Below are positions 1 through 64,000 of a DNA stretch of 64,000 nucleotides, one piece after another. Positions within the stretch are counted from its first letter, which is position 1. Each line of letters starts with the position of its first letter. Made by a program: the position numbers and the translations under genes. The DNA is from SAR86 cluster bacterium (GTDB lineage Bacteria; Pseudomonadota; Gammaproteobacteria; Magnimaribacterales; D2472), in NCBI GenBank assembly GCA_023703615.1, contig CP097971.1, positions 918,315 to 982,314 on the forward strand, read 5' to 3'. Under the pieces are notes generated by a model. It saw only the letters and a list, made by a program, of their open reading frames with translations, had not been told where the DNA came from and ran no database searches.

Positions 1-483
1 TCACAAGCTTATAGAGCAGCAGCAAATACAAAGTCAAAAGTTACAAACGTAATTGCGCCGTTAATGAGGATACTAAATAAATCAGGAAAATTATTAATAA
101 CACATTCATGTGGCGGTGATTCAGTTGAAAAAATTCTTAAAATTGCATGGAAAGATAGAGTACCTTTTCCAAGCAAAGCAAAAAATATAGTAGATTTTTT
201 AAAAGAAAATCCAGTTGGAGAAAATAGTAAATATTCTTACTCAAAAACTAAAAACTATACTTTTAAATTTAGAAGAACCCCTGATCAAACAGTCTCAGAA
301 CTTTTTGGTCATGGTATTGATGCAAAGTGGGCAAATATTCTTTATGTTGGACAAATACCAGAAAAAGACATTCAAAGTGTTGAAAAAAATAGTCTTCTCT
401 CAAAAAAAATAAAGGGAGCTATCTTAAAAGAAAAGAATATGTTTTTTAAGAACGAAATATTTAGTATAAAGAAAATTAGGTAA
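1..483 (+). CDS. hypothetical protein, C-terminal fragment (reading frame open to window edge)
   Basis: Frame 1 has no stop from nt 1 to TAA at 481-483. The stop overlaps the next ATG (TAATG). No family motif recognised. Confidence 0.5.
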   Translation, partial: SQAYRAAANTKSKVTNVIAPLMRILNKSGKLLITHSCGGDSVEKILKIAWKDRVPFPSKAKNIVDFLKENPVGENSKYSYSKTKNYTFKFRRTPDQTVSELFGHGIDAKWANILYVGQIPEKDIQSVEKNSLLSKKIKGAILKEKNMFFKNEIFSIKKIR

Positions 484-893
484 TGAAAATTTTAATCATG
501 GGATTGCCTGGAAGTGGTAAAACTTATTTAGCTGAAAGATTACAACCTCTTTTAAATGCAGCTTGGTATAACGCAGACAAAGTTAGAGAAATGGCTAATG
601 ATTGGGACTTTTCTCCAAAAGGAAGAGTTCGACAAAGCCTTAGAATGAGAAATTTAGCTGATTTCGAGAAAAAGCATAACAGAACAGTTTTATGCGACTT
701 TGTATGCCCCACTAAAGAAACACAAAATATTTTCCATCCAGATATAATTATTTGGATGAATACAATTAAAAAAGGTAGATATGAAGACACTAATAAGATG
801 TTTGAAAATCCAACTAATGTAGATTATGAAGTTAATGAATTTAATGACAAAAATCATAATGAAATTGCAAAAAAAATAATCGATAATGTTTGA
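483..893 (+). CDS. P-loop NTPase / small-molecule kinase-like protein
   Basis: N-terminal Walker A 'MGLPGSGKTYLAERL'. At 136 aa its size fits APS-kinase/AAA_33-like kinases. Translationally coupled on both sides. Confidence 0.6.
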   Translation: MKILIMGLPGSGKTYLAERLQPLLNAAWYNADKVREMANDWDFSPKGRVRQSLRMRNLADFEKKHNRTVLCDFVCPTKETQNIFHPDIIIWMNTIKKGRYEDTNKMFENPTNVDYEVNEFNDKNHNEIAKKIIDNV

Positions 894-1278
894 TCCAAAA
901 AAGCCAACAGTTTTAATGTTAGGAAGATGGCAGCCATGGCATGAAGGACACCAAGAATTATTCAAAAGGTGTATAAGAAAAACTGGTCAAGTTGTTATAC
1001 AAGTTAGAGATGTGGGCGGCTCGTCAGGAGGAAAAAATCAGGATGATAATCCATTTGACTGGATAACTGTATGCGGCAATATTGAAGCTGGATTAATTAA
1101 GGACAACTTTCATAGAGGAAAAGAGTATGAAATCATACTGGTGCCTAATATCGTAAATATTTCATATGGCCGAGGAGTTGGCTATAGCATTGAAGAGGAA
1201 GTTTTTGAGGATGAAATAACAAACATCAGTGCTACAAAAATTAGAGAAAAATTAAGAGATGAAGGAAAAATTAAATGA
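886..1278 (+). CDS. small cytidylyl/adenylyl-transferase family nucleotidyltransferase (TagD-sized)
   Basis: HxGH-type motif 'WQPWHEGHQELF' and C-terminal 'ISATKIRE' (ISxTxIR motif) at 130 aa. Has an 8-nt overlap with the upstream gene. Confidence 0.6.
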   Translation: MFDPKKPTVLMLGRWQPWHEGHQELFKRCIRKTGQVVIQVRDVGGSSGGKNQDDNPFDWITVCGNIEAGLIKDNFHRGKEYEIILVPNIVNISYGRGVGYSIEEEVFEDEITNISATKIREKLRDEGKIK

Positions 1279-1796
1279 GAAGAATAGTTACTGGACATAA
1301 TAAAGAGGGTAAATCAATGATTATGATGGATGGCCCTCCTCCAAGATCAATTGGAGAGGAAGTTGGAGGCCTATTTGAATTATGGAACACAGATGGCGAT
1401 CTTATAAAAACAACCGACAATAATGACAGAGCGGACAGTGAAATAATTTTATCACCAATAAAAAATGGAACAAAATTCAGATATTTTCAGATAAACCCAA
1501 CGCCCGAAGGAGTTCCGCTGGATAAGTTAGAAGAAATGGCAGAATCTGCTTTTAGACAAATTGGTGCTGCTCATCACAGAATAGACACTTCAAAACATCC
1601 TGCAATGCATAAAACAGAAACAATTGATTACATCATTTTATTAAAGGGTGACGTTACATTAATTCTGGACGAAGACGAGGTGAAATTACAACCTTTTGAT
1701 GTTGTTGTTCAAAGGGGAACCAATCATGCATGGCAGAACAATGGAAATGAGCCTGCTCTGCTTATTGCTGTTTTGATTGACAGCAAATTAGATTAA
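1275..1796 (+). CDS. cupin-domain protein
   Basis: 173 aa. The C-terminal half 'HKTETIDYIILLKGDVTLILDEDEVKLQPFDVVVQRGTNHAWQN' matches the two-motif cupin beta-barrel pattern. ATGA overlap with the previous gene. Confidence 0.5.
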   Translation: MRRIVTGHNKEGKSMIMMDGPPPRSIGEEVGGLFELWNTDGDLIKTTDNNDRADSEIILSPIKNGTKFRYFQINPTPEGVPLDKLEEMAESAFRQIGAAHHRIDTSKHPAMHKTETIDYIILLKGDVTLILDEDEVKLQPFDVVVQRGTNHAWQNNGNEPALLIAVLIDSKLD

Positions 1797-2962
1797 TTTA
1801 AGAGTTTAAACTTAAGGCCAGCATTCTTTTCCAATCTAACTATCAACTTAACTCCCATTGAGGAAGATGGCGTATATATTCCACCAACTAATTCATTGCA
1901 TTCTTTTACGATGCATATAGCACTTTCTGCAATCATTTTTGATGTTGAGCCATAGCCAGGATCCATATCGCCAGAGACTGAAGCTGATAAAAATTCATCA
2001 TTAATATCTGCATAAAAATGAATATCATAACTTCCCTTTTCTCTTGATTCCTTTGATGGTCCTTCACCTGGTTTAGGAATATTATCTCCCATTAGAGGAT
2101 TGGTTGATGCAATTAGCTTAGAAAGTTTTTCTCCTTCATCACCTGGACCTGATGCCCACATTTCATTGTATTTAAAATCTTTTCCATAAGGAAAATTTAG
2201 CAAACTGTTTGATCTGTGGATATTTTTGGTATTTATTGGTGCCATAAAAAATGGTGCAACCCATGATTGTAACTTTTCATCATAAAATGGTTTTGAATCT
2301 TGAGGTTGTGGTGTTACATCTTTTATTTTTGATAATGACAAAGGATTTGCAAGCACTTCAAAAAGTTCTGGTTTATGTTTTAATGACTTCATTGTTGCTT
2401 TTAAAGATGCAGCTGTCCCTCCAGAAAATTCTCCATCCATTACGATCACCCTTGCCCTAACAGAGCTTGCAGCTTTACCATAAACTTTTTTAGTTTCTTT
2501 TTGAATAAAATGAACACCCAAATCAAATGGAATACTATCAAATCCACATGAAAAAATAATTCTTGATCCTGATTTTATTGCGGCTTCTTCATGATTTTCA
2601 ATCATTTCATACATCCATCCAGGTTCACCACATAAATCTACGTAATCAACTCCAGAATTAACGCAAGCCTCAACAATATTACTTCCATACAACTGGTAAG
2701 GACCAACAGTAGTTAAAACACATTTTGTTTTATTAATCATTGCGTCGATTGAAATTTTATCATTACTATCTACAATGAAAATTTCGAGATCATTGGGGGC
2801 ATCTAGATCTGCTTTTATTGACAACAGTTTTTGTTTATTCCTGCCTGCAATAGCCCAATTAATACCAGAATTAAAACCATAAGTTTTCAAAACATATTCA
2901 ACAACTAGTTTTCCAGTAAAGCCTGAGGCGCCAAAAATTATAAAATCGTATTTGTTATTCAT
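1793..2962 (-). CDS. saccharopine dehydrogenase-like NAD(P)-binding oxidoreductase
   Basis: N-terminal Rossmann motif 'FIIFGASGFTGKLVVEYV' and a 389-aa architecture typical of the family. Confidence 0.7.
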   Translation of the reverse strand: MNNKYDFIIFGASGFTGKLVVEYVLKTYGFNSGINWAIAGRNKQKLLSIKADLDAPNDLEIFIVDSNDKISIDAMINKTKCVLTTVGPYQLYGSNIVEACVNSGVDYVDLCGEPGWMYEMIENHEEAAIKSGSRIIFSCGFDSIPFDLGVHFIQKETKKVYGKAASSVRARVIVMDGEFSGGTAASLKATMKSLKHKPELFEVLANPLSLSKIKDVTPQPQDSKPFYDEKLQSWVAPFFMAPINTKNIHRSNSLLNFPYGKDFKYNEMWASGPGDEGEKLSKLIASTNPLMGDNIPKPGEGPSKESREKGSYDIHFYADINDEFLSASVSGDMDPGYGSTSKMIAESAICIVKECNELVGGIYTPSSSMGVKLIVRLEKNAGLKFKLLN

Positions 2963-3761
2963 CTGACCAGTTTGGCTTTCTTTTACTTAAAAATGCTTCA
3001 ATACCCTCAATGGCATCCTTTTTTTTTATATTTTCTTCCATAACTTTTGAAGTAAAATCATATGCCTCTGATAAATCCAATTCAATTTGTTTGTAAAAAG
3101 CTTGTTTACCAAGTCTTATAGTCATTAAAGATTTTTCTGATATTTTTTTTGCTAGATCGTCTACTTCTAATTTAAGATTATCTGCTGTTGTAATTTTATT
3201 TATAAGGCCTATATCATAAGCTTTCTTTGAGTCGATCATTTCGCCTGTTAACAACATTTCCATAGCATGTTTTTTTGCTACATTTCTTGATAATGCAACC
3301 ATTGGAGTAGAGCAAAAGAATCCAATATTTACTCCTGGGGTTGCAAATTGTGCATCTTCTGAAGCTACGGCCAAGTCACATGATGCAACTAATTGACAAC
3401 CAGCAGCAGTTGCGTGACCAGCAACTTCAGCTATAACAGGTTTTGAACAATTTACAATATTTTTCATTAACTCTGAGCATCTTTTAAATAGATTTTCAAA
3501 ATAAGCATCGCCATCATCATCATTTTCTCTTGCATTAGTGATCTCTTTTAAATTGTGTCCAGAGGAAAAAGTTGAGCCAATTGCAGAAATTATTATGACT
3601 CTTATTGAACCATCTATATTACCTTTTTGTATTTCCTTGTTTAATTCGATAATCATTTCTTCAGATAGCGCATTACGATTTTTTTTATCATTTAAGACGA
3701 GCTTTAAAATACTATTCTTTGATGTATCTTTTATTAAAATGCTATTTTTACTATCTTTCAT
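2955..3761 (-). CDS. enoyl-CoA hydratase/isomerase (crotonase) family protein
   Basis: Crotonase core 'FSSGHNLKE...AEVAGHATAAGCQLVASCDLAVASEDAQFATPGVNIGFF'. Confidence 0.8.
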   Translation of the reverse strand: MKDSKNSILIKDTSKNSILKLVLNDKKNRNALSEEMIIELNKEIQKGNIDGSIRVIIISAIGSTFSSGHNLKEITNARENDDDGDAYFENLFKRCSELMKNIVNCSKPVIAEVAGHATAAGCQLVASCDLAVASEDAQFATPGVNIGFFCSTPMVALSRNVAKKHAMEMLLTGEMIDSKKAYDIGLINKITTADNLKLEVDDLAKKISEKSLMTIRLGKQAFYKQIELDLSEAYDFTSKVMEENIKKKDAIEGIEAFLSKRKPNWSDE

Positions 3762-3765
3762 AACA

Positions 3766-4176
3766 TTATTTGGAAAGTTCTATTTTGGGGCATCTGTTCA
3801 TTATAACTTTTAATCCTGCTTTTTCTGCAATCTCTGCAGCTTCATGATCAACTATATTTAACTGAGTCCATAAAACTTTTGCGCCAATAGCAATAGCTTC
3901 TTTAGTAATTTCCATTACTGCATCTTTTTGCCTAAATATGTCTACCATATCAATTTTTTTATCAACCATATTTAATGACGGTAAACATTTTTGATTTAAA
4001 ATTGTTTTATTTTGAAGGTTTGGATTAATTGGGAAAATTTTATAGCCTTTTTCTATGAGAAACTGCATAACTTTAAAGCTATCTCTTTCTGGCTTGTTGC
4101 TTGCTCCAACGATGGCAATCGTGTCAATTTTTTTAAGAATTTCTTTAATATTATCATTTGATTCATCTTGAATCAT
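3766..4176 (-). CDS. CoA-binding domain protein (YccU/YneT-like)
   Basis: 'IAIVGASNKPERDSFKVMQFLIEKGYKIFPINPN' is the typical CoA_binding_2 N-terminus. 136 aa. Confidence 0.7.
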   Translation of the reverse strand: MIQDESNDNIKEILKKIDTIAIVGASNKPERDSFKVMQFLIEKGYKIFPINPNLQNKTILNQKCLPSLNMVDKKIDMVDIFRQKDAVMEITKEAIAIGAKVLWTQLNIVDHEAAEIAEKAGLKVIMNRCPKIELSK

Positions 4177-4199
4177 ATTAGATACCCCCTTAATGCGAA

Positions 4200-4610
4200 C
4201 TACCTATTATACGCTGGAAGTGTGACAACATATGCCCAATAAAAAAATAAAAATTGAAGAGCTAATCGAAAATATAATAGTTCAATTGAAATGTTTGGAA
4301 ATGCCTCTGGAGTTAACGCCATATAGATATTTGCTGGATATACCGTAACTAACAATACAATTAATCCCCACCCCGCTATTTTTCGAAATCGAAATATTAA
4401 AACACCTAATCCTCCCAATATCTCAAAAAATCCACTTATGTATACAGCTTCTTTATGCAAAGGAAATGCAGGTGGCATTATTGATAAATAAAAATCTGGA
4501 TTTATGAAATGATCTATGCCAAAAAATATAAAAAATATAGCTAAACCAAATAAAACTATTTTTCTTAAAATTCCATCTGGTAAATTAAATATTTTATGAA
4601 TATATTCCAT
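4200..4610 (-). CDS. DoxX-like integral membrane protein
   Basis: 136 aa with four hydrophobic segments. 'FGIDHF' and 'LEILGGLGVL'-type motifs resemble DoxX. Confidence 0.5.
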   Translation of the reverse strand: MEYIHKIFNLPDGILRKIVLFGLAIFFIFFGIDHFINPDFYLSIMPPAFPLHKEAVYISGFFEILGGLGVLIFRFRKIAGWGLIVLLVTVYPANIYMALTPEAFPNISIELLYFRLALQFLFFYWAYVVTLPAYNR

Positions 4611-4618
4611 TAAGGTCT

Positions 4619-5227
4619 CTATTTTAAACTTCTTGCAAATTTTCTCACTTTTCGCATATGTTTTTCAAAGTCACTTTTTTTCATGTTTGGTAGTACTGAA
4701 TAGAATCTTAAATACTTCGTCTTGAGTCCACCGGATTGAAATATTGATTTTTTCAATCTTCTGTAAGGAATATTATCAAATAGAGAAAAATTAAAATAAC
4801 TCACCATTGGTCCACCATAGGTCATAGAAACAATACCAATCTTATTCTTCATTGCTCCTGCAACAGGATATCCATAGTTACCAAAAAATTTACTATCAGG
4901 TAATAATGATTTGTATGAAAAGAACCATGTGGGATGAAGAACCCAGTCAATCCAATTTTCTAGAATCACATTCATTCTTAAATTATGACAAGCACTCATT
5001 AAAAACATTGCATCTGAATCTTCTAGTCTGCTTCTGTAATCCATTACTAATTGAGGAGGAGGATTTATATCACTTCTGTAAAATGGTAATTGCTCTTCTT
5101 CATCAAACAAATTTATCAAATCTATTTCATGTCCAATTTTTTTTGATTCTTCAATAAAGGTATCTCTAACAGATGCATTAAAAGAATCTTTAGTATTAAA
5201 ATGGCCAAAAACTATACAAATTTTCAT
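4619..5227 (-). CDS. flavodoxin-like fold NAD(P)H (quinone) oxidoreductase family protein
   Basis: 'MKICIVFGHFNTKDSFNASVRD' N-terminus. I place the start at the ATG at 5227. The ORF-track TTG at 5242 lies inside the duplicated guaA tail. Confidence 0.6.
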   Translation of the reverse strand: MKICIVFGHFNTKDSFNASVRDTFIEESKKIGHEIDLINLFDEEEQLPFYRSDINPPPQLVMDYRSRLEDSDAMFLMSACHNLRMNVILENWIDWVLHPTWFFSYKSLLPDSKFFGNYGYPVAGAMKNKIGIVSMTYGGPMVSYFNFSLFDNIPYRRLKKSIFQSGGLKTKYLRFYSVLPNMKKSDFEKHMRKVRKFARSLK

Positions 5228-5230
5228 ATT

Positions 5231-5246
5231 ATTCCCACTCAATAGT
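5231..5246. repeat. distal copy of 16-bp direct repeat (pseudo guaA 3' end)
   Basis: Exact match to 7865-7880, read directly from the sequence. Confidence 0.9.
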
Positions 5247-5317
5247 AGAATGCCTCTGAAACCCTTGTATAGATAGTGTTTCAGAATAGTGTGTCACATT
5301 TGTGTCATACGAATTAT

Positions 5318-5608
5318 TCATTTGTATGCCCTATCGTAAACTTCTATAAATTCTTCGATGTCTGCTATGTGTCCTTCAAAATGTAAAATATCTTTTTCAT
5401 AACCGTCTATGAGTTCTTTAGTCAATTTCTTAATTCTTGCAAAATCGATTTCATACATTCTACCGTTTTCATAATGTTCCCGATTTTCATCTAATAAATC
5501 AATGACTACTTTTTGTCTTTTTTTAAAACCTTCAAGAGTTTTCTTTTGATTAGGTAATTTTCGTTTTACGACTTTATATAATTCGTGGTCATTCTCTAAA
5601 TAACTCAT
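5318..5608 (-). CDS. hypothetical charged 96-aa protein
   Basis: ORF with an ATGA overlap to the upstream small membrane ORF. No recognisable motif. Confidence 0.4.
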   Translation of the reverse strand: MSYLENDHELYKVVKRKLPNQKKTLEGFKKRQKVVIDLLDENREHYENGRMYEIDFARIKKLTKELIDGYEKDILHFEGHIADIEEFIEVYDRAYK

Positions 5609-5808
5609 TTACCTGTAAGTATATATTGAAAGGAATACTTTGAAAAAATTAGGAAACCGTAAAGAGCGCAAAGTGCTCTCCATGCAGGCATGTCGAAATT
5701 TTCCATAACAATAAGAAGAGGACTGGGAAAATAACCATCATTTGGAATTATAGATATTGTCAAAATTACAAATAGTATATTGTGTAACCTCTGAATTTTT
5801 TCGTTCAT
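5605..5808 (-). CDS. hypothetical small membrane protein (2 predicted TM segments)
   Basis: 67 aa. Hydrophobic stretches 'ILFVILTISII' and 'ALCALYGFLIF'. Coupled to the downstream ORF. Confidence 0.35.
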   Translation of the reverse strand: MNEKIQRLHNILFVILTISIIPNDGYFPSPLLIVMENFDMPAWRALCALYGFLIFSKYSFQYILTGK

Positions 5809-5832
5809 CTTTTAATCTGTTTATTCATTAAC

Positions 5833-6360
5833 TTATTTTTTTGACCATGACCAAGATATAGTTGTATTTTTTACACAATGGTTGTTTGTTACGAAGTTGT
5901 GGTAACCAATTCCACTAGACATATTTGATACCGAACCACTATATTTGGCAACTGCTCTTCCTCTTGATTGTATTAATATATCTTCAGACCATGACATTAA
6001 TGGATCTTTATCGGAATCTAAAAAAGTTATTTCATATTTTAATGTCGCAGTATTTTTAGTTCGATTAACAACATCCATTTTCCATCCTGACAACTGATAG
6101 CATCCTAAATTTTTAACTATAAAATCACCATTAAATAACTCGGTATCATTAAAGGATAAAACTTTTTTATCAAGATCAGAACTCCCTATAACTGATGAGG
6201 AACCACTACCTGACAAAGAACCTCCCCAACCAGAACTTCTATGACAATGATATCCACCAGTTTTAGTCTCTTTATGACAACCGTATCTGTCTAAACCGCC
6301 TCCATGTGAAAATAGAGCACTTGAAAAAGCAAAAAATATAACTGCAAAAAGATATTTCAT
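5833..6360 (-). CDS. secreted YHYH-motif domain protein
   Basis: Signal peptide 'MKYLFAVIFFAFSSALFSHG' followed by 'GGLDRYGCHKETKTGGYHCH' (YHYH-domain signature). Start placed at the internal ATG (M7 of the track ORF). Confidence 0.6.
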   Translation of the reverse strand: MKYLFAVIFFAFSSALFSHGGGLDRYGCHKETKTGGYHCHRSSGWGGSLSGSGSSSVIGSSDLDKKVLSFNDTELFNGDFIVKNLGCYQLSGWKMDVVNRTKNTATLKYEITFLDSDKDPLMSWSEDILIQSRGRAVAKYSGSVSNMSSGIGYHNFVTNNHCVKNTTISWSWSKK

Positions 6361-6487
6361 TATGATTATTATACACATTGAAAATATGCAAAAAATCCCA
6401 ATATAAATAAGTGTAAAGAAAGAAATATATTCCTTATTTCAGATTCCATTACTCACATCAACATACCTAATTTTGGGTGTGTTTTTT

Positions 6488-6802
6488 ATGGAGAAAAATA
6501 TGCAAGTATTTAAATGTGAAATTAACAATCCGAAAGGAAAAATCAATCATAACGTTCACGTTGATTGGGATGATCAAGGTAACCTACATTTTTGTGAACA
6601 CGATCTTGGAGATGGTGTAAAAGAGTTTTGGGGAACTGATGAGTATGAATACTTTATGATGATTCCGCAAAAGCATGTCGCAAAGTTTATTCTTTGTTCT
6701 TTTTGGAAAGGTTTTACTTTTGAAGGGAGATTCACAGTTAAAGAATTAAGAGAATTATGTGATGAATACAAAATTGAATATCAAACTGATTTTTGGATGT
6801 AA
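6488..6802 (+). CDS. hypothetical protein
   Basis: ORF on the opposite strand to its neighbours. The first ATG is at 6488 (the track uses TTG at 6473). No motif recognised. Confidence 0.4.
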   Translation: MEKNMQVFKCEINNPKGKINHNVHVDWDDQGNLHFCEHDLGDGVKEFWGTDEYEYFMMIPQKHVAKFILCSFWKGFTFEGRFTVKELRELCDEYKIEYQTDFWM

Positions 6803-6817
6803 TTAATTAAAAAATAA

Positions 6818-7753
6818 TTATCTTTTATATTCGTTTAGACTGAAGTTAACCTCATATGTAAAAATCTCAACATCCTTTGCTCTTTTTTGTGCGTAGTAAA
6901 GTTTTTCATCAAATTTTCCAGCAACAATAATACCTTTAACATTCTCATCTTGTTTTTTCTCTTCAATCCATCCCATGTATCTTAAAATTTGTCCAACTGT
7001 GTCATCACTCGTTTGATTTCTTTTTAGTTCTATCACAACGTGGTGTCCGTCTTTTTTATCTTTTGCAAGAATATCTATTCTTCCAATGTCAGTCATATAC
7101 TGCTGACTTTTTAAATCACCCTCTTCATATATAAGATCATATTTTTTTCCAAACTCTGTTTCATTCCAATTTTCAATAATGAAGTCTTCTAGTTGTTGCT
7201 CCATATAGAACAAACCAGAACTCATTGATGACTTTTCATCTTTAAGTTCTATATTAAGACACTCTTTAAAAAAATTAACTATTTCTTTTAATTCTTGGAG
7301 AAGTTCTTCATCTGATATCTCTTTACCGTCTCTACAAAAAATTACATCACCATTTTTAATTTCAGGTTCGTAATGTTTGTATACAAATGAATCTCCATAT
7401 CTGAAAGGATTTTCAATAAAATTTGAAATCTTTGTCTTGGAATCATGTATCTCTCTAGTCCAACTTGTTTCTGGAATATGAGTCTCACTTATGCCATATG
7501 CAAGAATCAATATATTCTGTTCTTTATAAAATAAATAAACTGGGTTATATCCATTACTCACCGGCATATCCGGTGCTCTCAATGCAACCCATGGCACTTT
7601 TGATAAATTACCTTGTCCGAAAGATACCTTCATTTTAAGATCTAAAAATTCTTTAGGGTAATCTTTCGTTTTAAGACTATCTGTCTCTGTTTGCTTGATA
7701 AAATCTTTTAAGAATTCCATTGAATAAGTATGCCATGAACTTATGACTTTCAA
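6818..7753 (-). CDS. McrB-N-like (DUF3578-type) DNA-reader domain fused to NucS/DUF91-like PD-(D/E)xK nuclease; putative modification-dependent restriction endonuclease
   Basis: N-terminal half: 'LKMKVSFGQGNLSKVPWVALRAPDMPVSNGYNPVYLFYKEQNILILAYGIS'. C-terminal half: 'EQQLEDFIIENW...DIGRIDILAKDKKDGHHVVIELKRNQTSDDTVGQILRYMGWI...VKGIIVA'. Confidence 0.6.
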   Translation of the reverse strand: MKVISSWHTYSMEFLKDFIKQTETDSLKTKDYPKEFLDLKMKVSFGQGNLSKVPWVALRAPDMPVSNGYNPVYLFYKEQNILILAYGISETHIPETSWTREIHDSKTKISNFIENPFRYGDSFVYKHYEPEIKNGDVIFCRDGKEISDEELLQELKEIVNFFKECLNIELKDEKSSMSSGLFYMEQQLEDFIIENWNETEFGKKYDLIYEEGDLKSQQYMTDIGRIDILAKDKKDGHHVVIELKRNQTSDDTVGQILRYMGWIEEKKQDENVKGIIVAGKFDEKLYYAQKRAKDVEIFTYEVNFSLNEYKR

Positions 7754-7862
7754 TAGTTCTTAAAGTGTGTCAGATTTGTATTTGTAAGATTTGGAAACCT
7801 GCATTCCTACATTGAAGTGACAAATTGTCTCATACGTAAACTACTGATATAAGGTAATTATT

Positions 7863-9428
7863 TCATTCCCACTCAATAGTTGCAGGCGGTTTACTGGAAA
7901 TATCGTAAACTACCCTGCTTACATCTTCTATTTCATTAACTATTCTATTAGAAACATGTTCTAAAAATTCATAGGGTAAATGTGCCCATCTAGCTGTCAT
8001 AAAGTCGACTGTCTCAACTGCTCTTAATCCTATAACTTCTGCATATCTTCTTTCATCTCCAACAACTCCAACTGATTTTATTGGTAAAAGAACTGCGAAA
8101 GCTTGACTGACTTTATTGTAATGATCTGCTTTAATGAGCTCCTCTATAAAAATATTATCTGCTTCTTGCAATACTTTCACTTTTTCTTTTGTTACCTCTC
8201 CTAAAATTCTTACACCCAAGCCTGGACCAGGAAAAGGATGTCTATTTATCATTGATGAAGATATACCCATTGCGGCCCCCATTTTTCTTACTTCATCTTT
8301 AAATAGATCTCTTAAGGGTTCAACTAAATTTAATTTCATCTCTTCAGGCAAACCACCCACATTATGATGGGATTTTATGACTCTAGCTTCTTTTGATTCT
8401 GATCCTGAGGACTCTATTACATCAGGATAAATTGTCCCTTGTGCTAAAAATGAAATATCTTTTAACTTTGTTGCTTCTGAATCAAATACATCAATAAAGG
8501 TTCGACCAATTATCTTTCTTTTTTGTTCTGGATCTTCGATATTTTTTAAATGTCTAAAAAAAATTTCTTGAGAATCTGATTTTATAACATTGAGATTCAT
8601 GTGTTCTTTAAATGTTTCCATTACTGAAATAGCTTCATCTTTTCTTAATAATCCATTATCAACAAATACACACGTAAGTTTTTTACCAATTGCCTTGTTA
8701 AGCAAAGCAGCTGTAACTGAAGAATCAACTCCGCCAGATAGCCCTAAAAGAACTTTTTTGTCGCCAACTTGATCTTTGATTTCATTTATTCTTGATGAAA
8801 TTAAATCATCCATCTTCCACTCTGATTTTGCTTTTGCGATATCAAAAATGAAGTTATCCAATATTTCATTTCCACTTTTAGTGTGAGTAACTTCTGGATG
8901 AAACTGAAGAGCATAAATTGGTAAGGTTTTGTGCTGCATTGCTGCTACTGGAGCTGTTTGAGTTGATGCGATAAGATCAAATTCATCTGGTAAATCTTGA
9001 ACTTGATCTCCATGACTCATCCAAACGTTTAATTTTTTAGGTAAATTTTTAAATAAAGTTGAGTCATTCACAATCTTTAGTTCTGAATGTCCAAATTCTT
9101 TTTGATTTGATGATATGACGCTACCACCCATTTGTTCAGCAAGTGTTTGCATGCCGTAGCAAATTCCTAAAATCGGAACATTAATATCAAAGAGGCATTT
9201 TGGTATTCTTGGTGTAAAACTCTCAGTAACAGAATTAGGTCCACCCGAAAGTATTACTGCTTTGGGATTAAGTTTTATAATTTTTTCTTCAGATATGTCC
9301 CATGGTAATATTTCAGAATAAACAAGGCTCTCTCTAACTCTTCTTGCAATTAATTGAGTGTATTGTGAACCAAAATCTAAAACTAAAATTGTGTCAATCT
9401 TTTTATTGCTAACAGATAGTTTGCTCAT
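7863..9428 (-). CDS. guaA: GMP synthase (glutamine-hydrolysing)
   Basis: Full-length 521 aa with GATase 'GICYGMQ', PP-loop '[10 protein letters not shown]' and canonical C-terminus 'KPPATIEWE'. Confidence 0.97.
7865..7880. repeat. proximal copy of 16-bp direct repeat (genuine guaA 3' end)
   Basis: Exact match to 5231-5246. Encodes TIEWE plus the first base of the stop codon. Confidence 0.9.
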
Positions 9429-9431
9429 TTC

Positions 9432-10895
9432 TTAGCTTCTTTGGTAGTTAGGAGCCTCTTTTGTAATCATCACATCATGAACATGACTTTCAGTCATACC
9501 AGCATTTGTAATTTCAATAAATTGACTATTTTTTTGCATTTCATTGATTGTTTTACATCCAACGTATCCCATGCTTTGTCTTAAGCCGCCTATAAGTTGA
9601 TTGATTACATTAATAACTAATCCTTTATATGGAACTCTACCTTCAATGCCTTCTGGAACAAGTTTATCAGCATCAACATCTTCCTGTAGATATCTGTTTG
9701 CATCTTCTCTTTCAGTCATAGCACCAATGGATCCCATGCCTCTGTATGTTTTAAAGCTTCGACCTTGGAATAATTCAACTTCGCCAGGAGCTTCCTCAGT
9801 ACCAGCAAATAAACCTCCAAGCATAACAGAGTCAGCACCAGCAGAAATAGCTTTTGCAATATCACCAGAGAATCTAATACCACCATCAGCAATAATATTT
9901 ACATTTTTATCTTTTAAAGCATCTTTAATATCTAGTATCGCTGAGATTTGTGGAACACCTATGCCTGCAACAATTCTAGTTGTGCATATTGATCCAGGTC
10001 CCATACCTACTTTCACCGCATCTACGCCTGCCTTTGCTAGCTCAATAGCTGCATCAGCAGTAGCAATGTTTCCACCAATGATATCAATGTCTTTGAATTC
10101 TTTTTTAATTAATTGAACTGTTTTTATTACATTTTTTGAATGTCCATGAGCACTATCGATGACAAATACGTCAACACCTGATTTAAATAAAGCTTCTGCT
10201 CTTTCCATAGTATCACTACCTGTACCTAATGCAGCACCGACCATTAACCTGCCTGATGAATCTTTGGTTGCGTCTGGATGTTGGGCTGATTTTTCAATAT
10301 CTTTCATCGTAACCAAACCAGTTAATAATTTTTGAGAATCTAAAACTAAAACTTTTTCAATTCTATTTTCATACATTAATCTTTTAACTTCATCTTGAGA
10401 AGTTCCCTCTTGAACAGTTACTAATCTATTTAATGGGGTCATGATTGATGCAACAGAGGATTCCATGTTATCTGCATAGCGAAAATCTCTACTTGTAACA
10501 ATACCCATCAGTTCACCATTATCTAAGACTGGCATACCAGATATATTTAACTCATTAGTTAATTGCTTAAGCTCAGAGATTGATTTTGTTGAATGAATAG
10601 TAACTGGATCTCTAACGATTCCACTTTCATATTTTTTTACGGCCCTTACTATATTTGATTGCTCTTCAATTGAATTATTTTTATGAACAATACCAATGCC
10701 ACCTGCTTCAGCAAGAGATATACCCATCCTGGATTCAGTTACAGTATCCATGGCTGCAGATATTAATGGAGTTTTTAAGGCTATGTTTTTAGTGAGATAA
10801 GTTTCTGTTACAGCTTCGCTAGGTAAGAAATCACTGTACCTAGGCAGGAGAAGAACATCATCAAATGTCAGTGCTTTAGATTTTACTTTGTCCAT
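9432..10895 (-). CDS. guaB: IMP dehydrogenase
   Basis: 487 aa. 'LTFDDVLLLP', an internal CBS pair and the catalytic loop 'GPGSICTTR'. Confidence 0.97.
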   Translation of the reverse strand: MDKVKSKALTFDDVLLLPRYSDFLPSEAVTETYLTKNIALKTPLISAAMDTVTESRMGISLAEAGGIGIVHKNNSIEEQSNIVRAVKKYESGIVRDPVTIHSTKSISELKQLTNELNISGMPVLDNGELMGIVTSRDFRYADNMESSVASIMTPLNRLVTVQEGTSQDEVKRLMYENRIEKVLVLDSQKLLTGLVTMKDIEKSAQHPDATKDSSGRLMVGAALGTGSDTMERAEALFKSGVDVFVIDSAHGHSKNVIKTVQLIKKEFKDIDIIGGNIATADAAIELAKAGVDAVKVGMGPGSICTTRIVAGIGVPQISAILDIKDALKDKNVNIIADGGIRFSGDIAKAISAGADSVMLGGLFAGTEEAPGEVELFQGRSFKTYRGMGSIGAMTEREDANRYLQEDVDADKLVPEGIEGRVPYKGLVINVINQLIGGLRQSMGYVGCKTINEMQKNSQFIEITNAGMTESHVHDVMITKEAPNYQRS

Positions 10896-10936
10896 GTTGG
10901 ATTATACCAATACTTAAAAGAAAAAAAAATATCTAT

Positions 10937-11164
10937 TTAAAAAACTAGTCCTAAAATATAAATGGCTGTGAGTCCGGCATTTAGAACAATCAAAGATTGT
11001 TCCTTCCATAAAATTCCAACAAGAACCCATAATGAGTTTGCAGAAATAAAAGCCCAATGATGGTACTCTAACTCAGGAACAAAGCTAGCAAGGCCTGCAG
11101 CGATAATTAAAATTGCTGTGGCAATCCATGCTAATGATTGATAAGGCTTTTCGTTTTGATTCAT
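10937..11164 (-). CDS. small 3-TM membrane protein of unknown function
   Basis: 75 aa with three hydrophobic helices. Sits directly upstream of guaB. Confidence 0.4.
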   Translation of the reverse strand: MNQNEKPYQSLAWIATAILIIAAGLASFVPELEYHHWAFISANSLWVLVGILWKEQSLIVLNAGLTAIYILGLVF

Positions 11165-11176
11165 AATTTAGATTAA

Positions 11177-11518
11177 TTAATTTTTGTATAATCTATCTGT
11201 TTTGGCAGCGCATATAAAATCATTCTGATGTAAGCCTTGAATTTTGTGAGACCACCAAATAACTCTAACTTTTCCCCACTCAAGGGTAATTTTTGGATGA
11301 TGATCTTCTTCATCAGCAAGAGTCGCTACTTTATTTGTGAAAACTAAAGATTGTTCGTAATCGGAAAATTTAAATAGGCATGTTAGTTTTTTTATATTGT
11401 TTTCTTCAATTACGTCCCACAAAGGTATTTGAGACATAAGAATAGGAATTTCTTCATTCGACACTTTTGGTGCATCTATTCTGCAAGCTTCACATTTTTT
11501 ATTAATTAATTCATTCAT
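11177..11518 (-). CDS. phhB: pterin-4-alpha-carbinolamine dehydratase
   Basis: 113 aa. 'EEDHHPKITLEWGKVRVIWWSH' is the PCD core (HHP...W.TH pattern). Confidence 0.8.
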   Translation of the reverse strand: MNELINKKCEACRIDAPKVSNEEIPILMSQIPLWDVIEENNIKKLTCLFKFSDYEQSLVFTNKVATLADEEDHHPKITLEWGKVRVIWWSHKIQGLHQNDFICAAKTDRLYKN

Positions 11519-12904
11519 TTAAATGCCGCCTTTAGAAAGTTTGGATGGATTAAGAAGTTTAGCAAGTTTAGCTTTAGATATGTTCGTTTCTTCTTCAGCC
11601 ACATCAATGATTGGCCTCTTTTCTTTATATGCCTTTTTTGCAATAAATGCTGCTTTTTCATATCCAATTATTGGGTTGAGTGCGGTAACTAAAATAGGGT
11701 TTTTTTGTAAAGATTCATTCAAATTATTATGATTAACCTTGAAAGATTTGATTGCTTTCTTTGACAAAACTGACATTGAACCAGCTAAAAGGCTTATGCT
11801 TTTTAGCAAATTGTATGCGATTACAGGTAACATTACGTTGAGTTGAAAATTTCCAGACTGGGCTGCTACTGAAATTGATGCGTCGTTTCCTATTACATCG
11901 GCAGAAACCATTGCTACTGCCTCAGGTATAACTGGATTCACTTTACCTGGCATTATACTGCTGCCTGGCTGAAGCGCTTTTAATTCAATTTCAGACAATC
12001 CAGCCAAAGGTCCACTATTCATCCATCTCAAATCATTAGAAATTTTCATCAGGACAATAGCAAGATTTTTAAGCTCTCCCGAAAGCTGGACAGAAGTATC
12101 TTGTGCACTTAATTCATGATAAAAATTCTTACTTGGAACAAATTTATGCTTTAGCAATTTTGATACTTCTATTGAGAAATTTTTAGCAAATTGTTTGTGT
12201 GCATTAATCCCTGATCCAACTGCAGTTCCTCCTTGGGGAAGTTGAAGTAATTTATTTTCTAGGATATGTAACATTTCTTTTGATGATTTTAATTGACTTG
12301 ACCAAGCTCCAATTTCTTCAGCAAAATCTATAGGCATTGCATCCATAAGATGAGTTCTGCCAGTTTTAATTACTCCTTCAACAGATACAGCCTTAGAATC
12401 AATATCTTTAATAAGATTTTCTAAAGCAGGCAAAAGCTTACTTGTTAAATCCATATGCGCACTTATTTTTATTGCAGTTGGGATAACATCATTGCTACTT
12501 TGACTCATATTTACATCATCATTCGGTGAAATTGAAGTTTTTGAATATTTTGAAGCGAGATTAGCAATAACTTCATTGGCATTCATATTTGAGCTTGTTC
12601 CTGACCCTGTTTGAAAAACATCAATTGGAAACTCATGATGATGTTTTTCTTGCCATATCTCTTTAGCAGCTTTAGAAATTGATTTTGATTTCTTTGAAGA
12701 AATCAATTTTAATTTTAAATTAGCTTTTGCAGCTGCATCTTTGATTATTCCAAGGGAACTCACAAAAGACTTTGTAAATGGGAAGTCCATTTTAATACCA
12801 CTGATAGGAAAATTATTGATAGCCCTCTGAGTTTGCGCACCCCAAAGAGCTTTAGATGGCACTTTAACTTCACCTAAACTATCTTTTTCAATTCTAAATT
12901 TCAT
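11519..12904 (-). CDS. fumC: class II fumarate hydratase
   Basis: 461 aa. 'GSSIMPGKVNP' signature, 'TGRTHLMDA' and N-terminal 'EKDSLGEVKVP'. Confidence 0.95.
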   Translation of the reverse strand: MKFRIEKDSLGEVKVPSKALWGAQTQRAINNFPISGIKMDFPFTKSFVSSLGIIKDAAAKANLKLKLISSKKSKSISKAAKEIWQEKHHHEFPIDVFQTGSGTSSNMNANEVIANLASKYSKTSISPNDDVNMSQSSNDVIPTAIKISAHMDLTSKLLPALENLIKDIDSKAVSVEGVIKTGRTHLMDAMPIDFAEEIGAWSSQLKSSKEMLHILENKLLQLPQGGTAVGSGINAHKQFAKNFSIEVSKLLKHKFVPSKNFYHELSAQDTSVQLSGELKNLAIVLMKISNDLRWMNSGPLAGLSEIELKALQPGSSIMPGKVNPVIPEAVAMVSADVIGNDASISVAAQSGNFQLNVMLPVIAYNLLKSISLLAGSMSVLSKKAIKSFKVNHNNLNESLQKNPILVTALNPIIGYEKAAFIAKKAYKEKRPIIDVAEEETNISKAKLAKLLNPSKLSKGGI

Positions 12905-12962
12905 ATTTTGCCTTTTTTTGATAAGCTATTTTAACACTAATGAGTGATGGAGATAAAAAACT

Positions 12963-13772
12963 ATGTCAAATGTTTCACCAATTAAGATAGATATTTTAGA
13001 TGGAAGGCTTCCGGTAAAAGAAAAAGGTATTAAAATGCAAGAATTTTCAAGTACGGCTGAACTTAGAAGAAACCAACTTGAGAAACTTGCTGCAGGCTTT
13101 AGATTGTTTGATTATTTTGGTTTTAATGAGGGACTTGCTGGCCACATTACTTATAGAGATCCAGAATTTGCAGACCATTTTTGGGTAAATCCTCTAGGTG
13201 TTCATTTCTCCCAAATTTCAGTATCTGATCTTATTTTAGTAAATCATGATGGTAATATTATTCAAGGTGATAAGGACATTAATGTAGCTGCTTTTGCAAT
13301 TCACTCAAGGCTTCATCAAGCCAGACCTGATATAAACTCAGCTGCTCATTCTCATTCTATATATGGAAGGACATTTTCAACATTAGGAAAACTACTTGAT
13401 CCAATATCTCAAGATGCTTGTGCATTTTATGAAAATCAAAGCATTTATAAAGATTTTTCTGGAGTCGTTGAAGAAGTTGATGAAGGTGATGAAATAGCTA
13501 AAGCTTTGGGTGATAAAAAAGTTATTATCATGCAAAACCATGGAATTTTAACAACAGGCCCATCAGTCGACATCGCCTTGTGGTTTTACATGTCTATGGA
13601 AAGATCCTGTCAGGCTCAGTTGATGGCAGAAGCAGCAGGAGATCCAGTAATTATTGATCATGAAACAGCTGTTAAAACAAGAGAGTTTATTGCAAATGAC
13701 ATTGCAGCTTGGGCAAGTTATCAACCAGCTTTTGACAAAATTGTTAAAGCCCAGCCAGATCTATTAGATTAA
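12963..13772 (+). CDS. class II aldolase/adducin family protein
   Basis: 'GHITYRDP', 'AAFAIHSRLHQARPDINSAAHSHS' and 'MQNHGILT' motifs. Confidence 0.8.
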   Translation: MSNVSPIKIDILDGRLPVKEKGIKMQEFSSTAELRRNQLEKLAAGFRLFDYFGFNEGLAGHITYRDPEFADHFWVNPLGVHFSQISVSDLILVNHDGNIIQGDKDINVAAFAIHSRLHQARPDINSAAHSHSIYGRTFSTLGKLLDPISQDACAFYENQSIYKDFSGVVEEVDEGDEIAKALGDKKVIIMQNHGILTTGPSVDIALWFYMSMERSCQAQLMAEAAGDPVIIDHETAVKTREFIANDIAAWASYQPAFDKIVKAQPDLLD

Positions 13773-15196
13773 CTAGCTTGAGGAAAAATTAAGGCCTTTG
13801 TTTCTAAAAAGTCTTCCATTCCATGGACACCATGCTCTCTTCCATTTCCAGACGTTTTATAACCGCCAAAAGGAGCTCCTGTACCTCTTGCTCCCCCATT
13901 AATAGTAATTTGCCCTGCTCTAATTTTTCTTCCAACCTCTTGAGCATGAGATAGTTCGCCTTGGACATAACCAGCCAAACCATATTCTGAGTCATTAGCA
14001 ATATTAATTGCTTCATCCTCTGTATTATATTTTATGATACATAACACAGGTCCAAATATTTCTTCTTGAGCAATAGTCATATCATTAGTTACATCAGCAA
14101 AAACCGTAGGTTTAACATAAAAACCTTTTTCATAACCATCTGGTTTATCAATGCCTCCAGCAACAAGTTTTGCACCTTCTTCGATACCTATTTCAATCAT
14201 TCTTATTATTTTTTCATATTGGGTTCTATTTGATATTGGTCCAATTCTATATTCTCCATTTGGATCACCAACAGTTGTTGAATTTGCTACCTCAACTGCA
14301 ACTTCTACAGCTTTTTCATAATTTTTTTCTGAAACTAAAAGCCTTGTGGGTGCATTACAAGATTGACCAGAATTTAAAAAACAATGGCCAACTCCACCTT
14401 TAACTGATTTTTCTAGATCTGCTACAGAGTCGAGGATTATATTTGCTGACTTACCACCCAATTCTTGCGAAACTCTTTTAACAGAGGCTGCAGAAGCTTG
14501 AGCAACTGCAATACCTGCTCTAGTTGAGCCTGTGATAGACATCATATCGACATTGACATGCTCAGATAATGCTGCACCAACTATTGGGCCATATCCATTT
14601 ACTAAATTGAATACGCCTTTTGGTAGTCCAGCTTTATCAATTACTTCAGCTAATAACATCGCGCAATATGGAGATATTTCGCTGGGTTTTAATATCATAG
14701 TACATCCAGACGCAATAGCAGCAGATACTTTAGTTGTAATTTGATTCATTGGCCAATTCCAAGGAGTTATCATGCCAATTACGCCAATTGGTTCTTTTCT
14801 TAATAAATAATCTCCTTCAGGCTTCTCAAATTCATAAATTTTTAAAGCATCAAGTGTTTCATTAAAATTTTTAATGCCAGTTGATGCTTGAGCTCTATTA
14901 GATAGCCATGTTGGTGCACCCATTTCAAGAGTAATAGTTTCAACAAAATCTTGATATCTGTTTTCATATTCTTTAATAATAGCTTCTAGGTATTCGATCC
15001 TCTCTTTTTTTGTTGTTTGGCCAAACGATTTAAATGCTTCATTAGCAGCCTTAACTGCAGAATTAATATCTTGTTTTGAACCTGCAGTGACATGTCCAAT
15101 TATTTCTTCATTTGCAGGATTAACCACCTCAATTGTTTCAGAAGAATCTGATTCAACCCATTCACCATTAATATAGAAATTTAATTCATCTCTCAT
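13769..15196 (-). CDS. NAD(P)-dependent aldehyde dehydrogenase
   Basis: 475 aa. 'ELGGKS' and 'FLNSGQSCNAPTR' (catalytic Cys region), plus 'PWNWP'. Confidence 0.9.
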   Translation of the reverse strand: MRDELNFYINGEWVESDSSETIEVVNPANEEIIGHVTAGSKQDINSAVKAANEAFKSFGQTTKKERIEYLEAIIKEYENRYQDFVETITLEMGAPTWLSNRAQASTGIKNFNETLDALKIYEFEKPEGDYLLRKEPIGVIGMITPWNWPMNQITTKVSAAIASGCTMILKPSEISPYCAMLLAEVIDKAGLPKGVFNLVNGYGPIVGAALSEHVNVDMMSITGSTRAGIAVAQASAASVKRVSQELGGKSANIILDSVADLEKSVKGGVGHCFLNSGQSCNAPTRLLVSEKNYEKAVEVAVEVANSTTVGDPNGEYRIGPISNRTQYEKIIRMIEIGIEEGAKLVAGGIDKPDGYEKGFYVKPTVFADVTNDMTIAQEEIFGPVLCIIKYNTEDEAINIANDSEYGLAGYVQGELSHAQEVGRKIRAGQITINGGARGTGAPFGGYKTSGNGREHGVHGMEDFLETKALIFPQAS

Positions 15197-15263
15197 TTTT
15201 GCTCCAGTGTCTTATGTAAATTTAAAAATTATACCTAAATAAAAAACTTCTTTAACTAGCTTT

Positions 15264-16943
15264 TTAAAATAAGCCCTTTATATTTTTTTTGTCATCCACG
15301 CTTATAGCCTCTGATGCAGGTTTCCTAGGCAACCCTGGCATAGTCATTATTTCACCGCAAATAACTACGATAAATTCAGCCCCAGAACAAAGTCTAATTT
15401 CTCTAATAGGAACTTCGTGTCCAGAAGGTGCTCCCATCAAAAGTGGATCTGTAGAAAAACTATATTGTGTCTTTGCCATACAAATTGGATAGGAACCAAA
15501 ACCATCTTTTTCAAATTTTTCAAATTTATTTCTGACTTTTTTATCTGCAATAATATTCTCAGCACCATAAATATTTTTTGCAATTGACTTTGTTTTTTCC
15601 CAAAGAGTCATTTCATCATCATAAAGCAGTTTGAAATTTGAAGTGTTCGATTCAATTATTTCTACGACTTCTTGTGCTAAACTTTCAGCGCCTTTGCCTC
15701 CATCTGACCAATGTGAAGAAATTTTACAACTTACTTTTAAATTTTCACAAAACTTTACGATTGCATTGTGCTCATTCTGTGTATCAGTAATAAAATCATT
15801 GATTGCAACAACAACAGGTACACCAAATTTTTTAATATTTTCTATATGTCTTCCTAGATTTTCACATCCATTTATAACAGCATCAATGTTTTCAGAATTA
15901 AGGTCTTCTTTTTTTACACCACCATGCATTTTTAATGCTTTAGTAGTCGCTACTAGCACTACTGCATCTGGTTTAAGTTCAGCTTTTCTACATTTAATAT
16001 CAAAAAATTTTTCTGCTCCTAAATCAGCACCAAATCCAGCCTCAGTGACAACATAATCTGCTAATTTTAATGCGCTCTTTGTAGCAATAACTGAATTGCA
16101 TCCATGAGCAATATTAGCAAAAGGGCCTCCATGCATTAATGCAGGATTATTTTCAAGAGTCTGAACTAAATTAGGCTGAAATGCATCTCTTAAAAGTGCA
16201 GTCAATGCTCCTTGTGCATTTAATTGCCTAACTTTAATTGGCTCTTGATTTCTTTTGTATCCAATAACAATATTTCCAATTCTTTCTTCTAAATCTTTTA
16301 AGTCTGTTGCCAGACAAAATACTGCCATTATTTCAGATGCAACTGTGATATCAAATCCACTTTGACGAGGTATACCATTTCCAACTCCTCCAAGTCCACA
16401 GGTAATATCTCGAAGTGACCTATCATTCATGTCTACTACTCTTCTCCATGTAATTCTTCTGGGATCAATTTCTAAAGAATTTTCCCAATGAATATGATTA
16501 TCAACTAGTGCTGATAATAAATTGTGAGCAGCACTAATCGCATGAAAGTCTCCTGTAAAATGAAGATTTATATCTGTCATAGGCACTACTTGGGCATAGC
16601 CACCTCCAGCTGCACCTCCCTTCATACCAAAACATGGACCCAAGCTTGGCTCTCTTAGACAAATTAAGGCTTTTTTACCTATACTGCATAAGCCATCAAC
16701 TAAACCAACACTTGTTGTCGTTTTTCCCTCACCAGCAGGTGTAGGTGAAATTGCAGTTACAAGAATTAATTTTCCGTCTTTATTTTTAGTAGTTTTATCA
16801 AGAAAATCATATGTAATTTTTGCTTTATCATTCCCATAGAGAATGAGACCATTTTCATCGATACCAATACTTGATGCTATTTCAGTAATTGGCTTTTTTT
16901 TAGCTAAACTAGCAATTTCTAAATCACTTTTTACACTGGTCAT
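15264..16943 (-). CDS. fhs: formate--tetrahydrofolate ligase
   Basis: 559 aa. '[15 protein letters not shown]' and '[15 protein letters not shown]'. Confidence 0.95.
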
Positions 16944-16996
16944 ATCACTACTCCAAGAACCATAAGAAACTTAGTATATCTATCTTAAACAGACAA

Positions 16997-18418
16997 TCAA
17001 AGGCTTTTTTTTGCTAAATTAAAAGCTTCTACAGCCCTAATTCTTGAAGTTTTAAGATCAAGAATTTTGTTGGGATATTTTAGATATTTTCGGTGCTCAT
17101 CAGATGGATCGTGAATAGAAGATTTATCTAAATCTTTTAACTCTGGGACGTATTTTTTAATAAATGAGCCATCTTTATCAAAATTTTTAGATTGAGTGAT
17201 TGGATTAAAAATTCGAAAATAAGGAGCTGCATCTGTACCAGTAGAGCTGCTCCATTGCCAACCACCGTTGTTAGAAGCAAAATCGCCGTCAATTAAATTT
17301 TTCATAAAAAACTCCTCTCCAAGTCTCCAATCATGAAGCATGTTTTTAGTAAAGAACATTGCGACAACCATTCTTAGCCTGTTGTGCATCCAACCTTCAT
17401 GCATTAATTGACGCATTGCTGCATCTATTATTGGAAATCCAGTAGCTCCATTTTTCCATGCTTCAAATTGTTTAGAATCAAATAACCAATTTATAGAATT
17501 TGTGTAGTCTTGGAATGGCATCCCTTTGCTAACTTTTGGAAAACAATACATAATATTTTTGTAGAATTCTCTCCAAACAATTTCATCTACCCATTTGGTA
17601 ATGCCAATGTTGCCAGAAGTAAATTCAAAATTATTTAATTTCATAGCCTCTAAGATACAGCGTTTTGGTGAAATTATTCCAAGTGAAAGATATGGTGATA
17701 GTCTACTAGTTCCGTCCAAAATAGGATCATTTCTATCTTTAGAGTAGTCATAAACTTTTTTAGATAAAAATTTTTTTAGTATTTTTTTTGATTCTTGTTC
17801 ACCTATTTTCCAATTAGTCATATCAACTTTGTGAGATTTTTTGAACTTAAAATCAAATTGATTTACATTTGATTTAAGATTTGATTTTTCAAATATTGGA
17901 TAAGTAAAATCTATATCTAGTAATTCCATTTTAAAATTTTCTATCCATCTTCTCTTAAAAGGTGTGAATACTGAAAAAGGTTTGCCCTGACCTGTCTTTA
18001 AAAAACCTGGTTCAAATAGAACTTTATCGTGAAAAGATTCTGAGATAATATCATTTTTTTTAAGTAGAACTTTTACGGCATCATCTCTATTTTTTTCATC
18101 TTCTCCAAATTCATTATTTAAAAATAATTTATTAATATTATTTTGTTTTGAATAATCCAAAATTAATCTAGGTATTTCAATAATATTTTTAGATTTTATA
18201 ATAGTAAGAGGGATATTAAGCTTTTTTAAAGATTTGTTAAGATCTTTAAGTGATTGTATTAAAAAATCTATTTTACAATTAGCTTCATAGTGTTTTTTTA
18301 TTTGATCTTCAGAAAATATATATATAGCTTCAACAGATTTAGAATTTTTGCATGCATTTTTTAATGCAGGATTATCATCAATTCTTAAATCAGTCCTTAG
18401 CCATACTAAACTATTCAT
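16997..18418 (-). CDS. phrB: deoxyribodipyrimidine photolyase
   Basis: 473 aa. 'TSRLSPYL', 'WREFY', 'GWMHNRLRMVVA' and 'GGWQW' motifs. Confidence 0.9.
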   Translation of the reverse strand: MNSLVWLRTDLRIDDNPALKNACKNSKSVEAIYIFSEDQIKKHYEANCKIDFLIQSLKDLNKSLKKLNIPLTIIKSKNIIEIPRLILDYSKQNNINKLFLNNEFGEDEKNRDDAVKVLLKKNDIISESFHDKVLFEPGFLKTGQGKPFSVFTPFKRRWIENFKMELLDIDFTYPIFEKSNLKSNVNQFDFKFKKSHKVDMTNWKIGEQESKKILKKFLSKKVYDYSKDRNDPILDGTSRLSPYLSLGIISPKRCILEAMKLNNFEFTSGNIGITKWVDEIVWREFYKNIMYCFPKVSKGMPFQDYTNSINWLFDSKQFEAWKNGATGFPIIDAAMRQLMHEGWMHNRLRMVVAMFFTKNMLHDWRLGEEFFMKNLIDGDFASNNGGWQWSSSTGTDAAPYFRIFNPITQSKNFDKDGSFIKKYVPELKDLDKSSIHDPSDEHRKYLKYPNKILDLKTSRIRAVEAFNLAKKSL

Positions 18419-19397
18419 TATTAATTCCTTTTAAAATTTTATTTTTTAAATCTTGCTTTTCCATTTTTATTTTTTTTATATTATTTCTTATATTACAGTC
18501 ATTAAATTCTAGCTCAGATTTAATTGAGATTCTTGTTATAAGATTTGTCTTAATATACTTATATACTTGATCTTGATGTCTTTTTTCTTTTTTATGTTTT
18601 TCAGGATAAATTGTAACAACAGGCAGTCCACTACATATTGCTTCTGCAATCATTGTCGAGCTCTCTTCAGTTACAAAAATCATATCTGATTCGTTAAAAA
18701 GTTTCTGAAGATTAAAATTTGAATTGTCTTTATGATACCAGACTGAGCTTGAGTCACATATATCTTTTAGCTCTGCATGCATTAAATCTTCCAAAAAAAA
18801 CGGCGTCCTTCGAGAAGTAACAATTATTGGTGATATATTATTTTTAGTCGAAAATTTTTTTATGTTATTTATGAGCACATTAAAATCATTCTTTTGGAAG
18901 GTATAACCAGACCCATTTCCTCCAATTAAAAATAAAACTTTATTATTTTTTGAAGTTTTATTAACTAATTTAGTTGTATTTGGTGGGAAGAATGTTCGTA
19001 TATTCGAAGGTCCCTTTCGTTTATCCAAAGTTATGTGAAGTTTGTAATTGCTGGATAGAATCCCACTTGCTTTACCATTTTGTATTGTCATAACACTATA
19101 AATTTTTCCTAGAGATGCACATATATGTGCTGTGTTCCCTCCGGTTGCAATTAGTAAATCAACATTTTTAATTTTAATATCTTCATACAAACTTTTAATT
19201 ATTTTTGCATTACGAGTACTTAAATTTCTTGATAAGAATTTTTTATAAACTTTTATTAAGGCTCTCAAAAAACTATATTTTTGGTGAAGTGGAATTATTT
19301 CAAATTCAATAGAAATATCTTCACTCAATAAATTTATTATTCCTATTGATTGATTGACGTGGCCAGGAATACCATCACTTAAAATAGCAACTTTCAT
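18411..19397 (-). CDS. ELM1/DUF1022-like putative glycosyltransferase-fold protein
   Basis: N-terminus 'MKVAILSDGIPGHVNQSIGI' resembles the ELM1 family. This is a weak family-level call from memory. Confidence 0.4.
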   Translation of the reverse strand: MKVAILSDGIPGHVNQSIGIINLLSEDISIEFEIIPLHQKYSFLRALIKVYKKFLSRNLSTRNAKIIKSLYEDIKIKNVDLLIATGGNTAHICASLGKIYSVMTIQNGKASGILSSNYKLHITLDKRKGPSNIRTFFPPNTTKLVNKTSKNNKVLFLIGGNGSGYTFQKNDFNVLINNIKKFSTKNNISPIIVTSRRTPFFLEDLMHAELKDICDSSSVWYHKDNSNFNLQKLFNESDMIFVTEESSTMIAEAICSGLPVVTIYPEKHKKEKRHQDQVYKYIKTNLITRISIKSELEFNDCNIRNNIKKIKMEKQDLKNKILKGINNE

Positions 19398-19406
19398 AGT
19401 AGATGT

Positions 19407-20156
19407 TTAAGAAATTTTTGAATTTGATAGAACTACATCTACCTGAAAAGATGAGTCATCATAATTTTCAATAATTGCAGTCCCTCCTGCTGATTCAACT
19501 ATGGCTGCGCCTGCTGCAATATCCCATAAAAAAGTATTGAATTCTTTATACAAATCGACTTTGCCCGATGCAACATATGTAGATGCAATTGCGGCAGAAC
19601 CAATCATTCGTACTTTTTTCCAATTTTGGAAATCATTTATGAATTTACTAATAACTGCCTCAGAAAAATCTGACTTATTTGGAAGACCGGTAAGTAATAT
19701 TGCTCTATTTTTTTCGGTAACATTAGAAACATTTATCTCTTTATTGTTCTTTTTTGCTTTTGTGTAAATAGATCCCTCGTACATAAAATCGTTCTCAAAA
19801 TCATATATAACTCCTAATACAGGTTTAGAATCTTTAACTAAAGATATTGAAACTGCGCATATTGGTATATCTCTAGAATAGTTTACTGTTCCATCGAGTG
19901 GATCTACAACCCAATAAATAGAACCAAGATCCTCCGATGACTTACCAGACTCTTCAGCTAATATTGGAAAATTTGATTCTAATAAATGAGTTTTAATTAA
20001 GTTTTCTGATTCTGTATCAGCTAAAAGTTTAGTATCTCTACTAGACACAAAAGTCTCCAAATTTATTGTAAGTTTTTTTTTAAGCAAAAACTTGCCCGCT
20101 TGTTCAGCAGTTTTTTTTGCAAGTTCTAACTCTTTAATAATTAAGCTTTTTTCCAT
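19407..20156 (-). CDS. inositol monophosphatase family protein
   Basis: 'WVVDPLDGTVNY' and 'LWDIAAG' motifs. Confidence 0.8.
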   Translation of the reverse strand: MEKSLIIKELELAKKTAEQAGKFLLKKKLTINLETFVSSRDTKLLADTESENLIKTHLLESNFPILAEESGKSSEDLGSIYWVVDPLDGTVNYSRDIPICAVSISLVKDSKPVLGVIYDFENDFMYEGSIYTKAKKNNKEINVSNVTEKNRAILLTGLPNKSDFSEAVISKFINDFQNWKKVRMIGSAAIASTYVASGKVDLYKEFNTFLWDIAAGAAIVESAGGTAIIENYDDSSFQVDVVLSNSKIS

Positions 20157-21277
20157 TAATAATCTTTGCTATATTGCACCCTATATATCGCATTATATTT
20201 ATCATCAGATATTAATAGTGAGCCATCATTCATCACAAATGGGGAAACGGGCCTTCCCCATGCATTTTCATCTTCTAACCATCCATTTATGAAATCTTCT
20301 TGATAAAGATAATTGCCATTATCATCTAAATTTACAAAAACAATTTTGTATCCAGATTTCTTTGTTCTATTCCAAGAACCATGAAGTGCAATAAATACTC
20401 CATTTTGATATTTTTTTGGAAACATACTATCGTCATAGAAAGAAATACCCAATGGAGCAACATGAGGCCCAAGTTCAGCAATTGGATCTATAAATTCTCT
20501 ATTAATAGTTGGAATTAAATTTCCGAATTTAGGATCAATGACATTTTTTGCATGCTTGTAAGGATATCCATAAAAGCTTCCTTCCTCATTAATTACGTTT
20601 AATTCACATGATGGTGAATCATCTCCCAGCCAATCTCGTCCATTGTCTGAAAAATACATTTTTTTTGTAATAGGATGCCAATCAAAACCAACACTATTTC
20701 TTACGCCTTCTGCAACAGGTATTAATTTGCCATTTAATAGTTTATGTATTGCTGCATACCTAGGATCTTTTTTTTGAGGCTCAAGGCATATATTACATGG
20801 CACACCAACGGGAATATACATGTTCCCATCAGGCCCAAAATCTATATATTTAAAGCCATGCCATCTGTCTGAAGGAAGCCCATCAAAATATAATTCTTTT
20901 TTTGGAATCTGATCATCGTATGATTCAACCCATTTATCTATATTTTCAATTTTCCAAATTTTATCAATTTCAGAAAAATATAAATCCTTATTCCAATATG
21001 TTACGCCTGTTGGATTTTCTAAATCTTTAGCAACAATATATTTATTTTCGATAATACCATCATTATCTTTATCAATAAGTGCAATTATTGAGTCGCCATT
21101 CTTGGACCCGACAAAAATATAACCATTTTCAGATTGTGTTATCTGTCTTGGTGATTCAATGTTGCTTGCATAAATTGATATCTTGAAACCATCTGGTAGA
21201 GTCAATTTTTGTAAATTATCATCACTAAATATGTTGAGTGTAAAAATAAATAAATAAAACCAAACTTTATTCTTCAT
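20156..21277 (-). CDS. PQQ-dependent sugar (sorbosone/aldose) dehydrogenase family beta-propeller, secreted
   Basis: Signal peptide, then 'RNSVGFDWHPITKKMYFSDNGRDWLGDDSPSCELN...GSFYGYPY', typical of the GSDH family. Confidence 0.7.
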   Translation of the reverse strand: MKNKVWFYLFIFTLNIFSDDNLQKLTLPDGFKISIYASNIESPRQITQSENGYIFVGSKNGDSIIALIDKDNDGIIENKYIVAKDLENPTGVTYWNKDLYFSEIDKIWKIENIDKWVESYDDQIPKKELYFDGLPSDRWHGFKYIDFGPDGNMYIPVGVPCNICLEPQKKDPRYAAIHKLLNGKLIPVAEGVRNSVGFDWHPITKKMYFSDNGRDWLGDDSPSCELNVINEEGSFYGYPYKHAKNVIDPKFGNLIPTINREFIDPIAELGPHVAPLGISFYDDSMFPKKYQNGVFIALHGSWNRTKKSGYKIVFVNLDDNGNYLYQEDFINGWLEDENAWGRPVSPFVMNDGSLLISDDKYNAIYRVQYSKDY

Positions 21278-21306
21278 AATTAAAATAATAAAAATCTTAG
21301 ACTATA

Positions 21307-22701
21307 ATGGTATATATGCAGACTAGTCTAACATTATCAATTCTTTTTTTAAGTTTTTTTGCTTCGATTACATTTAACGGTCTTTTAAGAAATATTGCAA
21401 AAAAAAGAAAAATTTTAATTGATATACCAGATAAGAGTAGAAAATTTCACTCTAGATCAACACCATTAACAGGAGGGATCGGAATTTTTCTGGGCATGAT
21501 AACTGCAGCTATCCTTCTTACTGGTCTAACTGAAGGGGAGTATAATTTTAAATTTAAGGATCAAGGTATTATTTCTAATATCTCTGGTAACAGTAATTTA
21601 GTTTACAAAAACTTTGAAGTAAATAATGAAGACTATAAATTATCACTAATATCAGATACAGACTCTGACAAGATTTCAGTAGGTATTGATACATTATCAA
21701 ATAAAGAAAGAAATTCAAAAATTGATATAGAGCCAATATCTGATAATAAATTCAAAGTTATTTTATCTAATGGTGAATATCAAATATTTATTGTTCAAGA
21801 TAATAAAGTTTCAGAAATATCTCCAAATAATGAAGAAATTTTAAACGAATACATAACCAAAAATACCGATGATTTAAGGATAAATGTCAATGATTTTGCT
21901 TTTTATTTATATTTATTTGGATTGTTAGTATTGATTTTTATGATTCTGGATGATTATTATGGTCTAAAAGCAATAACTAGACTTTTTTTTCAAGGATCGA
22001 TTGCAGCAGCAATGATTTTTTTTAGTGGCGAATACTTGGTTTCTCTTGGAAATTTATTTAGCTCAAATGAAATCATACTCGGAGCAATTGGAATACCATT
22101 TACAATCTTTTGTGTAGTAGGATTAATGAATGCATTTAATATGATAGACGGTTTAAATGGTATTTGTGCCTCCTTTGTATTAATTCCCTTGGTATTTCTT
22201 ACTTTTTTAGGAAAGTTTTCATACGGACTTTTAATTCCTATTGGAGCACTTCTAGGATTTTTAGCATATAACTTGGGTTATCTAGGAAAAAAAAGAAGTG
22301 TATTTTTAGGAGATAGTGGATCTAACTTACTTGGATTCATGATTGCATTTATATGTATTGAATATAGTCAAAACATCACACATGCTAGTTATATTAATCC
22401 AGTAACAGCATTATGGTTAGTTGCGCTGCCTCTTATTGATTGTCTTGGAGTCATGTTTTCTAGATCAATGAATGGTATTATGCCTTTTCGTCCTGGAAGA
22501 GATCATCTGCACCATAAATTATTAGATATGGGTTTTAAACCAAAAAGTATTTTATTAATATTTATAAGCGCTTCAATATTTCTCTGTGGTTTTGGCTTTT
22601 TGTTACAAACACTCTTTTCAGATAGCTCATATATATCTTTTTACATTTTTGTATTATTCTCTTTATTATTTTATTTATTTACAAAAAAAAGGAAAATTTA
22701 A
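21307..22701 (+). CDS. polyprenyl-phosphate N-acetylhexosamine-1-phosphate transferase (WecA/MraY family) with ~120-aa loop insertion
   Basis: 'PDKSRKFHSRSTPLTGGIGIF', 'ILDDYYGL', 'NAFNMIDGLNG', 'FLGDSGSNLLGF' and 'RDHLHH'. At 464 aa it is longer than my recollection of ~350-370 aa for the family. Confidence 0.8.
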   Translation: MVYMQTSLTLSILFLSFFASITFNGLLRNIAKKRKILIDIPDKSRKFHSRSTPLTGGIGIFLGMITAAILLTGLTEGEYNFKFKDQGIISNISGNSNLVYKNFEVNNEDYKLSLISDTDSDKISVGIDTLSNKERNSKIDIEPISDNKFKVILSNGEYQIFIVQDNKVSEISPNNEEILNEYITKNTDDLRINVNDFAFYLYLFGLLVLIFMILDDYYGLKAITRLFFQGSIAAAMIFFSGEYLVSLGNLFSSNEIILGAIGIPFTIFCVVGLMNAFNMIDGLNGICASFVLIPLVFLTFLGKFSYGLLIPIGALLGFLAYNLGYLGKKRSVFLGDSGSNLLGFMIAFICIEYSQNITHASYINPVTALWLVALPLIDCLGVMFSRSMNGIMPFRPGRDHLHHKLLDMGFKPKSILLIFISASIFLCGFGFLLQTLFSDSSYISFYIFVLFSLLFYLFTKKRKI

Positions 22702-22703
22702 AA

Positions 22704-23141
22704 ATGCTTAATTTTTTTAAGAAGAAGAAAATTGAAAATGAAATTAAAGAATCAAAATATGACATTAGATTAATTGGATCTATTCTTGCCTATGAAATAG
22801 CGCGTTCTGATGGAGATATTGATGAAATCGAATTAGAGCTAATTTTAAATCAAATTAAAACAATTAGCTTGGAAGTTGAACAAAGTGAGGAAGATATTCT
22901 TAATTTAGTGGAAACCTATCATCAGGACAATGTTTCGTTCAATGAATTTATTAATGATATTAATATCAATTTTTCTTCTGATGAAAAAAATGAGCTTATT
23001 AGGTTTCTTTGGGAAGTTGCATATGCTGATAAAACTCTTGAGATCAATGAAGAAAGATTGATAAGAAGAATAGCTGATTTAATTAATTTAAAAGATATAA
23101 AGGTTCTTAAATTAAAGAATGATGCAAAAAAAAATAATTAA
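22704..23141 (+). CDS. TerB-family (tellurite-resistance TerB / DjlA N-domain-like) protein
   Basis: Two-halves pattern 'ILAYEIARSDGDIDEIELE' and 'LWEVAYADKTLEINEERLIRRIADLINL'. Confidence 0.6.
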   Translation: MLNFFKKKKIENEIKESKYDIRLIGSILAYEIARSDGDIDEIELELILNQIKTISLEVEQSEEDILNLVETYHQDNVSFNEFINDININFSSDEKNELIRFLWEVAYADKTLEINEERLIRRIADLINLKDIKVLKLKNDAKKNN

Positions 23142-24928
23142 AAATCTATATAACTGCTATGTTCTTTTATAAAAGCCATCGCATCGGATCGTTTGCAATT
23201 GCCACTAAAATTTTTGATATGGTCATCGTAAATATCTTCGCCTACAAAAGTAGTGACTTGAAAAAATACTACGCACTTTTCTATTTCATTTAATCTATCA
23301 TCCGCATTTAATTCCGTAATAAGTTTATTAAAAGTATTTTTTAGATAATTCATTTTTAGATTAGGCTTGTTATCAATTACTATTAAATTGTGTTGATTTT
23401 TATCAATGGGTTGATATTTGTTCCACTCAACTCCATTTGATGATATTCCTGGTTTACCAAAGTAGGCAAAATTTTTCCAAAAATTCATCATATTTTTTGA
23501 TGTAAATCTTTTCGAAGGTCCTTTTGGATAAATTAAAAATCCATAATCGCCAACTAAACCATCATCTCCTGAAATTAGAGGAATTTCTGTAGCATGAGCA
23601 GCACCAAACAATTCTTTAAAGTTAGCCACATAAAAGCTTCTATGGTCATCCCAATCAAACCTGTATAAATATAAATTATTGTTGTCTGCAATGTTTAATA
23701 ACATAGCAGGCTCTAAAACGCCCCTAATTTGCCAAGCAGCACTTCTATAATAATTGAATGCCTCAAATGCATTCTTATCAGCTAATACAACTTTCGGAAT
23801 ATTTAGGATTTCTCCTATTAATGAGTATTCAACATCAACAAAATAGTCTGCTGTACCAAGCCATAATTTGACTTCATCTTTGTTAGAACCAAGAATCATT
23901 GGTACATTATTAACGTGCTCTTTTTTTCCAAGGGCATGTTTTAAACCAATTTCAGGTATTACTATGCCATCTGAAGTCAATAAAGGAATATCTTGATTTG
24001 AGTCACTAGAGGTATAAAATTTAAAAATTTCAGATGCTTTTGAACTCTTAAGCAAATTTCTAACATTTTCATCATCAAGTTTTTGAGACGAATTTTTAAG
24101 AAGGTAATTTACTAGTTTTGAGCTAGTATAATCGGAGGTATTTGAAATTTTACTTTGTTTATAAGCATTTTCTGGACTAATTGAAGTAGTGTAGCCTGAC
24201 TGTACTATGGCTTTGTTAAATAAACCAGAAGCCTGAGAGGAGACAATTAACGAAAGTACATTATGACCTCCTGCAGATTCCCCAAATATTGTAATATTAT
24301 TAGAATCACCACCAAACTTTTCAATGTTATTTTTAGTCCAGTTTAATGCACTTATTATATCAAGAGTTCCAAAATTTGAGGTTTGATCTAGTCCATCTTG
24401 ATTTTTTTGAATTGCTGGATGTGAAAACCACCCAAATGGTCCTAACCTATAATTTATAGATACAACAATAACATTGTGTTTTCTTACAAATTTAGAGAAA
24501 TCATAAATATCTTTTAAGCCTGAAACATTGCCTCCACCATGAATCCAAAACATAACTGGTAAAAGTTTGTTATTTGAATAATTTGTTGGTGCTTTGATAT
24601 CTAGATATAAACAATCCTCTTTGCCAACAAAAAAATTGTCACCGTCAACTCCGCCAAGATTTGATGGTTCTTGGATGCAAAAATTATTATCTTTATCGCT
24701 AATTAGTGCATCTTGTGTATTTATTAGCCTTGGAGCCCGCCATCTTAGGTCGTTTATGGGTGGTGCAGCATATGGAATGTCATTCCAATACAATATTCTG
24801 TTTTTTATAACGGCCTTGGTTATACCAGAACTAGTTTTCACAGTATATTTCTCATTGTCAGCATTTAAAGACACAAAGAAAAAGGCGCAAACCATGATAT
24901 GAATATATTTTGTGAAACTAAAACGCAT
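23138..24928 (-). CDS. type-B carboxylesterase/lipase family protein, secreted
   Basis: 596 aa. 'EDCLYLDI', the nucleophile elbow 'FGESAGG' and an N-terminal hydrophobic signal. Confidence 0.85.
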   Translation of the reverse strand: MRFSFTKYIHIMVCAFFFVSLNADNEKYTVKTSSGITKAVIKNRILYWNDIPYAAPPINDLRWRAPRLINTQDALISDKDNNFCIQEPSNLGGVDGDNFFVGKEDCLYLDIKAPTNYSNNKLLPVMFWIHGGGNVSGLKDIYDFSKFVRKHNVIVVSINYRLGPFGWFSHPAIQKNQDGLDQTSNFGTLDIISALNWTKNNIEKFGGDSNNITIFGESAGGHNVLSLIVSSQASGLFNKAIVQSGYTTSISPENAYKQSKISNTSDYTSSKLVNYLLKNSSQKLDDENVRNLLKSSKASEIFKFYTSSDSNQDIPLLTSDGIVIPEIGLKHALGKKEHVNNVPMILGSNKDEVKLWLGTADYFVDVEYSLIGEILNIPKVVLADKNAFEAFNYYRSAAWQIRGVLEPAMLLNIADNNNLYLYRFDWDDHRSFYVANFKELFGAAHATEIPLISGDDGLVGDYGFLIYPKGPSKRFTSKNMMNFWKNFAYFGKPGISSNGVEWNKYQPIDKNQHNLIVIDNKPNLKMNYLKNTFNKLITELNADDRLNEIEKCVVFFQVTTFVGEDIYDDHIKNFSGNCKRSDAMAFIKEHSSYIDF

Positions 24929-24986
24929 TGTTGTTATATTATTTAATTGAAATTATTTTATTTTTGAAAGAAATTATATATTAAAT

Positions 24987-25063
24987 CGGGATGTAGCGCA
25001 GTCTGGTAGCGCACTACACTGGGGGTGTAGTGGTCGTCGGTTCAAATCCGGCCATCCCGACCA
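24987..25063 (+). tRNA. tRNA-Pro (anticodon GGG)
   Basis: Hand-folded cloverleaf. Acceptor CGGGATG/CATCCCG, D stem GCGC/GCGC, anticodon stem CTACA/TGTAG with loop CTGGGGG (GGG at 25021-25023). T arm GTCGG-TTCAAAT-CCGGC, discriminator A, encoded CCA. Confidence 0.9.
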
Positions 25064-25258
25064 ATTTAAATATTCACAATAATTTCACAATAATGAAATA
25101 AAGCACGTGTATAGTATTTTATTGGCATGAAAATTGCCTTACATTATATATATGTATGTATATTTAAGTTTATTAATAAAAATGTATAAAAATTAGCAAA
25201 TCATGTTATTTTTATCTATAATCTCTCAGATAATTATTAAATAATAGGGTTAAAAATT

Positions 25259-25783
25259 ATGGCAAAATTCATTAAATCAAAATTCAGAGTTCTTTGGGGT
25301 ACGGTTTTTGCATTCTTTTATGGCTTCTTTGCCTCAGAAGCAATAGCTGATGACCACGAAGGAGATATGGCAGAAGAGGAAAAGGCTCCAGATAGCAAGT
25401 TGAGTCCTGGTGCAATTGCAGCTGCAGTAGCAGCGGCAGCTGCTTTAATAGCATCTGATAGTGATGATAGTTCGGCAACACCAGCACCAGCACCATTACC
25501 ATCACCAACGCCTACGCCTACGCCTACGCCTACACCAACGCCTACGCCTACGCCTACGCCTACGCCTACGCCAACGCCAACGCCAACGCCAACGCCTACG
25601 CCTACGCCTACGCCAACGCCTACGCCAACGCCTACGCCAACGCCTACAACACCGGCAACTACTACTAGTACTAGTACTAGCACAAGTACAACACCAGCAA
25701 CAAGTACAAGTACAAGTACAAGCACAAGCACAAGCACAAGTACAAGTACAAGTACAAGCACAAGTACAAGCACTGGCACATAA
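25259..25783 (+). CDS. secreted low-complexity protein: signal peptide, acidic/Ala-rich segment, (PT)24 and (ST)n tracts
   Basis: 'MAKFIKSKFRVLWGTVFAFFYGFFASEAIA' signal, then 'PTPT...' and 'STST...' to the C-terminus. Followed by a strong terminator. No globular domain. Confidence 0.7.
   Translation: MAKFIKSKFRVLWGTVFAFFYGFFASEAIADDHEGDMAEEEKAPDSKLSPGAIAAAVAAAAALIASDSDDSSATPAPAPLPSPTPTPTPTPTPTPTPTPTPTPTPTPTPTPTPTPTPTPTPTPTPTPTPTTPATTTSTSTSTSTTPATSTSTSTSTSTSTSTSTSTSTSTSTGT
25505..25648 (+). repeat. hexanucleotide tandem repeat (CCW-ACG)x24 encoding Pro-Thr
   Basis: Read directly: cca acg cct acg cct ... in the CDS frame. Confidence 0.95.
25667..25774 (+). repeat. hexanucleotide tandem repeat (AGY-ACW)n encoding Ser-Thr
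   Basis: Read directly: agt act agt act agc aca agt aca ..., with one short interruption (aca cca gca aca). Confidence 0.9.
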
Positions 25784-25798
25784 TCAATACATGAATAC

Positions 25799-25827
25799 AA
25801 AAATAGCGGCTTAGCCGCTATTTTTTT
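25799..25827. terminator. bidirectional rho-independent terminator
   Basis: aaaaatagcggc-tta-gccgctattttt is a perfect 12-bp stem with A and T runs on either side. It lies between convergent genes. Confidence 0.8.
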
Positions 25828-25840
25828 GTATATAAATTAA

Positions 25841-27981
25841 TTAATTAAGAAATCCATTCCATTGATCATTTAGTTCGTATCTAGATGAGTTATAAATCAA
25901 ACCCCTAAGATCTTTATCAAAAATTAATTTAGCACCGCCATCTCTTGTAAGAGGCGCTAATTTAAAAGTTGAGTAATTACCTTTATAATTATTATCAAAA
26001 AAATCTATAGGTATCTGGAAATAAAACCCCTTATCAAAACTACCCTCTCCAAATGTTTCGGCTGAAATATTAGTTCTTGTAAAGTAAACTCCTGCCTTAA
26101 AACCCGATTGAGTTCTTCTACCGATATCCAAAGTATAACCATCATCTTTTGCAAGGTATCTGCCAAAACTTAAATTAGATTCAATACCAGCTGCAAATCT
26201 ATAGCCGAGATTTATATGTCCTGTAACAGTCTCATATTCTTGAAAATTAAACCTTTGATCAAATGTTCTTTGTTTTACGTGAAATAGCTCAAGTCCCAAA
26301 TTATAGTTTTTATTAAAAGGCTTGTATAAAAGCTCTCCACCAAAACCTCCAAACATTTGCTCAAAAATACCGCCACTAATCTTTGCATAAACCTCTTTAT
26401 GAGGCGACCAAATATAATCTAATTGCATTCTTCCTATGTATGGGTCATCTTCTTTAAGATATTGAACCATATCAGTTCTAACATGTTCCATTACAGACCC
26501 TGGGCCTGAGATAGTATTTCTGAAATTATCATATAGCCGAAGATTAAGTTCACTTGAAAGAAGAAGATTTCTTGAAAATTGAATCTCAGAAATATGTTGA
26601 AGATTAATACCTCCAAAATAAAATCTTTCTGGATTACCAATATGAGACACTATTGTGGGGCTAATGGATGAAAAGATAGAGGGAAATATAACGCGTGGCC
26701 TAAATTCATCATCTAAGAAATGATTAGGATCTCCAGAATCTATTCTAGAATTTCTAATTTTTAATTCTATTGGAGTATTTAAATTCTCATTAACATGATC
26801 GGCGATATAAGTTATGTTATTCAGCTCGATACCAGCATTGATGTGAGAGATATTAATTAAGCTTAAATCAATCTCATTTAAGTCTGCAACCTTTTTTGAT
26901 ATAGATGCAGCATATGATGATGACCTTATTGCATTTCTGTGATCAGATGTTGAGATAGATACATCAAGGTTACCATTTTTATGCAATGTAGAAGTTTGAA
27001 GGAAAAGTCTGTTGCTATTTAAGTTATTAAGAAGATCTTCATAAAAAATATTTTTCTCTCCTTTTATATCATTTTGCTTAATAACTTTAGGTTTAAATTT
27101 TGGTTTAGTTGACAGAGAGTTATCAAAGGTAATTGCTAAATTAAAACTTAAATTAAAAGTGTTACCCTTTATGTAAGATGCATCTATAGTCATATGCTTG
27201 TTTAGTGTATAACTTAAACCAAAATTTATGTCAGTGTCTTTCCTTCTGAGTGCATCTATCGCATCCCCTCTATTGTTTGCAGAAAAATTTAAATAATCTA
27301 AAGGATCGTATTCAAGTTTTAAATTTAAACTTCTAGCAAAAGATAGTGAGTGTTCAATACCACCAAAAACGGTTGCATCTCCTCTAAACCATTGATCATA
27401 TGAAGGAGATCCTCCTAATTTATAATTATTTGATGTAGCTGGCCTTGAAGAAAGAGATGAGAATAGACGAGATAAAGGATTTTTAAAAGAATTATCTCCA
27501 GCATACTTACCCCAACCCATTCCAACTGTAAGTTTAGTATTATTAAATTGATTGGTTGCAACAATATATTCTTTAGTAAAAAAACCTGTTCCAGCAAAGT
27601 CATCTAAACCAATGGCTAAATTAGGAATATTATTATTTTTTGGTCTATAAATAAACTTAACATTAAAACCTTTGTCGAGGTAATGACCTCTAACTTTGTT
27701 GCCTTCCCACCTTAGATCTGATGGTCTGTAATAAAAATAACTCGCTTCAAGCCAATCAAATGGTGAAGCAGTAAGCGTTCCAAACTTCCACATATCATTT
27801 TTATTAAGAGTTAAAGCTATTGAACCCTCGGGTCTTGAATCGGCAACTGGAGTCTGAATTAAGCCAATTTGCCCAAATGAATTATAAGAAAAGTTATAAA
27901 TCTGTTTACTATTTGGCTTTAAATAATCTAAATATCCAGAGTGAATTGAAGTACTAAAAATTAATAAAAAAAAAATCTCAT
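25841..27981 (-). CDS. YjbH/GfcD-like outer-membrane polysaccharide-export beta-barrel; N-terminus out of frame with its ATG at a T10 tract
   Basis: 'GLIQTPVADSRPEGS...ASPFDWLEASYFYYRP' is the YjbH-family N-terminal region. The frame is open to 27985 but the only ATG (27981) is in another frame. One extra T would give 'MRFFFLLIFSTSIHSG...'. Confidence 0.7.
27966..27975. repeat. A10/T10 homopolymer at the 5' end of the yjbH-like gene
   Basis: Counted directly: ttaat-aaaaaaaaaa-tctcat. Confidence 0.95.
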
Positions 27982-27989
27982 TAAACTAT

Positions 27990-29744
27990 TTAATTTGAAT
28001 TATTTAAAACAGATAGAGAAGTTAAACTTAGAGCAATACTGCTTATTATCGGTGCCCAAATTGAGGCTAATTGAAGAGAGGTAGCAAAATTAGTTGTTTG
28101 AGGTACGTATATTATTGAGCCTGGATAAATTAATTTTTTATTGCTGTCTTGAATAATAAATGAAAGTCTTGCATTAGAATTCAAATTCTCAGTTTCGCCG
28201 TTTGGATGAATGATAAAGATATTATCTTTATCAGCTGTTCTTAAGTATCCCCCTGCCTTATTAATATAAAATTCAATGTCCATATTAGGTGAGTACCTTA
28301 TTGCACCAGAATTACCAACCTCTCCCTGGACAAATACTTGTTGTGTTATTTGTGGAATCAATAACTGATCTCCATCTTCTAAGATAGTGTCTAGAGATGG
28401 ATAATTTTTGATTAGATCTAAATCAAATTCAGCAATGATTCTACCAGTTGGTTCTGTTTCCTTAAGTTGTAAAAGTAGATTACCTATTGCGGAATCTTGA
28501 TTTGCAGCTGATGCTCCATTTGTAATTAGATTTGTTATGAATTCATCATAAAGTCTTTCTTTTGAAGTCTCATTAACTTCTAACGCTTTTTTATTCTCAA
28601 GATATCCACCAAAAGGATATGCGGATGATTCATATCCACCTGCGGCAATGATTGCTTCACTTAGTTTTGTTCCCCGATTTAGCTTATAAGTACCTGGATT
28701 CATTACAGATCCAAGTATTGTAATTGTATCTACCTTATATTCCCTAATATAGATTGAATCATTATCAAAAAAATTTTCTGCATAAAGTTCGTCTAGTGAT
28801 AAATTAATTACTTGACTTTTTCCAGACGAGACTCTTTTAAGAACAATATTTTCATAGTCATTGTCTTTAGCAAATCCATTTGCAAAATTTAAAAGATCCT
28901 GAAAAGTATCACCCTCTTTAAGTTCATATGTAGCGGGCCTCATCACTCCTGATTCAAAAGAAACTAGTTTTCCTCTGGGGTTTACAACAATGCTATCCCC
29001 AGATCTTAATCCATTTGAAAAGTTATATTTACCGTAAATTAATACATCATATATATCCAATATATCAATAACTTCACCAGATCTAACTAAACTAATATTC
29101 CTATAGCTACCTATATCATTTATTCCTCCTGCCATACTCAAGGCATGAAGCATATTTGAGTTTCCATTTAGAGTATAAATACCTGGGTTATATGAATTTC
29201 CAACAATTAGAATATTTATATCTCTTATATTTTTTAATGAAATATATGCCTCAGTACCAATATAAGAATTCTTAACCTTTGCTTTGATTAGGCTGCTTGC
29301 ATCATTTAATGACAGTCCTGCAAGGTTAAGCTTTCCGATATCTGAAAGATTAATTGATCCATCTCTACTTATTGCATACTCATCAATATTATCTTTTTGA
29401 CCAATAAGCTGGATTTCAAGAACATCGCCAAAGTCAAGAATATATGAAGAATCAAGATTTGGCTCGTTTATTGGCATGAATGATGTCTGCATAACATCAA
29501 AAAAATCTGCTCCAAATATTGATGAAGCCAAATCATCTTCATCATCTTCATCTTTTTCTTTATCTACAAAAGTAGATGCTCTTCTGTAAACTGGTTCTTC
29601 AAGTTTTTTTTCTGCCTCCATTTTACTTTCTAAGTCTTGTCTGACTGTTTCTGGAAGGCTTTCTAAATATGATTCATCTAACTCTTGAGAGTAGGAAACT
29701 ATTGGAATTAAGAGCATAGCTGATAAAAGAATTTTTTTTGTCAA
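27990..29744 (-). CDS. periplasmic/outer-membrane polysaccharide export protein (KpsD/Wza family, multiple SLBB-like repeats)
   Basis: 584 aa. Signal peptide without a lipobox, 'YILDFGDVLEIQL' Poly_export-like motif, repeated 'PG.Y.L..G..L..ai..AGG' units and a C-terminal hydrophobic helix. TTG start overlaps the ihfA stop (TTGA). Confidence 0.8.
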   Translation of the reverse strand: MTKKILLSAMLLIPIVSYSQELDESYLESLPETVRQDLESKMEAEKKLEEPVYRRASTFVDKEKDEDDEDDLASSIFGADFFDVMQTSFMPINEPNLDSSYILDFGDVLEIQLIGQKDNIDEYAISRDGSINLSDIGKLNLAGLSLNDASSLIKAKVKNSYIGTEAYISLKNIRDINILIVGNSYNPGIYTLNGNSNMLHALSMAGGINDIGSYRNISLVRSGEVIDILDIYDVLIYGKYNFSNGLRSGDSIVVNPRGKLVSFESGVMRPATYELKEGDTFQDLLNFANGFAKDNDYENIVLKRVSSGKSQVINLSLDELYAENFFDNDSIYIREYKVDTITILGSVMNPGTYKLNRGTKLSEAIIAAGGYESSAYPFGGYLENKKALEVNETSKERLYDEFITNLITNGASAANQDSAIGNLLLQLKETEPTGRIIAEFDLDLIKNYPSLDTILEDGDQLLIPQITQQVFVQGEVGNSGAIRYSPNMDIEFYINKAGGYLRTADKDNIFIIHPNGETENLNSNARLSFIIQDSNKKLIYPGSIIYVPQTTNFATSLQLASIWAPIISSIALSLTSLSVLNNSN

Positions 29745-30016
29745 TTTATTTCTCTCTTTACATTCACTGAAGGCTTAAAATTTAATTTATCTACTTCAGG
29801 TATTATATATGAATCTAGTGTTTTTGGGTTTCTGCCAATACGTTTAGGTGTTTTTTTAAAACTAAAAGTACCAAAATTGCTTATTTTAACTAATTTAGAT
29901 TTAGATTTAGATTTAATGATCTCTAAGAATAACTCAAATAAACCTGAAGCATCATTGTTTGAAATTAAAGAGTTTTTTGCTAGATTTTTAATTATATTTT
30001 TCTTTCTTAAATTCAT
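29741..30016 (-). CDS. ihfA: integration host factor alpha / HU-family DNA-binding protein
   Basis: 91 aa. 'ISNFGTFSFKKTPKRIGRNPKT' beta-arm motif. Conserved position directly after pheT. Confidence 0.7.
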   Translation of the reverse strand: MNLRKKNIIKNLAKNSLISNNDASGLFELFLEIIKSKSKSKLVKISNFGTFSFKKTPKRIGRNPKTLDSYIIPEVDKLNFKPSVNVKREIN

Positions 30017-30022
30017 ATATTA

Positions 30023-31927
30023 TTAAATTCCTGGTATTGATACTCCTTCAATTTTTAAAGACTGATTTACAATGTCATTATAGATTAATTCTATTTGCGA
30101 TGAGGTAAGTGTTTGTTCTTTAGATTGAAAAATAAATCTAAAACCAATTTTTATTTCTTTTTGCTTTTCATTTTTAAAGTAATCGAAAATAAACATATCC
30201 TTAATAAGATCGCTTTTAAAGTTTAGTAATAAATCTTGAAGATCCTTTATTTTAGTATAGTCCTTAATTGAATATGAAATATCTTTAAAAGAGGAAGGTA
30301 ATTCAGATACAGGACTGTACTTATGAAAATGTTCTGGAGGTTTTGATTTTTCTTTATAAGATAGAATATCATTTGAGAAAATATCAATATCAACTTCTAA
30401 ACTGACTATTTCATTCTTTATTTTTGTATCTAATGAATCCCTTGATAATATTTTAAAATTAAAATTCTTATTTGGCAGTATTTCTTGAAATATATTTTCT
30501 AGGTATTTCTTATTAATTTTTTTTGAGAAATCTTGATAATTCAGGCCCACTCTTCCGCTTGCGATAATAGATAACTTTCTTTTCTTATGATGAACATCGT
30601 TAGATGTATATATGTCTGATATTTCAAATAATTTTATTGACTCTTTTTGCCTTCTCTCATTGTATAAAAGATTATCTAATAAAGAGTTAATTAAATTTGT
30701 TCTTAAAAATTCTCTGTTTGAATCTAACGGATTATCAACTTTTATTGCTTTATCCGAAGATAGAGGTACAAATGGAGAGTTAATAACTTCATAAAAACCA
30801 TGATCTAAAAGAAAGTATCTTAATTTATTCTCAATATCTTTTTGATTATGCTTATCATTTTTTAGAACATTTATATCTGCTCTTGAAATATTGTCATAGC
30901 CAATAACTCTTGCAACCTCTTCAGCTAGATCATTTTGGGTCTTAATATCACTTCTAAATGCTGGGACTTTTATAACATCATCCTGAATGCCAAACCCAAG
31001 CTTCTTGAGATAATTCAAATATTCATTTTTACCTATATCAATACCAATAATTTGATTTATTTTATCAATATTGACTGGTATTTGATGAATAATATTATCT
31101 TCATACTTATAAGAAACGATAGACATGTCTATTATTTTAGTATGTTCGGCTACAACTTTAATAAATCTTCTGAGTACGTTATCTTGACATTCATAATCAA
31201 CACCTCTTTCAAATTTATAAGATGCTTCTGATTGAATATCATACTTAACAGATTTACCTATAATTGCCTCTGGTTTAAAAAAAGCACATTCAATAATAAC
31301 TGTCTTCGTATCGGCTGAACATGAAGTACTATTTCCACCGACAACTCCTGCAAGATTAATTACAACATTATTTAATGAAAATACTGCATTCTTACCTTTA
31401 AGAGAAATTTTTTTATCAAGCAATGTTTCAAATTCTTCATTTTTTTCTATCTCATGGAATACTAGCTTGTTGTTAATTGTATTTGCATCATAGCAATGAG
31501 TTGGCTGACCTGTTTCATAGGAAAGATAGTTAGATACATCTGTAAAGAAGTTATTTTTATTTAAACCAAAATCTGAAAAATAATTATCTAAAGAGTTTTT
31601 ATATGTTTCTGGAACTTGATCAATTTCTAGTTTAAGAAATGATATTTTAGGGCAAATGCTTTGTGATAGATTCTCAAAATCTAGCTCAAGTTCATTAAGT
31701 TTTTCAGTAAATACCTCTCGATTAGGTTGAACTGTATAAAAAACAGCTAATTCTCTTAATAAGCCATTTATTGAAAGGCAATCGCCTCTATTAGGAGTGA
31801 ATTCCATATCAAAAATGCCGCTGTCAATTTCGTGCTCATGGCCAAGTTGAAATAAGCTATCAGATATTTGTTTAATACTGGGTTTTTCTTCTATGTATTG
31901 AACTAAATGGCTATAAGATATTTTCAT
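30023..31927 (-). CDS. pheT: phenylalanine--tRNA ligase beta subunit, lacking the OB-fold (B2) tRNA-binding domain
   Basis: 634 aa. 'FTPNRGDCLS', B3/4 and B5 regions, and a C-terminal FDX-ACB-like domain. The N-terminus runs from 'LGHEHEID' straight into 'FDMEFTPNRGDC'. Confidence 0.9.
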   Translation of the reverse strand: MKISYSHLVQYIEEKPSIKQISDSLFQLGHEHEIDSGIFDMEFTPNRGDCLSINGLLRELAVFYTVQPNREVFTEKLNELELDFENLSQSICPKISFLKLEIDQVPETYKNSLDNYFSDFGLNKNNFFTDVSNYLSYETGQPTHCYDANTINNKLVFHEIEKNEEFETLLDKKISLKGKNAVFSLNNVVINLAGVVGGNSTSCSADTKTVIIECAFFKPEAIIGKSVKYDIQSEASYKFERGVDYECQDNVLRRFIKVVAEHTKIIDMSIVSYKYEDNIIHQIPVNIDKINQIIGIDIGKNEYLNYLKKLGFGIQDDVIKVPAFRSDIKTQNDLAEEVARVIGYDNISRADINVLKNDKHNQKDIENKLRYFLLDHGFYEVINSPFVPLSSDKAIKVDNPLDSNREFLRTNLINSLLDNLLYNERRQKESIKLFEISDIYTSNDVHHKKRKLSIIASGRVGLNYQDFSKKINKKYLENIFQEILPNKNFNFKILSRDSLDTKIKNEIVSLEVDIDIFSNDILSYKEKSKPPEHFHKYSPVSELPSSFKDISYSIKDYTKIKDLQDLLLNFKSDLIKDMFIFDYFKNEKQKEIKIGFRFIFQSKEQTLTSSQIELIYNDIVNQSLKIEGVSIPGI

Positions 31928-32649
31928 TTGAACTGGCTCAAAAAATCTAAGTTAGACTTATAAAACTCTCTTATATCTGATACCCCATGTTTTAGCATAG
32001 CTATTCTTTCAATTCCTAGGCCAAATGCTAGACCGCTATACTTATTTGAATCTATATTACAATTTTCTAGAACAACTGGATTTACTAATCCACATCCTAG
32101 TATTTCAAGCCATTTACCTTCATTTGATAGGATATCAACCTCAGCTGAAGGCTCTGTAAATGGAAAGTATGAGGGTCTGAACCTTAATTCAACATCTCCA
32201 CCAAATAGTGAGTTGATAATTTTATAAATAAGGTCTTTAAGCTGAGCAAAACTTATATTCTCATCGACATATATACCCTCAACCTGATGAAACATAGGCA
32301 AGTGAGTTGCATCATCATCCTTTCTATATACTTTTCCGCCAGAAATAAACGCTAATGGTGGTTTTTTTTTAAGCATACCTCTTATTTGAACCGGCGATGT
32401 ATGAGTTCTTAGAAGAAATGACTTATTTTCAACATAAAATGTATCATGCATTTGTCTTGCAGGATGCGATTTTTTTATATTAAGCATATCAAAATTAAAT
32501 TCTTCTGTTTCTATTTCTGGTCCATCAATAATCTCAAAACCAAAAGAAGTTAGAAGATTCATAATAGAATCTTTCATATGATTTATTGGATGGAGTGTTC
32601 CCCGATCTTCAACTAACTCAGGAGGTAAAATGTCTTTTTGTTCTGACAT
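31924..32649 (-). CDS. pheS: phenylalanine--tRNA ligase alpha subunit, lacking the N-terminal coiled-coil
   Basis: 241 aa. 'HPARQMHDTFY', 'LLRTHTSPVQIR', 'FRPSYFPFTEPSAEVD' and 'GLAFGLGIERIAMLK'. An upstream in-frame stop at 32680-32682 and the rplT stop at 32663 leave no room for an N-domain. Confidence 0.9.
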   Translation of the reverse strand: MSEQKDILPPELVEDRGTLHPINHMKDSIMNLLTSFGFEIIDGPEIETEEFNFDMLNIKKSHPARQMHDTFYVENKSFLLRTHTSPVQIRGMLKKKPPLAFISGGKVYRKDDDATHLPMFHQVEGIYVDENISFAQLKDLIYKIINSLFGGDVELRFRPSYFPFTEPSAEVDILSNEGKWLEILGCGLVNPVVLENCNIDSNKYSGLAFGLGIERIAMLKHGVSDIREFYKSNLDFLSQFK

Positions 32650-32662
32650 TAAATCAGTACTT

Positions 32663-33010
32663 CTAGCTAGTGGCTGTTCTTACAATCTTCTCAAAAGTTG
32701 CATTATCAGAAATTGCTATGTCAGAAAGAATTTTTCTATCTAAAGCTATTTCTTTTTTAGACAATGAATTTATAAGATCAGAATATGAAACACCAAGGTC
32801 TCTCGCTCCAGCATTTATCCTAGCTATCCAAAGTGATCTGAAAGATCTTTTTTTATTCTTTCTGTCTCTAAAGGCATATTGCATCGATTTGATGTTAGAT
32901 TGTTTTGCAGTTTTATATAGCCTGCTTCTAGCACCATAATGACCCTTAGTAGCACTTAATACTTTCTTATGTTTTGCTCTTGCTGTTACTGATTTTGTTA
33001 CTCTTGGCAT
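32663..33010 (-). CDS. rplT: 50S ribosomal protein L20
   Basis: '[18 protein letters not shown]...[14 protein letters not shown]'. Confidence 0.97.
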
Positions 33011-33015
33011 GGTTA

Positions 33016-33210
33016 TTACCTTCTAATTAATACGGAAGCCATCTTAAGAACAGTTCCACTTAACTTATTTAGACCCCTATTATGTCTTTTTCTTTTTGTA
33101 GACTGCTTAGTAAGAATGTGATTTCTATTAGCGCTTTTACTTTTAACAGAAGAGCCTGTCTTCTTAAATCGCTTGGCAGCACCAGAATGTGTTTTTAATT
33201 TATAACCCAT
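33016..33210 (-). CDS. rpmI: 50S ribosomal protein L35
   Basis: '[18 protein letters not shown]...[12 protein letters not shown]'. Confidence 0.95.
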
Positions 33211-33228
33211 ATTTATTATTCTGTATAA

Positions 33229-33762
33229 TTACTTCTTTTTTAAAGGTGATAAGACCATCAGCAACTGTCTACCTTCAAGAGAAGGCTCTTGGTCTACCTG
33301 TGATATATCTTCTAGCTCATCTCTTAACCTATTAAGTAAATTAAGACCAATGTCACTGTTCAATATTTCTCTACCTCTAAAACGGACACTTATTTTAGTC
33401 TTATCTCCGTCAAGAATAAAGCTTTTAATCTTTTTTAATTTAATATTATAGTCCCCAATATCTATTGATGGCCTAAATTTAATTTCTTTAGTAGTATTTT
33501 TCTTTACTTTAGTTTTTGATGATGCAGTATTTTTTTTCTTATTAAAGAGATGTTTGCCATAGTCTAAAAGCTTGCATACAACTGGATTGGAGTCTTGTGG
33601 TGAGACCTGAACGAGGTCCAGAGAAGCATCTTTTGCTTTACCTAAAGCTTGCTCAAAAGAGACTAAACCTTGTTTAGTTCCATCAGCATCAATTAGCATT
33701 ACCTCAGCAGCTTTAATTTTTTCATTAATTAAAGATGATTGTTTTCTTTGAATAACTATAAT
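33229..33762 (-). CDS. infC: translation initiation factor IF-3 (non-AUG, probable AUU start)
   Basis: The conserved N-terminus 'INEKIKAAEVMLIDADG' lies upstream of the first ATG. The frame is open to the stop at 33769-33771. ATT at 33762-33760 is preceded by tAGGTatcg. Confidence 0.9.
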   Translation of the reverse strand: MIVIQRKQSSLINEKIKAAEVMLIDADGTKQGLVSFEQALGKAKDASLDLVQVSPQDSNPVVCKLLDYGKHLFNKKKNTASSKTKVKKNTTKEIKFRPSIDIGDYNIKLKKIKSFILDGDKTKISVRFRGREILNSDIGLNLLNRLRDELEDISQVDQEPSLEGRQLLMVLSPLKKK

Positions 33763-33914
33763 CGATACCTAGTGTTAGAGGTTATAAGGAAGTTGATGCA
33801 TTATTAAAATTTTAACAAGGATATTAAATAATGATTGGTGTAAGGTAATAAATACATATTTTCGTGAATTTTAAACTAAATATAATTTTTGGCAAATTAT
33901 TTGTGAAAACTTTA

Positions 33915-34514
33915 TTAGGGTTGGAGAAAAGATAAATTCCATTGGGAACCAGCTTTTTTATACAATCGTCTCTTGTTTATCCTTGTTTGGTGCCCTTCCC
34001 AGAATTCAAAACAATATGGTTCAAATGAAAAACCTCCCCAGTATTTTGGTCTAGTTAGAGGATACGAAATATTTTGTGAGTTTTTTTTCATTTTTTCTAA
34101 GAAATTATTATAGGAATCTACCTCTTTGGATTGCTCTGAAGTTATAGCTAAGATATTTTTTTCTGAATTTCTCAACTTAAAATGATTATCACTAAAACTA
34201 CTTCTAGTTTTTTTTATTTTTGCTTTTATTCTTATTTGAACATCGATTTTTTCCCAGTAAAAAAGTGCTGAGATTTTTTTATTATCACTGAATTGAATAG
34301 CTTTTGGACTTGAATAATTACTAAAAAAAATCCATTCAGATCCCTCGATATATTTTAAATTCACAAACCTTGAATCTACCTCTTTTGTCTTAGAACAAAA
34401 AGAACTTATAGCAACTGCTTCTATTGCTGGTTGTTTATGTTTAATAGCAGAGACATAGAAGTTTTTAAATATGCTGTATGGCTTCGATTTGTCAATTTTT
34501 TTAAATTTTATCAA
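33915..34514 (-). CDS. pdxH: pyridoxamine 5'-phosphate oxidase
   Basis: 199 aa. C-terminus 'YWGGFSFEPYCFEFWEGHQTRINKRRLY...WNLSFLQP' is the PdxH signature. Confidence 0.85.
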   Translation of the reverse strand: MIKFKKIDKSKPYSIFKNFYVSAIKHKQPAIEAVAISSFCSKTKEVDSRFVNLKYIEGSEWIFFSNYSSPKAIQFSDNKKISALFYWEKIDVQIRIKAKIKKTRSSFSDNHFKLRNSEKNILAITSEQSKEVDSYNNFLEKMKKNSQNISYPLTRPKYWGGFSFEPYCFEFWEGHQTRINKRRLYKKAGSQWNLSFLQP

Positions 34515-34588
34515 AAGAAAAATGGAGTTAATATAAATTATAAATAGTATAATGTTTTAGTTATTAAATAAAAAGAACATTTGTAAAT

Positions 34589-35659
34589 ATGAAAAAAATT
34601 GCTCTTATAACTGGTATAGCTGGTCAAGATGGAGCCTATCTAGCTAGGTATCTCTTAAAGAAAGGTTACGAGGTACATGGAGTCAAGAGACGAGCCTCAT
34701 CGTTTAATACCAAGCGTGTTGATGATATTTATGATGATCCAAACGAAAGCAATGTAAATTTTTATATGCATTATGGAGACCTTACTGATGGATCAAATCT
34801 CATTAGATTAATACAAGATATTCAGCCAAATGAAATATACAATCTTGCAGCACAATCACATGTACAGGTGAGTTTTGAAACTGCTGAATATACTTCAAAT
34901 GCAGATGCAATAGGAACGCTTAGAATTCTTGAAGCGATTAGAATTTTAGGTTTAACTGATAAAACCCGTTTTTATCAAGCCTCAACTTCAGAGTTATATG
35001 GAAAGGTTCAAGAAGTACCGCAGTCTGAAAAAACACCATTTTATCCAAGATCACCATATGCAGTAGCGAAACTATATGCATATTGGATAACTGTCAATTA
35101 TAGAGAGGCTTATAATATTCATGCGTCTAATGGAATTCTTTTTAATCATGAAAGCCCTATAAGAGGGGAAACATTCGTAACTCAAAAAATAGCCATGGCG
35201 GTGGCCAATATTCATTTGAAAAAACAAAGCTGCCTATTTCTTGGCAATCTTGATGCCAAAAGAGATTGGGGCCATGCCAAAGACTATATTGAAGGAATGT
35301 ATAAAATAGTTCAAAACAATGAGGCAGATGACTTTGTTCTTGCTACAGGAAGAACTGAAACAGTAAGAAAGTTTGTTGAGATGGCTTTTAAGCAAATTAA
35401 TAAAGTTATAGATTGGAGCGGTTCTGAAGTTGACGAAATTGGAAAAGATTCGCAGACAGGAGAAACGCTTGTTCAAGTATCACCAAAGTATTTTAGACCA
35501 ACAGAAGTAGATATTTTAATAGGTGATCCGTCAAAAGCTAAAAATATTTTAGGGTGGAAGGCAAAAACTTCTCTTGAGGATATTGTTGAAGAAATGGTTC
35601 GCTACGCCATCATTAACAGCAACTCCACAAAAGAAAAAAATCAATTAGCTGATTTTTAA
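34589..35659 (+). CDS. gmd: GDP-mannose 4,6-dehydratase
   Basis: '[37 protein letters not shown]', '[10 protein letters not shown]' and '[15 protein letters not shown]'. Confidence 0.95.
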
Positions 35660-36595
35660 ATGTCTAAATATTTCTTTGATATAAAGGGGAAAAAGATATT
35701 TATTGCTGGGCATAATGGAATGGTAGGAAGCGCTGTTCTTAGAAAATTAATTGGCGAAGATTGCATTATTCTAACTGCAAATCGCTCCGATCTAAATCTT
35801 ATTGATCAAAATGAGGTAAACGAATGGTTTAATGTAAATAGACCGGATGTCGTTGTGTTATGTGCCGCAAAAGTAGGTGGGATACATGCAAATAATGAAT
35901 TTCCTGTGGATTTCTTATATAACAATTTAATGATAGAAACTAATATTATTAATGCCTCTTACCAGAATAATGTAAAAAAATTGGTTTTCTTGGGCTCAAG
36001 TTGTATTTATCCAAGAGATTGCCAACAACCAATGAATGAAAAGTATTTATTAACTGGTCAGTTAGAATCTACTAATCAATGGTATGCCATTGCCAAAATA
36101 GCTGGAATCAAGTTATGTCAAGCATACCGCAAGCAATATGGAAAAGACTATATTTCAGCAATGCCAACAAACTTATATGGTCCTGGTGATAATTATGATC
36201 TTGCTACAAGCCATGTTATTCCAGCATTACTAAGAAAATGTCATGAAGCAAAAATTAATAATGATGAATTTATGGAAGTATGGGGAACAGGAAAGGTTAA
36301 ACGAGAATTTCTTCATGTTGATGATTGTGCAGATGCAATAGTATTTTTACTTAAGTATTATTCAGATAATGAACAGATAAATGTGGGTACAGGAACAGAT
36401 GTCACAATTGAAGGGTTAACTAATATTATCCAAGAAGTTATTGGTTATGATGGCAAACTACAATTTGACACTACAAAGCCAGATGGCACGCCAAGAAAGC
36501 TTTTAGATACATCAAGAATTAATTCGCTTGGCTGGAGCCCCAAAATTTCTTTAAAAAAGGGAATACAACAAGTCTATAAAGATTATATTAAATAG
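35660..36595 (+). CDS. fcl: GDP-L-fucose synthase
   Basis: 'IFIAGHNGMVGSAV', 'LGSSCIYP', 'YAIAKIAG' and 'PTNLYGPGDNY'. Confidence 0.95.
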   Translation: MSKYFFDIKGKKIFIAGHNGMVGSAVLRKLIGEDCIILTANRSDLNLIDQNEVNEWFNVNRPDVVVLCAAKVGGIHANNEFPVDFLYNNLMIETNIINASYQNNVKKLVFLGSSCIYPRDCQQPMNEKYLLTGQLESTNQWYAIAKIAGIKLCQAYRKQYGKDYISAMPTNLYGPGDNYDLATSHVIPALLRKCHEAKINNDEFMEVWGTGKVKREFLHVDDCADAIVFLLKYYSDNEQINVGTGTDVTIEGLTNIIQEVIGYDGKLQFDTTKPDGTPRKLLDTSRINSLGWSPKISLKKGIQQVYKDYIK

Positions 36596-36596
36596 G

Positions 36597-37397
36597 TTAT
36601 TTATATTTATTTACTGCCCAATCTTTATTAAAAATAATTTCATTGTCCTTTGACTTCTTTAGCCAGGGTTTTAGTTTTGATTTAGAGGTTGGTTTTTTTA
36701 TAAAAAAGGCAAATAAATTTTGCTGCTTCTTAAAGATCTTTATAAAAACCAAATAAAAGGGTAAAACTGATTTCAAAAAAATTGTCTTTAAAGTTCCTCT
36801 TTTTTCCAGAGCAGCGGTACATGGAAATGCAGCCCCATATTTGTATTGAAATTCATGATCGTAGCATGGTGAATATGTATTTATAGTCTTCTCAATTTCC
36901 CTTTCAGTCCATCTGTATATGTAATTAGGTATTTGAGTGTTATTAATACCTCCATATTTACAGTCATTATGATAAACAGCTGCATGCTCATATGTTTGAG
37001 TCAGATTAAGCCTCTCAAATAGATTCATTAATAATGAATCACGAGATTCAAATGCTAGGACTCCATATTTACAAACTCTAAATAACTCTAGAAGTGTTTT
37101 GTGAGGCATTGATGTATGATGAATTGCTGCGTGAATTACTACATAATCATAAGATTCATTATCATAAGATAGGTCTTGAGCATTTTGAAGATCCCATTTA
37201 AATGGAGCATATTCTTTTTCAGGAGTTCTAGTATCTAAATTAGTTATTGTAACATTTTCAAACCCAAGCTCATTAAAGACAGATTTATCTAGCAACCCTC
37301 CTCCACATATAAGAATAGATGATCCATTATTTGGTATTAATTCTTTCACAGTTTCAAAGTAAAAATCATTCCTTTGATATAAGTTTTTAGATTTCAT
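36597..37397 (-). CDS. putative class I SAM-dependent methyltransferase
   Basis: 'ILICGGGLLDKSVFNELGFENVTITNLD' (motif I-like) and 'YDYVVIHAAIHH'. Confidence 0.5.
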   Translation of the reverse strand: MKSKNLYQRNDFYFETVKELIPNNGSSILICGGGLLDKSVFNELGFENVTITNLDTRTPEKEYAPFKWDLQNAQDLSYDNESYDYVVIHAAIHHTSMPHKTLLELFRVCKYGVLAFESRDSLLMNLFERLNLTQTYEHAAVYHNDCKYGGINNTQIPNYIYRWTEREIEKTINTYSPCYDHEFQYKYGAAFPCTAALEKRGTLKTIFLKSVLPFYLVFIKIFKKQQNLFAFFIKKPTSKSKLKPWLKKSKDNEIIFNKDWAVNKYK

Positions 37398-37421
37398 ATT
37401 TAAGATTTTTATTACATATTA

Positions 37422-38609
37422 TTACATTTTTTGATCTAAGTTTTTTCCTTTCTCGATATGCTCAAAGTCTGGCAAAATATTCTTAAATAAAAGAACCAAT
37501 TCTTTTTTAGACCAACTTTCTGATAACCTTATCTTATTAATTTCTCTAATAAAAAAATTGAGTTTGTTATTAGAGAAATCATGAGAGTTTTTAACAATGC
37601 CCATATTGATGAATCTATCTAAATCTAACTTTTCATTCTCAGTATAGAATTCTTCAAAATCTTTTTCTCCGGTAGTATCACTTTTAAAGAAGTAACATGG
37701 CCACTTTTTCATAGAAATCAATTCTTTACTCCTTATTCTGGCCTCTTCTTCTGTTTCACATTCATATACATCATAGCCATAGAATGCCAAAAATTTCTCA
37801 GCAATAGAGGAGAATGTGATTAAATCTAATTCTTCGTTAAGTTTTGGGAATAAGATATCTCTGTTTTCTCCCAACAGACATGAAACTAGGCATAATTCGC
37901 CTGATTCCTGCTTTGTTACAAAATACCTTCTAACATCATTTGGTGCAGCAATTGGCTGATTGTTAAGAAATCTTTTATTAAAACCATGCAAGAGAGATCC
38001 ATCAGAAAATGCAACATTTGCAAATCTAGCTGTAGAAATATCTATATTTTCACTTTCTTTCATTAAAAAAAGTTCCATTATCCTTTTTGAAGCTCCCATC
38101 ATATTGACTGGATTAGAAGCTTTGTCAGTAGAAACACAAAAGTATTTTGATGTATTAATATTTTTTGCTATTTCTATCGTTTTGATTGTATTTAAAATAT
38201 TAACGTCGATCATTCTCATTAGTGTGAAAGGATCTTTTTCACTTCTTACATGTTTTAAGGCTGAAAGATTAAGTATATAGTCATATTCATTCTCATTAGT
38301 TAAAAGAACTTCAAACTCTCTGCTTCCACAATCAAGTGCAAAGGTTTTAAAATCTCCACTAATATATCCATAAGTGCTTCTTATATTTCTTACTAATTCG
38401 ACTAAGTTATTTTCACTTATATCAACTGCATGAAGCTTTAATGGATTCCTCTTAAAAATCTCTTTTACAGTTGCTTGACCAATTGTGCCAGCAGCTCCAA
38501 TAACAAGAAATTTACTAGAGCTTACTATTTGATTAAGTTTTTTGTTAATATTTTTTATATCTTCTTTGAAGAGATGTTCTTTACGATTGATTAGTTTTAA
38601 ATAATCCAT
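37422..38609 (-). CDS. CapD/PseB-type polysaccharide biosynthesis NDP-sugar 4,6-dehydratase/epimerase
   Basis: 'FLVIGAAGTIGQATVKEI', 'STDKASNPVNMMGASKRIMELF' (Polysacc_synt_2 pattern). Start moved to the internal ATG (MDYLKL) to remove a 47-nt overlap. Confidence 0.75.
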   Translation of the reverse strand: MDYLKLINRKEHLFKEDIKNINKKLNQIVSSSKFLVIGAAGTIGQATVKEIFKRNPLKLHAVDISENNLVELVRNIRSTYGYISGDFKTFALDCGSREFEVLLTNENEYDYILNLSALKHVRSEKDPFTLMRMIDVNILNTIKTIEIAKNINTSKYFCVSTDKASNPVNMMGASKRIMELFLMKESENIDISTARFANVAFSDGSLLHGFNKRFLNNQPIAAPNDVRRYFVTKQESGELCLVSCLLGENRDILFPKLNEELDLITFSSIAEKFLAFYGYDVYECETEEEARIRSKELISMKKWPCYFFKSDTTGEKDFEEFYTENEKLDLDRFINMGIVKNSHDFSNNKLNFFIREINKIRLSESWSKKELVLLFKNILPDFEHIEKGKNLDQKM

Positions 38610-38631
38610 GGAATTTATATTATGTAATATT

Positions 38632-39399
38632 TTATTGTAATTCTTTATTCTTCTTGAAGGCAAAAATATATTGACCAAATCGATTTAGTATTTTTTTTAG
38701 TAAAAATAAAAATATATTAAATTTTATTTTATTTTTCTTAAAGGATTTTATAACTTCTAAATTTTGGTTAAAGATACTTCTGATGTTACCATTTGAAGCT
38801 CCACCAACCCTCATTCTTACAAGAGTCTCAGGTATATATTTTGTCTTAATTTTGTCTATTTCCATTAATTTTGACATTAATTCAACATCTGCAGAAACTG
38901 AATATACTATATCGAATCTATTTTTTCCTAAAATTGAAGTCTTAATGTAAAAAGTTGGATGAGGTGGAGACCAGCCTAGTCCAAAACTTCCTTCAAGAAA
39001 ATCATTAGATTTCCAATATCTAATAACCTTATCATTATCCTTATCTACATATACCAAATCAGAAAAGCATGCATCTATGTTATCTGTTAAGGCTGATACA
39101 ATTAGGTGGACAGCTTCATTTGTGAAAAATGTATCATCAGAATTAAGGAACCCAACTATTTCTCCAGTTGCATTGTTCAACCCTTTATTCATTGCGTCAT
39201 AAATTCCATTATCAGGCTCTGAAATAACTTTAATATTTTTGTTGTCAAAATTATCAATGATTTGCATGGTACTGTCTGTTGATTGACCATCAATAATAAT
39301 ATGCTCTATATCTTTATATGATTGATTTTTTACCGAATTTAAAGTGTCGAGTATGGTTCTTTCACTATTGAAAGTTGATGTGATTATTGAGACTTTCAT
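38632..39399 (-). CDS. family 2 glycosyltransferase
   Basis: 'VSIITSTFNSERTILDTLNSVKNQSY...IIIDGQSTD', 'DNGIYDAMNKG' and 'FLNSDD'. Confidence 0.85.
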   Translation of the reverse strand: MKVSIITSTFNSERTILDTLNSVKNQSYKDIEHIIIDGQSTDSTMQIIDNFDNKNIKVISEPDNGIYDAMNKGLNNATGEIVGFLNSDDTFFTNEAVHLIVSALTDNIDACFSDLVYVDKDNDKVIRYWKSNDFLEGSFGLGWSPPHPTFYIKTSILGKNRFDIVYSVSADVELMSKLMEIDKIKTKYIPETLVRMRVGGASNGNIRSIFNQNLEVIKSFKKNKIKFNIFLFLLKKILNRFGQYIFAFKKNKELQ

Positions 39400-40493
39400 C
39401 TTGATTTAATAATATCGATCATACTTATGAAGTTATCTTTCATATGGTCAAGTGTATATTTGCTTTCAACAATATTAATACAATTTGCTGAAAGGTTTTC
39501 TCTATCACATTCATTAAGTGTTTTCTGCAAAGCCTTTACAAGTGAATCAACATCATGATTTAAAAATGATATTCCTGTAATTTTATTTGTAAATGCACAA
39601 AATTCTGGCATTTGTTGCCTCCAGTTGTTGTGAACTACTGATGGAAGACCATAGCTCATGGCATGAATAAGGCTAAGACCAACCTGTCCAGGATAGCAAA
39701 ATATTTTTGATCGATTTGCATACCGAGATATGTCTTTTTCATTAGAGCTTCCATTAACGACAAAGACTCTATTATTTAATCCATGATTAGAAATCTCATT
39801 ACTAATAAATAATTTCTCTGCATCATCTTGGGCTCCCATGAGAGTCAGGTTAAAATCTTTACACCTGCTATCTTGCATAGCTTTAAGAAGAATCTCTATG
39901 TTGGCTTTAGGCGCAATTCGTCCTAGAAATAATATGTCTATATCCCTTCTTTTATCATTTAAAAGATATCGATTTCTATACTTAATAATATTTTCAAGAT
40001 CTACTCCATTATTCAAATAAAAAATGTTGTTTTTTCTTTTATGCTCCTTAATAAAATATTCCACTTCTTTGTCTGTATAGAATAATACATAAGGAATCAA
40101 TTTTATTAATTTATAACGAAGAGAAGCTTTGTAATGTTTTGATGAAGCACTCCAATAATGACCCCACCAAACTAACTTAGCACCTTTTAACCATGATCTT
40201 ATAATAATTATAAAATTAGAAATTATTCTAATTGAGCCTTCAATTATTATAATATCGTTCTTATTAATATCTAACTTAAAAACTCCTGATTGCCAAAATG
40301 CACCTGGAACTTCATAAGTTTTTCCAATTTCATAAATCCATGTATATTTATCTTTAGAACTCTTCATCAATGGCCCTCTTCCTTTATTAAAGGAAGTATG
40401 GACCTGAAAATCATTTCCATAAACAAAATGAAGTTTTTTAAAAAAAGTTTGTCTGTAGGTGGGGACAATTTTTTGAATGATCTTTATTTTCAC
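39396..40493 (-). CDS. GT-B (family 4-like) glycosyltransferase
   Basis: C-terminal 'PGQVGLSLIHAMSYGLPSVV' sugar-donor motif. 365 aa. Confidence 0.7.
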   Translation of the reverse strand: MKIKIIQKIVPTYRQTFFKKLHFVYGNDFQVHTSFNKGRGPLMKSSKDKYTWIYEIGKTYEVPGAFWQSGVFKLDINKNDIIIIEGSIRIISNFIIIIRSWLKGAKLVWWGHYWSASSKHYKASLRYKLIKLIPYVLFYTDKEVEYFIKEHKRKNNIFYLNNGVDLENIIKYRNRYLLNDKRRDIDILFLGRIAPKANIEILLKAMQDSRCKDFNLTLMGAQDDAEKLFISNEISNHGLNNRVFVVNGSSNEKDISRYANRSKIFCYPGQVGLSLIHAMSYGLPSVVHNNWRQQMPEFCAFTNKITGISFLNHDVDSLVKALQKTLNECDRENLSANCINIVESKYTLDHMKDNFISMIDIIKSR

Positions 40494-41884
40494 AAGACTT
40501 TTTTCTTTCTGCCATTCTTAATTTGAATAAAGTTATATAATTGAGGAACTAATTTAAATAATATTATTATTATAAAAATAGATAAAGCCATTTTTAAACC
40601 TCCTGCGATCGTCGCTCGCACTGCATAGAAGCAACAAAAAACATAAATAATTGCATAAAATGCTGAGAATTCTCCTAAACTTGAAGTTGCCTTTCTTGCA
40701 AAAATACTCAATAAATTAATTATTTCGCAATATATAAATCCAATGATAAATGATATGAAAGGTATAAAGCTTACCGTAGCAATCATTCCTATAATATACC
40801 AAGTACCAAAAGGGGTGAGTTCATATTCACGACTTATATTAATAAAATCCATATAGGCATATTTATTAGAAAATATCTGAGATGGGATCATTTGTATAAA
40901 AAAGTCATTTAATAAACTCGACATGGGTAAATATCCATCTAGCGAGGAATGAATAACAATAAGTAGGTTATAAAATGTGTAATATGTTTCAGATAGAAAT
41001 AGTGAAAAAGATAATTTAAATATTAAAGGTAAGTCGTTCAATATGGTAAATATTAGTCCCACGTCTTTATTTACTCTATAGCTTACAGTAATAGCAAATA
41101 CAGTAACTATTAGAGAAATGATGGCTAAATATTTTGTAAGTCTTTTAATATTAGTCATTGATAGTAGACTTGTTTTTATTCGAGCTTGATATATTAATTG
41201 TGAAATAAAAAGAATAAGTAATCCCCAGAATATTGTTTGCCTTGTTCCCATATATGCAAAAACTGCCATGATTAAAAATAAAGGAATGACTTTAGATATT
41301 GATAATTTTCCTGTGGTCGCAATAAAAACAGCATAAATAGAGAAAATAAAATAACTCATAAAAAATGTTAAGCTCACTCCTTCTAAGGTGTATTCGGAGC
41401 TTATTCGGTTCCAGTCTAGAAATAATAGTGTTACAAAAAAAAGAATATAGCTAATGTATAGTTTCCAGTCATATTTACTTAAATTTTCTTTTAAAAGTCC
41501 TTTACCATTAAGCTCACTTAGGTAATTTATAAATTTATTTTTTCTAAAAATGATATGCATACATATTCCAAGACAAAAATAACTTACAAATTGCAATGCT
41601 TTTAAATTAAGGTCATATGATTCAAGCAACGCAAAGCTTTTGTAACTTCCAATACCAACATCATGAGTATTAAATATAAAAAAATTTGTAATAGGGAAAA
41701 AAGAATAAACTGAAATCATGCCTAAAAAACCTACTCTATAATCAATTAATCCTTTTTTTATGAATAAAATTACCATTAGAAGTACTAATAAGAAGTATGA
41801 TATTAGTGGAAAAAAAAACTGAATGCATATAGTTAAGGTAAAACAGATTAAAAATAAAGGGGCGGCAACTATATTTAAATTCAT
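40490..41884 (-). CDS. polytopic membrane protein, Wzy-like O-antigen/capsule repeat-unit polymerase
   Basis: 464 aa with at least 10 hydrophobic segments, embedded between glycosyltransferases. No conserved motif can be asserted. Confidence 0.5.
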   Translation of the reverse strand: MNLNIVAAPLFLICFTLTICIQFFFPLISYFLLVLLMVILFIKKGLIDYRVGFLGMISVYSFFPITNFFIFNTHDVGIGSYKSFALLESYDLNLKALQFVSYFCLGICMHIIFRKNKFINYLSELNGKGLLKENLSKYDWKLYISYILFFVTLLFLDWNRISSEYTLEGVSLTFFMSYFIFSIYAVFIATTGKLSISKVIPLFLIMAVFAYMGTRQTIFWGLLILFISQLIYQARIKTSLLSMTNIKRLTKYLAIISLIVTVFAITVSYRVNKDVGLIFTILNDLPLIFKLSFSLFLSETYYTFYNLLIVIHSSLDGYLPMSSLLNDFFIQMIPSQIFSNKYAYMDFINISREYELTPFGTWYIIGMIATVSFIPFISFIIGFIYCEIINLLSIFARKATSSLGEFSAFYAIIYVFCCFYAVRATIAGGLKMALSIFIIIILFKLVPQLYNFIQIKNGRKKKVL

Positions 41885-43080
41885 ATACTAGATAAGATAT
41901 TAGAATATTCATTAATAGCAAGGTCTGCAGACGTATCCCATGAGAAATTTTCCATCACTCTTTTTCTAGAATTATTTCCCATTTTTATAATATCTTCTGG
42001 ACTGTCAATTAGTCTCTTAATTGCAGTAGCAAGATCTTTGGATGAATTTGGTTCAATTAATATTCCGCAGTCCCTATTAATTTGGTAAGGTATGCCGCCA
42101 ATTTTTGTTGATATTACTGGCAGATTTGAGACCATCGCTTCAAGAATAACTAATGGAAAGGTGTCAGCCCTAGATGGAAATACAAAACAATCAGCAATCT
42201 TATAGAGTGCAATTGCTTCTTCATCAGTTAAAAAATCTGTAAAAACATACCTATCCTCATTTTCCAATAAGTCACATTTAGAAATTAACAATTCATTCTC
42301 TTTTTTTGATCTTATCTTCCCTCCTATTAATATCTGAATGTCTCGATCGATATATTTTAAAGAGTTAAGTATTATATCTATACCTTTGTTATAAGTATGA
42401 TTTCCCATAAAAAGAAAGGTAGGTTTATTGGGTTTAATATTAAATTTAGAAACACATTGGTCAAGAAGATTATTACTTATCTCTATATCGTATTTTTTAT
42501 CATAGCCATTAGGAACAACGCTTATAGTATTATTAAACTTAATATTTTTATTCAATATTTCTTTTTCATTTGGAGATAATAAAAAAATTCCAGCTGCATT
42601 TTTTAGTGTTCTTAAAAAGGGAGACATTATCATTGGATATATGGCAAGCCCCTTTAGAGTGCCGATGTTATATGATTTCTTATAATCAAACATTTCTACA
42701 AAACCATGTGATGTAATGACATAGGGTATTTTATTTTTTATACATGTTTGAGCTAGTTTCCATAATGCCATTGGTGGGACTGGATTATGAAAGTGAACAA
42801 TGTCTGGTTTAAAATCTTCTATGTATTTATCAATTTCAGAAGTCCAAAAATAATTTTTTAATTGACTGGGTATGATTCCTGAAATTTTAGATAGGATATT
42901 TTGACATTTAAAGTTCTTGATTATTAAATTATCTTTTTGTTCTTCAGAGTTTTTATCAGACATTACTGCAAGTCGCACATCACAAAGCTTAGATGTTGCA
43001 ATAGATAAATTTTTTGCAGCAGTAACTGCTCCGCTAACTGAGTAACCTGGAGAGGTAATAATCACAGCAAGGACTTTCAT
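41881..43080 (-). CDS. family 4 (GT-B) glycosyltransferase
   Basis: 'FVFPSRADTFPLVILEAMVSNLPVISTKIGGIP' (EX7E region). Confidence 0.85.
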   Translation of the reverse strand: MKVLAVIITSPGYSVSGAVTAAKNLSIATSKLCDVRLAVMSDKNSEEQKDNLIIKNFKCQNILSKISGIIPSQLKNYFWTSEIDKYIEDFKPDIVHFHNPVPPMALWKLAQTCIKNKIPYVITSHGFVEMFDYKKSYNIGTLKGLAIYPMIMSPFLRTLKNAAGIFLLSPNEKEILNKNIKFNNTISVVPNGYDKKYDIEISNNLLDQCVSKFNIKPNKPTFLFMGNHTYNKGIDIILNSLKYIDRDIQILIGGKIRSKKENELLISKCDLLENEDRYVFTDFLTDEEAIALYKIADCFVFPSRADTFPLVILEAMVSNLPVISTKIGGIPYQINRDCGILIEPNSSKDLATAIKRLIDSPEDIIKMGNNSRKRVMENFSWDTSADLAINEYSNILSSI

Positions 43081-43085
43081 TAAGT

Positions 43086-44033
43086 TTAGTTTTCAAGAGA
43101 TGGAAGTGTCTCATCATCATCCCAAGTTATTTTGAGAGTATCCTTAATGTTATAACAAGGTTTCCATTTAAGAGATTTTTCTAACTTTGTAATTGAAGCT
43201 AAGATAACTGGATTATCAACTTTTCTAAATTTACTAAGATCTTTTTTAATTTCAAAATTTATACCACATATCTCCTTCACGTAGTCAAGTAATTCTCTCA
43301 TACTGTAAGTAGTTCCTGAACCAAGATTAACAATCCTGCTATCTGGAAGATCTTTAAAGTCTATAGTACATAATTTCAGAAAACCAATAGCAGCATCTCT
43401 TACATCAATAAAATCTCTCTTTGATTCAATATTGCCAAGATTTAACTCTTTTCTTCCTTTTTTTAACTGAGAAAATATTTCTGGCAAGATATGTGGATTG
43501 GTTTCCCCAGGCCCAATGACATTAAACAATCGCACTATGCATGTATCTAATTGATATCTTTCAGTATAAAGATTTACATAGTGCTCGCCATGTAATTTAC
43601 TATATCCATAAACATCCACAGGAGAAACTTTGCTTACATCCTCAATTAATTCTTTATCTGAAGGTGAATATACAGCAGCAGAGGATGTAAATATAAATTT
43701 TATATTTTTATTTAGGCATTCTAATAAATTTATAGTTGCTAATATATTAGTTGTGCAAGCTAGATCAGGCTCATTCTCACATTGAGGTATAAAATGGATC
43801 GCAGCGAGATGAACTATAATATCTGGATTAATATCTTTTATTAATAACTTTGTCTTATTTTTATCTCTTAAATCAATATGATGGAATTTAAATCTTTCTG
43901 AATTCATTTTATTAAGTCTATGTTCTCCGCTTAATAAATTATCAGCTACATGAACCTCAAACTCATCTTGAGAAATATTAACTAATTCTCTTCCAACAAA
44001 ACCATAACCGCCTGTAATTAAAAGTTTTTTCAT
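43086..44033 (-). CDS. NAD-dependent NDP-sugar epimerase/dehydratase (extended SDR)
   Basis: 'LITGGYGFVGRELV', 'TSSAAVY' and 'YGYSKLHGE' (YxxxK). Confidence 0.85.
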   Translation of the reverse strand: MKKLLITGGYGFVGRELVNISQDEFEVHVADNLLSGEHRLNKMNSERFKFHHIDLRDKNKTKLLIKDINPDIIVHLAAIHFIPQCENEPDLACTTNILATINLLECLNKNIKFIFTSSAAVYSPSDKELIEDVSKVSPVDVYGYSKLHGEHYVNLYTERYQLDTCIVRLFNVIGPGETNPHILPEIFSQLKKGRKELNLGNIESKRDFIDVRDAAIGFLKLCTIDFKDLPDSRIVNLGSGTTYSMRELLDYVKEICGINFEIKKDLSKFRKVDNPVILASITKLEKSLKWKPCYNIKDTLKITWDDDETLPSLEN

Positions 44034-44058
44034 AATATATGTATTAATTAAATACTTA

Positions 44059-44946
44059 TTATATATACTTACCCCATAATTGATTAGGTTTATAATCTTT
44101 AATTTTTTGGGATGCTTTCATATAATTTTTTATAAATAATGTGTTCCCATTGGTTTTTATATGATTCATTTTATGAAGTTCTTTATTTGAATAATCATAT
44201 CTATATGCATGGTAACCAAGATTATTAAGAAATTGAATCATTTCATTGGTTTTATGATTATACCTTAGGTTATTACCATTGATCTCTGCCAATAAACCTA
44301 TCATCTCAGGTGAATCTAAGACTTTTAAACCACCTCTGATAACTTCAAATTCTGTTCCTTCAGTGTCGATCTTAATGAATGTCGGATTCGATTCAAACTT
44401 TATATCATCAATTCTTTTGATTTCAACCTTAATAGCATCATCGCTTTCTGTAACTAAATGATTTTCAGGGCCTTTTGAATCTGTCATGAAAAAGCTACCG
44501 TTTTCATTACCAGCACCGATATTCATACAAGTAACATTCTCAAAATTATTTAATTCAATATTTTTTTTCATTCTATTGAATGAAGATGGCGAAGGTTCAA
44601 GACTAAAAGTCTTGGACTTACAAATTCCTCCTGCTAATAGAGAATAAGAACCTAAATTGCTTCCAATATCCAAAAAAACATCATCTTTATCAAGCAAGTG
44701 CAACATAAATATCATATCTTCGTATTCATGCAAACCAAAGTATAAATTCCCCGTAAATCCAGTATCACCTTTTTTACAGATAACTTTAATATCATTTACC
44801 CAACTTTCAATTAAAACAGGTCTTATTCTAGACAAAATTTGCCATCTAATAATTCTGTAAAAAGTAAAAAAAATATTTCTTTTTGCAAAAGGATGGGTAA
44901 ATGATTTGATAAAAAGATTAACCAAAGTTCTGATATTTTTTTTCAT
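44059..44946 (-). CDS. FkbM-family methyltransferase
   Basis: 'FLDIGSNLGSYSL' and 'IKIDTEGTEFEVIRG'. Start set at the ATG that overlaps the upstream stop (TAATG). Confidence 0.75.
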   Translation of the reverse strand: MKKNIRTLVNLFIKSFTHPFAKRNIFFTFYRIIRWQILSRIRPVLIESWVNDIKVICKKGDTGFTGNLYFGLHEYEDMIFMLHLLDKDDVFLDIGSNLGSYSLLAGGICKSKTFSLEPSPSSFNRMKKNIELNNFENVTCMNIGAGNENGSFFMTDSKGPENHLVTESDDAIKVEIKRIDDIKFESNPTFIKIDTEGTEFEVIRGGLKVLDSPEMIGLLAEINGNNLRYNHKTNEMIQFLNNLGYHAYRYDYSNKELHKMNHIKTNGNTLFIKNYMKASQKIKDYKPNQLWGKYI

Positions 44947-46043
44947 TATATTTTTTGCAAAAAAGACTGTTTCCAATCTATATATTTTTCAGAAATAGAA
45001 ATCAATTTAGAAAATTGGTTAGGATCTTCAAAGTCATTACGAGTCTTTTGTATTAATCTATTTCTTTCCTCAGCTAAAGATGAGGCAGCTATGCTTTTAG
45101 CACCGTATTTTTTATAAATGGGTAGTTTTAATCCTTGCGAAAGTAATTTTCTTGGAACCTTTTGTCTAGCCATTTCTTTAATTGTTTCTTTGTTGATTTT
45201 AACGTTTAAGTGGGACGATACTATATCAATCCATTTATTTGGATTTGTAACAAATTCCTCAAATGGAATAAAGATTAACCTGCTATCAAATAAATTCTCA
45301 GCAAAATCAGTATTAAAGTAAAAATCAAAAAACCTTTCGATATAATTGATTAAATTCTCCTCGTGGGTAAGATTTTCTTCATCAAGGAAGACTTCTTTGT
45401 TGGAGTAAAAATCTAAATAAGTTCTTGAGATATCTTGATCAACCGCCCTAAAGGTAAAATCTTTTTCTGAATGAGTATCAAGAATATTATTGCCTAATAT
45501 TGAAAGCTGCTCATACATTAACAAAGGATCTCTCACGGTTTCTAAAAAAAGTAATCTACTCTTAAATGCATTAGCTATAGATGGAAAAAGGGGAAGTAAA
45601 TGACAAGTTGTAAAACATGATATCGGTTTGTTATTTTTAATAATTGGAACTACGTGATCATCTCCAGCATTGAAAAGCCTTTTAAAATAATCTAATTTTT
45701 TGGTTGATCTAAACACACTTGATAGATCAGAGGGTCTAAAATTAACTGACCTTGACATCTGTTGATTATATATAGATTCGTCTACGACCATCTTAATAAA
45801 CTCCCTATAGCCTTCTGGAGACATATTATTTGAGTACAACATTGATGAAGCCCATTCTATAGGATACATAAAAGTCATTAACTCAACTTTAGGCAAAGAA
45901 GCTACTATTGGAGAAATAAGAGTTTTTCCGGAACCATTGAAACCATTTATAAATATTACAGGATTGTTAAAAGATGAGGATTTTTTTATAGATCTGTTAT
46001 TTGAATTTTTTTTATTACCAGAGAAAATGTAAAAGGGATCCAT
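44946..46043 (-). CDS. P-loop protein, putative sulfotransferase
   Basis: 'FINGFNGSGKTL' (5'-PSB-like loop) and 'VRDPLLMYEQLS' (RDP..S 3'-PB-like motif). Motif-level evidence only. Confidence 0.4.
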   Translation of the reverse strand: MDPFYIFSGNKKNSNNRSIKKSSSFNNPVIFINGFNGSGKTLISPIVASLPKVELMTFMYPIEWASSMLYSNNMSPEGYREFIKMVVDESIYNQQMSRSVNFRPSDLSSVFRSTKKLDYFKRLFNAGDDHVVPIIKNNKPISCFTTCHLLPLFPSIANAFKSRLLFLETVRDPLLMYEQLSILGNNILDTHSEKDFTFRAVDQDISRTYLDFYSNKEVFLDEENLTHEENLINYIERFFDFYFNTDFAENLFDSRLIFIPFEEFVTNPNKWIDIVSSHLNVKINKETIKEMARQKVPRKLLSQGLKLPIYKKYGAKSIAASSLAEERNRLIQKTRNDFEDPNQFSKLISISEKYIDWKQSFLQKI

Positions 46044-46355
46044 GCTGAGCTATTGATTAAATATACGACGATTATAAACATAAATCCTTTATTATTAAAT
46101 CTTATTCAAGCACTATTAAAGAATGTATGCAATTGCAATAACTTGCTTACTAGCAATGTAAGATAAAGAAATTGCATGCGTTATGGTCTGGATAGTTTTT
46201 TTACTAACTGCTAAGCAATCTTAAACAAATGAGAGGCAAATGCCCTAAGTAATAGAAACTATAATATTTTAATCTATTTATATCTAAATTAATAAAAGCT
46301 TTAACTACGATCAAAAATGTATTGAGCTAAATGTATGACATGATCAAGAATGAGT

Positions 46356-47201
46356 TTATTTTGGTTCTTGAAATTTAGAATTAATACAAATTAAACTATC
46401 ATCAATTGGGATTATTGCATAGTTTTCTGTTGCCAAATATTTAATGAAACTATTTGATGATCTTAGTAAATTAGCAGGCTCATATCTATCATGAATTTCA
46501 ATAATTATTATTGCGCACCTATCAAGCCAAGAAAGATTCTTTGAAAATATTTCATTTTCACCGCCTTCTACGTCAACCTTTAATATAAATAAATCATTTT
46601 CCTTAATGAGGTTACTTATTTCTTCTGGTCCAAATCCAGGAACAGATTCTATTGATTCTTTTTGAGATTTTGCAAACTGTTTACTCCCATATTCACTCCC
46701 ATTAATGGAACCTTGAAAGAATCCCGGTTTTGAATCAGAATTAAAGTACCCATAGATTGGAAGAAATTGTGATTTATGAATTGAATTTTCTTCAAACAAT
46801 CTAAAATTTTTTTTTAGTACATTGAAATTATTCCTATCTGCTTCGATACCAATAACTAATTCAAGGTGAGGAAAATCATTATAAATAGCCAAGCTAGCTG
46901 AGCCTATATTAGCTCCAAGGTCAATTAATACATTTGGACTTTTTGTAAGTGGAAAGGTTTTGGTATATTTTCCAATTCTATTAACTCCTATGTGAATTTC
47001 ATTCATTCTTGACATGTCTGAAGGTATTTTTCTCAGATAAATGTCTCTCTTTAATACTCTATATTTGAAAAGCTTAGTTGAATTATTAAATTTAAATTGA
47101 GTAACTGGTTTTAAAATTCTAAAAAGTATATTACCAATAATAATGCCAACTCTTCTTGCATTTGAAAATAAAAAGACCCTAATTACTGTTAATGGCTGCA
47201 T
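46356..47201 (-). CDS. FkbM-family methyltransferase
   Basis: 'LIDLGANIGSASL' and 'LKVDVEGGENEIF'. Confidence 0.7.
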   Translation of the reverse strand: MQPLTVIRVFLFSNARRVGIIIGNILFRILKPVTQFKFNNSTKLFKYRVLKRDIYLRKIPSDMSRMNEIHIGVNRIGKYTKTFPLTKSPNVLIDLGANIGSASLAIYNDFPHLELVIGIEADRNNFNVLKKNFRLFEENSIHKSQFLPIYGYFNSDSKPGFFQGSINGSEYGSKQFAKSQKESIESVPGFGPEEISNLIKENDLFILKVDVEGGENEIFSKNLSWLDRCAIIIIEIHDRYEPANLLRSSNSFIKYLATENYAIIPIDDSLICINSKFQEPK

Positions 47202-47234
47202 GACGTTATTTAATTATTTCTTATTGTTAAACAT

Positions 47235-47801
47235 CTAAATTTTACTTTTTTCGTTTTCATTAGTAAGTTGTTTTGTATAAATTATATCTTCTTTGGAGTC
47301 TTTGTACTTGATAACAATTAGTTTATTGCATTCAAAGATATTTAGTTGATTTAATTTAAAAGAATTTTTTAGCGATTTACAAAACTCTGTGTCAACTTTG
47401 CTTGTTGTAAAAAGAGTAGTTTTAGCAATCCAATCATCTCTGCCATATCCATTAAGAGCATTATATTCTATGAAGTCATTAAAAAATTTATAAACCATCT
47501 TTCTATACTCTACTAAATTAAAACTATGTTTCCACCTGAAATGAAAAACTATTTTTTTATTGATGAATATACCGATACCATTATTTTCAACATTAATTTT
47601 TGAAAATTGAGTGGAGTTGAAAATCTTTTTGATTTCTTCAGCATATTTATCTTCAATTCCTGCAAATAAAGTCAAATGAAGAGATGGCGCAATTAAATAT
47701 GAATTATTTTTAGATGTAACGCATGAGGAAAGAATTTGATCAGAGTCTTTCTTTAAATTCTTAAGTGAGTTTTCATCAAAATATAATGCGATTGCTAGCA
47801 C
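47235..47801 (-). CDS. 2H-phosphoesterase (LigT-like) superfamily-like protein with degenerate second HxT motif
   Basis: 'LAIALYFDE...APSLHLTLFAGIED' matches the first half-site. The second half-site position reads 'AKTTLF' (His replaced by Lys). GTG start 2 nt after the upstream stop. Confidence 0.4.
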   Translation of the reverse strand: MLAIALYFDENSLKNLKKDSDQILSSCVTSKNNSYLIAPSLHLTLFAGIEDKYAEEIKKIFNSTQFSKINVENNGIGIFINKKIVFHFRWKHSFNLVEYRKMVYKFFNDFIEYNALNGYGRDDWIAKTTLFTTSKVDTEFCKSLKNSFKLNQLNIFECNKLIVIKYKDSKEDIIYTKQLTNENEKSKI

Positions 47802-47803
47802 GT

Positions 47804-49270
47804 TTATAAATCTGTGAGTCTTTTAATATTTCTTAACAAACTAATTATTGGAGCTCTAATTGATTTATTTTCATAATAAAATTCTTTTGGCTCTATTTGA
47901 TCTAAATTTTTAAAGGAATTATTGCCAAAAGAAGAAAAATACACACCCCAAGCTAAAGCATCATCATAATTGCCAATTTCATTAGAATCAGAAAGAATGA
48001 AATTTTTTATATCATTATGTGATTTTGCAGTTTCAAAACATTTAAGGTCCTGAAACATGTTTCTTCCAACAAATAATACTGGCTTACCTCTTAAACATGA
48101 TTCAATAGAAATAGATGAACCAAAACCAATAACCTTTTGGCACTTATCAATTAATGAGTAACTACTAAAATCTGATTCAGGTCTTATATGAACAACGTTA
48201 TTGGGTGCATTTTTAATTATTTTATTTAGCCTTTCTTTTTCACCGCCATTAATATGTCTTGAGTTTGGATGCCATCTTACAACTAATATTGCACCACTAG
48301 GTATCGTTAAATCATCTTGTAGAAATTCAATACCATCATAGAAAGTTTTGCAAAAATCTTTTGATGTGTCATAGCCGGGGACTCCAGCAAATTCAGAGTA
48401 TGTCCCAGTAAAAACAGCAATAATTTTTTTATTTTTGTGCTTTTGAAAAAATTCAGTATCAACTTTATAATTCCTTGAAAATTGATAATACCCCAAGTAG
48501 TTTATTTCCTTATTTTCACTTTTATTTTCTTTCTTGCCACTTGCAACACTAAAAAATTTATTTCCTCTGTCAATAAGACTTTCTCTCTTAGTTGGATCTT
48601 TTAGATTATATTTTATTTTATCAAGCTCTTTTATGGCGCTAGGAACATCATGAACAGTCCCAACATTTTTTCTAACAAGAATTTTGTTATATCCCCCACC
48701 TGATATGAAGGTAAAATGATCAATGTTTAGTTTTTTAGCAGCATATACTGATGGACCATCGCAAGACCTTCTCCCATTCCAAATATATATTTCTTTTATA
48801 TTATTATCCTTTATATAATCCAATGTAAATTTATAGATTCTAATCGCATTTAGCATCAAGTCATTGATTCTTTTTTTGTGTATATTGGTATCAAAAAAGC
48901 TATCATTAAGTTCAGTAACAATTGTTGAATAAACCATATTGCCAATTGGTGCATCTTCATACTTATAGTTTTGTAATTCTTCTATTGAAGAAATATTAAA
49001 ATTTATCTTTACTGAAGAATCTAAATCAATATATGCCTTGATATACTTTTTATCCTTAAGAATTTTATTGTTTGTATAATAAGTTTGGGCTCTACATGCA
49101 GCGCATAAAAGGAGATTTTTTTTTGGATTTGCTGGACAGCCCAATAAATTTGATTTACACGAAATGAAATGAACCTTCTTTGATTTTTTAATATTTTGTA
49201 TAGCTAATTCTATGGCCTCAGCATGATGTGAAATCCAGAGAGGTGCTTCAGAAAATATTGCAATGTTCAA
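47804..49270 (-). CDS. GT-B-like glycosyltransferase with 'HP' motif (capsule-synthesis/sialyltransferase-like), N-terminal Cys cluster
   Basis: 'VVRWHPNS', 'GFGSSISIESCLRGKPVL' and N-terminal 'CKSNLLGCPANPKKNLLLCAAC'. Confidence 0.4.
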   Translation of the reverse strand: MNIAIFSEAPLWISHHAEAIELAIQNIKKSKKVHFISCKSNLLGCPANPKKNLLLCAACRAQTYYTNNKILKDKKYIKAYIDLDSSVKINFNISSIEELQNYKYEDAPIGNMVYSTIVTELNDSFFDTNIHKKRINDLMLNAIRIYKFTLDYIKDNNIKEIYIWNGRRSCDGPSVYAAKKLNIDHFTFISGGGYNKILVRKNVGTVHDVPSAIKELDKIKYNLKDPTKRESLIDRGNKFFSVASGKKENKSENKEINYLGYYQFSRNYKVDTEFFQKHKNKKIIAVFTGTYSEFAGVPGYDTSKDFCKTFYDGIEFLQDDLTIPSGAILVVRWHPNSRHINGGEKERLNKIIKNAPNNVVHIRPESDFSSYSLIDKCQKVIGFGSSISIESCLRGKPVLFVGRNMFQDLKCFETAKSHNDIKNFILSDSNEIGNYDDALAWGVYFSSFGNNSFKNLDQIEPKEFYYENKSIRAPIISLLRNIKRLTDL

Positions 49271-50799
49271 TTAGATACTCTCTCTATAATAGCATCTGCG
49301 ATGTTGTTCACCGCTATATCTTTATTTTTTGATGATATAAAAAATTCTAGATGATTGTTATTTAATGCGCCGTATATCAGCGATGTAGAAATATTTTCGA
49401 TGAATTTAAATAAATGACCTTCTATTTCTTTAGGTTTCATGTTCATATATTGATGTATGGCATTTTTAGTCGAATCTACATCAAATACATATTGAGAAGC
49501 ATTACAATCAGTATGCCAATTTTGTGAAAATATCAAAGAAGGCTTGCGATTTAATAAAGTTTCCCATCCAACTGATCCAGAAACGGTTGCAGTAATTTTT
49601 GAGCGAACAATTAACTCATTCTGAGGAAATTCTGAATCAATAAAAAAAACATTTTTAAGATTATTTATAGTTTTATAAAAATTAATGCTTCTCGCATGAA
49701 AGGTCCTTAAATCATACTTAAATTGCTTTGGGTGTTCTTTAACAATTATGCACCAATCATCTGGTATAGATTCTGAGATAATTTTTATCATTAACGATTG
49801 GTCATCGAAATAACCCCCTTCTGGATTTGTTGATCTTTCAGGCTGAAGATGAAGCGATACATAGATAAAATTTTTATTAGGAAGTTCTTTTAATGCAATT
49901 GAATTATAAAAGTTTTTAATGCTATTTATCTTGGACTGAAATTTAAGATGAGTTAAAAGAAACTCAAACCACGAAAAATAATTATATGCTGCAAATGTAC
50001 TTTTTTGCGAGGTATCTTGTGTTGCTTTTTTATGAATAGTCGGTTTGCCTTCCTTAATAATTCTTAAAGTTGTTAATAATCCAGAGAGGCCCAAAAGACC
50101 GGCAAAATCTTTGATTAATTTTTTAATAGGCGGAATTTTTTTATTCCAAGCGCCTCCGATTTGACCCTTTGTAAAGTTCATATCTCTTAAGTTAGCAAGT
50201 GATAATTTTTTTATCCTATCGTCATCATTGAGAGTTAATATATTTTTATTGTAGGTGTAATCTATATTAGTTTTACTAGGTCTGAAATCGTTATCAATAT
50301 ATAGATATCCTCCAATACCTGTTTTTCTTAGAAAAGTCGTTTCAATATCATTATGTTTTGCAAAGTAAAACAATAATATATCCCATGGCATATGAGGTAC
50401 ATTACAAAAAATAATTGAAGATACACCTTTCCTAAAATTAAAATAATTCTCATAAAAACCTAAAAGAGTCCAAAAATAATGAATTCTCTCATTGGTCGGC
50501 ATACCAAGAGGATCTATTCTGTCAAAACAAGTAAGAAAAGTTTGCAAACACTCTAAATATTGTGAATTCTTAGACTTATCTATAATTGATATTGAAAAAT
50601 CAATGTTTAAAGAATGCAAACCTGAGATTGAATAGAGTAAGTTAGCATCCAAATGTTCTAAGTCATTCAAACTGGAATATTTCTTTGGTAATGTGTGACT
50701 AATGAGATACTTGAATTTATCAGGTTTTTTTGAAACAAGATTTTCAGACACATTGCATAAATGTTTGTCACCCATGAAATCACATATTAAATAAGACAT
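49267..50799 (-). CDS. GT-B-like glycosyltransferase with 'HP' motif (capsule-synthesis/sialyltransferase-like)
   Basis: 'VSLHLQPERSTNPEGG', 'IVKEHPKQ' and 'ATVSGSVGWETLLNRKPSL'. Confidence 0.4.
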   Translation of the reverse strand: MSYLICDFMGDKHLCNVSENLVSKKPDKFKYLISHTLPKKYSSLNDLEHLDANLLYSISGLHSLNIDFSISIIDKSKNSQYLECLQTFLTCFDRIDPLGMPTNERIHYFWTLLGFYENYFNFRKGVSSIIFCNVPHMPWDILLFYFAKHNDIETTFLRKTGIGGYLYIDNDFRPSKTNIDYTYNKNILTLNDDDRIKKLSLANLRDMNFTKGQIGGAWNKKIPPIKKLIKDFAGLLGLSGLLTTLRIIKEGKPTIHKKATQDTSQKSTFAAYNYFSWFEFLLTHLKFQSKINSIKNFYNSIALKELPNKNFIYVSLHLQPERSTNPEGGYFDDQSLMIKIISESIPDDWCIIVKEHPKQFKYDLRTFHARSINFYKTINNLKNVFFIDSEFPQNELIVRSKITATVSGSVGWETLLNRKPSLIFSQNWHTDCNASQYVFDVDSTKNAIHQYMNMKPKEIEGHLFKFIENISTSLIYGALNNNHLEFFISSKNKDIAVNNIADAIIERVSN

Positions 50800-50801
50800 T
50801 T

Positions 50802-51692
50802 TTAGTTACTCTTTTTATAAGCAATAGCGAAAAGGGTATCTGATGTTTTGTTTTTTTCGTGCCAATTACAATAAGATTTATTTAAATCAGAGTCATATCT
50901 CGATGCATATTTTATATGTCCGCCAGGCTTTCTATCATTAAGCCAACCAAAATGATTCTGAAATCCATATCTTTGAATAAATGAGATATCGATGTTCTTG
51001 AAACCAGAGGCACTAATAATCTTTTCTAATGAATCTTCAGTATGGAGAACTAGATGCTCATTCCAAAATGTAAAATCTCTAAACTCAGGCAGATTAACAT
51101 TTTTAATTAAAAAATCGTTTGCATGAGGAACTTCTATAACAAGCATAGCCCCTGGACACATTTTATCATGCAAGATTTTAAGAAAATCAATTTGATTCGG
51201 TATATGCTCTAAAACATGAAACATGGTTAAGATATCAGGTTTATCTTCAACGAATTTTACGTCTTTATGAACTTTTACGCCTAAGTTGTTTTCTACATAT
51301 TTAACTGCAGCTAAATTTAATTCAGCTCCTTCTATTTTTTTTGAAGCCTCTTTAGCAAGATTAAGAAAGCCGCCCCATTCAGAACCAACATCCAGAATAT
51401 ACTCTGAATTTTTTATAAATCCTTTTAAATATTCAAATCTTCTAAGATCATCTTCAAAATATCCATTCTGATTAAAATAGGAATCAAAACCTGCTGCTCC
51501 AGGAGACTCAATATAGTGATCTTCAATGATATTGAATTTTTCTAGAAAAATTACTCCAGATGATTCATCGATGAGAACATTAAAACTACCATCTCTTGTT
51601 TTATCATGAAGTAATTTAATTGTATTTGGATTAATAGCCTTAACATTTTCAAGGTCACTAAATACAGGATTTGTTATGTTAAAATTTTTCAT
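50802..51692 (-). CDS. class I SAM-dependent methyltransferase
   Basis: 'ILDVGSEWGGFL' (motif I), 'PDILTMFHVLEHIPN' and 'MCPGAMLVIEVP'. Confidence 0.75.
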   Translation of the reverse strand: MKNFNITNPVFSDLENVKAINPNTIKLLHDKTRDGSFNVLIDESSGVIFLEKFNIIEDHYIESPGAAGFDSYFNQNGYFEDDLRRFEYLKGFIKNSEYILDVGSEWGGFLNLAKEASKKIEGAELNLAAVKYVENNLGVKVHKDVKFVEDKPDILTMFHVLEHIPNQIDFLKILHDKMCPGAMLVIEVPHANDFLIKNVNLPEFRDFTFWNEHLVLHTEDSLEKIISASGFKNIDISFIQRYGFQNHFGWLNDRKPGGHIKYASRYDSDLNKSYCNWHEKNKTSDTLFAIAYKKSN

Positions 51693-52770
51693 CTTTAATT
51701 GAATTATACTCTTCCTGATTGCCTATATCTTTCCAATCTTCATGCATTGGGTACGCAATAGTCCTTAAGCGATCTTTTTTCATATCTAAAAATAAATTTG
51801 GCATATCCTTCCTTGATCCGTCAAGATAATTAAAAATGCCAGGATTAAGCATATAAATTCCAGTATTTATGTAACTAACGTATACTGGTTTTTCTTCAAA
51901 ACCAATAATATCTAGATCATGAGTACTAACCACACCAAAATCACTTTGTACTTCATGCGGTCTCACAACCATCGTTGCATCTGATCTTTGTTTTAGATGG
52001 AAAGAAATTAATCCTTCAAAGTTTACAGAGGTTATTATGTCTCCATTCATAACCAATAATGGCCCATTCACTTTGTTTCTTAGATGGTATAAGCATCCTG
52101 CAGTTCCAAGTGGTTTATTTTCTTCAACATACGTTATTTCAACATCAAGAATTGACCCGTCTTTGAAGTAGTCTTTAATGTGATTCGCAAGATAATTTAC
52201 AGAAATAAATATTTTGTTATAACCATACTTTTTTAAGTTATTAATTATTATTTCAAGCATTGGTTTGTTATTTATTAAAAGCATTGGTTTAGGACAGTTT
52301 TTGGTTAAAGGCATAAGTCTTTTTCCCATGCCCCCTGCCATTATTAGTGCAGACCTTTCAATATTGTTGTCTATGCTTTCTTTATTTTCAAAATTATTAA
52401 TTTTAAAAACTAGTTCTACTATCCTACCTTTTTTATCTAATATCGGCAGTGAAGACACTTGGTGTTTGTTTATGTAATCTATGCACTCTTTATCTGAAGT
52501 CACTTTATTTAGAAATTTCGGAGTTGCTTGCATTGCTTCACAAACACTTGACTTTACATCAAACCCACCCAAGAGAGATCTCCTAATATCTCCATCAGTT
52601 ATTGATCCACAAAGTTTAAAATCATCTTTTGATACCACATAAACAATTTTTTTGTTTTTATTTAGGGTTTTAATTGCATCAATTATTTTTTTATCTTCAG
52701 TGATAAGAAAATCTTTAGTTGGTAAGTCTTCAACTGAGATCCTTGATAAAGATGACATTATTGAAACCAT
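51679..52770 (-). CDS. CBS-pair + sugar-1-phosphate nucleotidyltransferase fusion (PtmE-like architecture)
   Basis: N-terminal CBS pair ('CGSITDGDIRRSLLGG'), then 'ALIMAGGMGKRLMPLTKNCPKPML'. Confidence 0.8.
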   Translation of the reverse strand: MVSIMSSLSRISVEDLPTKDFLITEDKKIIDAIKTLNKNKKIVYVVSKDDFKLCGSITDGDIRRSLLGGFDVKSSVCEAMQATPKFLNKVTSDKECIDYINKHQVSSLPILDKKGRIVELVFKINNFENKESIDNNIERSALIMAGGMGKRLMPLTKNCPKPMLLINNKPMLEIIINNLKKYGYNKIFISVNYLANHIKDYFKDGSILDVEITYVEENKPLGTAGCLYHLRNKVNGPLLVMNGDIITSVNFEGLISFHLKQRSDATMVVRPHEVQSDFGVVSTHDLDIIGFEEKPVYVSYINTGIYMLNPGIFNYLDGSRKDMPNLFLDMKKDRLRTIAYPMHEDWKDIGNQEEYNSIKDEKF

Positions 52771-53969
52771 CCATCCTTGACATTACCTTTCAAAGTCATT
52801 TTTTTTCTGATGAGGTCCTGATTCAAATCAATTTCTGCTAAGACTTTTGCAATTTTTGGTCCTGCATCTCCCATCCAGTATGGATTGTCTCCTTTTCGAC
52901 ATAAATCCCTAAAATTTTCATCAAAAAGGCATTTTTTAATAGCTTCCTGTAAATCAGATGAAGAATAATTACAATCAATAACATTGACACCCCTTAATCT
53001 TCCATCCTGTCTTGAGCCAATATTTACGGTTGGGCATGAAAAGGCTGGCGTTTCTTTTAAACCAGAAGAAGAGTTACCCACACAGGCAACTCTAACACCT
53101 TGTTCAGATAAAGATAATATTCCATGGTATAAATATCTTCCTAAAGATCTATGGACTTGGATGTTGCTATTAGATGATTCTGAGAATTCATTAATTCTTT
53201 GAATAATTTGTTTTCCTCCAGCATCATTATTTGGATAAGTAATTATAATTTGAATGTCTTCATTAGAAAGTCTAGCTAGTCCTTCGAGGCATGGATTTAT
53301 CTGATCAACAGATTGATCAAACTCTGTAGTGACAGAGTGTTGTGTAAATAAGATAATTGGTTTATTTAAATCAAGATCAAGCTCTGAAACTATTTCATCT
53401 TTGGTAGCAAAATTGTTCTCAGATATTAAATCAATAGCAGGAAATCCAACGGTGTGAACTCTCCATTCCTCTTCTCCAAGACCCAAAATTCTATTGGATG
53501 CTTCTTGGTTGGTTGTAAAGTGAATATGAGATAATTTTGTCATTGCATGCCTTACAGAATCATCAAGAGCACCTCCCTCTGTGATATCACCACCTTCAAT
53601 GTGCGCAGTAGGTATATTCATTTGAGAGGATGCTATAACAGCTGCCAACCCTTCAAATCTATCTGCATAGACAACCATAATATCTGGTTTCATTTTTGCT
53701 AATACCTTGCTAATTTCTAATATGCCAGATCCTATTGCTTGGGCAGTTGCAAATAATGTTTTTGCATCCATCTCAATTTTTATTTCAGCATCTATTTCGA
53801 ACCCATCTGAACGTATTTCTTGCAAAGTTTTTCCAAAGTTTTTATCCAAATGAGCTCCAGATACCAATAACTTATGTTCGAGATCAGGATGTTTTTTTAC
53901 CGCTCTAAGAATCGGAAACTGAAGTCCGTATTCAGCCCTGTTGCCTGTAAAAATTGCTATTTTGCGCAT
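52758..53969 (-). CDS. neuC: hydrolysing NDP-N-acetylhexosamine 2-epimerase (NeuC/LegG family)
   Basis: 'RKIAIFTGNRAEYGLQFPILRAV', 'RHAMTKLSHIHF' and 'VGNSSSGLKE'. The symbol is family-level only. Confidence 0.85.
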   Translation of the reverse strand: MRKIAIFTGNRAEYGLQFPILRAVKKHPDLEHKLLVSGAHLDKNFGKTLQEIRSDGFEIDAEIKIEMDAKTLFATAQAIGSGILEISKVLAKMKPDIMVVYADRFEGLAAVIASSQMNIPTAHIEGGDITEGGALDDSVRHAMTKLSHIHFTTNQEASNRILGLGEEEWRVHTVGFPAIDLISENNFATKDEIVSELDLDLNKPIILFTQHSVTTEFDQSVDQINPCLEGLARLSNEDIQIIITYPNNDAGGKQIIQRINEFSESSNSNIQVHRSLGRYLYHGILSLSEQGVRVACVGNSSSGLKETPAFSCPTVNIGSRQDGRLRGVNVIDCNYSSSDLQEAIKKCLFDENFRDLCRKGDNPYWMGDAGPKIAKVLAEIDLNQDLIRKKMTLKGNVKDGWFQ

Positions 53970-53982
53970 GAGTGTTTTGCAA

Positions 53983-54798
53983 TTAAGTGTAAATTTTATC
54001 TATTATATCTTTAAATACATTGTCAGGCATCCAATTAAAATCTTTATTAGCCTTTTTTATAGATAAAATATTGCATGAAAGATGATCTATTTTTTTTGTC
54101 TCTATAATCTTTTCAAATTTATGATCAAATTTTGTGTTTAGTGTATTAATTATTTCATGAACTGATGTTCCAAATCCTGATCCAACATTATAAATAGTAT
54201 TCTTGGTTCTCCCTGACAGAATAACTAACTCTATAAATTTACTTACATCATTTACATGAATGTAGTCTCTAATTGAAGTTGTATTTAAGATTGTTAAATC
54301 TTGATTTTTATTGTCTATAAATTTTTTTATATGCCCCAAAACATTTTTTTTATGCATTCCTTTGCCGATAACATTTGATAGTCTTAAAACCATACCTCCA
54401 TTTTTAAGAACAGTTTTCTCATTTATTAACTTAAGTTTTGAGTAAGGGTCATTACAAAAAACTTTACTATCTTCATCATAAGGGGTAATTGATTTGTCAC
54501 CATAAACAGATCCTGATGAAAAATATATCAACTTATTCTTCAGTACTTTGGATAAATTTTCTATATTTTGTTTTAACTTTTTACATAATTGATCATCGTA
54601 AATATGTTTTAAAGAGGGTTCGGATAGATGAATAAAAAATGAACATTCATCAATAAAATCATTTGTATCTAAATCAAAGCTAGATTTATCTTGAGCAAAA
54701 AAATGTTTTATCTCAAATTTTTTTTTTAAATGGCGGTCAAAATTAGATCCAAGAAATCCTGATGAGCCTGATATATAGATTTTCAATTTCTTCACCAA
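53983..54798 (-). CDS. short NAD(P)-dependent epimerase/reductase (SDR)
   Basis: 'IYISGSSGFLGSNF' and 'YSKLKLINE' (YxxxK). 271 aa. Confidence 0.7.
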   Translation of the reverse strand: MVKKLKIYISGSSGFLGSNFDRHLKKKFEIKHFFAQDKSSFDLDTNDFIDECSFFIHLSEPSLKHIYDDQLCKKLKQNIENLSKVLKNKLIYFSSGSVYGDKSITPYDEDSKVFCNDPYSKLKLINEKTVLKNGGMVLRLSNVIGKGMHKKNVLGHIKKFIDNKNQDLTILNTTSIRDYIHVNDVSKFIELVILSGRTKNTIYNVGSGFGTSVHEIINTLNTKFDHKFEKIIETKKIDHLSCNILSIKKANKDFNWMPDNVFKDIIDKIYT

Positions 54799-55841
54799 AT
54801 AACATCTTCTTTTTCAATATGATGATCTTTTGTAAAGTCATTAACTGCAAGCTTTCCAAGTACATCATTATATCTATCAGCTTTCATACCTTTATTGCCT
54901 GGTCTTTTGACCCAAATATTTTCTTTTGTAAACTTTTCGCCTTTCTTAATGGGCTTTATTGTGACAATTGTAGAAAATGCAAAATCCATTGTAACCTGCT
55001 CTTCTTTTACTGGGCCTTTTGTTCCTCCTCTTTCTTCAAATAAAAGATTGGCTCCAAAAATTAAATCTTTTAAAGCAGATGGATCCATTGAGCATACAAT
55101 ATCCGGTCCTTCTCTTGTCATTGTATCCGTAAAATGTTTTTCAAGAATAGATGCACCAAGTGCAACAGCGCCAAAACATGAATGATTTGTTGTTGTGTGG
55201 TCTGATAAACCATAAACAATTCCAGGAAACTTTTGAGAAATCTCTTGCATTGCTCCAAGTCTTACTAATCTTGGTGGAGTGGGATATAAATTTGTTGTAT
55301 GTAAAACAGCATACTCAATACCTGCATCTTCAAAAATTTTTATTGATTTTTCAACTTCCTTCATTGTATTCATGCCAGTGCTTAAAATTATTGGTTTTTT
55401 AAAGCTTGCGATGTACTCTAACAAAGGATAGTTGTTGCATTCTCCTGAGCCTATTTTAAATGCAGGCACTTTCATTTTGATTAATCTATCTACAGCTGCT
55501 CTTGAAAAGGGAGTACTAATAAATATCATTCCTTTATCTTCAATATATTCTTTTAATGCGAACTCCTCATCTTCAGATAAAGCGCAATCTTCCATGATTT
55601 TATATATAGATTTATCACTATTGCCAGGAATGACCTTTTTTGCCTGTGCGGACATTTCATCTGAAATAATGTGAGTTTGATGTTTGATAACTTCGACCCC
55701 AGTAGCCGCAGCAGCATTAACTATCTTATATGCCTCTTCTAAAGATCCATTATGGTTAATTCCCAACTCTGCAATAACTAGTGGTTTATGATTTATGCTT
55801 ACTTTTCTATCTAAAATATTAACTTCTCGTATTTTTGTCAT
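54792..55841 (-). CDS. neuB: nonulosonic acid synthase, NeuB family (copy 1) with C-terminal SAF domain
   Basis: 'IAELGINHNGSLEEAYKIVNAAAATGVEVIKHQTH', 'LSDHT' and SAF 'IKPIKKGEKFTKENIWVKRPG'. Substrate (Neu/Leg/Pse) not resolvable. Confidence 0.9.
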   Translation of the reverse strand: MTKIREVNILDRKVSINHKPLVIAELGINHNGSLEEAYKIVNAAAATGVEVIKHQTHIISDEMSAQAKKVIPGNSDKSIYKIMEDCALSEDEEFALKEYIEDKGMIFISTPFSRAAVDRLIKMKVPAFKIGSGECNNYPLLEYIASFKKPIILSTGMNTMKEVEKSIKIFEDAGIEYAVLHTTNLYPTPPRLVRLGAMQEISQKFPGIVYGLSDHTTTNHSCFGAVALGASILEKHFTDTMTREGPDIVCSMDPSALKDLIFGANLLFEERGGTKGPVKEEQVTMDFAFSTIVTIKPIKKGEKFTKENIWVKRPGNKGMKADRYNDVLGKLAVNDFTKDHHIEKEDVIW

Positions 55842-56541
55842 TGTCTTGTTTCCATAATTTATTGTTTGAATAATATCTAGCTAACTCTAAATCATGATGT
55901 GTGTCTATATCAAGACATTCGATATCATTATTTAGAATATATGGTATTGTTTGATCTGTAAAAAAAGATTTATTTTGAATTAATGCTTTTTTGTATGTTA
56001 AGTAGATATTGCCATTTACAACATATGCAGGATCTAAGTCTTGTGATCTTGTATTAAGACCATGATCCTCAAGATAAGTTTCAAGATACTCATTTGAATA
56101 CTTAAATGTCCATTTGGGATGAGAGTGAGTTAAATTAACACTTATTACACTTTTACAATTCTTGTTTATTAATAGATCAATAGCTTTCAATATTGAGGAT
56201 TTTTTTCTAAAGGGGGATGTGGGTTGTAATAATAAAATTGCATCAACCTCATTTATATTAGATTCATACCAATTTAATGCATGAATCACAACATCTACAC
56301 TTGAAGCCTCATCAGATGAAAGATTTTTTGGTCTAACAAATGGAGCAAGCAATCCCAGATCCTTTGAATGATTTATGATTTCTTTTGAATCAGAAGTTAC
56401 AATTGTATCGACCACATGATCAATATTTCTTACAACGATTGAAGCTCTTTCAATTAATGATTGTCCATTAATGTATTCTAAATTTTTTTTTGGTAATCTT
56501 TTTGAGCCGCCTCTTGCTGGAATTACACATAAAATTTTCAT
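55819..56541 (-). CDS. neuA: CMP-nonulosonic acid synthetase (acylneuraminate cytidylyltransferase family)
   Basis: 'ILCVIPARGGSKRLPKKN' and 'LLQPTSPFR'. The symbol is family-level only. Confidence 0.85.
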   Translation of the reverse strand: MKILCVIPARGGSKRLPKKNLEYINGQSLIERASIVVRNIDHVVDTIVTSDSKEIINHSKDLGLLAPFVRPKNLSSDEASSVDVVIHALNWYESNINEVDAILLLQPTSPFRKKSSILKAIDLLINKNCKSVISVNLTHSHPKWTFKYSNEYLETYLEDHGLNTRSQDLDPAYVVNGNIYLTYKKALIQNKSFFTDQTIPYILNNDIECLDIDTHHDLELARYYSNNKLWKQDNDKNTRS

Positions 56542-57173
56542 GATATAAAAGCCTTAAGAATTTCTAGTCCCGCTTCTCCACTTTTCTCAGGATGAAACTG
56601 GGTTCCAAAGATATTATCTTTTTTTATTGCAGCGATAATCTTTGCATCGTAGTAATCTAAAGTACATAATTCAATATTTTTATTCTCAGGCTGAACACCA
56701 TATGAATGAGCAAAATACATATGCTTATCTGAAACCTTATTAATTATTTTTGAAAATTCTGTTTCTTCAGATAATGTCCATACTATCTTATACCAACCCA
56801 TTACAGGTATTTTATAATCATCTGCAAAATCACAAAAATTTTCTAACGGAAGTATTTTTCCTTTAAGAATTCCTAAACCGATGTTTTTTCCACCCTCATC
56901 TCCATGTTCAAAAAATAATTGAAGTCCCAAGCAAATGCCAAGAATTTTTTTATTGCTGTTTGCAGCTTCAATAAGGGCCTCAAATAAACCAGTTCTCTTC
57001 ATATGTCTCACTGCAACAGAAAAAGATCCCATACCTGGAACAATAATATATCTTATTCCATCAAGATCACTTTTTTTACTGGCAAGAACAGGCTCGCAAT
57101 TTATTGCCTTAATAGCTCTAAATATATTCTTTTGATTGCCTGCTCCGTAATCTATTACAGCAACTTTTTTCAT
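56538..57173 (-). CDS. hisH: HisH-like glutamine amidotransferase (glycan-cluster paralogue)
   Basis: 'VAVIDYGAGNQKNI', 'GICLGLQLFF' and 'FGTQFHPEKS'. Confidence 0.85.
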   Translation of the reverse strand: MKKVAVIDYGAGNQKNIFRAIKAINCEPVLASKKSDLDGIRYIIVPGMGSFSVAVRHMKRTGLFEALIEAANSNKKILGICLGLQLFFEHGDEGGKNIGLGILKGKILPLENFCDFADDYKIPVMGWYKIVWTLSEETEFSKIINKVSDKHMYFAHSYGVQPENKNIELCTLDYYDAKIIAAIKKDNIFGTQFHPEKSGEAGLEILKAFIS

Positions 57174-57176
57174 TTC

Positions 57177-57935
57177 TTATCGGACATTGATTGAATTTTG
57201 TCTTGACCAAGATTTAATATCACTTATTTTGCCTCTTTTATAATGCAGATAATCAGCAATTCCAATACCTTGGACGTTATAAACAGAAACTAATTCATGA
57301 ATATTCTTTGGATTATTAAACCCGCCACAAAAAATTACTGGTACATTAGCAACTTTTATGTAGTTTGCTAGCTTTAAGTCAAAACCCTTTTTTGTTCCCT
57401 CATTATCAACAGAAGTTATAAAGATTTCTCCAACTCCTTTATCTTGTAGTATTCCCATCCATTCATTAATTTCAATTCCTGTATTTTCTCTTCCAGATTC
57501 AGTAACAATTTCCCATCTATCATCATTTATGCATTTTGCTTCAATTGAGCCAACTACAGATTGACTTCCGAAAAGTTCAGCAAGTTTTTCTATAAGTTTG
57601 GGGTTTCTTACAAAAGCTGTATTTAAGGCAACTTTATCAGCTCCTTTTTTGAAAAGATAAACTGCATCTTCAACAGACCTTATTCCTCCTCCAACAGTAA
57701 CGGGAATAAAAACTTCGTCAGTAATAAGTTCTAGGAAATCACCTAAATGATTTTGATCATATAGGCTTGCTACAGCATCATGAAAAAAAAGCTCGTCGGC
57801 ACCATTTTTATAATATCTAATTGCTGACTCAAATGGATCACCTACAATACGAAGTCCTTCCAATTTTATACCTTTAATTAATTTACCAGACTTTATATCA
57901 AGCCTAGGAATAATACGAATATTAGATTTTGACAC
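57177..57935 (-). CDS. hisF: HisF-like cyclase subunit (glycan-cluster paralogue)
   Basis: 'IIPRLDIKSGKLIKG', 'GADELFFHD' and 'VGGGIRS'. Confidence 0.85.
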   Translation of the reverse strand: MSKSNIRIIPRLDIKSGKLIKGIKLEGLRIVGDPFESAIRYYKNGADELFFHDAVASLYDQNHLGDFLELITDEVFIPVTVGGGIRSVEDAVYLFKKGADKVALNTAFVRNPKLIEKLAELFGSQSVVGSIEAKCINDDRWEIVTESGRENTGIEINEWMGILQDKGVGEIFITSVDNEGTKKGFDLKLANYIKVANVPVIFCGGFNNPKNIHELVSVYNVQGIGIADYLHYKRGKISDIKSWSRQNSINVR

Positions 57936-57940
57936 TTTTA

Positions 57941-59107
57941 TTAATCTTTATTAAATACAGTATTCTTAAGATTCCATTTGTTATCTTTCTTTTCCCAAAG
58001 ATGATCACTCCTCCATGAATCTATAACATCATTAAACTGCTGTTCTGTTATTCCGGCATATTCTAAAAATATCTCATAATATTTTTTAGGGAATTCGCCA
58101 TCATATTTTTTAACTAAAGCAACGCCCTCTTCCCTACTTAAATAACCATCCCTGATTTCATGAGCAGCATCAGAGGTGCACCTCCCATGACCGAACTTAA
58201 TGTAGGCAAGATAAAAATGAAAGCCATCCAATTGGTCATCCAGGCTGGCGTATTTTGTAAAAGTGCCTTCGCTTCTTTCAGGGTTTAAATTAAAGCCTGT
58301 ATGTTCTAATGAGTAATAAAAATTTTCTTGAGGGACCCACTTATGATAGTAGCTAAAAAAATGTTGCTCGATGTTAAGTTCTTTTAAACCTTTAAGCTCA
58401 TCATTAGATAAAGAATATCTTTCAAGATCTTTTGACTTAATACCGTACTTCGCAAAAAATTCTGGAAAAATTCCTGAGAATCTATGATTAACAAAGTCTT
58501 TGTAACCAAGGCTTGGCCTATCTGACATATCCATTGAGCCACCATACTCAACCTCGCCGTCCTCTCCATAAAATACTAATGGAATTTTATATTGAATGGC
58601 AACTCTGAAAGGTGCTGAATACTGACCAAAAATAAATGGCTGGAATGGATCTCCCATTTCCAAAAATGCTGCTTTGGTCATCAATCTGTGAACAGCTCCA
58701 TTTGGCGTCACCAAAATATTATCAAAACCAGAATCTATAAAAGATGTTAGGTTTTCTCTTCCAATTTCTGTATAAATATGTGGGGCCCAGGTTACAGTTA
58801 AAGGTGTCATGCCATATTGATCTTTAAGCATGTGTGCAACATAATTACTATCCTTACCTCCACTGCCTGGAACTACCACATCATGAGAGCCATCACAACT
58901 TCTGTGTTTATCACATAGGCTTTCTAGCTCTTTCTTTCTTTTATCCCAGTTAATACCAGTATTTTTATGGTCAGCAAACTGGCATGCAGAGCAAACACCG
59001 TCATCATTAAATGATATTCTAGGTCTTTGATTAGAAATTACACACCTTGTACAGTACTCGACTTTTTCTGGTAAATTATAAAGCTCTTTAGGGTTTCTAT
59101 TTTTCAT
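57941..59107 (-). CDS. N-acetyl-sugar amidotransferase (PP-loop ATPase; WbpG/PseA-like)
   Basis: 'YCTRCVISNQRPRISFNDDGVCSACQF' Zn-ribbon and 'VPGSGGKDS' PP-loop. Confidence 0.85.
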   Translation of the reverse strand: MKNRNPKELYNLPEKVEYCTRCVISNQRPRISFNDDGVCSACQFADHKNTGINWDKRKKELESLCDKHRSCDGSHDVVVPGSGGKDSNYVAHMLKDQYGMTPLTVTWAPHIYTEIGRENLTSFIDSGFDNILVTPNGAVHRLMTKAAFLEMGDPFQPFIFGQYSAPFRVAIQYKIPLVFYGEDGEVEYGGSMDMSDRPSLGYKDFVNHRFSGIFPEFFAKYGIKSKDLERYSLSNDELKGLKELNIEQHFFSYYHKWVPQENFYYSLEHTGFNLNPERSEGTFTKYASLDDQLDGFHFYLAYIKFGHGRCTSDAAHEIRDGYLSREEGVALVKKYDGEFPKKYYEIFLEYAGITEQQFNDVIDSWRSDHLWEKKDNKWNLKNTVFNKD

Positions 59108-59116
59108 TTTGGCACC

Positions 59117-60532
59117 TTAATAATATTCTTTTATTTTTTTGGTTATCTCGTTGATCCTTAAATTATTATTAAATGTTGGAAAGGATATGCCTCTTGAAGA
59201 AATATCTTTTGTAATAGGGCATGGATTTTTAGCAAACTGTTTATAGGGAGGCATATCAGACAAAGGATAAAAAAATCTTCTAACATCTATTTTAATTGCT
59301 TGCATTTTTTCATATAGTCGCTCCCTGTTTTCTGAAGAATCAGTTAGCGCACATGCTAGCCAAACTACTCTAGTTCTTCCAGGAATATTCTCTTGAAATG
59401 AAAGGTTCATATCAACATTGCTAAATAGTTCTCTATACTTTTCTTCATGATCTGCTCTAATTTTTAGCATATAATCTATTCTTTCAAGTTGAGCTACACC
59501 TATTGCAGCTTGTGTATTTGTTAATCTAAAATTAAAGCCGGGATGTTCATGCCAATATTTTTTCTCTTTTGACATGCCATGATTTTTCAAAATATTCATC
59601 TTTTCTAAAATTTCTTTAGAGTTAGTTGTGCACATCCCACCCTCACCAGTAGTCATTATTTTGTTAGCAAAAAATGAAAAACAGCCAATAGTACCAATGC
59701 TACCAACAGGTACATTATTAAAACTTGCTCCATGTGCCTCAGCACAATCTTCTATAATTGGAATATTATATCGCTTACCTATTTCACATATTTTATCCAT
59801 CGAAGCAGGTTGACCATATATATGAACAGGAATTATAGCGGATGTTTTTTTTGTTATAGCCTTTTCAATTTCATTAGGTGAAATACACCAACTATTTTCT
59901 TCAATATCCACTATTACAGGAGTTGCTCCAACATGTATTACTGCATTTATGGTAGCTGCAAATGTTAGGTCTGGGATTATAACTTCTGAACCTGCACCGA
60001 CTCCAATTGATTTGAGGGCTAGCTCCAATGCAATTGTGCCATTACATACAGAGGTGCTGTAATCAGTATTACAATATTTTGCAAAATTATTCTCAAGCCT
60101 ATTAATATATTCACCGGTACTCGAAATCCAGGTACTTAGGAAGGCATCGGTTAGATATTTTAATTCATTACCATAAAGATCAGGTGTGGCAACTGGTGTC
60201 ATTGGTATGTGATTATAAGAAGCAAAATCAACTACATGTTGGCTCTGATCGACAATAGGAATAATTTTTATTTCATCACTCAGCCTGCTCAAAACTTTAT
60301 TTGCATCATCATCAGTGGTGGCAAAAGTATAATTTTTATTAATAACATTTTTAATAGGAGAGGATAAATCATGTCCATTGAGCAATGATCTTCTTAAGTC
60401 ACCATCTGTTATAACACCTATGAGAATATTTTGATCATCAACAACAAAGCATGTTCCGTGCCCATTCTTATCTATCTTATGAAATACATCTCTTATAAGA
60501 ATATCTGATTTACAAACCAAGTCTTGTATCAC
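59117..60532 (-). CDS. CBS-pair + DegT/DnrJ/EryC1-type NDP-sugar aminotransferase fusion
   Basis: The first ~110 aa form a CBS pair ('IGVITDGDLRRSLLNG'). The remainder reads 'GNELKYLTDAFLSTWISSTGEYINRLENNFAKY...CNGTIALELAL...FFANKIMTTGEGG'. Confidence 0.85.
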   Translation of the reverse strand: MIQDLVCKSDILIRDVFHKIDKNGHGTCFVVDDQNILIGVITDGDLRRSLLNGHDLSSPIKNVINKNYTFATTDDDANKVLSRLSDEIKIIPIVDQSQHVVDFASYNHIPMTPVATPDLYGNELKYLTDAFLSTWISSTGEYINRLENNFAKYCNTDYSTSVCNGTIALELALKSIGVGAGSEVIIPDLTFAATINAVIHVGATPVIVDIEENSWCISPNEIEKAITKKTSAIIPVHIYGQPASMDKICEIGKRYNIPIIEDCAEAHGASFNNVPVGSIGTIGCFSFFANKIMTTGEGGMCTTNSKEILEKMNILKNHGMSKEKKYWHEHPGFNFRLTNTQAAIGVAQLERIDYMLKIRADHEEKYRELFSNVDMNLSFQENIPGRTRVVWLACALTDSSENRERLYEKMQAIKIDVRRFFYPLSDMPPYKQFAKNPCPITKDISSRGISFPTFNNNLRINEITKKIKEYY

Positions 60533-61374
60533 AATAACTCCATTAAGATATTGTAAGAATCAGTTAATCCTTCAATATCATTGTTTATTTCTAAGGTAAA
60601 CGTTTTATCTTTTAGGTTAGAAGCTAGTAAGGCATTATGAATTTTACTTCCTTTTTTAAGTCTCTTATTTTCATCACTTACTCCATTATTATCGCTTATA
60701 TGAATATAGTCTGTTAATTGACTTAACAAATTAAATTCCTGATCAAAATCTTTACCTAAGGTGTTGCAACTAACATAAAGATGACCGATGTCTAAAAGCA
60801 AATTAAAATCTAGTTTTGATTTCATTGCCTCAACATCTTCATAACTTGTTAAAAGAAAGCAATTTTGATTACCAAAGTTAGAATAATTATTCATAGACAC
60901 TACATTGTTCTCGATATAAAGCCTAATACCATCTTGTACATCTATATTTTTAAACCTTTCAATAAATCTATTATTAGCTTCTTTTCTATCAAATAAATCT
61001 CTTCCCATAACAGATTTTCCAATTTCACTGGTGCTTATGTCAATCAAAAAACCTGCATGAAAACCATATTCAGTAGCGCCAAATATTTTAGATAATTTGA
61101 TAGATTCATTGATAATATTGATTGTTTTACTATATATTTCGTCTGAATCAGATGCTAGGTTCATAACAAAGTGTTCTTCTGGAGGTGGAAAATAATTATG
61201 ACACCTATAATTTAAATTAAACTTTTCTTTGAGATCATGTAAGTGTTTTATATATCTTGAATCCCTTTCAGTTCCACCGCTGAGCTCAATATTTTTAAAG
61301 CCATTTTTTGCAAGTGTTTCTACACTTTGCCAAATGAATTGGTTTTTGACACATGATGAGGATACATAAATCAT
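60529..61374 (-). CDS. xylose-isomerase-like TIM-barrel (sugar phosphate isomerase/epimerase family) protein
   Basis: 'GFKNIELSGG', 'YGFHAGF', 'YIENN', 'LLLDIGHL' and 'IHISDN', spaced as in AP_endonuc_2 barrels. Confidence 0.6.
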   Translation of the reverse strand: MIYVSSSCVKNQFIWQSVETLAKNGFKNIELSGGTERDSRYIKHLHDLKEKFNLNYRCHNYFPPPEEHFVMNLASDSDEIYSKTINIINESIKLSKIFGATEYGFHAGFLIDISTSEIGKSVMGRDLFDRKEANNRFIERFKNIDVQDGIRLYIENNVVSMNNYSNFGNQNCFLLTSYEDVEAMKSKLDFNLLLDIGHLYVSCNTLGKDFDQEFNLLSQLTDYIHISDNNGVSDENKRLKKGSKIHNALLASNLKDKTFTLEINNDIEGLTDSYNILMELL

Positions 61375-61386
61375 AAAATTAATGCC

Positions 61387-62157
61387 TTACTTAAATTCGT
61401 GAATAAAGGATTCGATATCTTCTATTGAGTTTGCTTCTTTAACCACGCCACTATTTAGTTTAAATTTTGCTCCATCAAAGGGAGGAAAATACATTGCTCT
61501 AATAAATCTGCTAGCTTCCTCATAAGTTGTATCTTTTGTCTTTAATACACCTCCAAAAGGTAAATCACGACTAAAATAGTGTTTAGATTTATCAATTTCT
61601 AATTTTTGTTTAACGCCGCGGTAACCAGATATGTATAATTTTAAAGCATTTGGTAACATTTTGATAGCCAAGCTTACAAGTCGATGGTAAAGAGAATAGG
61701 CTGTGTCTGAAGGAAATATCTCAGTGGTTTCTTGCATAATGATATTTCCGTTATCAACCTCTTTAACCATTTCATGAATTGATATGCCTGATAACTTCTC
61801 ATTATTAATTATTGCCCAAGGAGAAGAAAAGGTTCCTTTATAATGTGGCAATAGAGATGGATGAATATTTAAACATCCTAATTTTGCTAAAGAAAGTATA
61901 TGTTCCTTAATGATGTATCTGTAGTAACAAGAGAGGATAATATGTGGGCTAAACTTAAATACTTCATTCTCAAAATTATTAATATTTTTATCTATACACT
62001 TTATATTTAACTTTGAGCACTCCTGAATAATTTTTTTGCTGTCTGAATTAGCATGAGTGAAAACTAAAACTGAATCCTTATCAACAAAACTTTCAGATAA
62101 TAATAAAAGTAAAGCCTCATGACCAGCCCTATGATTTGCACATAATACAATTCTCAT
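61387..62157 (-). CDS. formyltransferase-family protein, probable NDP-amino-sugar N-formyltransferase
   Basis: 'LNIHPSLLPHYKGTFSSPWAIINNE' (HPSLLPxxxG motif). 256 aa, with no Fmt C-terminal tRNA-binding domain. Confidence 0.8.
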   Translation of the reverse strand: MRIVLCANHRAGHEALLLLLSESFVDKDSVLVFTHANSDSKKIIQECSKLNIKCIDKNINNFENEVFKFSPHIILSCYYRYIIKEHILSLAKLGCLNIHPSLLPHYKGTFSSPWAIINNEKLSGISIHEMVKEVDNGNIIMQETTEIFPSDTAYSLYHRLVSLAIKMLPNALKLYISGYRGVKQKLEIDKSKHYFSRDLPFGGVLKTKDTTYEEASRFIRAMYFPPFDGAKFKLNSGVVKEANSIEDIESFIHEFK

Positions 62158-63206
62158 TCAATAATTAAATCATCAATTGAGTAATCCCTAGTTGCTGTTA
62201 AGCCAAATAAATCATTGAGATATATTGCTGGAATACCTTCTCCACCTGATCTTTTACAGCCAAGATTTTTATCGTTTAATATGTCCCCTTTTTTTATAGG
62301 CTGTAAAGCTACGATAGATTTCTGCAATGAGGCTCTTGTTCTTATTTCTGATATGGTTGGCATTTTTAATGAGGACCCCATAATCACTTCTGCAGATCTA
62401 ATAGATTTTACAAATTTGATAAGTTCTTCTGGGTCAAGGGATGCAGAGTGATCTGGTCCTGGCAAGTTTTTGTCAAGAGTAAAATGCTTTTCAATCATTA
62501 CTGATCCTATTCCAACGGATAGTTGTGAAGCCTGTATACCAATAGAATGATCAGAAAAACCTACCAAACAATCAAAATTATCTTTAAAAGTATTTATAAC
62601 ATTAAGATTTACTTCAGAATCATCAAGTGGATAATTTGAGGTGCATTGAAGCAATACAATATCTTTGTTTATATGCTTTAATTCATTAAGTAACAAACTT
62701 ATCTCAGACATATGGGTCATACCTGTAGATATAATTAATGGTTTATTTTGCATTGCTATCGTTTTGATGAATTCAATATTTGTAGTATCTGTGGAGGCTA
62801 TTTTATATGCAGCAAGATCAAGTTTTATTAATTCTTTAAAACTATCATAATCAAAAGGAGTAGTTAGAAATATTAATCCAGCTTCTTCGGATTGTTTTTT
62901 CAATTTCTCAGCTGATTCAATGTTTAATTCTAATTCTTTTAACATCTGATATTGTGTTTTATTTGATTTAAGAGCAGTTTTCTGATAATCAGCCATATCT
63001 ACATCTTTTAGAATTAGAGAATCAGCTTTGAAACTTTGAAACTTTATTGCATCAGAACCTGACTCTGCTGCAACATCAATCATCTTATAAGCCATATCCA
63101 TATCACCACAGTGATTAACACCAGCTTCAGCGATTATAAATACATTACTATCTTCACTGACTGTTTTGTTGCCAATTTGAAAAGATTTATTAAAGTGTTT
63201 TTTCAT
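62154..63206 (-). CDS. neuB: nonulosonic acid synthase, NeuB family (copy 2) with SAF domain
   Basis: 'IAEAGVNHCGDMDMAYKMIDVAAESGSDAIKFQSF', 'FSDHS' and SAF 'LQPIKKGDILNDKNLGCKRSG'. Confidence 0.9.
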   Translation of the reverse strand: MKKHFNKSFQIGNKTVSEDSNVFIIAEAGVNHCGDMDMAYKMIDVAAESGSDAIKFQSFKADSLILKDVDMADYQKTALKSNKTQYQMLKELELNIESAEKLKKQSEEAGLIFLTTPFDYDSFKELIKLDLAAYKIASTDTTNIEFIKTIAMQNKPLIISTGMTHMSEISLLLNELKHINKDIVLLQCTSNYPLDDSEVNLNVINTFKDNFDCLVGFSDHSIGIQASQLSVGIGSVMIEKHFTLDKNLPGPDHSASLDPEELIKFVKSIRSAEVIMGSSLKMPTISEIRTRASLQKSIVALQPIKKGDILNDKNLGCKRSGGEGIPAIYLNDLFGLTATRDYSIDDLIIE

Positions 63207-64000
63207 TATTTTACTTGTTGAAGGGTATTGTTTTTAAGTTCAAATATCTCATCACAGTATTTCTCAAGGAGAATTTTATCATGAGACACAATTAGAATAG
63301 ATTTATTATGAGATAAGTTTTTTAGATTTGAAAGCATTATATTTGCAGTATGTTTATCTAGAGAACTAGTTGGTTCATCAAAAAGTAAAAAATCTTTATC
63401 ATGATATATTGCCCTTGCAACACAAACACGCTGTCTTTGTCCTCCTGATAATTGTTTACCGCCAACACCTACAATAGTTTTTAAATTTTTTTTGGATTTA
63501 TGAGTAAAATCAAATCCTGATAATTCTAATGCTTTTTTTACCTTATTCTCATCATAAATATCGCTTAATGCCACATTCTTACTTAATGTATCATCGATCA
63601 TAAATGATTCTTGAGGACATATATAAACTCTGTCATTTGAAAAAGTGTAATTATTTTTTTCTTTGTCTAATAAAAGAACTTCTCCATGAATTGGATTAAT
63701 GAGACCAGATAATATATTTATTAGTGTTGATTTCCCTGAACCAGATTCACCAAATATTCCAGTTAATTTACCTATCTTAATATCTAGATTTATGTCCAAA
63801 AGTACTTTTTCATCACTGTTGGCGTACGCAGAGGAAACATTTTTTAAAGAGATAGAGTTACATCTTCCGTCATCCTCACTAAGCATAGTATTATTATTTG
63901 ACTTATTATTTGATAGGGGGTAATTCTGATTAAATTCATCATAAAGGACATTAATTGAATTTGAACAATATCTAATTTTATTTAATCCAAGAACAATCTG
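63206..64000 (-). CDS. ABC exporter, ATP-binding C-terminal domain (5' part beyond window; probably fused TMD-NBD)
   Basis: Walker A 'GESGSGKST', signature 'LSGGQRQR' and Walker B 'LLFDEPTS'. The minus-strand frame stays open from 63886 to the window end. Confidence 0.85.
   Translation of the reverse strand, partial: QIVLGLNKIRYCSNSINVLYDEFNQNYPLSNNKSNNNTMLSEDDGRCNSISLKNVSSAYANSDEKVLLDINLDIKIGKLTGIFGESGSGKSTLINILSGLINPIHGEVLLLDKEKNNYTFSNDRVYICPQESFMIDDTLSKNVALSDIYDENKVKKALELSGFDFTHKSKKNLKTIVGVGGKQLSGGQRQRVCVARAIYHDKDFLLFDEPTSSLDKHTANIMLSNLKNLSHNKSILIVSHDKILLEKYCDEIFELKNNTLQQVK

Follow-up and report, generated by a model that had tools for sequence, protein, structure and literature searches.

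How did five accessory genes come to lie between guaA and a flavodoxin-like gene in a SAR86 genome, enclosed by two copies of one short sequence? [quoted passage not shown] In the window (the whole 64-kb stretch of DNA that was analysed), the exact 16-mer ATTCCCACTCAATAGT is found at 5231–5246 and 7865–7880. These are the only two matches even when two mismatches are permitted, and shuffled sequences give an expectation of 0.05. The first-pass annotation had read the repeat as the trace of a site-specific insertion into the 3′ end of guaA, and its coordinates and codon assignments are correct.

The repeat and the empty sites

The target gene, guaA (GMP synthase, 7863–9428, minus strand), is assigned by domain match and allele comparison. 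Its TGA stop occupies 7863–7865, and the 16-mer covers the last five codons (TIEWE) and the first stop base. This copy (7865–7880, minus strand) is the attL core, the final 15 nt of guaA plus stop base 1. It reads ACTATTGAGTGGGAAT on the guaA strand and includes GAGTGGGA, the core motif known from GIsul2 (PMC9376610). The second exact copy is the attR core (5231–5246, minus strand), which precedes the ATG (5225–5227) of the flavodoxin-like gene by 3 nt. The latter (4619–5227, minus strand) belongs to the Flavodoxin_2 family by Pfam, forms the distal flank of the insertion and abuts guaA in empty alleles.

The AT-rich window contains some ten further exact pairs of 16 to 17 nt that are unrelated and not in tandem, so the 16-bp repeat alone is not significant; the earlier estimate, which put the expectation for any 16-mer pair at about 0.5, was too low. 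The composition check proposed at the same time does not separate the islet from its flanks either, as its GC content is 0.304 versus 0.309 and its tetranucleotide usage falls at the 92nd percentile. Both the abundance of such pairs and the ordinary composition would suit a chance match in an AT-rich genome, with the region being a vertically inherited, variable intergenic stretch. The case for insertion is carried by placement and comparative data, not by the repeat alone.

Empty-site alleles, which the first-pass annotation had recommended looking for, exist in the same species, and their junction coincides exactly with the repeat. In ten same-species contigs (98.3–99.9% nucleotide identity), one flank matches the window as far as 7865 and the other from 5246, and the two alignments have precisely the 16-nt core in common. 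The empty allele holds a single 16-mer and consists of the guaA stop TAA, one base and the flavodoxin-like ATG; the attR core and the sequence following it are identical to this junction. The GuaA protein is 100% identical between occupied and empty alleles, with TGA as the stop in the former and TAA in the latter. As both alignments break off right at the repeat, the insertion is precise, measures 2634 bp and is polymorphic in the population. Empty sites are also present in two further SAR86 species (L009, L018). The chance match is refuted by these breaks and by the recurrence, downstream of guaA, of direct cores with conserved arms, which dozens of genomes and more than 120 metagenome contigs display; it retains practically no probability.

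At 99.9% identity on either flank, L140 is the closest empty allele and places the gain or loss inside a near-clonal background. In most empty alleles, the flavodoxin-side flank is less similar (98.3–99.1%) than the guaA-side flank (99.7–99.9%). This difference is compatible with recombination tracts and hence with an islet that integrated long ago in another lineage and entered this strain through homologous recombination that spanned guaA and the flavodoxin-like gene, in the manner of a “replacement” flexible island. The present polymorphism would then be uninformative on current site-specific activity. Such a history also fits an islet that is a mosaic of modules common to other species, and a window in which no helper integrase is seen. 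The L140 allele speaks against it, and it covers the spread of the islet only, as the two cores still need site-specific integration as their origin. Old integration is therefore considered unlikely, although it keeps an appreciable share of the probability. On the main reading, too, the presence/absence polymorphism could have passed between strains via homologous recombination of the flanks and not by repeated integration.

Arms and cargo of the islet

The islet is framed by two arms. The “type A” right arm on the attR side (5247–5317, minus strand) is near-identical over its final 62 nt in three integrase-bearing elements (L236, L199, and L274). It contains the direct repeat TGACACAAATGTGACACAC (about 5289–5309) and a hairpin, TCTGAAAC..GTTTCAGA (about 5255–5285), which is followed by 6 nt and then the core. 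The hairpin is barely more stable than shuffled sequences (z = −2.15), and as a T-run is absent 3′ of it, a canonical terminator was ruled out.

The left arm on the attL side (7721–7864, minus strand) is kept in the window and six other cassettes (L011, L017, L022, L025, L027, and L038) despite their differing cargo. It bears TGACAC-type motifs, one of which is mutated to TGAGAC in the window. The similarity of this arm to its type-A counterpart extends through about the first 25 coding nucleotides of the integrase gene, after which the cargo begins; a remnant of the integrase start is thus retained (ACTATTGAAAGTCATAAGTTCATGG in the window, ACTACTGATAGTCATAAGTTTCAAC in int). Over its first ~60 nt the arm in the window differs from the left arm of autonomous type-A elements, and this divergence together with the mutated TGACAC motif means that the islet may no longer be mobilizable. 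A sigma-70 promoter proposed by eye in the left arm finds no support in a consensus scan.

In annotation, the conserved arm also gives unrelated cargo genes false N-termini with a TTG start (“MKVISSWH”); the TTG start of the nuclease fusion at 7753 is an artefact of this kind.

The gene next to the left arm (6818–7720, minus strand) encodes a 300-aa fusion of a McrB-N-like DNA-binding domain and a NucS/PD-(D/E)XK nuclease (Pfam/NCBIfam), which on its domains is likely a modification-dependent restriction enzyme. A 100-aa hypothetical protein (6500–6802, plus strand) sits in a discrete 450-bp module (6368–6819) that recurs with 91–96% nucleotide identity in L022, L214, L259, and L165. Next come a YHYH-domain protein of 175 aa whose N-terminus resembles a signal peptide (5833–6360, minus strand) and a 67-aa hydrophobic membrane peptide (5605–5808, minus strand) with homologs of 60–67% identity in the cassettes L165, L203, and L252. 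The last gene encodes a hypothetical protein of 96 aa that matches no Pfam family (5318–5608, minus strand). These scans agree with the cargo list of the first-pass annotation, and Pfam and NCBIfam detect no recombination or transfer genes among the five ORFs. Its statement that an integrase is missing is likewise borne out, both for 5231–7880 and for the rest of the 64 kb. An internal boundary at ~6368–6380 has no core in the islet, whereas L022 carries one there. The islet is thus a mosaic that has undergone non-site-specific rearrangement too.

Cassette arrays and integrase-bearing relatives

Downstream of guaA, 24 of 51 SAR86 species genomes carry extra cores, ACTATTGAGTGGGA(A/G)T, in direct orientation, and an array may hold up to five cores including that of guaA itself. 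With three or fewer mismatches allowed, 58 direct cores are counted downstream of guaA versus 7 inverted and 7 upstream (~520 kb each). The cores separate cassettes of 0.4–2 kb whose cargo varies while both arms, left and right, are conserved, and one cassette type is found at different array positions. No integrase, transposase, or resolvase is encoded in the cargo of 38 arrays, and none of 63 SAR86 species genomes has an integrase adjoining guaA. Some SAR86 genomes carry a cassette right arm and core after the flavodoxin-like gene as well, and in many this gene is missing from the position downstream of guaA. The description of the locus as an accessory islet amid housekeeping genes consequently holds for the cargo but not for everything outside it.

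A 152-aa DUF6538 protein encoded beside the flavodoxin-like gene (L057, L062) was considered as a truncated integrase and ruled out; it belongs to a large stand-alone family of 146–152 aa. Viral contigs give no match to the SAR86 pattern of right arm plus core, and the bare 16-mer occurs in them only where a prophage borders the guaA end of an unrelated bacterium.

The arrays resemble integron cassette arrays in their short cassettes, mostly in one orientation and without a recombinase of their own. The guaA locus might accordingly be an integron-like platform, at which a domesticated chromosomal recombinase encoded elsewhere takes up and shuffles promoterless cassettes at one fixed attI-like site. 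The number of cores, the cassette sizes, the conserved ends with their hairpin and the varied position of one cassette type would all fit. No IntI-type gene adjoins the site at any of the 63 SAR86 loci, though, and every boundary carries one 16-nt core identical to the guaA end and not diverse attC sites. The hairpin is also weak, and the cassette arms match those of autonomous integrase-bearing elements, so that the cassettes are more simply explained as decayed copies of these. The integron-like platform is thus improbable.

Insertion just downstream of a conserved gene also looks like Tn7-type homing, and the repeat could then be a target-site duplication made by a Tn7-like or CAST-like transposase. 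A duplication of 16–20 bp of one fixed sequence is, however, no transposase signature, and the same 16 nt are used throughout. Terminal inverted repeats are lacking, a transposase is absent from every array, and the recombinases encoded by autonomous relatives are of the tyrosine and serine types; this origin is highly improbable. A dif/Xer (IMEX) model was ruled out by inspection, as the core is neither dif-like nor palindromic.

Recombinase-bearing elements at the same guaA position had been suggested as a further search, and elements of the tyrosine type with the same core are found in SAR86 and in other marine gammaproteobacteria. They span 3.9–7.2 kb, and no conjugation or mobilization genes are seen in them. 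Three SAR86-type contigs (L268, L236, and L199) show the order core, arm, tyrosine integrase, serine resolvase at guaA; the element of L268 (3.9 kb) follows a SAR86-type guaA end, and those of L236 and L199 sit downstream of another cassette. In type-A autonomous elements, the ~405-aa integrase follows directly after the left arm and precedes the resolvase. A complete genome of another marine gammaproteobacterium (L274) carries a 7.2-kb element with type-A arms, integrase, resolvase, and restriction–modification cargo. A SAR86 single-cell genome (L270) carries one of 6.8 kb with a second integrase family, and further elements with the same core occupy the site in other gammaproteobacteria (L271–L273, L276–L279). 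An EcoRI-type methylase and GmrSD are shared by the integrase-bearing L276 and the integrase-less cassette L022. One identical integrase protein is encoded beside three different guaA alleles, which indicates that the element family is currently mobile and argues against a solely old integration.

The SAR86-associated integrases have Phage_int_SAM_5 and Phage_integrase domains without a P4-type arm-binding domain, and no NCBIfam family passes its cut-off on them. A local HMM trained on P4-like and Firmicute integrases has no match in the SAR86 loci; it also overlooked the marine integrase family, which surfaced only via a metagenome match (L228). Among 72,556 PLSDB plasmids, the L270 integrase has no tblastn match, and the L268 integrase matches only unrelated integrases at 20–25% identity. 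BLASTP of the L268 integrase against one enterobacterial P4-like integrase at guaA gives an E value of 0.18.

With the empty sites, the recurrence at guaA and the integrase-bearing relatives in its support, site-specific insertion into the guaA end is very probably the origin of the islet, as a recombinase-less derivative of type-A elements for which the integrase would be supplied in trans. The inserted DNA (5247–7880) comprises one core and 2618 bp of cargo and occupies an attB that consists of the final 16 nt of guaA. A core of attP type, matching the guaA end exactly, recombined with attB; this regenerated the guaA frame at attL, with a new TGA stop from the element, and left the second core copy (attR) ahead of the flavodoxin-like gene. 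On sequence evidence, the integrase–resolvase module has been swapped for the nuclease, the YHYH protein, and three small ORFs, with the short int-start remnant left behind. Integration and any later excision would need a type-A integrase from an autonomous element in the same cell, and the TGACAC repeats of both arms are putative arm-type binding sites of this enzyme. Repeated integration at the regenerated guaA core may have produced the multi-cassette arrays of other SAR86 genomes.

Precedents and meaning

The use of guaA 3′ ends as integration sites, mentioned in the first-pass annotation, is documented for GIsul2, PIMEs, ATE-1, and an IncP island (PMC9376610, PMC5704250, bioRxiv 10.64898/2026.01.12.698999). 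GIsul2 with the CR2-sul2 unit is the closest precedent: GIsul2 Int uses the GAGTGGGA core at guaA and mobilizes the integrase-less CR2-sul2 unit (PMC9376610). As in GIsul2- and PIME-type islands, the target is the last guaA codons, the gene end is regenerated and the direct att repeats contain GAGTGGGA. The islet is att-bounded and integrase-less like CR2-sul2, for which mobilization in trans is known; the shared arms and this precedent suggest the same for the islet by a co-resident integrase. In contrast to these islands, the islet has no tyrosine integrase next to an att end, as L268, L270, L274, and L276–L279 do. The SAR86-type integrases lack BLAST-level similarity to the enterobacterial P4-like integrase at guaA, and their partner gene is a serine resolvase and not AlpA/Rep/Mob.

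The islet keeps attL and attR with element-type arms and has lost the integration module, which on sequence grounds makes it a CIME-like, integrase-less derivative of a type-A element. Tandem arrays by successive integration into a regenerated att site are likewise known from CIMEs and streptococcal ICE–IME accretion (PMC5704250). Different from CIMEs, the islet resides in a marine gammaproteobacterium with a streamlined genome, its parental elements are neither ICEs nor IMEs with recognizable transfer genes, and its mobilization is presumed.

The small guaA-end element family across marine bacteria has not been described before, and the literature searched describes no mobile elements, integrases, or islands of SAR86. 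The tycheposons of Prochlorococcus are described at tRNA-type sites. They share a streamlined oceanic host, small tyrosine-recombinase elements, cargo-carrying and reduced forms, tandem repeat junctions, and islands at few fixed att sites with within-population presence/absence, a likeness in lifestyle; their preprint mentions neither guaA nor SAR86 (bioRxiv 10.1101/2020.12.28.424599).

The same few guaA nucleotides (GAGTGGGA) are used by two integrase lineages without BLAST-level similarity, the P4-like one of enterobacterial islands and prophages and the marine family found here. More tentatively, and with slightly less than even confidence, the guaA 3′ end can be seen as the main gene-capture platform of SAR86 and streamlined marine gammaproteobacteria, run by an undescribed minimal integrase–resolvase family whose integrase-less derivatives form integron-like arrays. 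The platform may comprise three or more arm-specificity types (TGACAC, TTGACAAAG, and TTGTAAAC), and its arrays may carry defence, cell-surface, and transport genes. If true, it would be a functional counterpart of the Prochlorococcus tycheposons and a concrete, testable mechanism of SAR86 gene flux. With a defined attB, element arms, and candidate integrases, the exchange of defence and surface genes in SAR86 becomes testable.

Precise insertion of the islet at the guaA 3′ end

The 16-mer ATTCCCACTCAATAGT occurs twice in the window, at 5231-5246 and 7865-7880, exactly where the first-pass annotation had placed it, and nowhere else when up to two mismatches are allowed. The proximal copy represents the last five codons (TIEWE) of guaA (7863-9428, minus strand, Pfam GATase and GMP_synt_C) plus the T of its TGA stop, and 3 nt separate the end of the distal copy from the start codon (ATG) of a Flavodoxin_2-family gene (4619-5227). 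Five ORFs are located between the copies: a McrB-N and NucS/PD-(D/E)XK fusion (300 aa), a YHYH-domain protein (175 aa), a hydrophobic peptide (67 aa), and two hypothetical proteins of 96 aa and 100 aa, the latter encoded on the opposite strand to the other four. Neither GC content nor tetranucleotide usage, which had been proposed as a check, sets the islet apart from its flanks. The window also holds about ten unrelated exact pairs of 16-17 nt, and the repeat by itself is therefore weak evidence, as the annotation had cautioned. The strongest exact repeats of the window are long hexanucleotide tandem arrays (ACGCCT/ACGCCA, then ACAAGT/ACAAGC) at 25503-25760, just downstream of tRNA-Pro(GGG) (24987-25063).

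The closest guaA relatives of the window are SAR86 single-cell genomes and MAGs. Searching public assemblies for proteins identical to the window's GuaA and flavodoxin-like sequences yields both alleles of the site. The occupied allele is present in two genomes, GCA_902527795.1 (contig CABZQH010000001.1, 100% identical to the window) and GCA_902562085.1 (9 mismatches in 18.5 kb). In ten contigs the site is empty, and guaA is followed by one base and then the flavodoxin-like gene, as the annotation had predicted for an uninserted allele. Nucleotide identity between these contigs and the window is 99.7-99.9% across the guaA flank and 98.3-99.9% across the opposite flank; one contig, L140, differs by 15 mismatches in 15 kb. 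Aligned to the window, the contigs break off at 7865 and resume at 5246, the two alignment blocks overlapping by exactly 16 nt in the empty contig, and the site reads ...GCA ACTATTGAGTGGGAAT AATATG... with a single core. The insertion, of 2634 bp, is thus precise, with the repeat at both of its boundaries. The GuaA protein is left intact, and only its stop codon differs (TAA when empty, TGA when occupied). Presence or absence of the insertion is polymorphic within a near-clonal background.

Cassette arrays downstream of guaA

In the 17 species-level SAR86 genomes that carry the flavodoxin-like gene within 10 kb of guaA, the gap between the two genes ranges from 1 nt (L009, L018) to 5.9 kb. The core ACTATTGAGTGGGA(A/G)T, with up to three mismatches, has 58 direct-orientation matches downstream of guaA versus 7 inverted ones and 7 upstream (about 520 kb each). 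When up to two mismatches are allowed, 24 of 51 genomes contain between one and four extra cores. The segments that lie between cores have the character of cassettes: the approximately 90 nt preceding a core fall into a few "right arm" families and the approximately 150 nt following it into a few "left arm" families, and a given arm type can surround unrelated genes and recur at differing array positions. New cassettes may join the arrays one after another, each by integrating into the regenerated guaA core.

The cargo of 38 arrays was surveyed by Pfam scans of 63 protein clusters. Defense functions include an EcoRI-type methylase with GmrSD/HNH, DUF3800, and GIY-YIG proteins; FkbM methyltransferases, acyltransferases, MFS transporters, and dehydrogenases are also encoded. 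No integrase, transposase, or resolvase is present among these clusters. The only recombinase-flavored match is a DUF6538 protein, a domain that is usually an integrase N-terminus, and it falls in a large family of stand-alone 146-152 aa proteins with more than 1000 members in marine metagenomes. At L062 11705-12163 and L057 13049-13507, this 152-aa protein combines DUF6538 with a C-terminal hydrophobic helix and is encoded directly upstream of the flavodoxin-like gene.

The annotation had taken everything outside the islet as housekeeping, which is too strong for the flavodoxin-like flank (window 4619-5227; L017 12984-13713; L242 278-980; L168; L244). In some SAR86 genomes a type-B right arm and a core come no more than about 100 nt after this gene, and in many genomes the gene is missing from this position; the flank is thus likely a cassette of the same array that became fixed long ago.

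The cassette-array phenomenon reaches beyond SAR86: L217 (Ga0206682_10004729, GC 45%, GuaA 57% identical to that of the window), a non-SAR86 gammaproteobacterium, has six cores in 8.3 kb downstream of guaA. At L042 12656-12880 and L067 7497-7589, longer duplicated pieces of the guaA 3′ end, of 75 and 31 codons, are found 1-2.7 kb beyond the intact copy, an indication that in some cases the att region reaches far past the 16-nt core or that older duplications have persisted. In a 624-kb IMG/VR contig (L118 117-190, GC 35%), the guaA end is followed by tandem GGTTGAATGGGAATAG, the guaA end reiterated head to tail.

Integrase-bearing elements at the same site

A metagenome scan with the right arm and core as query matches at least 120 contigs, several of which encode tyrosine recombinases directly after the core and left arm. 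Elements of the kind that the annotation had suggested searching for thus occupy the same guaA position (L268, L270, L274). Family 1 consists of relatives of the L228 integrase, which lie approximately 210-240 nt past the guaA end in all contexts inspected. The family is present in the SAR86 single-cell genome L270 (GuaA 81% identical to that of the window, GC 34%), where the element spans 6.8 kb between cores at 6770-6785 and 13602-13617 and carries TTGTAAAC arm repeats. On the opposite strand, the family 1 guaA elements encode another tyrosine recombinase, 191-192 aa long and consisting of the catalytic domain only (L270 8967-9542; L228 1997-2575; L272 12080-12658); they also encode a DUF6626 and a zf-C4_ClpX protein.

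Family 2 integrases are about 405 aa long and share 29% identity with family 1 (E 6e-44); a 195-aa serine resolvase is encoded after each of them. The family comprises 241 protein clusters at an E-value of 1e-10 or better, and all contexts read have the order guaB-guaA-int-resolvase. In L268, whose guaA end shares 97% amino acid identity with the window over 30 residues, the guaA end is followed by a 3.9-kb element in the order core, type-B left arm, integrase, resolvase, two small ORFs, type-B right arm, and core. Type-A arms are found on L236 and L199 (GC 32%) and on L274, a complete 1.6-Mb genome (CP151794.1, GuaA 60% identical to that of the window) with a 7.16-kb element that additionally carries a type II R-M pair.

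An identical 404-aa integrase, P0286, is encoded next to three distinct guaA alleles whose hosts have GC contents of 38-50% (L276-L279), direct evidence that it moved horizontally in the recent past. The assembly collection lists this integrase in 231 blocks, and its element appears to be spreading very actively among marine gammaproteobacteria. The integrase-bearing L276 and the integrase-less first cassette of L022 have EcoRI-methylase and GmrSD cargo in common.

Origin of the islet and relation to known guaA systems

The right arm of the islet (5247-5317) is of type A and consists of TGACACAAATGTGACACAC, a weakly supported hairpin ending in GGGTTTCAGAGG, 6 nt, and the core. Over its last 62 nt it is almost identical to its counterparts in L236, L199, and L274. 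The left arm (7721-7864) is common to L011, L017, L022, L025, L027, and L038, and its conservation accounts for spurious "MKVISSWH" N-termini with TTG starts on unrelated first genes; a promoter in this arm finds no support. TGACAC motifs are shared with the type-A elements, and the alignment continues past the integrase start (window ACTATTGAAAGTCATAAGTTCATGG, int ACTACTGATAGTCATAAGTTTCAAC) before it diverges into cargo. Because of this remnant and the near-identical right arm, the islet is best read, from sequence comparison, as a CIME-like (cis-mobilizable element) derivative in which the type-A integrase-resolvase module was replaced by cargo.

The precise core-bounded junction, the empty sites, and the integrase-bearing relatives all agree with the annotation's reading of a site-specific insertion at the guaA 3′ end. 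It had further proposed a decayed remnant or an element mobilized in trans; the islet may have been, or may still be, mobilized in trans. The TGACAC repeats would be putative integrase arm sites. One left-arm motif is mutated to TGAGAC in the window, which makes present-day mobility uncertain. The islet is also a mosaic. A 450-bp module (6368-6819; the 100-aa ORF and its upstream region) recurs with 91-96% nucleotide identity and the same end points in otherwise different cassettes of L022, L214, L259, and L165; the L022 copy ends at a core, whereas the window has none there.

That guaA 3′ ends serve as island integration sites, as the annotation had stated, is documented in the literature. 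GIsul2 integrates there via 19-bp att sites with the core GAGTGGGA, and its integrase also uses a third att site to mobilize CR2-sul2, a unit that has no integrase (PMC9376610). The same end is used by PIMEs, ATE-1, and an IncP island (PMC9376610, PMC5704250, bioRxiv 10.64898/2026.01.12.698999), and the concepts of CIMEs and accretion arrays are already established (PMC5704250). About 30 of the 54 IMG/VR contigs containing the 16-mer are prophage predictions bordered by the guaA end of unrelated bacteria. The marine elements share the gene end with GIsul2 and the P4-like guaA islands, but their integrases lack BLAST-level similarity to a P4-like guaA integrase; they also have no meaningful plasmid matches and no NCBIfam family above cut-off. 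No description of such guaA elements in SAR86 was found in the literature searched. Given the GIsul2, PIME, and CIME precedents, the mechanism is of a known kind; what is new is the host clade, the integrase lineage, the architecture of integrase plus resolvase, and the scale of the cassette arrays.

Follow-up and report, generated by a model that had tools for sequence, protein, structure and literature searches.

What does a 300-residue protein do that joins an McrB-type DNA reader to a NucS-like nuclease and is encoded just downstream of the GMP synthase gene guaA in a SAR86 cluster bacterium? We examined this gene within a 64,000-nucleotide stretch of the genome (the window). With moderate confidence, we consider the fusion protein most likely to be a one-protein defence enzyme directed against DNA with modified bases.

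The open reading frame from which the work started was present with all of its quoted motifs (6818-7753, minus strand, TTG start, 311 aa), although its start codon was not retained. The first 11 codons of the TTG-started frame fall inside a 142-nt non-coding leader that runs from the guaA stop codon to an ATG (7721-7862, minus strand), so that the TTG at 7753 is spurious. Because this leader is conserved before unrelated genes, and because homologues in databases are called from an ATG, with proteins beginning M-E/D-F-L-K, we place the true coding sequence at 6818-7720 on the minus strand, with the ATG at 7720 and the stop codon at 6818-6820. The resulting 300-aa protein is identical to the public entry URQ69261.1, which is labelled 'endonuclease NucS [SAR86 cluster bacterium]'. 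Base composition showed no anomaly, the gene having about 30% GC and its flanks being alike.

A reader and a nuclease in a single chain

The N-terminal half of the protein, residues 1-156 (7253-7720, minus strand), has the McrB-N fold, also known as DUF3578 or ADAM. On the 311-aa form, Pfam MrcB_N (PF12102) covered residues 16-164 at 36.5 bits, above its gathering cut-off of 25 (E=4.8e-9), and a phmmer search of the PDB matched this half to E. coli McrB-N (3ssc, E=4e-20). The NCBIfam equivalog model for E. coli McrB aligned with residues 14-121 (E=1.5e-20), but only through model positions 7-115 of 459, and the fusion protein scored 73 bits against its cut-off of 637. We also predicted the structure with AlphaFold2 from an 18-sequence family alignment; the model (mean pLDDT 79) contains two folded domains separated by a flexible, disordered linker of low confidence at residues 157-172 (7205-7252, minus strand; pLDDT <50). 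A Foldseek search of the PDB with this model returned 20 McrB-N chains first, at probability 1.0 and with TM scores of 0.71-0.80 on the target. The initial annotation had read an McrB-N/DUF3578 domain into the first ~110 residues and had named an unrelated fold as the result that would count against it. Profile, solved-structure sequence and fold searches all assigned the McrB-N fold, and only the size of the domain needed revision, to ~155 residues.

The residues through which McrB-N handles DNA are largely retained. In the E. coli domain, Ser38 and Trp49 clamp the phosphates flanking the flipped base, Tyr117 stacks on that base, and the pocket is walled by Trp49, Leu68 and Tyr117 opposite Tyr64, Ala59 and Ser60, with Tyr64 and Leu68 contacting the 5-methyl group (Sukackaite et al., PMC3424535). 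The counterparts of Ser38, Trp49, Leu68 and Tyr117 (S33, W44, L63 and Y108) were invariant in the 18-sequence family alignment. Two other positions differ in the window protein, which has Gln36 at the position of Tyr41 and Asn59 at that of Tyr64, and the Tyr64 contact with the 5-methyl group, which discriminates 5-methylcytosine (5mC) from cytosine, is absent from it. Asparagine occupied the Tyr64 position in 81 of 124 fusion proteins sampled and tyrosine in 39, whereas 18 of 19 long McrB-like proteins had tyrosine there. From these alignments the reader pocket is predicted to be intact, with one methyl-contacting wall turned polar in the clade of the SAR86 protein. Given the replacement of Tyr64 by Asn, 5mC cannot be assumed to be the target.

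One possible explanation for these substitutions is that the reader has drifted away from modified-cytosine recognition altogether, which would make the protein a modification-independent nuclease. It could then, for instance, act as an abortive-infection toxin, have specificity for a structure or for DNA that is unmodified, or be RNA-directed. Besides the changes from Tyr64 to Asn and from Tyr41 to Gln, this explanation can draw on the fact that the hydrogen bonds of McrB-N to the flipped base come from backbone atoms of a non-conserved loop (PMC3424535), so that the identity of the base cannot be fixed from sequence. It can also draw on PDC-S02, an unvalidated PADLOC candidate that is tied to the fusion through profiles of the nuclease module. 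The nuclease half of the window protein matches the PDC-S02 models (E=7.5e-42), but the match covers only model positions 152-306 of 308 and the N-terminal half differs. When one PDC-S02 representative was expressed in E. coli B, it did not appear among the candidates reported as protective against T4, which has modified-cytosine DNA, T5 or T7 (bioRxiv 10.1101/2024.09.26.614923). The invariance of the four clamp, pocket and stacking residues argues against such drift. Tyr41 intercalates into the DNA from a position that is not conserved, and glutamine is natural there among McrB homologues, although the Y41Q change nonetheless weakened DNA binding by E. coli McrB-N (PMC3424535). The Asn64 variant, moreover, is shared by a true McrB GTPase protein, P0129, the one exception among the 19 long McrB-like proteins. 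A constitutive nuclease without an immunity partner would also be toxic, and no conserved partner was found. We therefore regard loss of modification recognition as unlikely, and continue with a reader of modified pyrimidines.

The C-terminal half, residues 173-300 (6821-7204, minus strand), was assigned by profile, alignment and fold searches to the NucS-like PD-(D/E)xK nucleases, as the initial annotation had proposed. Pfam NucS_C (PF01939) scored 52.7 bits, above its cut-off of 24 (E=5.5e-14), and other PD-(D/E)xK families in Pfam matched more weakly. phmmer matched this half to Pyrococcus abyssi NucS (2vld, E=3e-5), and in the Foldseek results the McrB-N chains were followed by NucS/EndoMS and then by the nuclease domains of Can2 and Card1. 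The catalytic residues survive alignment with NucS: D216 (codon 7073-7075), E231 (7028-7030) and K233 (7022-7024), all on the minus strand, correspond to NucS D160, E174 and K176, and this triad is invariant across the family, as are E174, E178, Q244 and Y248 of the nuclease domain. The same nuclease module, at 47-66% identity, also occurs fused to other N-terminal domains; this modularity and the match to profiles of the defence candidate PDC-S02 are in keeping with a defence enzyme. In one such sister architecture (the P0138 type), the N-terminal domain gave a confident all-alpha model that had no PDB match in a fold search; what this architecture adds is only that the nuclease module is common to both.

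Flanking genes and candidate partners

The initial annotation had described a single-chain, motor-less, type IV-like enzyme that acts without partners. Its architectural part holds: reader and nuclease lie in one polypeptide, the protein has no AAA_5/GTPase domain, McrC is absent from the vicinity of the gene in the window, and the ORFs of the whole 64-kb window contain no C5 or N4/N6 DNA-methyltransferase motifs. To extend the comparison beyond SAR86, we scanned one genome per GTDB species and found about 57 full-length copies of the fusion. All-against-all clustering of 1,029 ORFs flanking these 57 loci, together with a Pfam scan of the 213 nearest neighbours, placed no methyltransferase, McrC or McrB GTPase among the most frequent families of those 213 ORFs. 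The lack of a motor, methyltransferase or specificity subunit thus applies to the homologues as well as to the window. Being partnerless is not universal, however, because the fusion gene adjoins a MazG-like gene and a helicase gene resembling Nhi and AbiO in 7 of the 57 loci.

These were the sole recurrent neighbours, and the loci belong to candidate phyla radiation (CPR) bacteria, Bacteroidota and archaea. The helicase, of Schlafen group 3 (DUF2075) type, matches the Nhi and AbiO defence models and, weakly, GIY-YIG; in one locus (L048) it is joined to an S24 peptidase domain. Neighbours of this defence-like kind are in keeping with a defence role for the fusion. Such a trio could, however, be a partner-dependent sensor-effector system, and the SAR86 gene, standing alone, would then encode an orphaned component that does little or nothing by itself. 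The recurrence of the trio in three groups, the defence models matched by the helicase and the tight same-strand clustering of the three genes in 4 of the 7 loci are consistent with this idea. By contrast, the other 50 loci have neither neighbour, and the solitary form retains all catalytic and pocket residues under apparent purifying selection, judging from the 18-sequence family alignment and the 124 fusion proteins. The order and orientation of the trio also vary, the layout being divergent in L053 and L054 and the neighbours lying downstream in L036, which is more easily reconciled with a shared island than with an obligate complex. An orphaned component is accordingly a distinctly unlikely description of the SAR86 protein, and we keep to an enzyme that would act alone.

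A further candidate partner lies next to the gene itself. The convergent ORF at 6500-6802 (plus strand) encodes a 100-aa protein of a small marine ORFan family and is confined to close SAR86 relatives. We rejected it as a partner or immunity gene, since an 80%-identical copy adjoins other genes where the nuclease is absent.

Elsewhere the fusion gene typically follows a housekeeping operon. This operon is guaBA in the window and glmUS in four other loci (L015, L017, L019 and L021); an 84%-identical copy lies downstream of glmS in another genome (L093, L094), and in SAR11 the gene follows dnaG-rpoD. That most homologous loci adjoin housekeeping operons and not defence islands weakens the case for a defence role.

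Horizontal spread and the guaA insertion site

To determine how widely the fusion occurs, we searched protein clusters in two ways. A word-indexed search yielded 1,787 related clusters at 90% identity, and the best 120 of these 1,787 all had the same two-domain architecture and came from marine metagenomes. An exhaustive search found 3,268 relatives among cluster representatives, with a full-length match in only about five clusters at 50% identity. Among the remaining relatives, some had just the reader half, frequently within McrB GTPases of 490-1,100 aa, and others just the nuclease half behind different N-termini. The reader and nuclease modules have thus been shuffled independently of each other.

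By the names in the records themselves, many of which are single-cell or metagenome assemblies, the bacterial carriers of the full-length fusion comprise Prochlorococcus, SAR324, Pelagibacteraceae (SAR11), other SAR86, Chloroflexota, Actinobacteria, Bacteroidota (Flavobacteriaceae), Marinimicrobia and many CPR lineages, and the archaeal carriers comprise DPANN, Bathyarchaeota and Nitrososphaerales. The family is enriched in streamlined lineages. Copies from Prochlorococcus are 72-76% identical to the SAR86 protein, and the patchy occurrence of such closely similar copies in different phyla points to horizontal transfer. A viral origin was rejected, since a search of 50,697 phage genomes gave no match and IMG/VR contained none over the full length; plasmid records have only the nuclease domain in common with it.

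In the window, the gene lies in an inserted islet, which confirms the guaA-associated islet reported initially. The insertion site is the 3' end of the conserved guaA gene (7863-9428, minus strand). A 28-nt left direct repeat (7860-7887) consists of this 3' end; its core, which reads ACTATTGAGTGGGAAT on the minus strand, encodes T-I-E-W-E-stop. It recurs 2,634 bp away as the right repeat (5226-5253), which has an exact 16-nt core and abuts the start of a flavodoxin-like gene. Between the two repeats lies the 2.6-kb islet (5254-7859), which holds the nuclease gene and four other ORFs: the convergent ORFan described above, a gene for a YHYH-domain protein (5833-6378) and two small ORFs (5605-5808 and 5318-5608), the last three all on the minus strand. 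A related SAR86 contig (L157) preserves the empty site, in which the guaA stop codon, a single base and the ATG of the flavodoxin-like gene follow one another, and this site aligns with both junctions in the window.

We found no nuclease gene downstream of guaA in any of 51 related SAR86 loci, defined by a GuaA identity of 79-84% and at least 1.1 kb of downstream sequence. Together with the horizontal transfer of the gene and its position in an integration hotspot, this absence supports the earlier description of the gene as accessory cargo. In 12 SAR86 loci, including the window and two strain copies of it (L001 and L003), the core was present twice in direct orientation at a spacing of 0.5-2.6 kb. 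Most of the cargo at the other hotspot loci encodes transporters, small-molecule methyltransferases, acyl- and glycosyltransferases and HTH regulators; two tyrosine integrases also occur there. Given this mostly metabolic and transport cargo, we rejected the view of the hotspot as a dedicated defence island; the nuclease gene is cargo of a general hotspot at the guaA 3' end, and the nature of the other cargo weighs against a defence role.

In other SAR86 loci the leader, with 86-100% conservation, stands before different first genes whose ATG is at the same position. It had no Rfam match and its predicted RNA fold was not significant (z-score 0.44), which led us to reject a structured RNA; a consensus scan of the leader found no promoter.

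These observations bear on whether the fusion could be a DNA-repair nuclease, in which a base-flipping detector of mismatches or damage is coupled to NucS-type incision and substitutes for mismatch repair in a streamlined genome. The conserved NucS_C domain and catalytic triad, the enrichment in streamlined lineages and the location of many homologues beside guaBA, glmUS and dnaG-rpoD would suit such a role, and McrB-N flips unmodified cytosine too, in crystals (PMC3424535). The protein resembles NucS/EndoMS (P. abyssi 2vld; Thermococcus kodakarensis 5gke) in its nuclease fold, its D-E-x-K triad and a Q...Y motif. By contrast, the N-terminal dimerisation and DNA-binding domain of NucS is wholly replaced by McrB-N, and the fusion scores 57.9 and 42.6 bits on the NucS equivalog models, against cut-offs of 216 and 252. 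On both grounds it is not NucS/EndoMS, and the label 'endonuclease NucS' for proteins of the URQ69261.1 type is misleading. NucS, furthermore, is a core gene, whereas the fusion gene is accessory and mobile; its absence from all 51 related guaA loci, its place in an inserted islet and its movement across phyla at 72-76% identity are unexpected of a core repair gene. We consider a repair function very unlikely.

Least probable of all is a selfish or maintenance function for the guaA-targeting cassette, by which the protein would aid insertion or exclude rival elements instead of defending the host: the fusion gene is indeed the first after the conserved leader of a repeat-bounded cassette, and in L006 the unit of core, leader and nuclease gene is preceded by another cassette with a serine recombinase, but cassettes with the same leader have unrelated first genes, homologues occupy many other sites (glmS, rpoD and others) where the leader is absent, and the reader is of a modified-base type, not a sequence-specific homing module.

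Proposed mechanism and relation to known systems

In the scheme that we infer for a defence enzyme, the McrB-N-type domain would scan duplex DNA through the minor groove and take up a flipped-out pyrimidine, probably a cytosine with a modification, in its pocket. The NucS-like PD-(D/E)xK domain would then be placed on the DNA nearby by way of the flexible linker. As each chain has one active site, the nuclease domain probably works as a dimer or higher oligomer. Its cuts would destroy modification-bearing phage or plasmid DNA on entry, giving the cell a defence phenotype, and the host would be protected by the absence of the targeted modification, so that a methyltransferase would be unnecessary.

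The closest parallel for the reader is McrBC, the GTP-dependent type IV system of E. coli K-12. McrB-N is homologous to the fusion's reader at ~30% identity, with the clamp, pocket and stacking residues kept, and the McrBC effector is likewise a PD-(D/E)xK nuclease. However, the fusion is not McrBC, since it has neither an AAA+ GTPase motor nor McrC; its nuclease forms part of the same polypeptide and belongs to the NucS type rather than the McrC type, and its reader has Asn for Tyr64 and Gln for Tyr41. Without a motor and with its nuclease in the same chain, it cannot need translocation between two distant sites for cleavage.

Single-chain modification-dependent enzymes offer a parallel for the arrangement as a whole. 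These include MspJI and AspBHI, with an SRA-like reader and an Mrr-like PD-(D/E)xK nuclease, TagI (SRA-HNH) and VcaM4I (EVE-HNH), which resemble the fusion in joining a base-flipping reader of modified cytosine to a nuclease, with no methyltransferase and no NTP-driven motor (PMC6765204). The fusion differs from them in having McrB-N in place of an SRA or PUA/EVE reader and a NucS-like nuclease. Its domain order is similar to that of MspJI, although neither of its domains is homologous to MspJI at the sequence level. For the effector, the nearest precedent is END-Mag, in which a NucS-like PD-DExK nuclease is combined with an inactive EndoIII-like sensor and which protected against modified-guanine phages (PMC12191111). 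END-Mag thus shares with the fusion a NucS-like effector and sensing of modified bases by one protein, and the anti-phage activity is END-Mag's (PMC12191111). Its HhH glycosylase-like sensor is for modified guanine, whereas the McrB-N domain of the fusion would be expected to target a pyrimidine.

A literature search found no published description of an McrB-N/NucS-like fusion. One preprint lists ADAM/DUF3578 among the readers that recruit HNH nucleases in modification-dependent enzymes, and the general idea of joining this reader to a nuclease is therefore not new. Going by its domain composition, the combination of McrB-N with a NucS-type nuclease is a plausible new reader-nuclease pairing among single-chain type IV enzymes.

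A broader interpretation, which we offer tentatively and regard as doubtful, is that the fusion is a main single-gene anti-phage defence of streamlined plankton (SAR86, SAR11 and Prochlorococcus) and of CPR and DPANN lineages, spread by horizontal transfer. Under this interpretation, the Asn-for-Tyr64 change in the pocket of the SAR86/Prochlorococcus clade would shift the reader's target away from 5mC, towards some pyrimidine modification of marine phages that is polar or bulkier. In SAR86, an insertion platform of a kind not described before, specific for the guaA 3' end and made up of the core repeat and the 142-nt leader, would bring the gene in as a promoter-proximal cassette.

SAR86, SAR11 and Prochlorococcus are among the ocean's most abundant cells, and few recognisable defence systems are known from them. 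If the fusion is indeed a defence enzyme, a self-contained mobile enzyme of 300 aa would help to fill this gap in marine defence, some phages of these three groups would carry modified pyrimidines, and McrB recognition would exist in a motor-free form. A natural Tyr64-to-Asn pocket could read another cytosine modification and so be of use in epigenetic tools. For genome annotation, the name 'endonuclease NucS' would mislead inferences about repair pathways wherever a genome carries the fusion gene. The architecture itself would be unsurprising to specialists; what would be notable is its spread through streamlined marine lineages, the Tyr64-to-Asn pocket and the cassette platform at guaA.

A probable cassette insertion site at the guaA 3' end

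At either end of the 2,634-bp islet that carries the nuclease gene, the closing codons of guaA are found in direct repeat (window positions 5226-5253 and 7860-7887); the two copies share the exact 16-nt core ACTATTGAGTGGGAAT. An empty site lacking the islet is visible in a related locus (L157:3290-3400), and two copies of the core spaced 0.5-2.6 kb apart were found in 12 SAR86 loci (the window as well as its strain copies, L001 and L003, included). Together, the repeat boundaries, the empty site and the two-core loci suggest that the guaA 3' end is a recurrent insertion site for small cassettes.

Immediately after the guaA core lies a 142-nt non-coding leader (7721-7862, minus strand). This leader is 86-100% conserved upstream of differing first genes, the ATG of which is at an identical position, with counterparts at L174:6567-6703, L156:3933-4071, L163:3050-3186, L124:4346-4485 and L126:6567-6704. 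A search of Rfam with the leader gave no match, its RNA fold was not significant and no consensus promoter was found in it; the leader might serve as a recombination or expression platform. In the metagenomic contig L006, a further cassette (L006:1-2930) precedes the core, leader and nuclease unit. This upstream cassette carries the gene for a serine recombinase (Resolvase, PF00239) along with small ORFs, and is terminated by a variant core, GATTGAGTGGGAATGA. Such an arrangement suggests that cassettes accrete in tandem and that the serine recombinase is a candidate for the recombinase.

Other genes share the islet. Convergent with the nuclease gene is a 100-aa ORFan (6500-6802, plus strand) without a Pfam domain. 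Its family is small but abundant (38 clusters, of which some comprise 300-400 sequences) and is found only in marine metagenomes; the ORFan adjoins the nuclease in close relatives and elsewhere lies beside other genes, such as that for a MutH-domain protein in L180. The product of another islet gene (5833-6378, minus strand) is 181 aa long; it has a YHYH motif domain at its N terminus (NF033223, E=3.4e-8) and probably a signal peptide.

Relatives of the fusion protein

In NCBI records, the fusion protein (URQ69261.1; 6818-7720) goes by the name 'endonuclease NucS (domain-containing protein)', as do related proteins from plasmids. This name overstates the relationship to NucS, because URQ69261.1 scores far below the cut-offs of the NucS equivalog models. 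Five relatives from outside the window (P0134, P0135, P0138, P0146 and P0148) have a nuclease module 47-66% identical to that of the window protein joined to a different N-terminal domain, and profiles of the PADLOC defence candidate PDC-S02 match them over the nuclease half only. Their N-terminal domain, of ~230 aa, was confidently modelled as all-alpha; since it has neither a Pfam match nor a PDB fold match, we regard it as an uncharacterised, putative sensor domain.

A conserved trio, present in some CPR bacteria, Bacteroidota and archaea, unites the McrB-N/NucS-like fusion with a MazG-like protein and a Schlafen group 3 (DUF2075) helicase (L048:1591-5040; on the same strand in L051, L056 and L068, divergent in L053 and L054, and downstream in L036). 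The helicase is Nhi/AbiO-like and weakly matches GIY-YIG; the L048 version also carries an S24 peptidase domain. The trio may be a three-gene system.

Positions beside other housekeeping operons

Homologues were repeatedly found directly downstream of housekeeping operons that are conserved, such as glmU-glmS and, in SAR11, dnaG-rpoD (L093/L094:6111-8900; L015, L017, L019 and L021; L022, L023, L025 and L061). An 84%-identical copy of the nuclease gene sits 3' of glmU-glmS, the downstream position of which is the classical attachment position of Tn7. This repeated placement suggests that several 3'-end hotspots take up the gene.

Follow-up and report, generated by a model that had tools for sequence, protein, structure and literature searches.

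The interval at 51679-63206 of the analysed SAR86 window, a stretch of 64,000 nucleotides, joins two separate nonulosonic acid (NulO) cassettes, neither of which is a textbook pathway (Table 1). Cassette A consists of a Neisseria-type NeuB (NeuB1), a short SDR, NeuC, a PtmE-like CBS-nucleotidyltransferase, WbuX/HisF/HisH and a PglF-like dehydratase, while cassette B consists of a LegI-like NeuB (NeuB2), an N-formyltransferase, a TIM-barrel protein and a CBS-aminotransferase. All genes in the interval lie on the minus strand, co-directional and tightly packed. A first-pass annotation had noted two NeuB genes with only one NeuC, one CMP-synthetase and one aminotransferase, and all of these genes were confirmed. 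In other genomes, NeuC, the short SDR and the PtmE-like gene accompany NeuB1-type synthases without an aminotransferase, and the aminotransferase, acyltransferase and TIM barrel accompany NeuB2-type synthases without NeuC. Since the NeuC set and the aminotransferase set each travel alone, the single copies belong to two disjoint enzyme sets. We therefore favour, with a probability of roughly 0.6, two independent NulO cassettes in one gene string, each with its own sugar, for which we infer the substrates, products and TIM-barrel activity described below.

Table 1. Positions in the window, strand and supporting matches of the genes discussed
Feature	Position	Strand	Match or remark
ABC permease/ATPase fusion, 3' part	63206-64000	-	PglK/MsbA-like, 567 aa in full; runs off window end
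NeuB2 (NeuB copy 2)	62154-63206	-	PF03102 277 bits + SAF
Sugar N-formyltransferase	61387-62157	-	Formyl_trans_N
TIM barrel, uncharacterised	60529-61374	-	AP_endonuc_2 PF01261 52 bits
CBS pair + DegT aminotransferase fusion	59117-60532	-	DegT 376 bits + CBS
WbuX-type N-acetyl sugar amidotransferase	57941-59107	-	TIGR03573 349 bits (cut-off 203)
HisF/WbuZ-like amidotransferase subunit	57177-57935	-	His_biosynth 186 bits; TIGR03572 WbuZ 231 bits, below cut-off of 300
HisH-like glutaminase subunit	56538-57173	-	GATase; TIGR01855 177 bits
CMP-nonulosonate synthetase	55819-56541	-	CTP_transf_3 75 bits
NeuB1 (NeuB copy 1)	54792-55841	-	PF03102 229 bits + SAF
Short extended-SDR, 271 aa	53983-54798	-	Epimerase family
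NeuC/LegG-type hydrolysing 2-epimerase	52758-53969	-	TIGR03568 388 bits (cut-off 236)
PtmE-like CBS-nucleotidyltransferase	51679-52770	-	CBS + NTP_transferase
SAM methyltransferase	50802-51692	-	Methyltransf_23 66 bits; immediately downstream of PtmE-like gene
PglF/CapD-like NDP-HexNAc 4,6-dehydratase	37422-38678	-	Polysacc_synt_2 PF02719 129 bits
gmd + fcl, island edge	34589-36595	+	TIGR01472 572 bits; GDP-fucose synthase 509 bits

The interval is the core of a surface-glycan island of ~39 kb, bounded by gmd (34.6 kb) on one side and on the other by Wzz, which lies ~9 kb beyond the window end. The ABC gene, whose frame is open up to base 64000, is complete on an identical contig (L001:8298-10001, ABC_membrane + ABC_tran). 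Its product scores below the cut-offs of both MsbA (196 bits) and PglK (191 bits) in NCBIfam, and is likely a flippase for a lipid-linked glycan. The SAM methyltransferase has a possible role in sugar modification. No hexapeptide, GNAT or PseG-type gene was found among ORFs of at least 120 aa in the visible island (34.6-64 kb), nor in the 9.2 kb past the window on L001, where neither an acetyltransferase nor a Leg/Pse dehydratase is added. The lack of LegH/PseH/PseG-type genes observed earlier thus extends beyond the window, and the suggestion of a non-canonical NulO agrees with a locus containing no canonical Neu, Leg or Pse set.

The two synthases are of different types. NeuB1 groups with N. 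meningitidis NeuB (NmNeuB; PDB 1xuu, 439 bits, 58% identity), is the same as it at 17 of the 18 tabulated substrate/PEP-contact positions and throughout the 70-85 loop (C4-C6 loop), and is 65-66% identical to the NeuBs of the matching block in L087 and L090. NeuB2 groups with the cassette B synthases within the Leg-type clade, has a C4-C6 specificity loop of the Leg type, and is 51-53% identical to NeuBs adjoining TIM and CBS-aminotransferase genes in Vibrio, Geovibrio, Halarcobacter and Aliarcobacter. By these comparisons NeuB1 is of the Neisseria NeuB type with a ManNAc-style active site, and NeuB2 is LegI-like. PseI identity was excluded for both (TIGR03586 scores of 225 and 257 bits, cut-off 340), and the two copies are not a clean LegI and PseI pair. 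That one gene is a decaying or functionless duplicate, with a single NulO being made, is barely credible: both proteins do score just under the 400-bit cut-off of the NeuB equivalog TIGR03569 (383 bits for NeuB1, 376 bits for NeuB2), but they are only 31% identical and fall in different clades, both reading frames are intact with all catalytic and PEP-binding residues of NmNeuB kept, and exact copies of both proteins are found on many independent marine contigs.

Cassette A was compared with the marine contigs L087-L089 and L099 and the Bradyrhizobium-type loci L090 and L100. The block order is dehydratase, NeuB, SDR (252-288 aa), NeuC and CBS-nucleotidyltransferase, with HisF/HisH/WbuX and a CMP-synthetase close by, and no aminotransferase or acetyltransferase was found within the block in any of these six loci. 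WbuX is part of the cassette in L087-L090. The PtmE-like gene is constant there, and its CBS and NTP_transferase domains bear out the PtmE-like architecture recognized earlier. In the window the acetamidino trio WbuX/HisF/HisH (56538-59107), which was missing from the first-pass gene list, lies between NeuB1 and NeuB2. The best PDB match of NeuC is a GDP/UDP-diNAcBac hydrolysing 2-epimerase (5zlr, 252 bits). The short SDR conserves the GxxGxxG and YxxxK motifs with its orthologues in L088 and L090, and is the presumed 4-ketoreductase of the cassette; LegB identity was ruled out, with only 35 bits for TIGR04180.

The PglF-like dehydratase shares 52% identity over 395 aa with the gene immediately before the NeuB1-type gene in L088, and is likely a displaced member of cassette A. 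Like gmd/fcl, it lies in the window but outside the interval first annotated, and both are likely pathway parts. The dehydratase slot is occupied by Polysacc_synt_2 proteins in some loci and by a true LegB in Bradyrhizobium (TIGR04180, 525 bits); because it is filled by non-orthologous enzymes, dehydration appears integral to the block. The Bradyrhizobium loci also carry a Per/LegC-like DegT gene 8 kb upstream of the block, with FkbH and ACP, so that an enzyme encoded elsewhere may supply cassette A with an amino group.

We hypothesize that in cassette A, NDP-GlcNAc formed with the help of the PtmE-like enzyme would be dehydrated across C4/C6 by the PglF-like enzyme, and the 4-keto group reduced by the short SDR without transamination. 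NeuC would then hydrolyse and 2-epimerise the reduced sugar, NeuB1 would condense the free sugar with PEP, and WbuX/HisH/HisF would convert the 5-N-acetyl group to acetamidino. The product expected from this route is a NulO carrying a 5-acetamidino and a 7-hydroxyl group, possibly 9-deoxy (in its simplest form 3,5,9-trideoxy).

A rather unlikely alternative is that NeuC, NeuB1 and the CMP-synthetase make ordinary CMP-Neu5Ac, or its 5-acetamidino form, from UDP-GlcNAc, and that the dehydratase and SDR make a separate UDP-QuiNAc. The close match of NeuB1 to a proven Neu5Ac synthase, with an essentially identical active site including the residues near sugar C6, is consistent with this. A Polysacc_synt_2 dehydratase and a 4-reductase are a known two-step route to UDP-D-QuiNAc (WbpM/WbpV type), which fits the two enzymes, and QuiNAc occurs alongside a trideoxy sugar in the F. 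nucleatum O-antigen. However, in every copy the SDR gene stands between those of the NeuB1-type synthase and NeuC, the dehydratase gene comes immediately before NeuB in five of the six other copies, and the Bradyrhizobium dehydratase is of the LegB type, which belongs to a NulO pathway. The PtmE-like gene would also be left without a role, and we know of no report of 5-acetamidino-Neu.

The NeuB-TIM-aminotransferase core of cassette B is present in nine other loci, independent of NeuC. The layout (L047, L091, L092, L093, L094, L096, L097 and L101) is NeuB, a formyl- or acetyltransferase (missing in L101), TIM barrel and CBS-aminotransferase, usually followed by a CMP-synthetase, and the order is fixed across at least five phyla. 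The acyltransferase type varies: a formyltransferase in L093, L096 and L097, and a PglD-like N-acetyltransferase in L047, L091, L092 and L094. The window formyltransferase contains the N-x-H...SLLP motif (LNIHPSLLP) and the Asp; among solved structures it is closest to WbkC, which N-formylates GDP-perosamine in Brucella (5vys, 135 bits), compared to 86 bits for ArnA and 44 bits for PseJ. The CBS-aminotransferase is 45-48% identical to the other cassette B aminotransferases, and is labelled perosamine synthetase or K13010 in the sequence sources. Its best PDB matches are perosamine synthetases (3dr7 and 3bn1, 283 bits), and it shares a clade with the GDP-perosamine synthase Per of E. coli O157 (41% identity), apart from Leg-context aminotransferases, in a comparison with this one reference and context-labelled sequences. 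Since it is nearer to GDP-perosamine synthase than to the Leg-cluster aminotransferases, the NeuB2 branch probably starts from GDP-mannose rather than GlcNAc.

In the proposed route, ManC and Gmd would supply GDP-4-keto-6-deoxymannose, which the CBS-aminotransferase would convert to GDP-perosamine and the formyltransferase to GDP-N-formylperosamine. The TIM-barrel metalloenzyme would release the free sugar with its manno configuration already in place, so that 2-epimerisation would not be required. NeuB2 and PEP would give 7-formamido-3,7,9-trideoxy-D-glycero-D-galacto-nonulosonic acid, which would then be CMP-activated. NeuB2 keeps the equivalent of NmNeuB Arg314, which contacts the N-acetyl group of ManNAc, and a 2-hydroxy substrate is therefore not favoured by this residue.

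The TIM barrel is the sole unassigned gene of the five, and its position is invariant: in 10 of 10 loci it lies immediately upstream of the aminotransferase and is itself preceded by NeuB at a distance of one or two genes. It has no NCBIfam match and no PDB sequence match. Nine residues are invariant (H59, H106, E155, D195, H198, H225, D234, N236 and E262), and motif by motif eight of the nine metal ligands of endonuclease IV are kept, with one His replaced by Asn, which makes the protein a candidate GDP-sugar hydrolase. The profile alignment with endonuclease IV is weak (hhalign probability 11%). The top Foldseek match of the AF2 model (pLDDT 94.5) is the sugar-epimerase-like MJ1311 (TM 0.72), followed by endonuclease IV (0.61-0.65).

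Cassette B might instead lead to two products: a glycosyltransferase would draw directly on GDP-N-formylperosamine, as happens in Brucella, and NeuB2, the TIM barrel (as a phosphatase) and a CMP-synthetase would turn a sugar phosphate into Kdn or a related acid. The endonuclease IV-like metal site would be equally suitable for a phosphomonoesterase and a diesterase, the Kdn route of Bacteroides thetaiotaomicron consists of a synthase, a phosphatase and a CMP-synthetase, and enzymes similar to the aminotransferase and formyltransferase make products that are used directly. We nevertheless consider this quite improbable, given that the genes are interleaved in their fixed order despite the variable acyltransferase, that the CBS-fused aminotransferase occurs only beside the TIM gene in the loci examined, that in Halarcobacter the cassette is the sole sugar pathway beside flagellins and Maf, and that the Leg-type loop of NeuB2 fits a 4-acylamido-6-deoxy sugar.

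gmd (596-604 bits) adjoins or lies near cassette B in four of the nine other loci, together with fcl: directly upstream in L092 and L093, nearby in L094, and immediately after the cassette in L097, where it shares 58% identity with the window gmd. In the window it lies at the island edge, and is likely the source of GDP-4-keto-6-deoxymannose for cassette B, although gmd/fcl are common in glycan loci and the adjacency could simply reflect GDP-fucose synthesis. Against the cassette B enzyme of L097 the one canonical CMP-synthetase in the interval shows 40% identity (147 bits), and against those of cassette A in L088 and L090 it shows 33-35% (112-129 bits), so that by sequence its membership is ambiguous and it may belong to either cassette. 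Just past the window, ~3.4 kb upstream of NeuB2, there is another, divergent CTP_transf_3 gene (L001:5943-6632).

The first-pass annotation had envisaged shared enzymes or an unusual precursor, which would correspond to one integrated legionaminic-type network with a single aminotransferase and NeuC. The dehydratase, aminotransferase, formyltransferase and NeuC would make 2-acetamido-4-formamido-2,4,6-trideoxymannose from GDP-/UDP-GlcNAc, from which one or both NeuBs would form Leg5Ac7Fo or Leg5Am7Fo, the second NeuB being specialised or a redundant paralogue. The co-directional packing, the acetamidino genes between both halves, the PtmE-like gene, the diNAcBac-type relative of NeuC, the Leg-type clade and loop of NeuB2 and the 333 bits of the aminotransferase on the LegC model TIGR04181 (below the cut-off of 420) are consistent with such a network. 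It is unlikely, however, since in L047, L091, L094 and L097 the 10 kb around cassette B contain neither NeuC nor LegB nor PtmE, and L101 lacks NeuC and PtmE over the 1.8 kb upstream and 10 kb downstream that were read. NeuC is found near cassette B solely where a second NeuB is present (L092, L093, L096 and the window), and in L092 and L093 a second CMP-synthetase adjoins it. The aminotransferase-free cassette A blocks, the ManNAc-type sugar-binding residues of NeuB1 and the GDP-perosamine-like aminotransferase and formyltransferase also argue against it. The earlier interpretation therefore stands as to a non-canonical NulO with an N-formyl or acetamidino substituent, both now predicted (formyltransferase motifs; WbuX above its cut-off), but not as to shared enzymes or two 5,7-diamino products.

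The product class proposed for cassette A has a chemical precedent in the 5-acetimidoylamino-3,5,9-trideoxy NulO of F. nucleatum 25586 (PMC7371886, PMC13014188). Cassette B, which Vibrio and Arcobacter relatives also carry, has apparently not been described before, and its proposed product (7-formamido, 5-hydroxy, 9-deoxy) would be a Kdn-type analogue of legionaminic acid.

The two NeuB-family synthases of the minus-strand island, NeuB1 of cassette A and NeuB2 of cassette B, share 31% identity, and each matches PF03102 (229 and 277 bits, respectively) and carries a C-terminal SAF/AFP-like domain (36 and 26 bits). Both retain the catalytic, metal and PEP-contact residues of Neisseria meningitidis NeuB (NmNeuB): K53, Q55, K129, S132, S154, Y186, S213, H215, H236, D247 and R314. 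The low mutual identity and the intact catalytic residues in both rule out a pseudogene or a recent duplicate. Neither protein reaches the cut-off of the N-acetylneuraminate synthase equivalog TIGR03569 (399.65 bits; NeuB1 382.7, NeuB2 375.9) or of the PseI equivalog TIGR03586 (340.25 bits; 225 and 257), and neither groups with PseI (8h2c).

In a neighbour-joining tree of 91 NeuB sequences, NeuB1 clusters with NmNeuB (SiaC; PDB 1xuu/1xuz), a proven Neu5Ac synthase, despite its score below the TIGR03569 cut-off. The two have the SAF/AFP-like C-terminal domain in common and align with 439 bits and 58% identity. NeuB1 equals NmNeuB at 17 of the 18 tabulated contact positions and also matches it in the 70-85 loop, to which a published comparison assigns the specificity for sugar C4-C6 (PMC7371886). 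Their genomic settings differ, NmNeuB being found with SiaA/B/D and NeuB1 with a 4,6-dehydratase, a short SDR, a PtmE-like enzyme and acetamidino genes. NeuB2 is about equidistant from Bacillus subtilis SpsE (196 bits), the PseI structure (184 bits) and NmNeuB (168 bits), and its best relative among GTDB representatives stands at 46%. In the tree, which holds no characterised LegI, it falls within a clade whose members cluster with LegC-like, NeuC-like/LegG and PtmE-like genes, where the synthases of the TIM-barrel cassette form a distinct sub-clade. The 70-85 loop of NeuB2 is the version common to this Leg-type-context clade.

Coordinates of the features discussed, by sequence
Feature	Sequence	Coordinates	Remark
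Interval under study	window	51679-63206	minus strand
NeuB1	window	54792-55841	cassette A synthase
NeuB2	window	62154-63206	cassette B synthase
WbuX/HisF/HisH acetamidino trio	window	56538-59107	inside the interval
4,6-Dehydratase	window	37422-38678	displaced from cassette A
gmd	window	34589-35659	
Two adjoining proteins	window	47804-50799	488 and 510 aa
Methyltransferase genes	window	36597-37397, 44059-44976, 46356-47201, 50802-51692	two are FkbM-type
YjbH and Wza-like Poly_export/SLBB	window	25841-29744	other side of PheST/IF3 from the island
Separate gene group	L001, contig continuing past the window end	4249-8314	2.9-7.0 kb beyond window base 64000
Cassette B with flagellin genes	L091, Halarcobacter sp.	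1752-20852	
AIPR gene within cassette B; second NeuB in fragments	L096, metagenome	12254-13993 / 18569-19355	
Minimal cassette B	L101, Parvicellaceae (Bacteroidota)	703-4042	

All of the genes listed by the first-pass annotation were recovered on the minus strand with the same coordinates; the acetamidino trio had been omitted from it. Its statement that acetyltransferases and a PseG-type hydrolase are missing held: no hexapeptide/PglD_N or GNAT gene, no LegH/PseH N-acetyltransferase and no PseG-type GT-B hydrolase was found among the ORFs of 120 aa or longer between 34.6 kb and a point 9.2 kb past the window. It had pointed to the sequence beyond 64 kb as a place where acetyltransferase and dehydratase genes might lie. 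This region was read for 9.2 kb from contig CABZQH010000001.1 of assembly GCA_902527795.1 (L001), which is base-for-base identical to the last 11 kb of the window, and it contains neither an acetyltransferase nor PseG.

The left edge of the island lies at ~34.5 kb, at the housekeeping genes for PNP oxidase, IF3 and PheST. Upstream of the window are Wzz, ManC, UDP-glucose dehydrogenase, GalE, an SGL protein, a GT2, a second, divergent CTP_transf_3, a 2-hydroxyacid dehydrogenase, a short-chain dehydrogenase and an ABC flippase reaching into the window. The G+C content of the window is ~30%, proteins identical to those encoded in it are labelled SAR86 cluster bacterium at NCBI (URQ69300-69311), and contigs matching it come from Tara and other marine metagenomes. 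At least seven proteins of the interval (both NeuBs, the formyltransferase, the aminotransferase, WbuX, the CMP-synthetase and the CBS-nucleotidyltransferase) also have cluster mates at ≥90% identity under Candidatus Marinimicrobia/Neomarinimicrobiota MAGs (MDA07537xx, from a contig of 51.6 kb); these copies are either mis-binned SAR86 DNA or the result of a recent transfer of the island between phyla.

Cassette B, which comprises NeuB2, an N-formyltransferase, an AP_endonuc_2 TIM-barrel protein and a CBS-aminotransferase of the DegT family, recurs in other genomes. The TIM-barrel family has ~2,100 members in the protein collection, each representing one 90%-identity cluster; many are ~50% identical to the window protein, and relatives occur in named Halarcobacter, Aliarcobacter, Vibrio, Geovibrio and Bacteroidota. 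In every readable locus the TIM gene has a DegT aminotransferase of 467-489 aa (with a CBS Pfam match in 7 of 10) directly downstream and a NeuB2-type synthase one or two genes upstream, and a CMP-synthetase usually follows the aminotransferase. The cassette B synthases of five loci form one clade with NeuB2 and are 51-53% identical to it. The first-pass annotation had suggested formyl in place of acetyl, and the comparison supports this, as the slot of the formyltransferase is occupied by a PglD-like acetyltransferase in other loci. The acyl slot holds a formyltransferase in Vibrio sp. Of14-4 (L093), a metagenome (L096) and a marine single-cell genome (L097), an acetyltransferase in Nitrospinaceae (L047), Halarcobacter (L091), Geovibrio (L092) and Aliarcobacter cryaerophilus (L094), and neither in Parvicellaceae (L101). 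NeuC is found near cassette B only alongside a second NeuB, as in the window, in L092 and L093 (each with a second NeuB/NeuC/NeuA set, in which the second NeuB has its own CMP-synthetase) and in L096 (NeuB fragments and NeuC).

Several of these loci have features of their own. On the complete 3.27 Mb Halarcobacter contig, cassette B comes straight after a pair of flagellin genes and the gene for a Maf protein of 1077 aa, and is in turn followed by an APS-kinase-like protein, a weak formyltransferase match, a methyltransferase, a PEP-utilizers/PPDK-like protein and a Peptidase_C26 glutamine amidotransferase. This downstream set presumably resembles the O-methyl phosphoramidate genes Cj1415-1418 of Campylobacter jejuni, which hints at a phosphoramidate-modified flagellin sugar. 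In L096, an AIPR (abortive-infection-type) gene sits within cassette B, with the aminotransferase on one side and the methyltransferase/CMP-synthetase on the other, and the adjoining second NeuB is broken into fragments; loci for surface sugars may be places where defence genes insert and decay sets in. The Parvicellaceae cassette is reduced to NeuB, TIM and aminotransferase, followed by a sulfotransferase and an asparagine-synthase-like gene, and here the amino group may be left free or otherwise modified.

Three lines of evidence, from the aminotransferase, the formyltransferase and gmd, favour GDP-mannose over GlcNAc as the start of cassette B. The best solved relatives of the aminotransferase are GDP-perosamine synthases (283 bits), and it scores below the cut-off of LegC TIGR04181 (333 against 420 bits). 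In a neighbour-joining tree, the cassette B aminotransferases together form the sister group of Per, the GDP-perosamine synthase of E. coli O157 (Sakai genome), at identities of 41-48% (41% between the window protein and Per), while the aminotransferases of Leg-type clusters stand apart and are 25-40% identical to the window protein. JGI and Tara annotate it as perosamine synthetase (K13010); the pair of CBS domains at the N-terminus of the cassette B enzyme is not a feature of Per. The formyltransferase (PF00551, 88 bits) has intact catalytic motifs, with LNIHPSLLP and VDNG providing Asn-x-His, SLLP and Asp, and its best solved relative is Brucella WbkC (135 bits vs 86 for ArnA and 44 for PseJ), which N-formylates GDP-perosamine. 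Finally, gmd (596-604 bits) and fcl are immediately beside cassette B in L092, L093 and L097 and not far from it in L094, where ManC, PMM and Gmm are also encoded; the window has its own gmd, and ManC lies upstream of the window. The L091 acetyltransferase, 26% identical to O157 WbdR, gives PDB matches to PglD (88 bits) and PerB (76 bits) that are too near to tell a UDP-bacillosamine from a GDP-perosamine acceptor.

The TIM-barrel protein is the only one of the five cassette genes without an assigned step, and release of the sugar is the only step left, making it the candidate hydrolase. It has no PDB sequence match at E ≤ 0.01 and no NCBIfam match. An alignment of 33 sequences revealed invariant H59, H106, E155, D195, H198, H225, D234, N236 and E262, which by motif matching rather than superposition appear to correspond to eight of the nine metal ligands of E. 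coli endonuclease IV (Nfo; H69, H109, E145, D179, H182, H216, D229, H231 and E261), with N236 in place of H231. The corresponding motifs of endonuclease IV and the TIM family are NFHPG and GFHAG, VIENT and YIENN, IDTCH and LDIGH, MHLND and IHISD, DRH and DEN, and ILET and TLEI. In hhalign, the family aligned with endonuclease IV in part and with a probability of 11%. In the AlphaFold model (pLDDT 94.5) the ligand residues lie at the corresponding strand ends.

Alternatively, the protein could be an epimerase or isomerase. A fold search with the model returned an archaeal epimerase-like protein first (TM 0.72), endonuclease IV next (0.61-0.65) and ketose epimerases/isomerases close behind, and does not separate the two kinds of relatives; the fold is common to Nfo and the ketose 3-epimerases (TM 0.6-0.72), and the E-D-H-E core is likewise shared with the epimerases. 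The TIM family appears to keep eight of the nine Nfo ligands, with His231 replaced by Asn. Nfo belongs to DNA repair and the TIM family to a context of sugar biosynthesis. An N-acyl-perosamine already has the manno configuration, so that only its release from GDP would be needed before condensation. A multi-metal phosphoesterase site would suit hydrolysis of a sugar nucleotide, and we give the role of GDP-sugar hydrolase about even odds.

Taken as a pathway, Gmd would be followed by the CBS-aminotransferase and the formyltransferase, the TIM protein would release the sugar and NeuB2 would condense it with PEP. This would yield a 7-acylamido-3,7,9-trideoxy-D-glycero-D-galacto-nonulosonic acid bearing a C5 hydroxyl. 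The reading as a whole, in which cassette B leads, by a route not yet described, from GDP-mannose via N-acyl-perosamine to a nonulosonic acid (NulO) of a new class, a 7-acylamido-3,7,9-trideoxy 5-hydroxyl Kdn/legionaminic hybrid, and the endonuclease IV-like TIM protein is an NDP-sugar hydrolase of a new type that takes the place of NeuC or PseG, is tentative, with a probability of roughly 40%. No report of a 7-acylamido-3,7,9-trideoxy 5-hydroxy NulO was found in the open-access literature, and searches for the cassette, perosamine-derived NulOs, SAR86/Pelagibacter NulOs and Arcobacter flagellin sugars gave nothing relevant beyond a trideoxy sugar of Fusobacterium nucleatum. 'NeuB' in Brucella papers proved to be the author name Neubauer and not the gene.

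Cassette A was compared in the genomic context of NeuB1 relatives at 64-69% identity. A fixed block of 4,6-dehydratase, NeuB, SDR (252-288 aa), NeuC and CBS-nucleotidyltransferase, with HisF, HisH, WbuX and CMP-synthetase beside it, is carried by marine contigs (L087-L089 and L099, with housekeeping flanks) and Bradyrhizobium-type loci (L090 and L100), and no copy read has an aminotransferase or acetyltransferase inside the block. In the Bradyrhizobium loci, a Per/LegC-like DegT lies 8 kb upstream of the block. The NeuC of the window meets its family model with 388.2 bits (TIGR03568, cut-off 235.9; best PDB match 5zlr), as do WbuX (349 bits, cut-off 203) and HisH (177 bits, cut-off 105); the HisF-like protein, at 231 bits on the WbuZ model, is below the cut-off of 300. 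The short SDR (271 aa) retains GxxGxxG and YxxxK and should therefore be active. The dehydratase slot is filled by Polysacc_synt_2 in the marine contigs and by LegB in Bradyrhizobium (525 bits in L090; TIGR04180 cut-off 475), and such filling of one slot by non-orthologous enzymes speaks for dehydration being a step of the pathway. Within the window and its upstream flank, the LegB model scores at most 111 bits, on a 315 aa SDR. The window dehydratase, which has moved out of the block, shares 52% identity with the marine copy over 395 residues, and has a STDKA...MMGASK motif that we take to mark retaining PglF/CapD-type enzymes. In the simplest reading, cassette A would give a 5-acetamidino-3,5,9-trideoxy NulO: 4,6-dehydration would be followed by reduction of the 4-keto group by the short SDR, hydrolysis and 2-epimerisation of the reduced sugar by NeuC, condensation by NeuB1 as a ManNAc-type synthase, and conversion of the 5-N-acetyl to an acetamidino group by the trio. 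Alternatively, the dehydratase and the SDR could make UDP-QuiNAc.

The CMP-synthetase in the window is similar to the enzymes of both cassettes, so that its assignment by similarity is ambiguous, and the second CTP_transf_3 upstream, ~25% identical to all compared, is not a clear cassette B orthologue. One CMP-synthetase may serve both sugars. The acetamidino trio is a member of cassette A in other genomes and would lack an N-acetyl target on the predicted cassette B product. The adjoining 488 and 510 aa proteins, with only sub-threshold Capsule_synth (PF05159) and Epimerase_2 matches, may be two nonulosonic acid transferases; BLASTP found no similarity between them, or of either to the polysialyltransferase-like proteins (468-472 aa) encoded after cassette B in Vibrio/Geovibrio.

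Other genes of the region touch on the glycan and its export. The four methyltransferase genes of the island suggest that the glycan is heavily methylated on O or N. Just upstream of the ABC flippase, the SGL/gluconolactonase-like protein, GT2, divergent CTP_transf_3 (229 aa), D-2-hydroxyacid dehydrogenase and short-chain dehydrogenase form a separate group, with a possible role in the activation of an acyl substituent or of a third acidic sugar; in the Nitrospinaceae locus, adh_short, an HpcH-like aldolase and CTP_transf_3 likewise stand ahead of cassette B. A YjbH and Poly_export/SLBB pair lies directly before Wzz and cassette B in L097, and the export genes of this SAR86 genome may thus have been split from the island.

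NulOs are carried on capsules, O-antigens and flagella and affect phage adsorption, grazing resistance and immune recognition. Surveys usually assign the sugar by NeuB phylogeny and Neu/Leg/Pse gene sets; if the cassettes act as their content suggests, a sizeable group of loci is misclassified. The content of the island suggests that SAR86, an abundant, uncultured marine clade, has a surface glycan with two different acidic nine-carbon sugars, encoded by a variable island. Should the predicted cassette B product and TIM activity hold, interest would rise considerably: a first function would be assigned to an uncharacterised TIM-barrel family, and the sugar would be common on the cell surfaces and flagella of marine and host-associated bacteria, its carriers being SAR86, Vibrio, Halarcobacter, Aliarcobacter, Geovibrio, Nitrospinaceae and Bacteroidota. 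Cultured carriers include Vibrio sp. Of14-4, A. cryaerophilus, Halarcobacter and Geovibrio.

The GDP-linked legionaminic acid pathway of C. jejuni comprises PtmE, LegB, LegC, LegH, LegG, LegI and LegF (Schoenhofen et al. 2009, cited in PMC7371886). The SAR86 locus shares with it a CBS-nucleotidyltransferase, a NeuC-type hydrolysing 2-epimerase, a NeuB synthase, a CMP-synthetase and an aminotransferase of the GDP-type family, and in both an acetamidino group is possible via a PtmG/WbuX-type enzyme. In contrast to C. jejuni, it has no LegB at the level of the model (111 bits vs 475) and no LegH, and its aminotransferase does not reach the LegC cut-off and clusters with Per. NeuC and the PtmE-like enzyme accompany the Neisseria-type NeuB and short SDR rather than the aminotransferase, whose cassette contains the TIM protein.

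The perosamine routes of E. coli O157 (Gmd, Per, WbdR), Brucella (Gmd, Per, WbkC) and Caulobacter (Per, PerB) are matched in the island by Gmd, a Per-sister aminotransferase and a WbkC-like formyltransferase, and in other cassette B copies by a PglD/PerB-like acetyltransferase in the formyltransferase slot. However, in these three organisms glycosyltransferases use GDP-N-acylperosamine directly, whereas in SAR86 the aminotransferase and formyltransferase are interleaved with NeuB, TIM and, as a rule, a CMP-synthetase.

The NulO of the F. nucleatum 25586 O-antigen is the only trideoxy NulO reported; its 5-acetamidino, 7-hydroxyl, 9-deoxy pattern is that predicted for cassette A (PMC7371886, PMC13014188). 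Its tentative L-glycero-L-gluco configuration implies a PseB/PseI-like route, while NeuC and the Neisseria-type NeuB of cassette A imply, unlike the F. nucleatum sugar, the D-glycero-D-galacto series. The LPS locus of Legionella pneumophila serogroup 1 (PMC3766260) is alike in having two NeuB ORFs (ORF 9 and ORF 24), neuC/neuB/neuA, a PtmG-type amidotransferase and a methyltransferase. It differs in that the aminotransferase (ORF 21) and a NeuD acetyltransferase (ORF 22) directly adjoin neuCBA, and no TIM barrel, formyltransferase or short SDR is reported for it. Multiple NeuB paralogues are ordinary, with three in C. jejuni (PMC7371886) and two in the L. pneumophila LPS locus (PMC3766260). 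What is unusual is the content of the cassettes: in A, a Neisseria-type synthase with a dehydratase and a reductase, and in B, a Leg-type synthase with perosamine-type enzymes and a TIM barrel.
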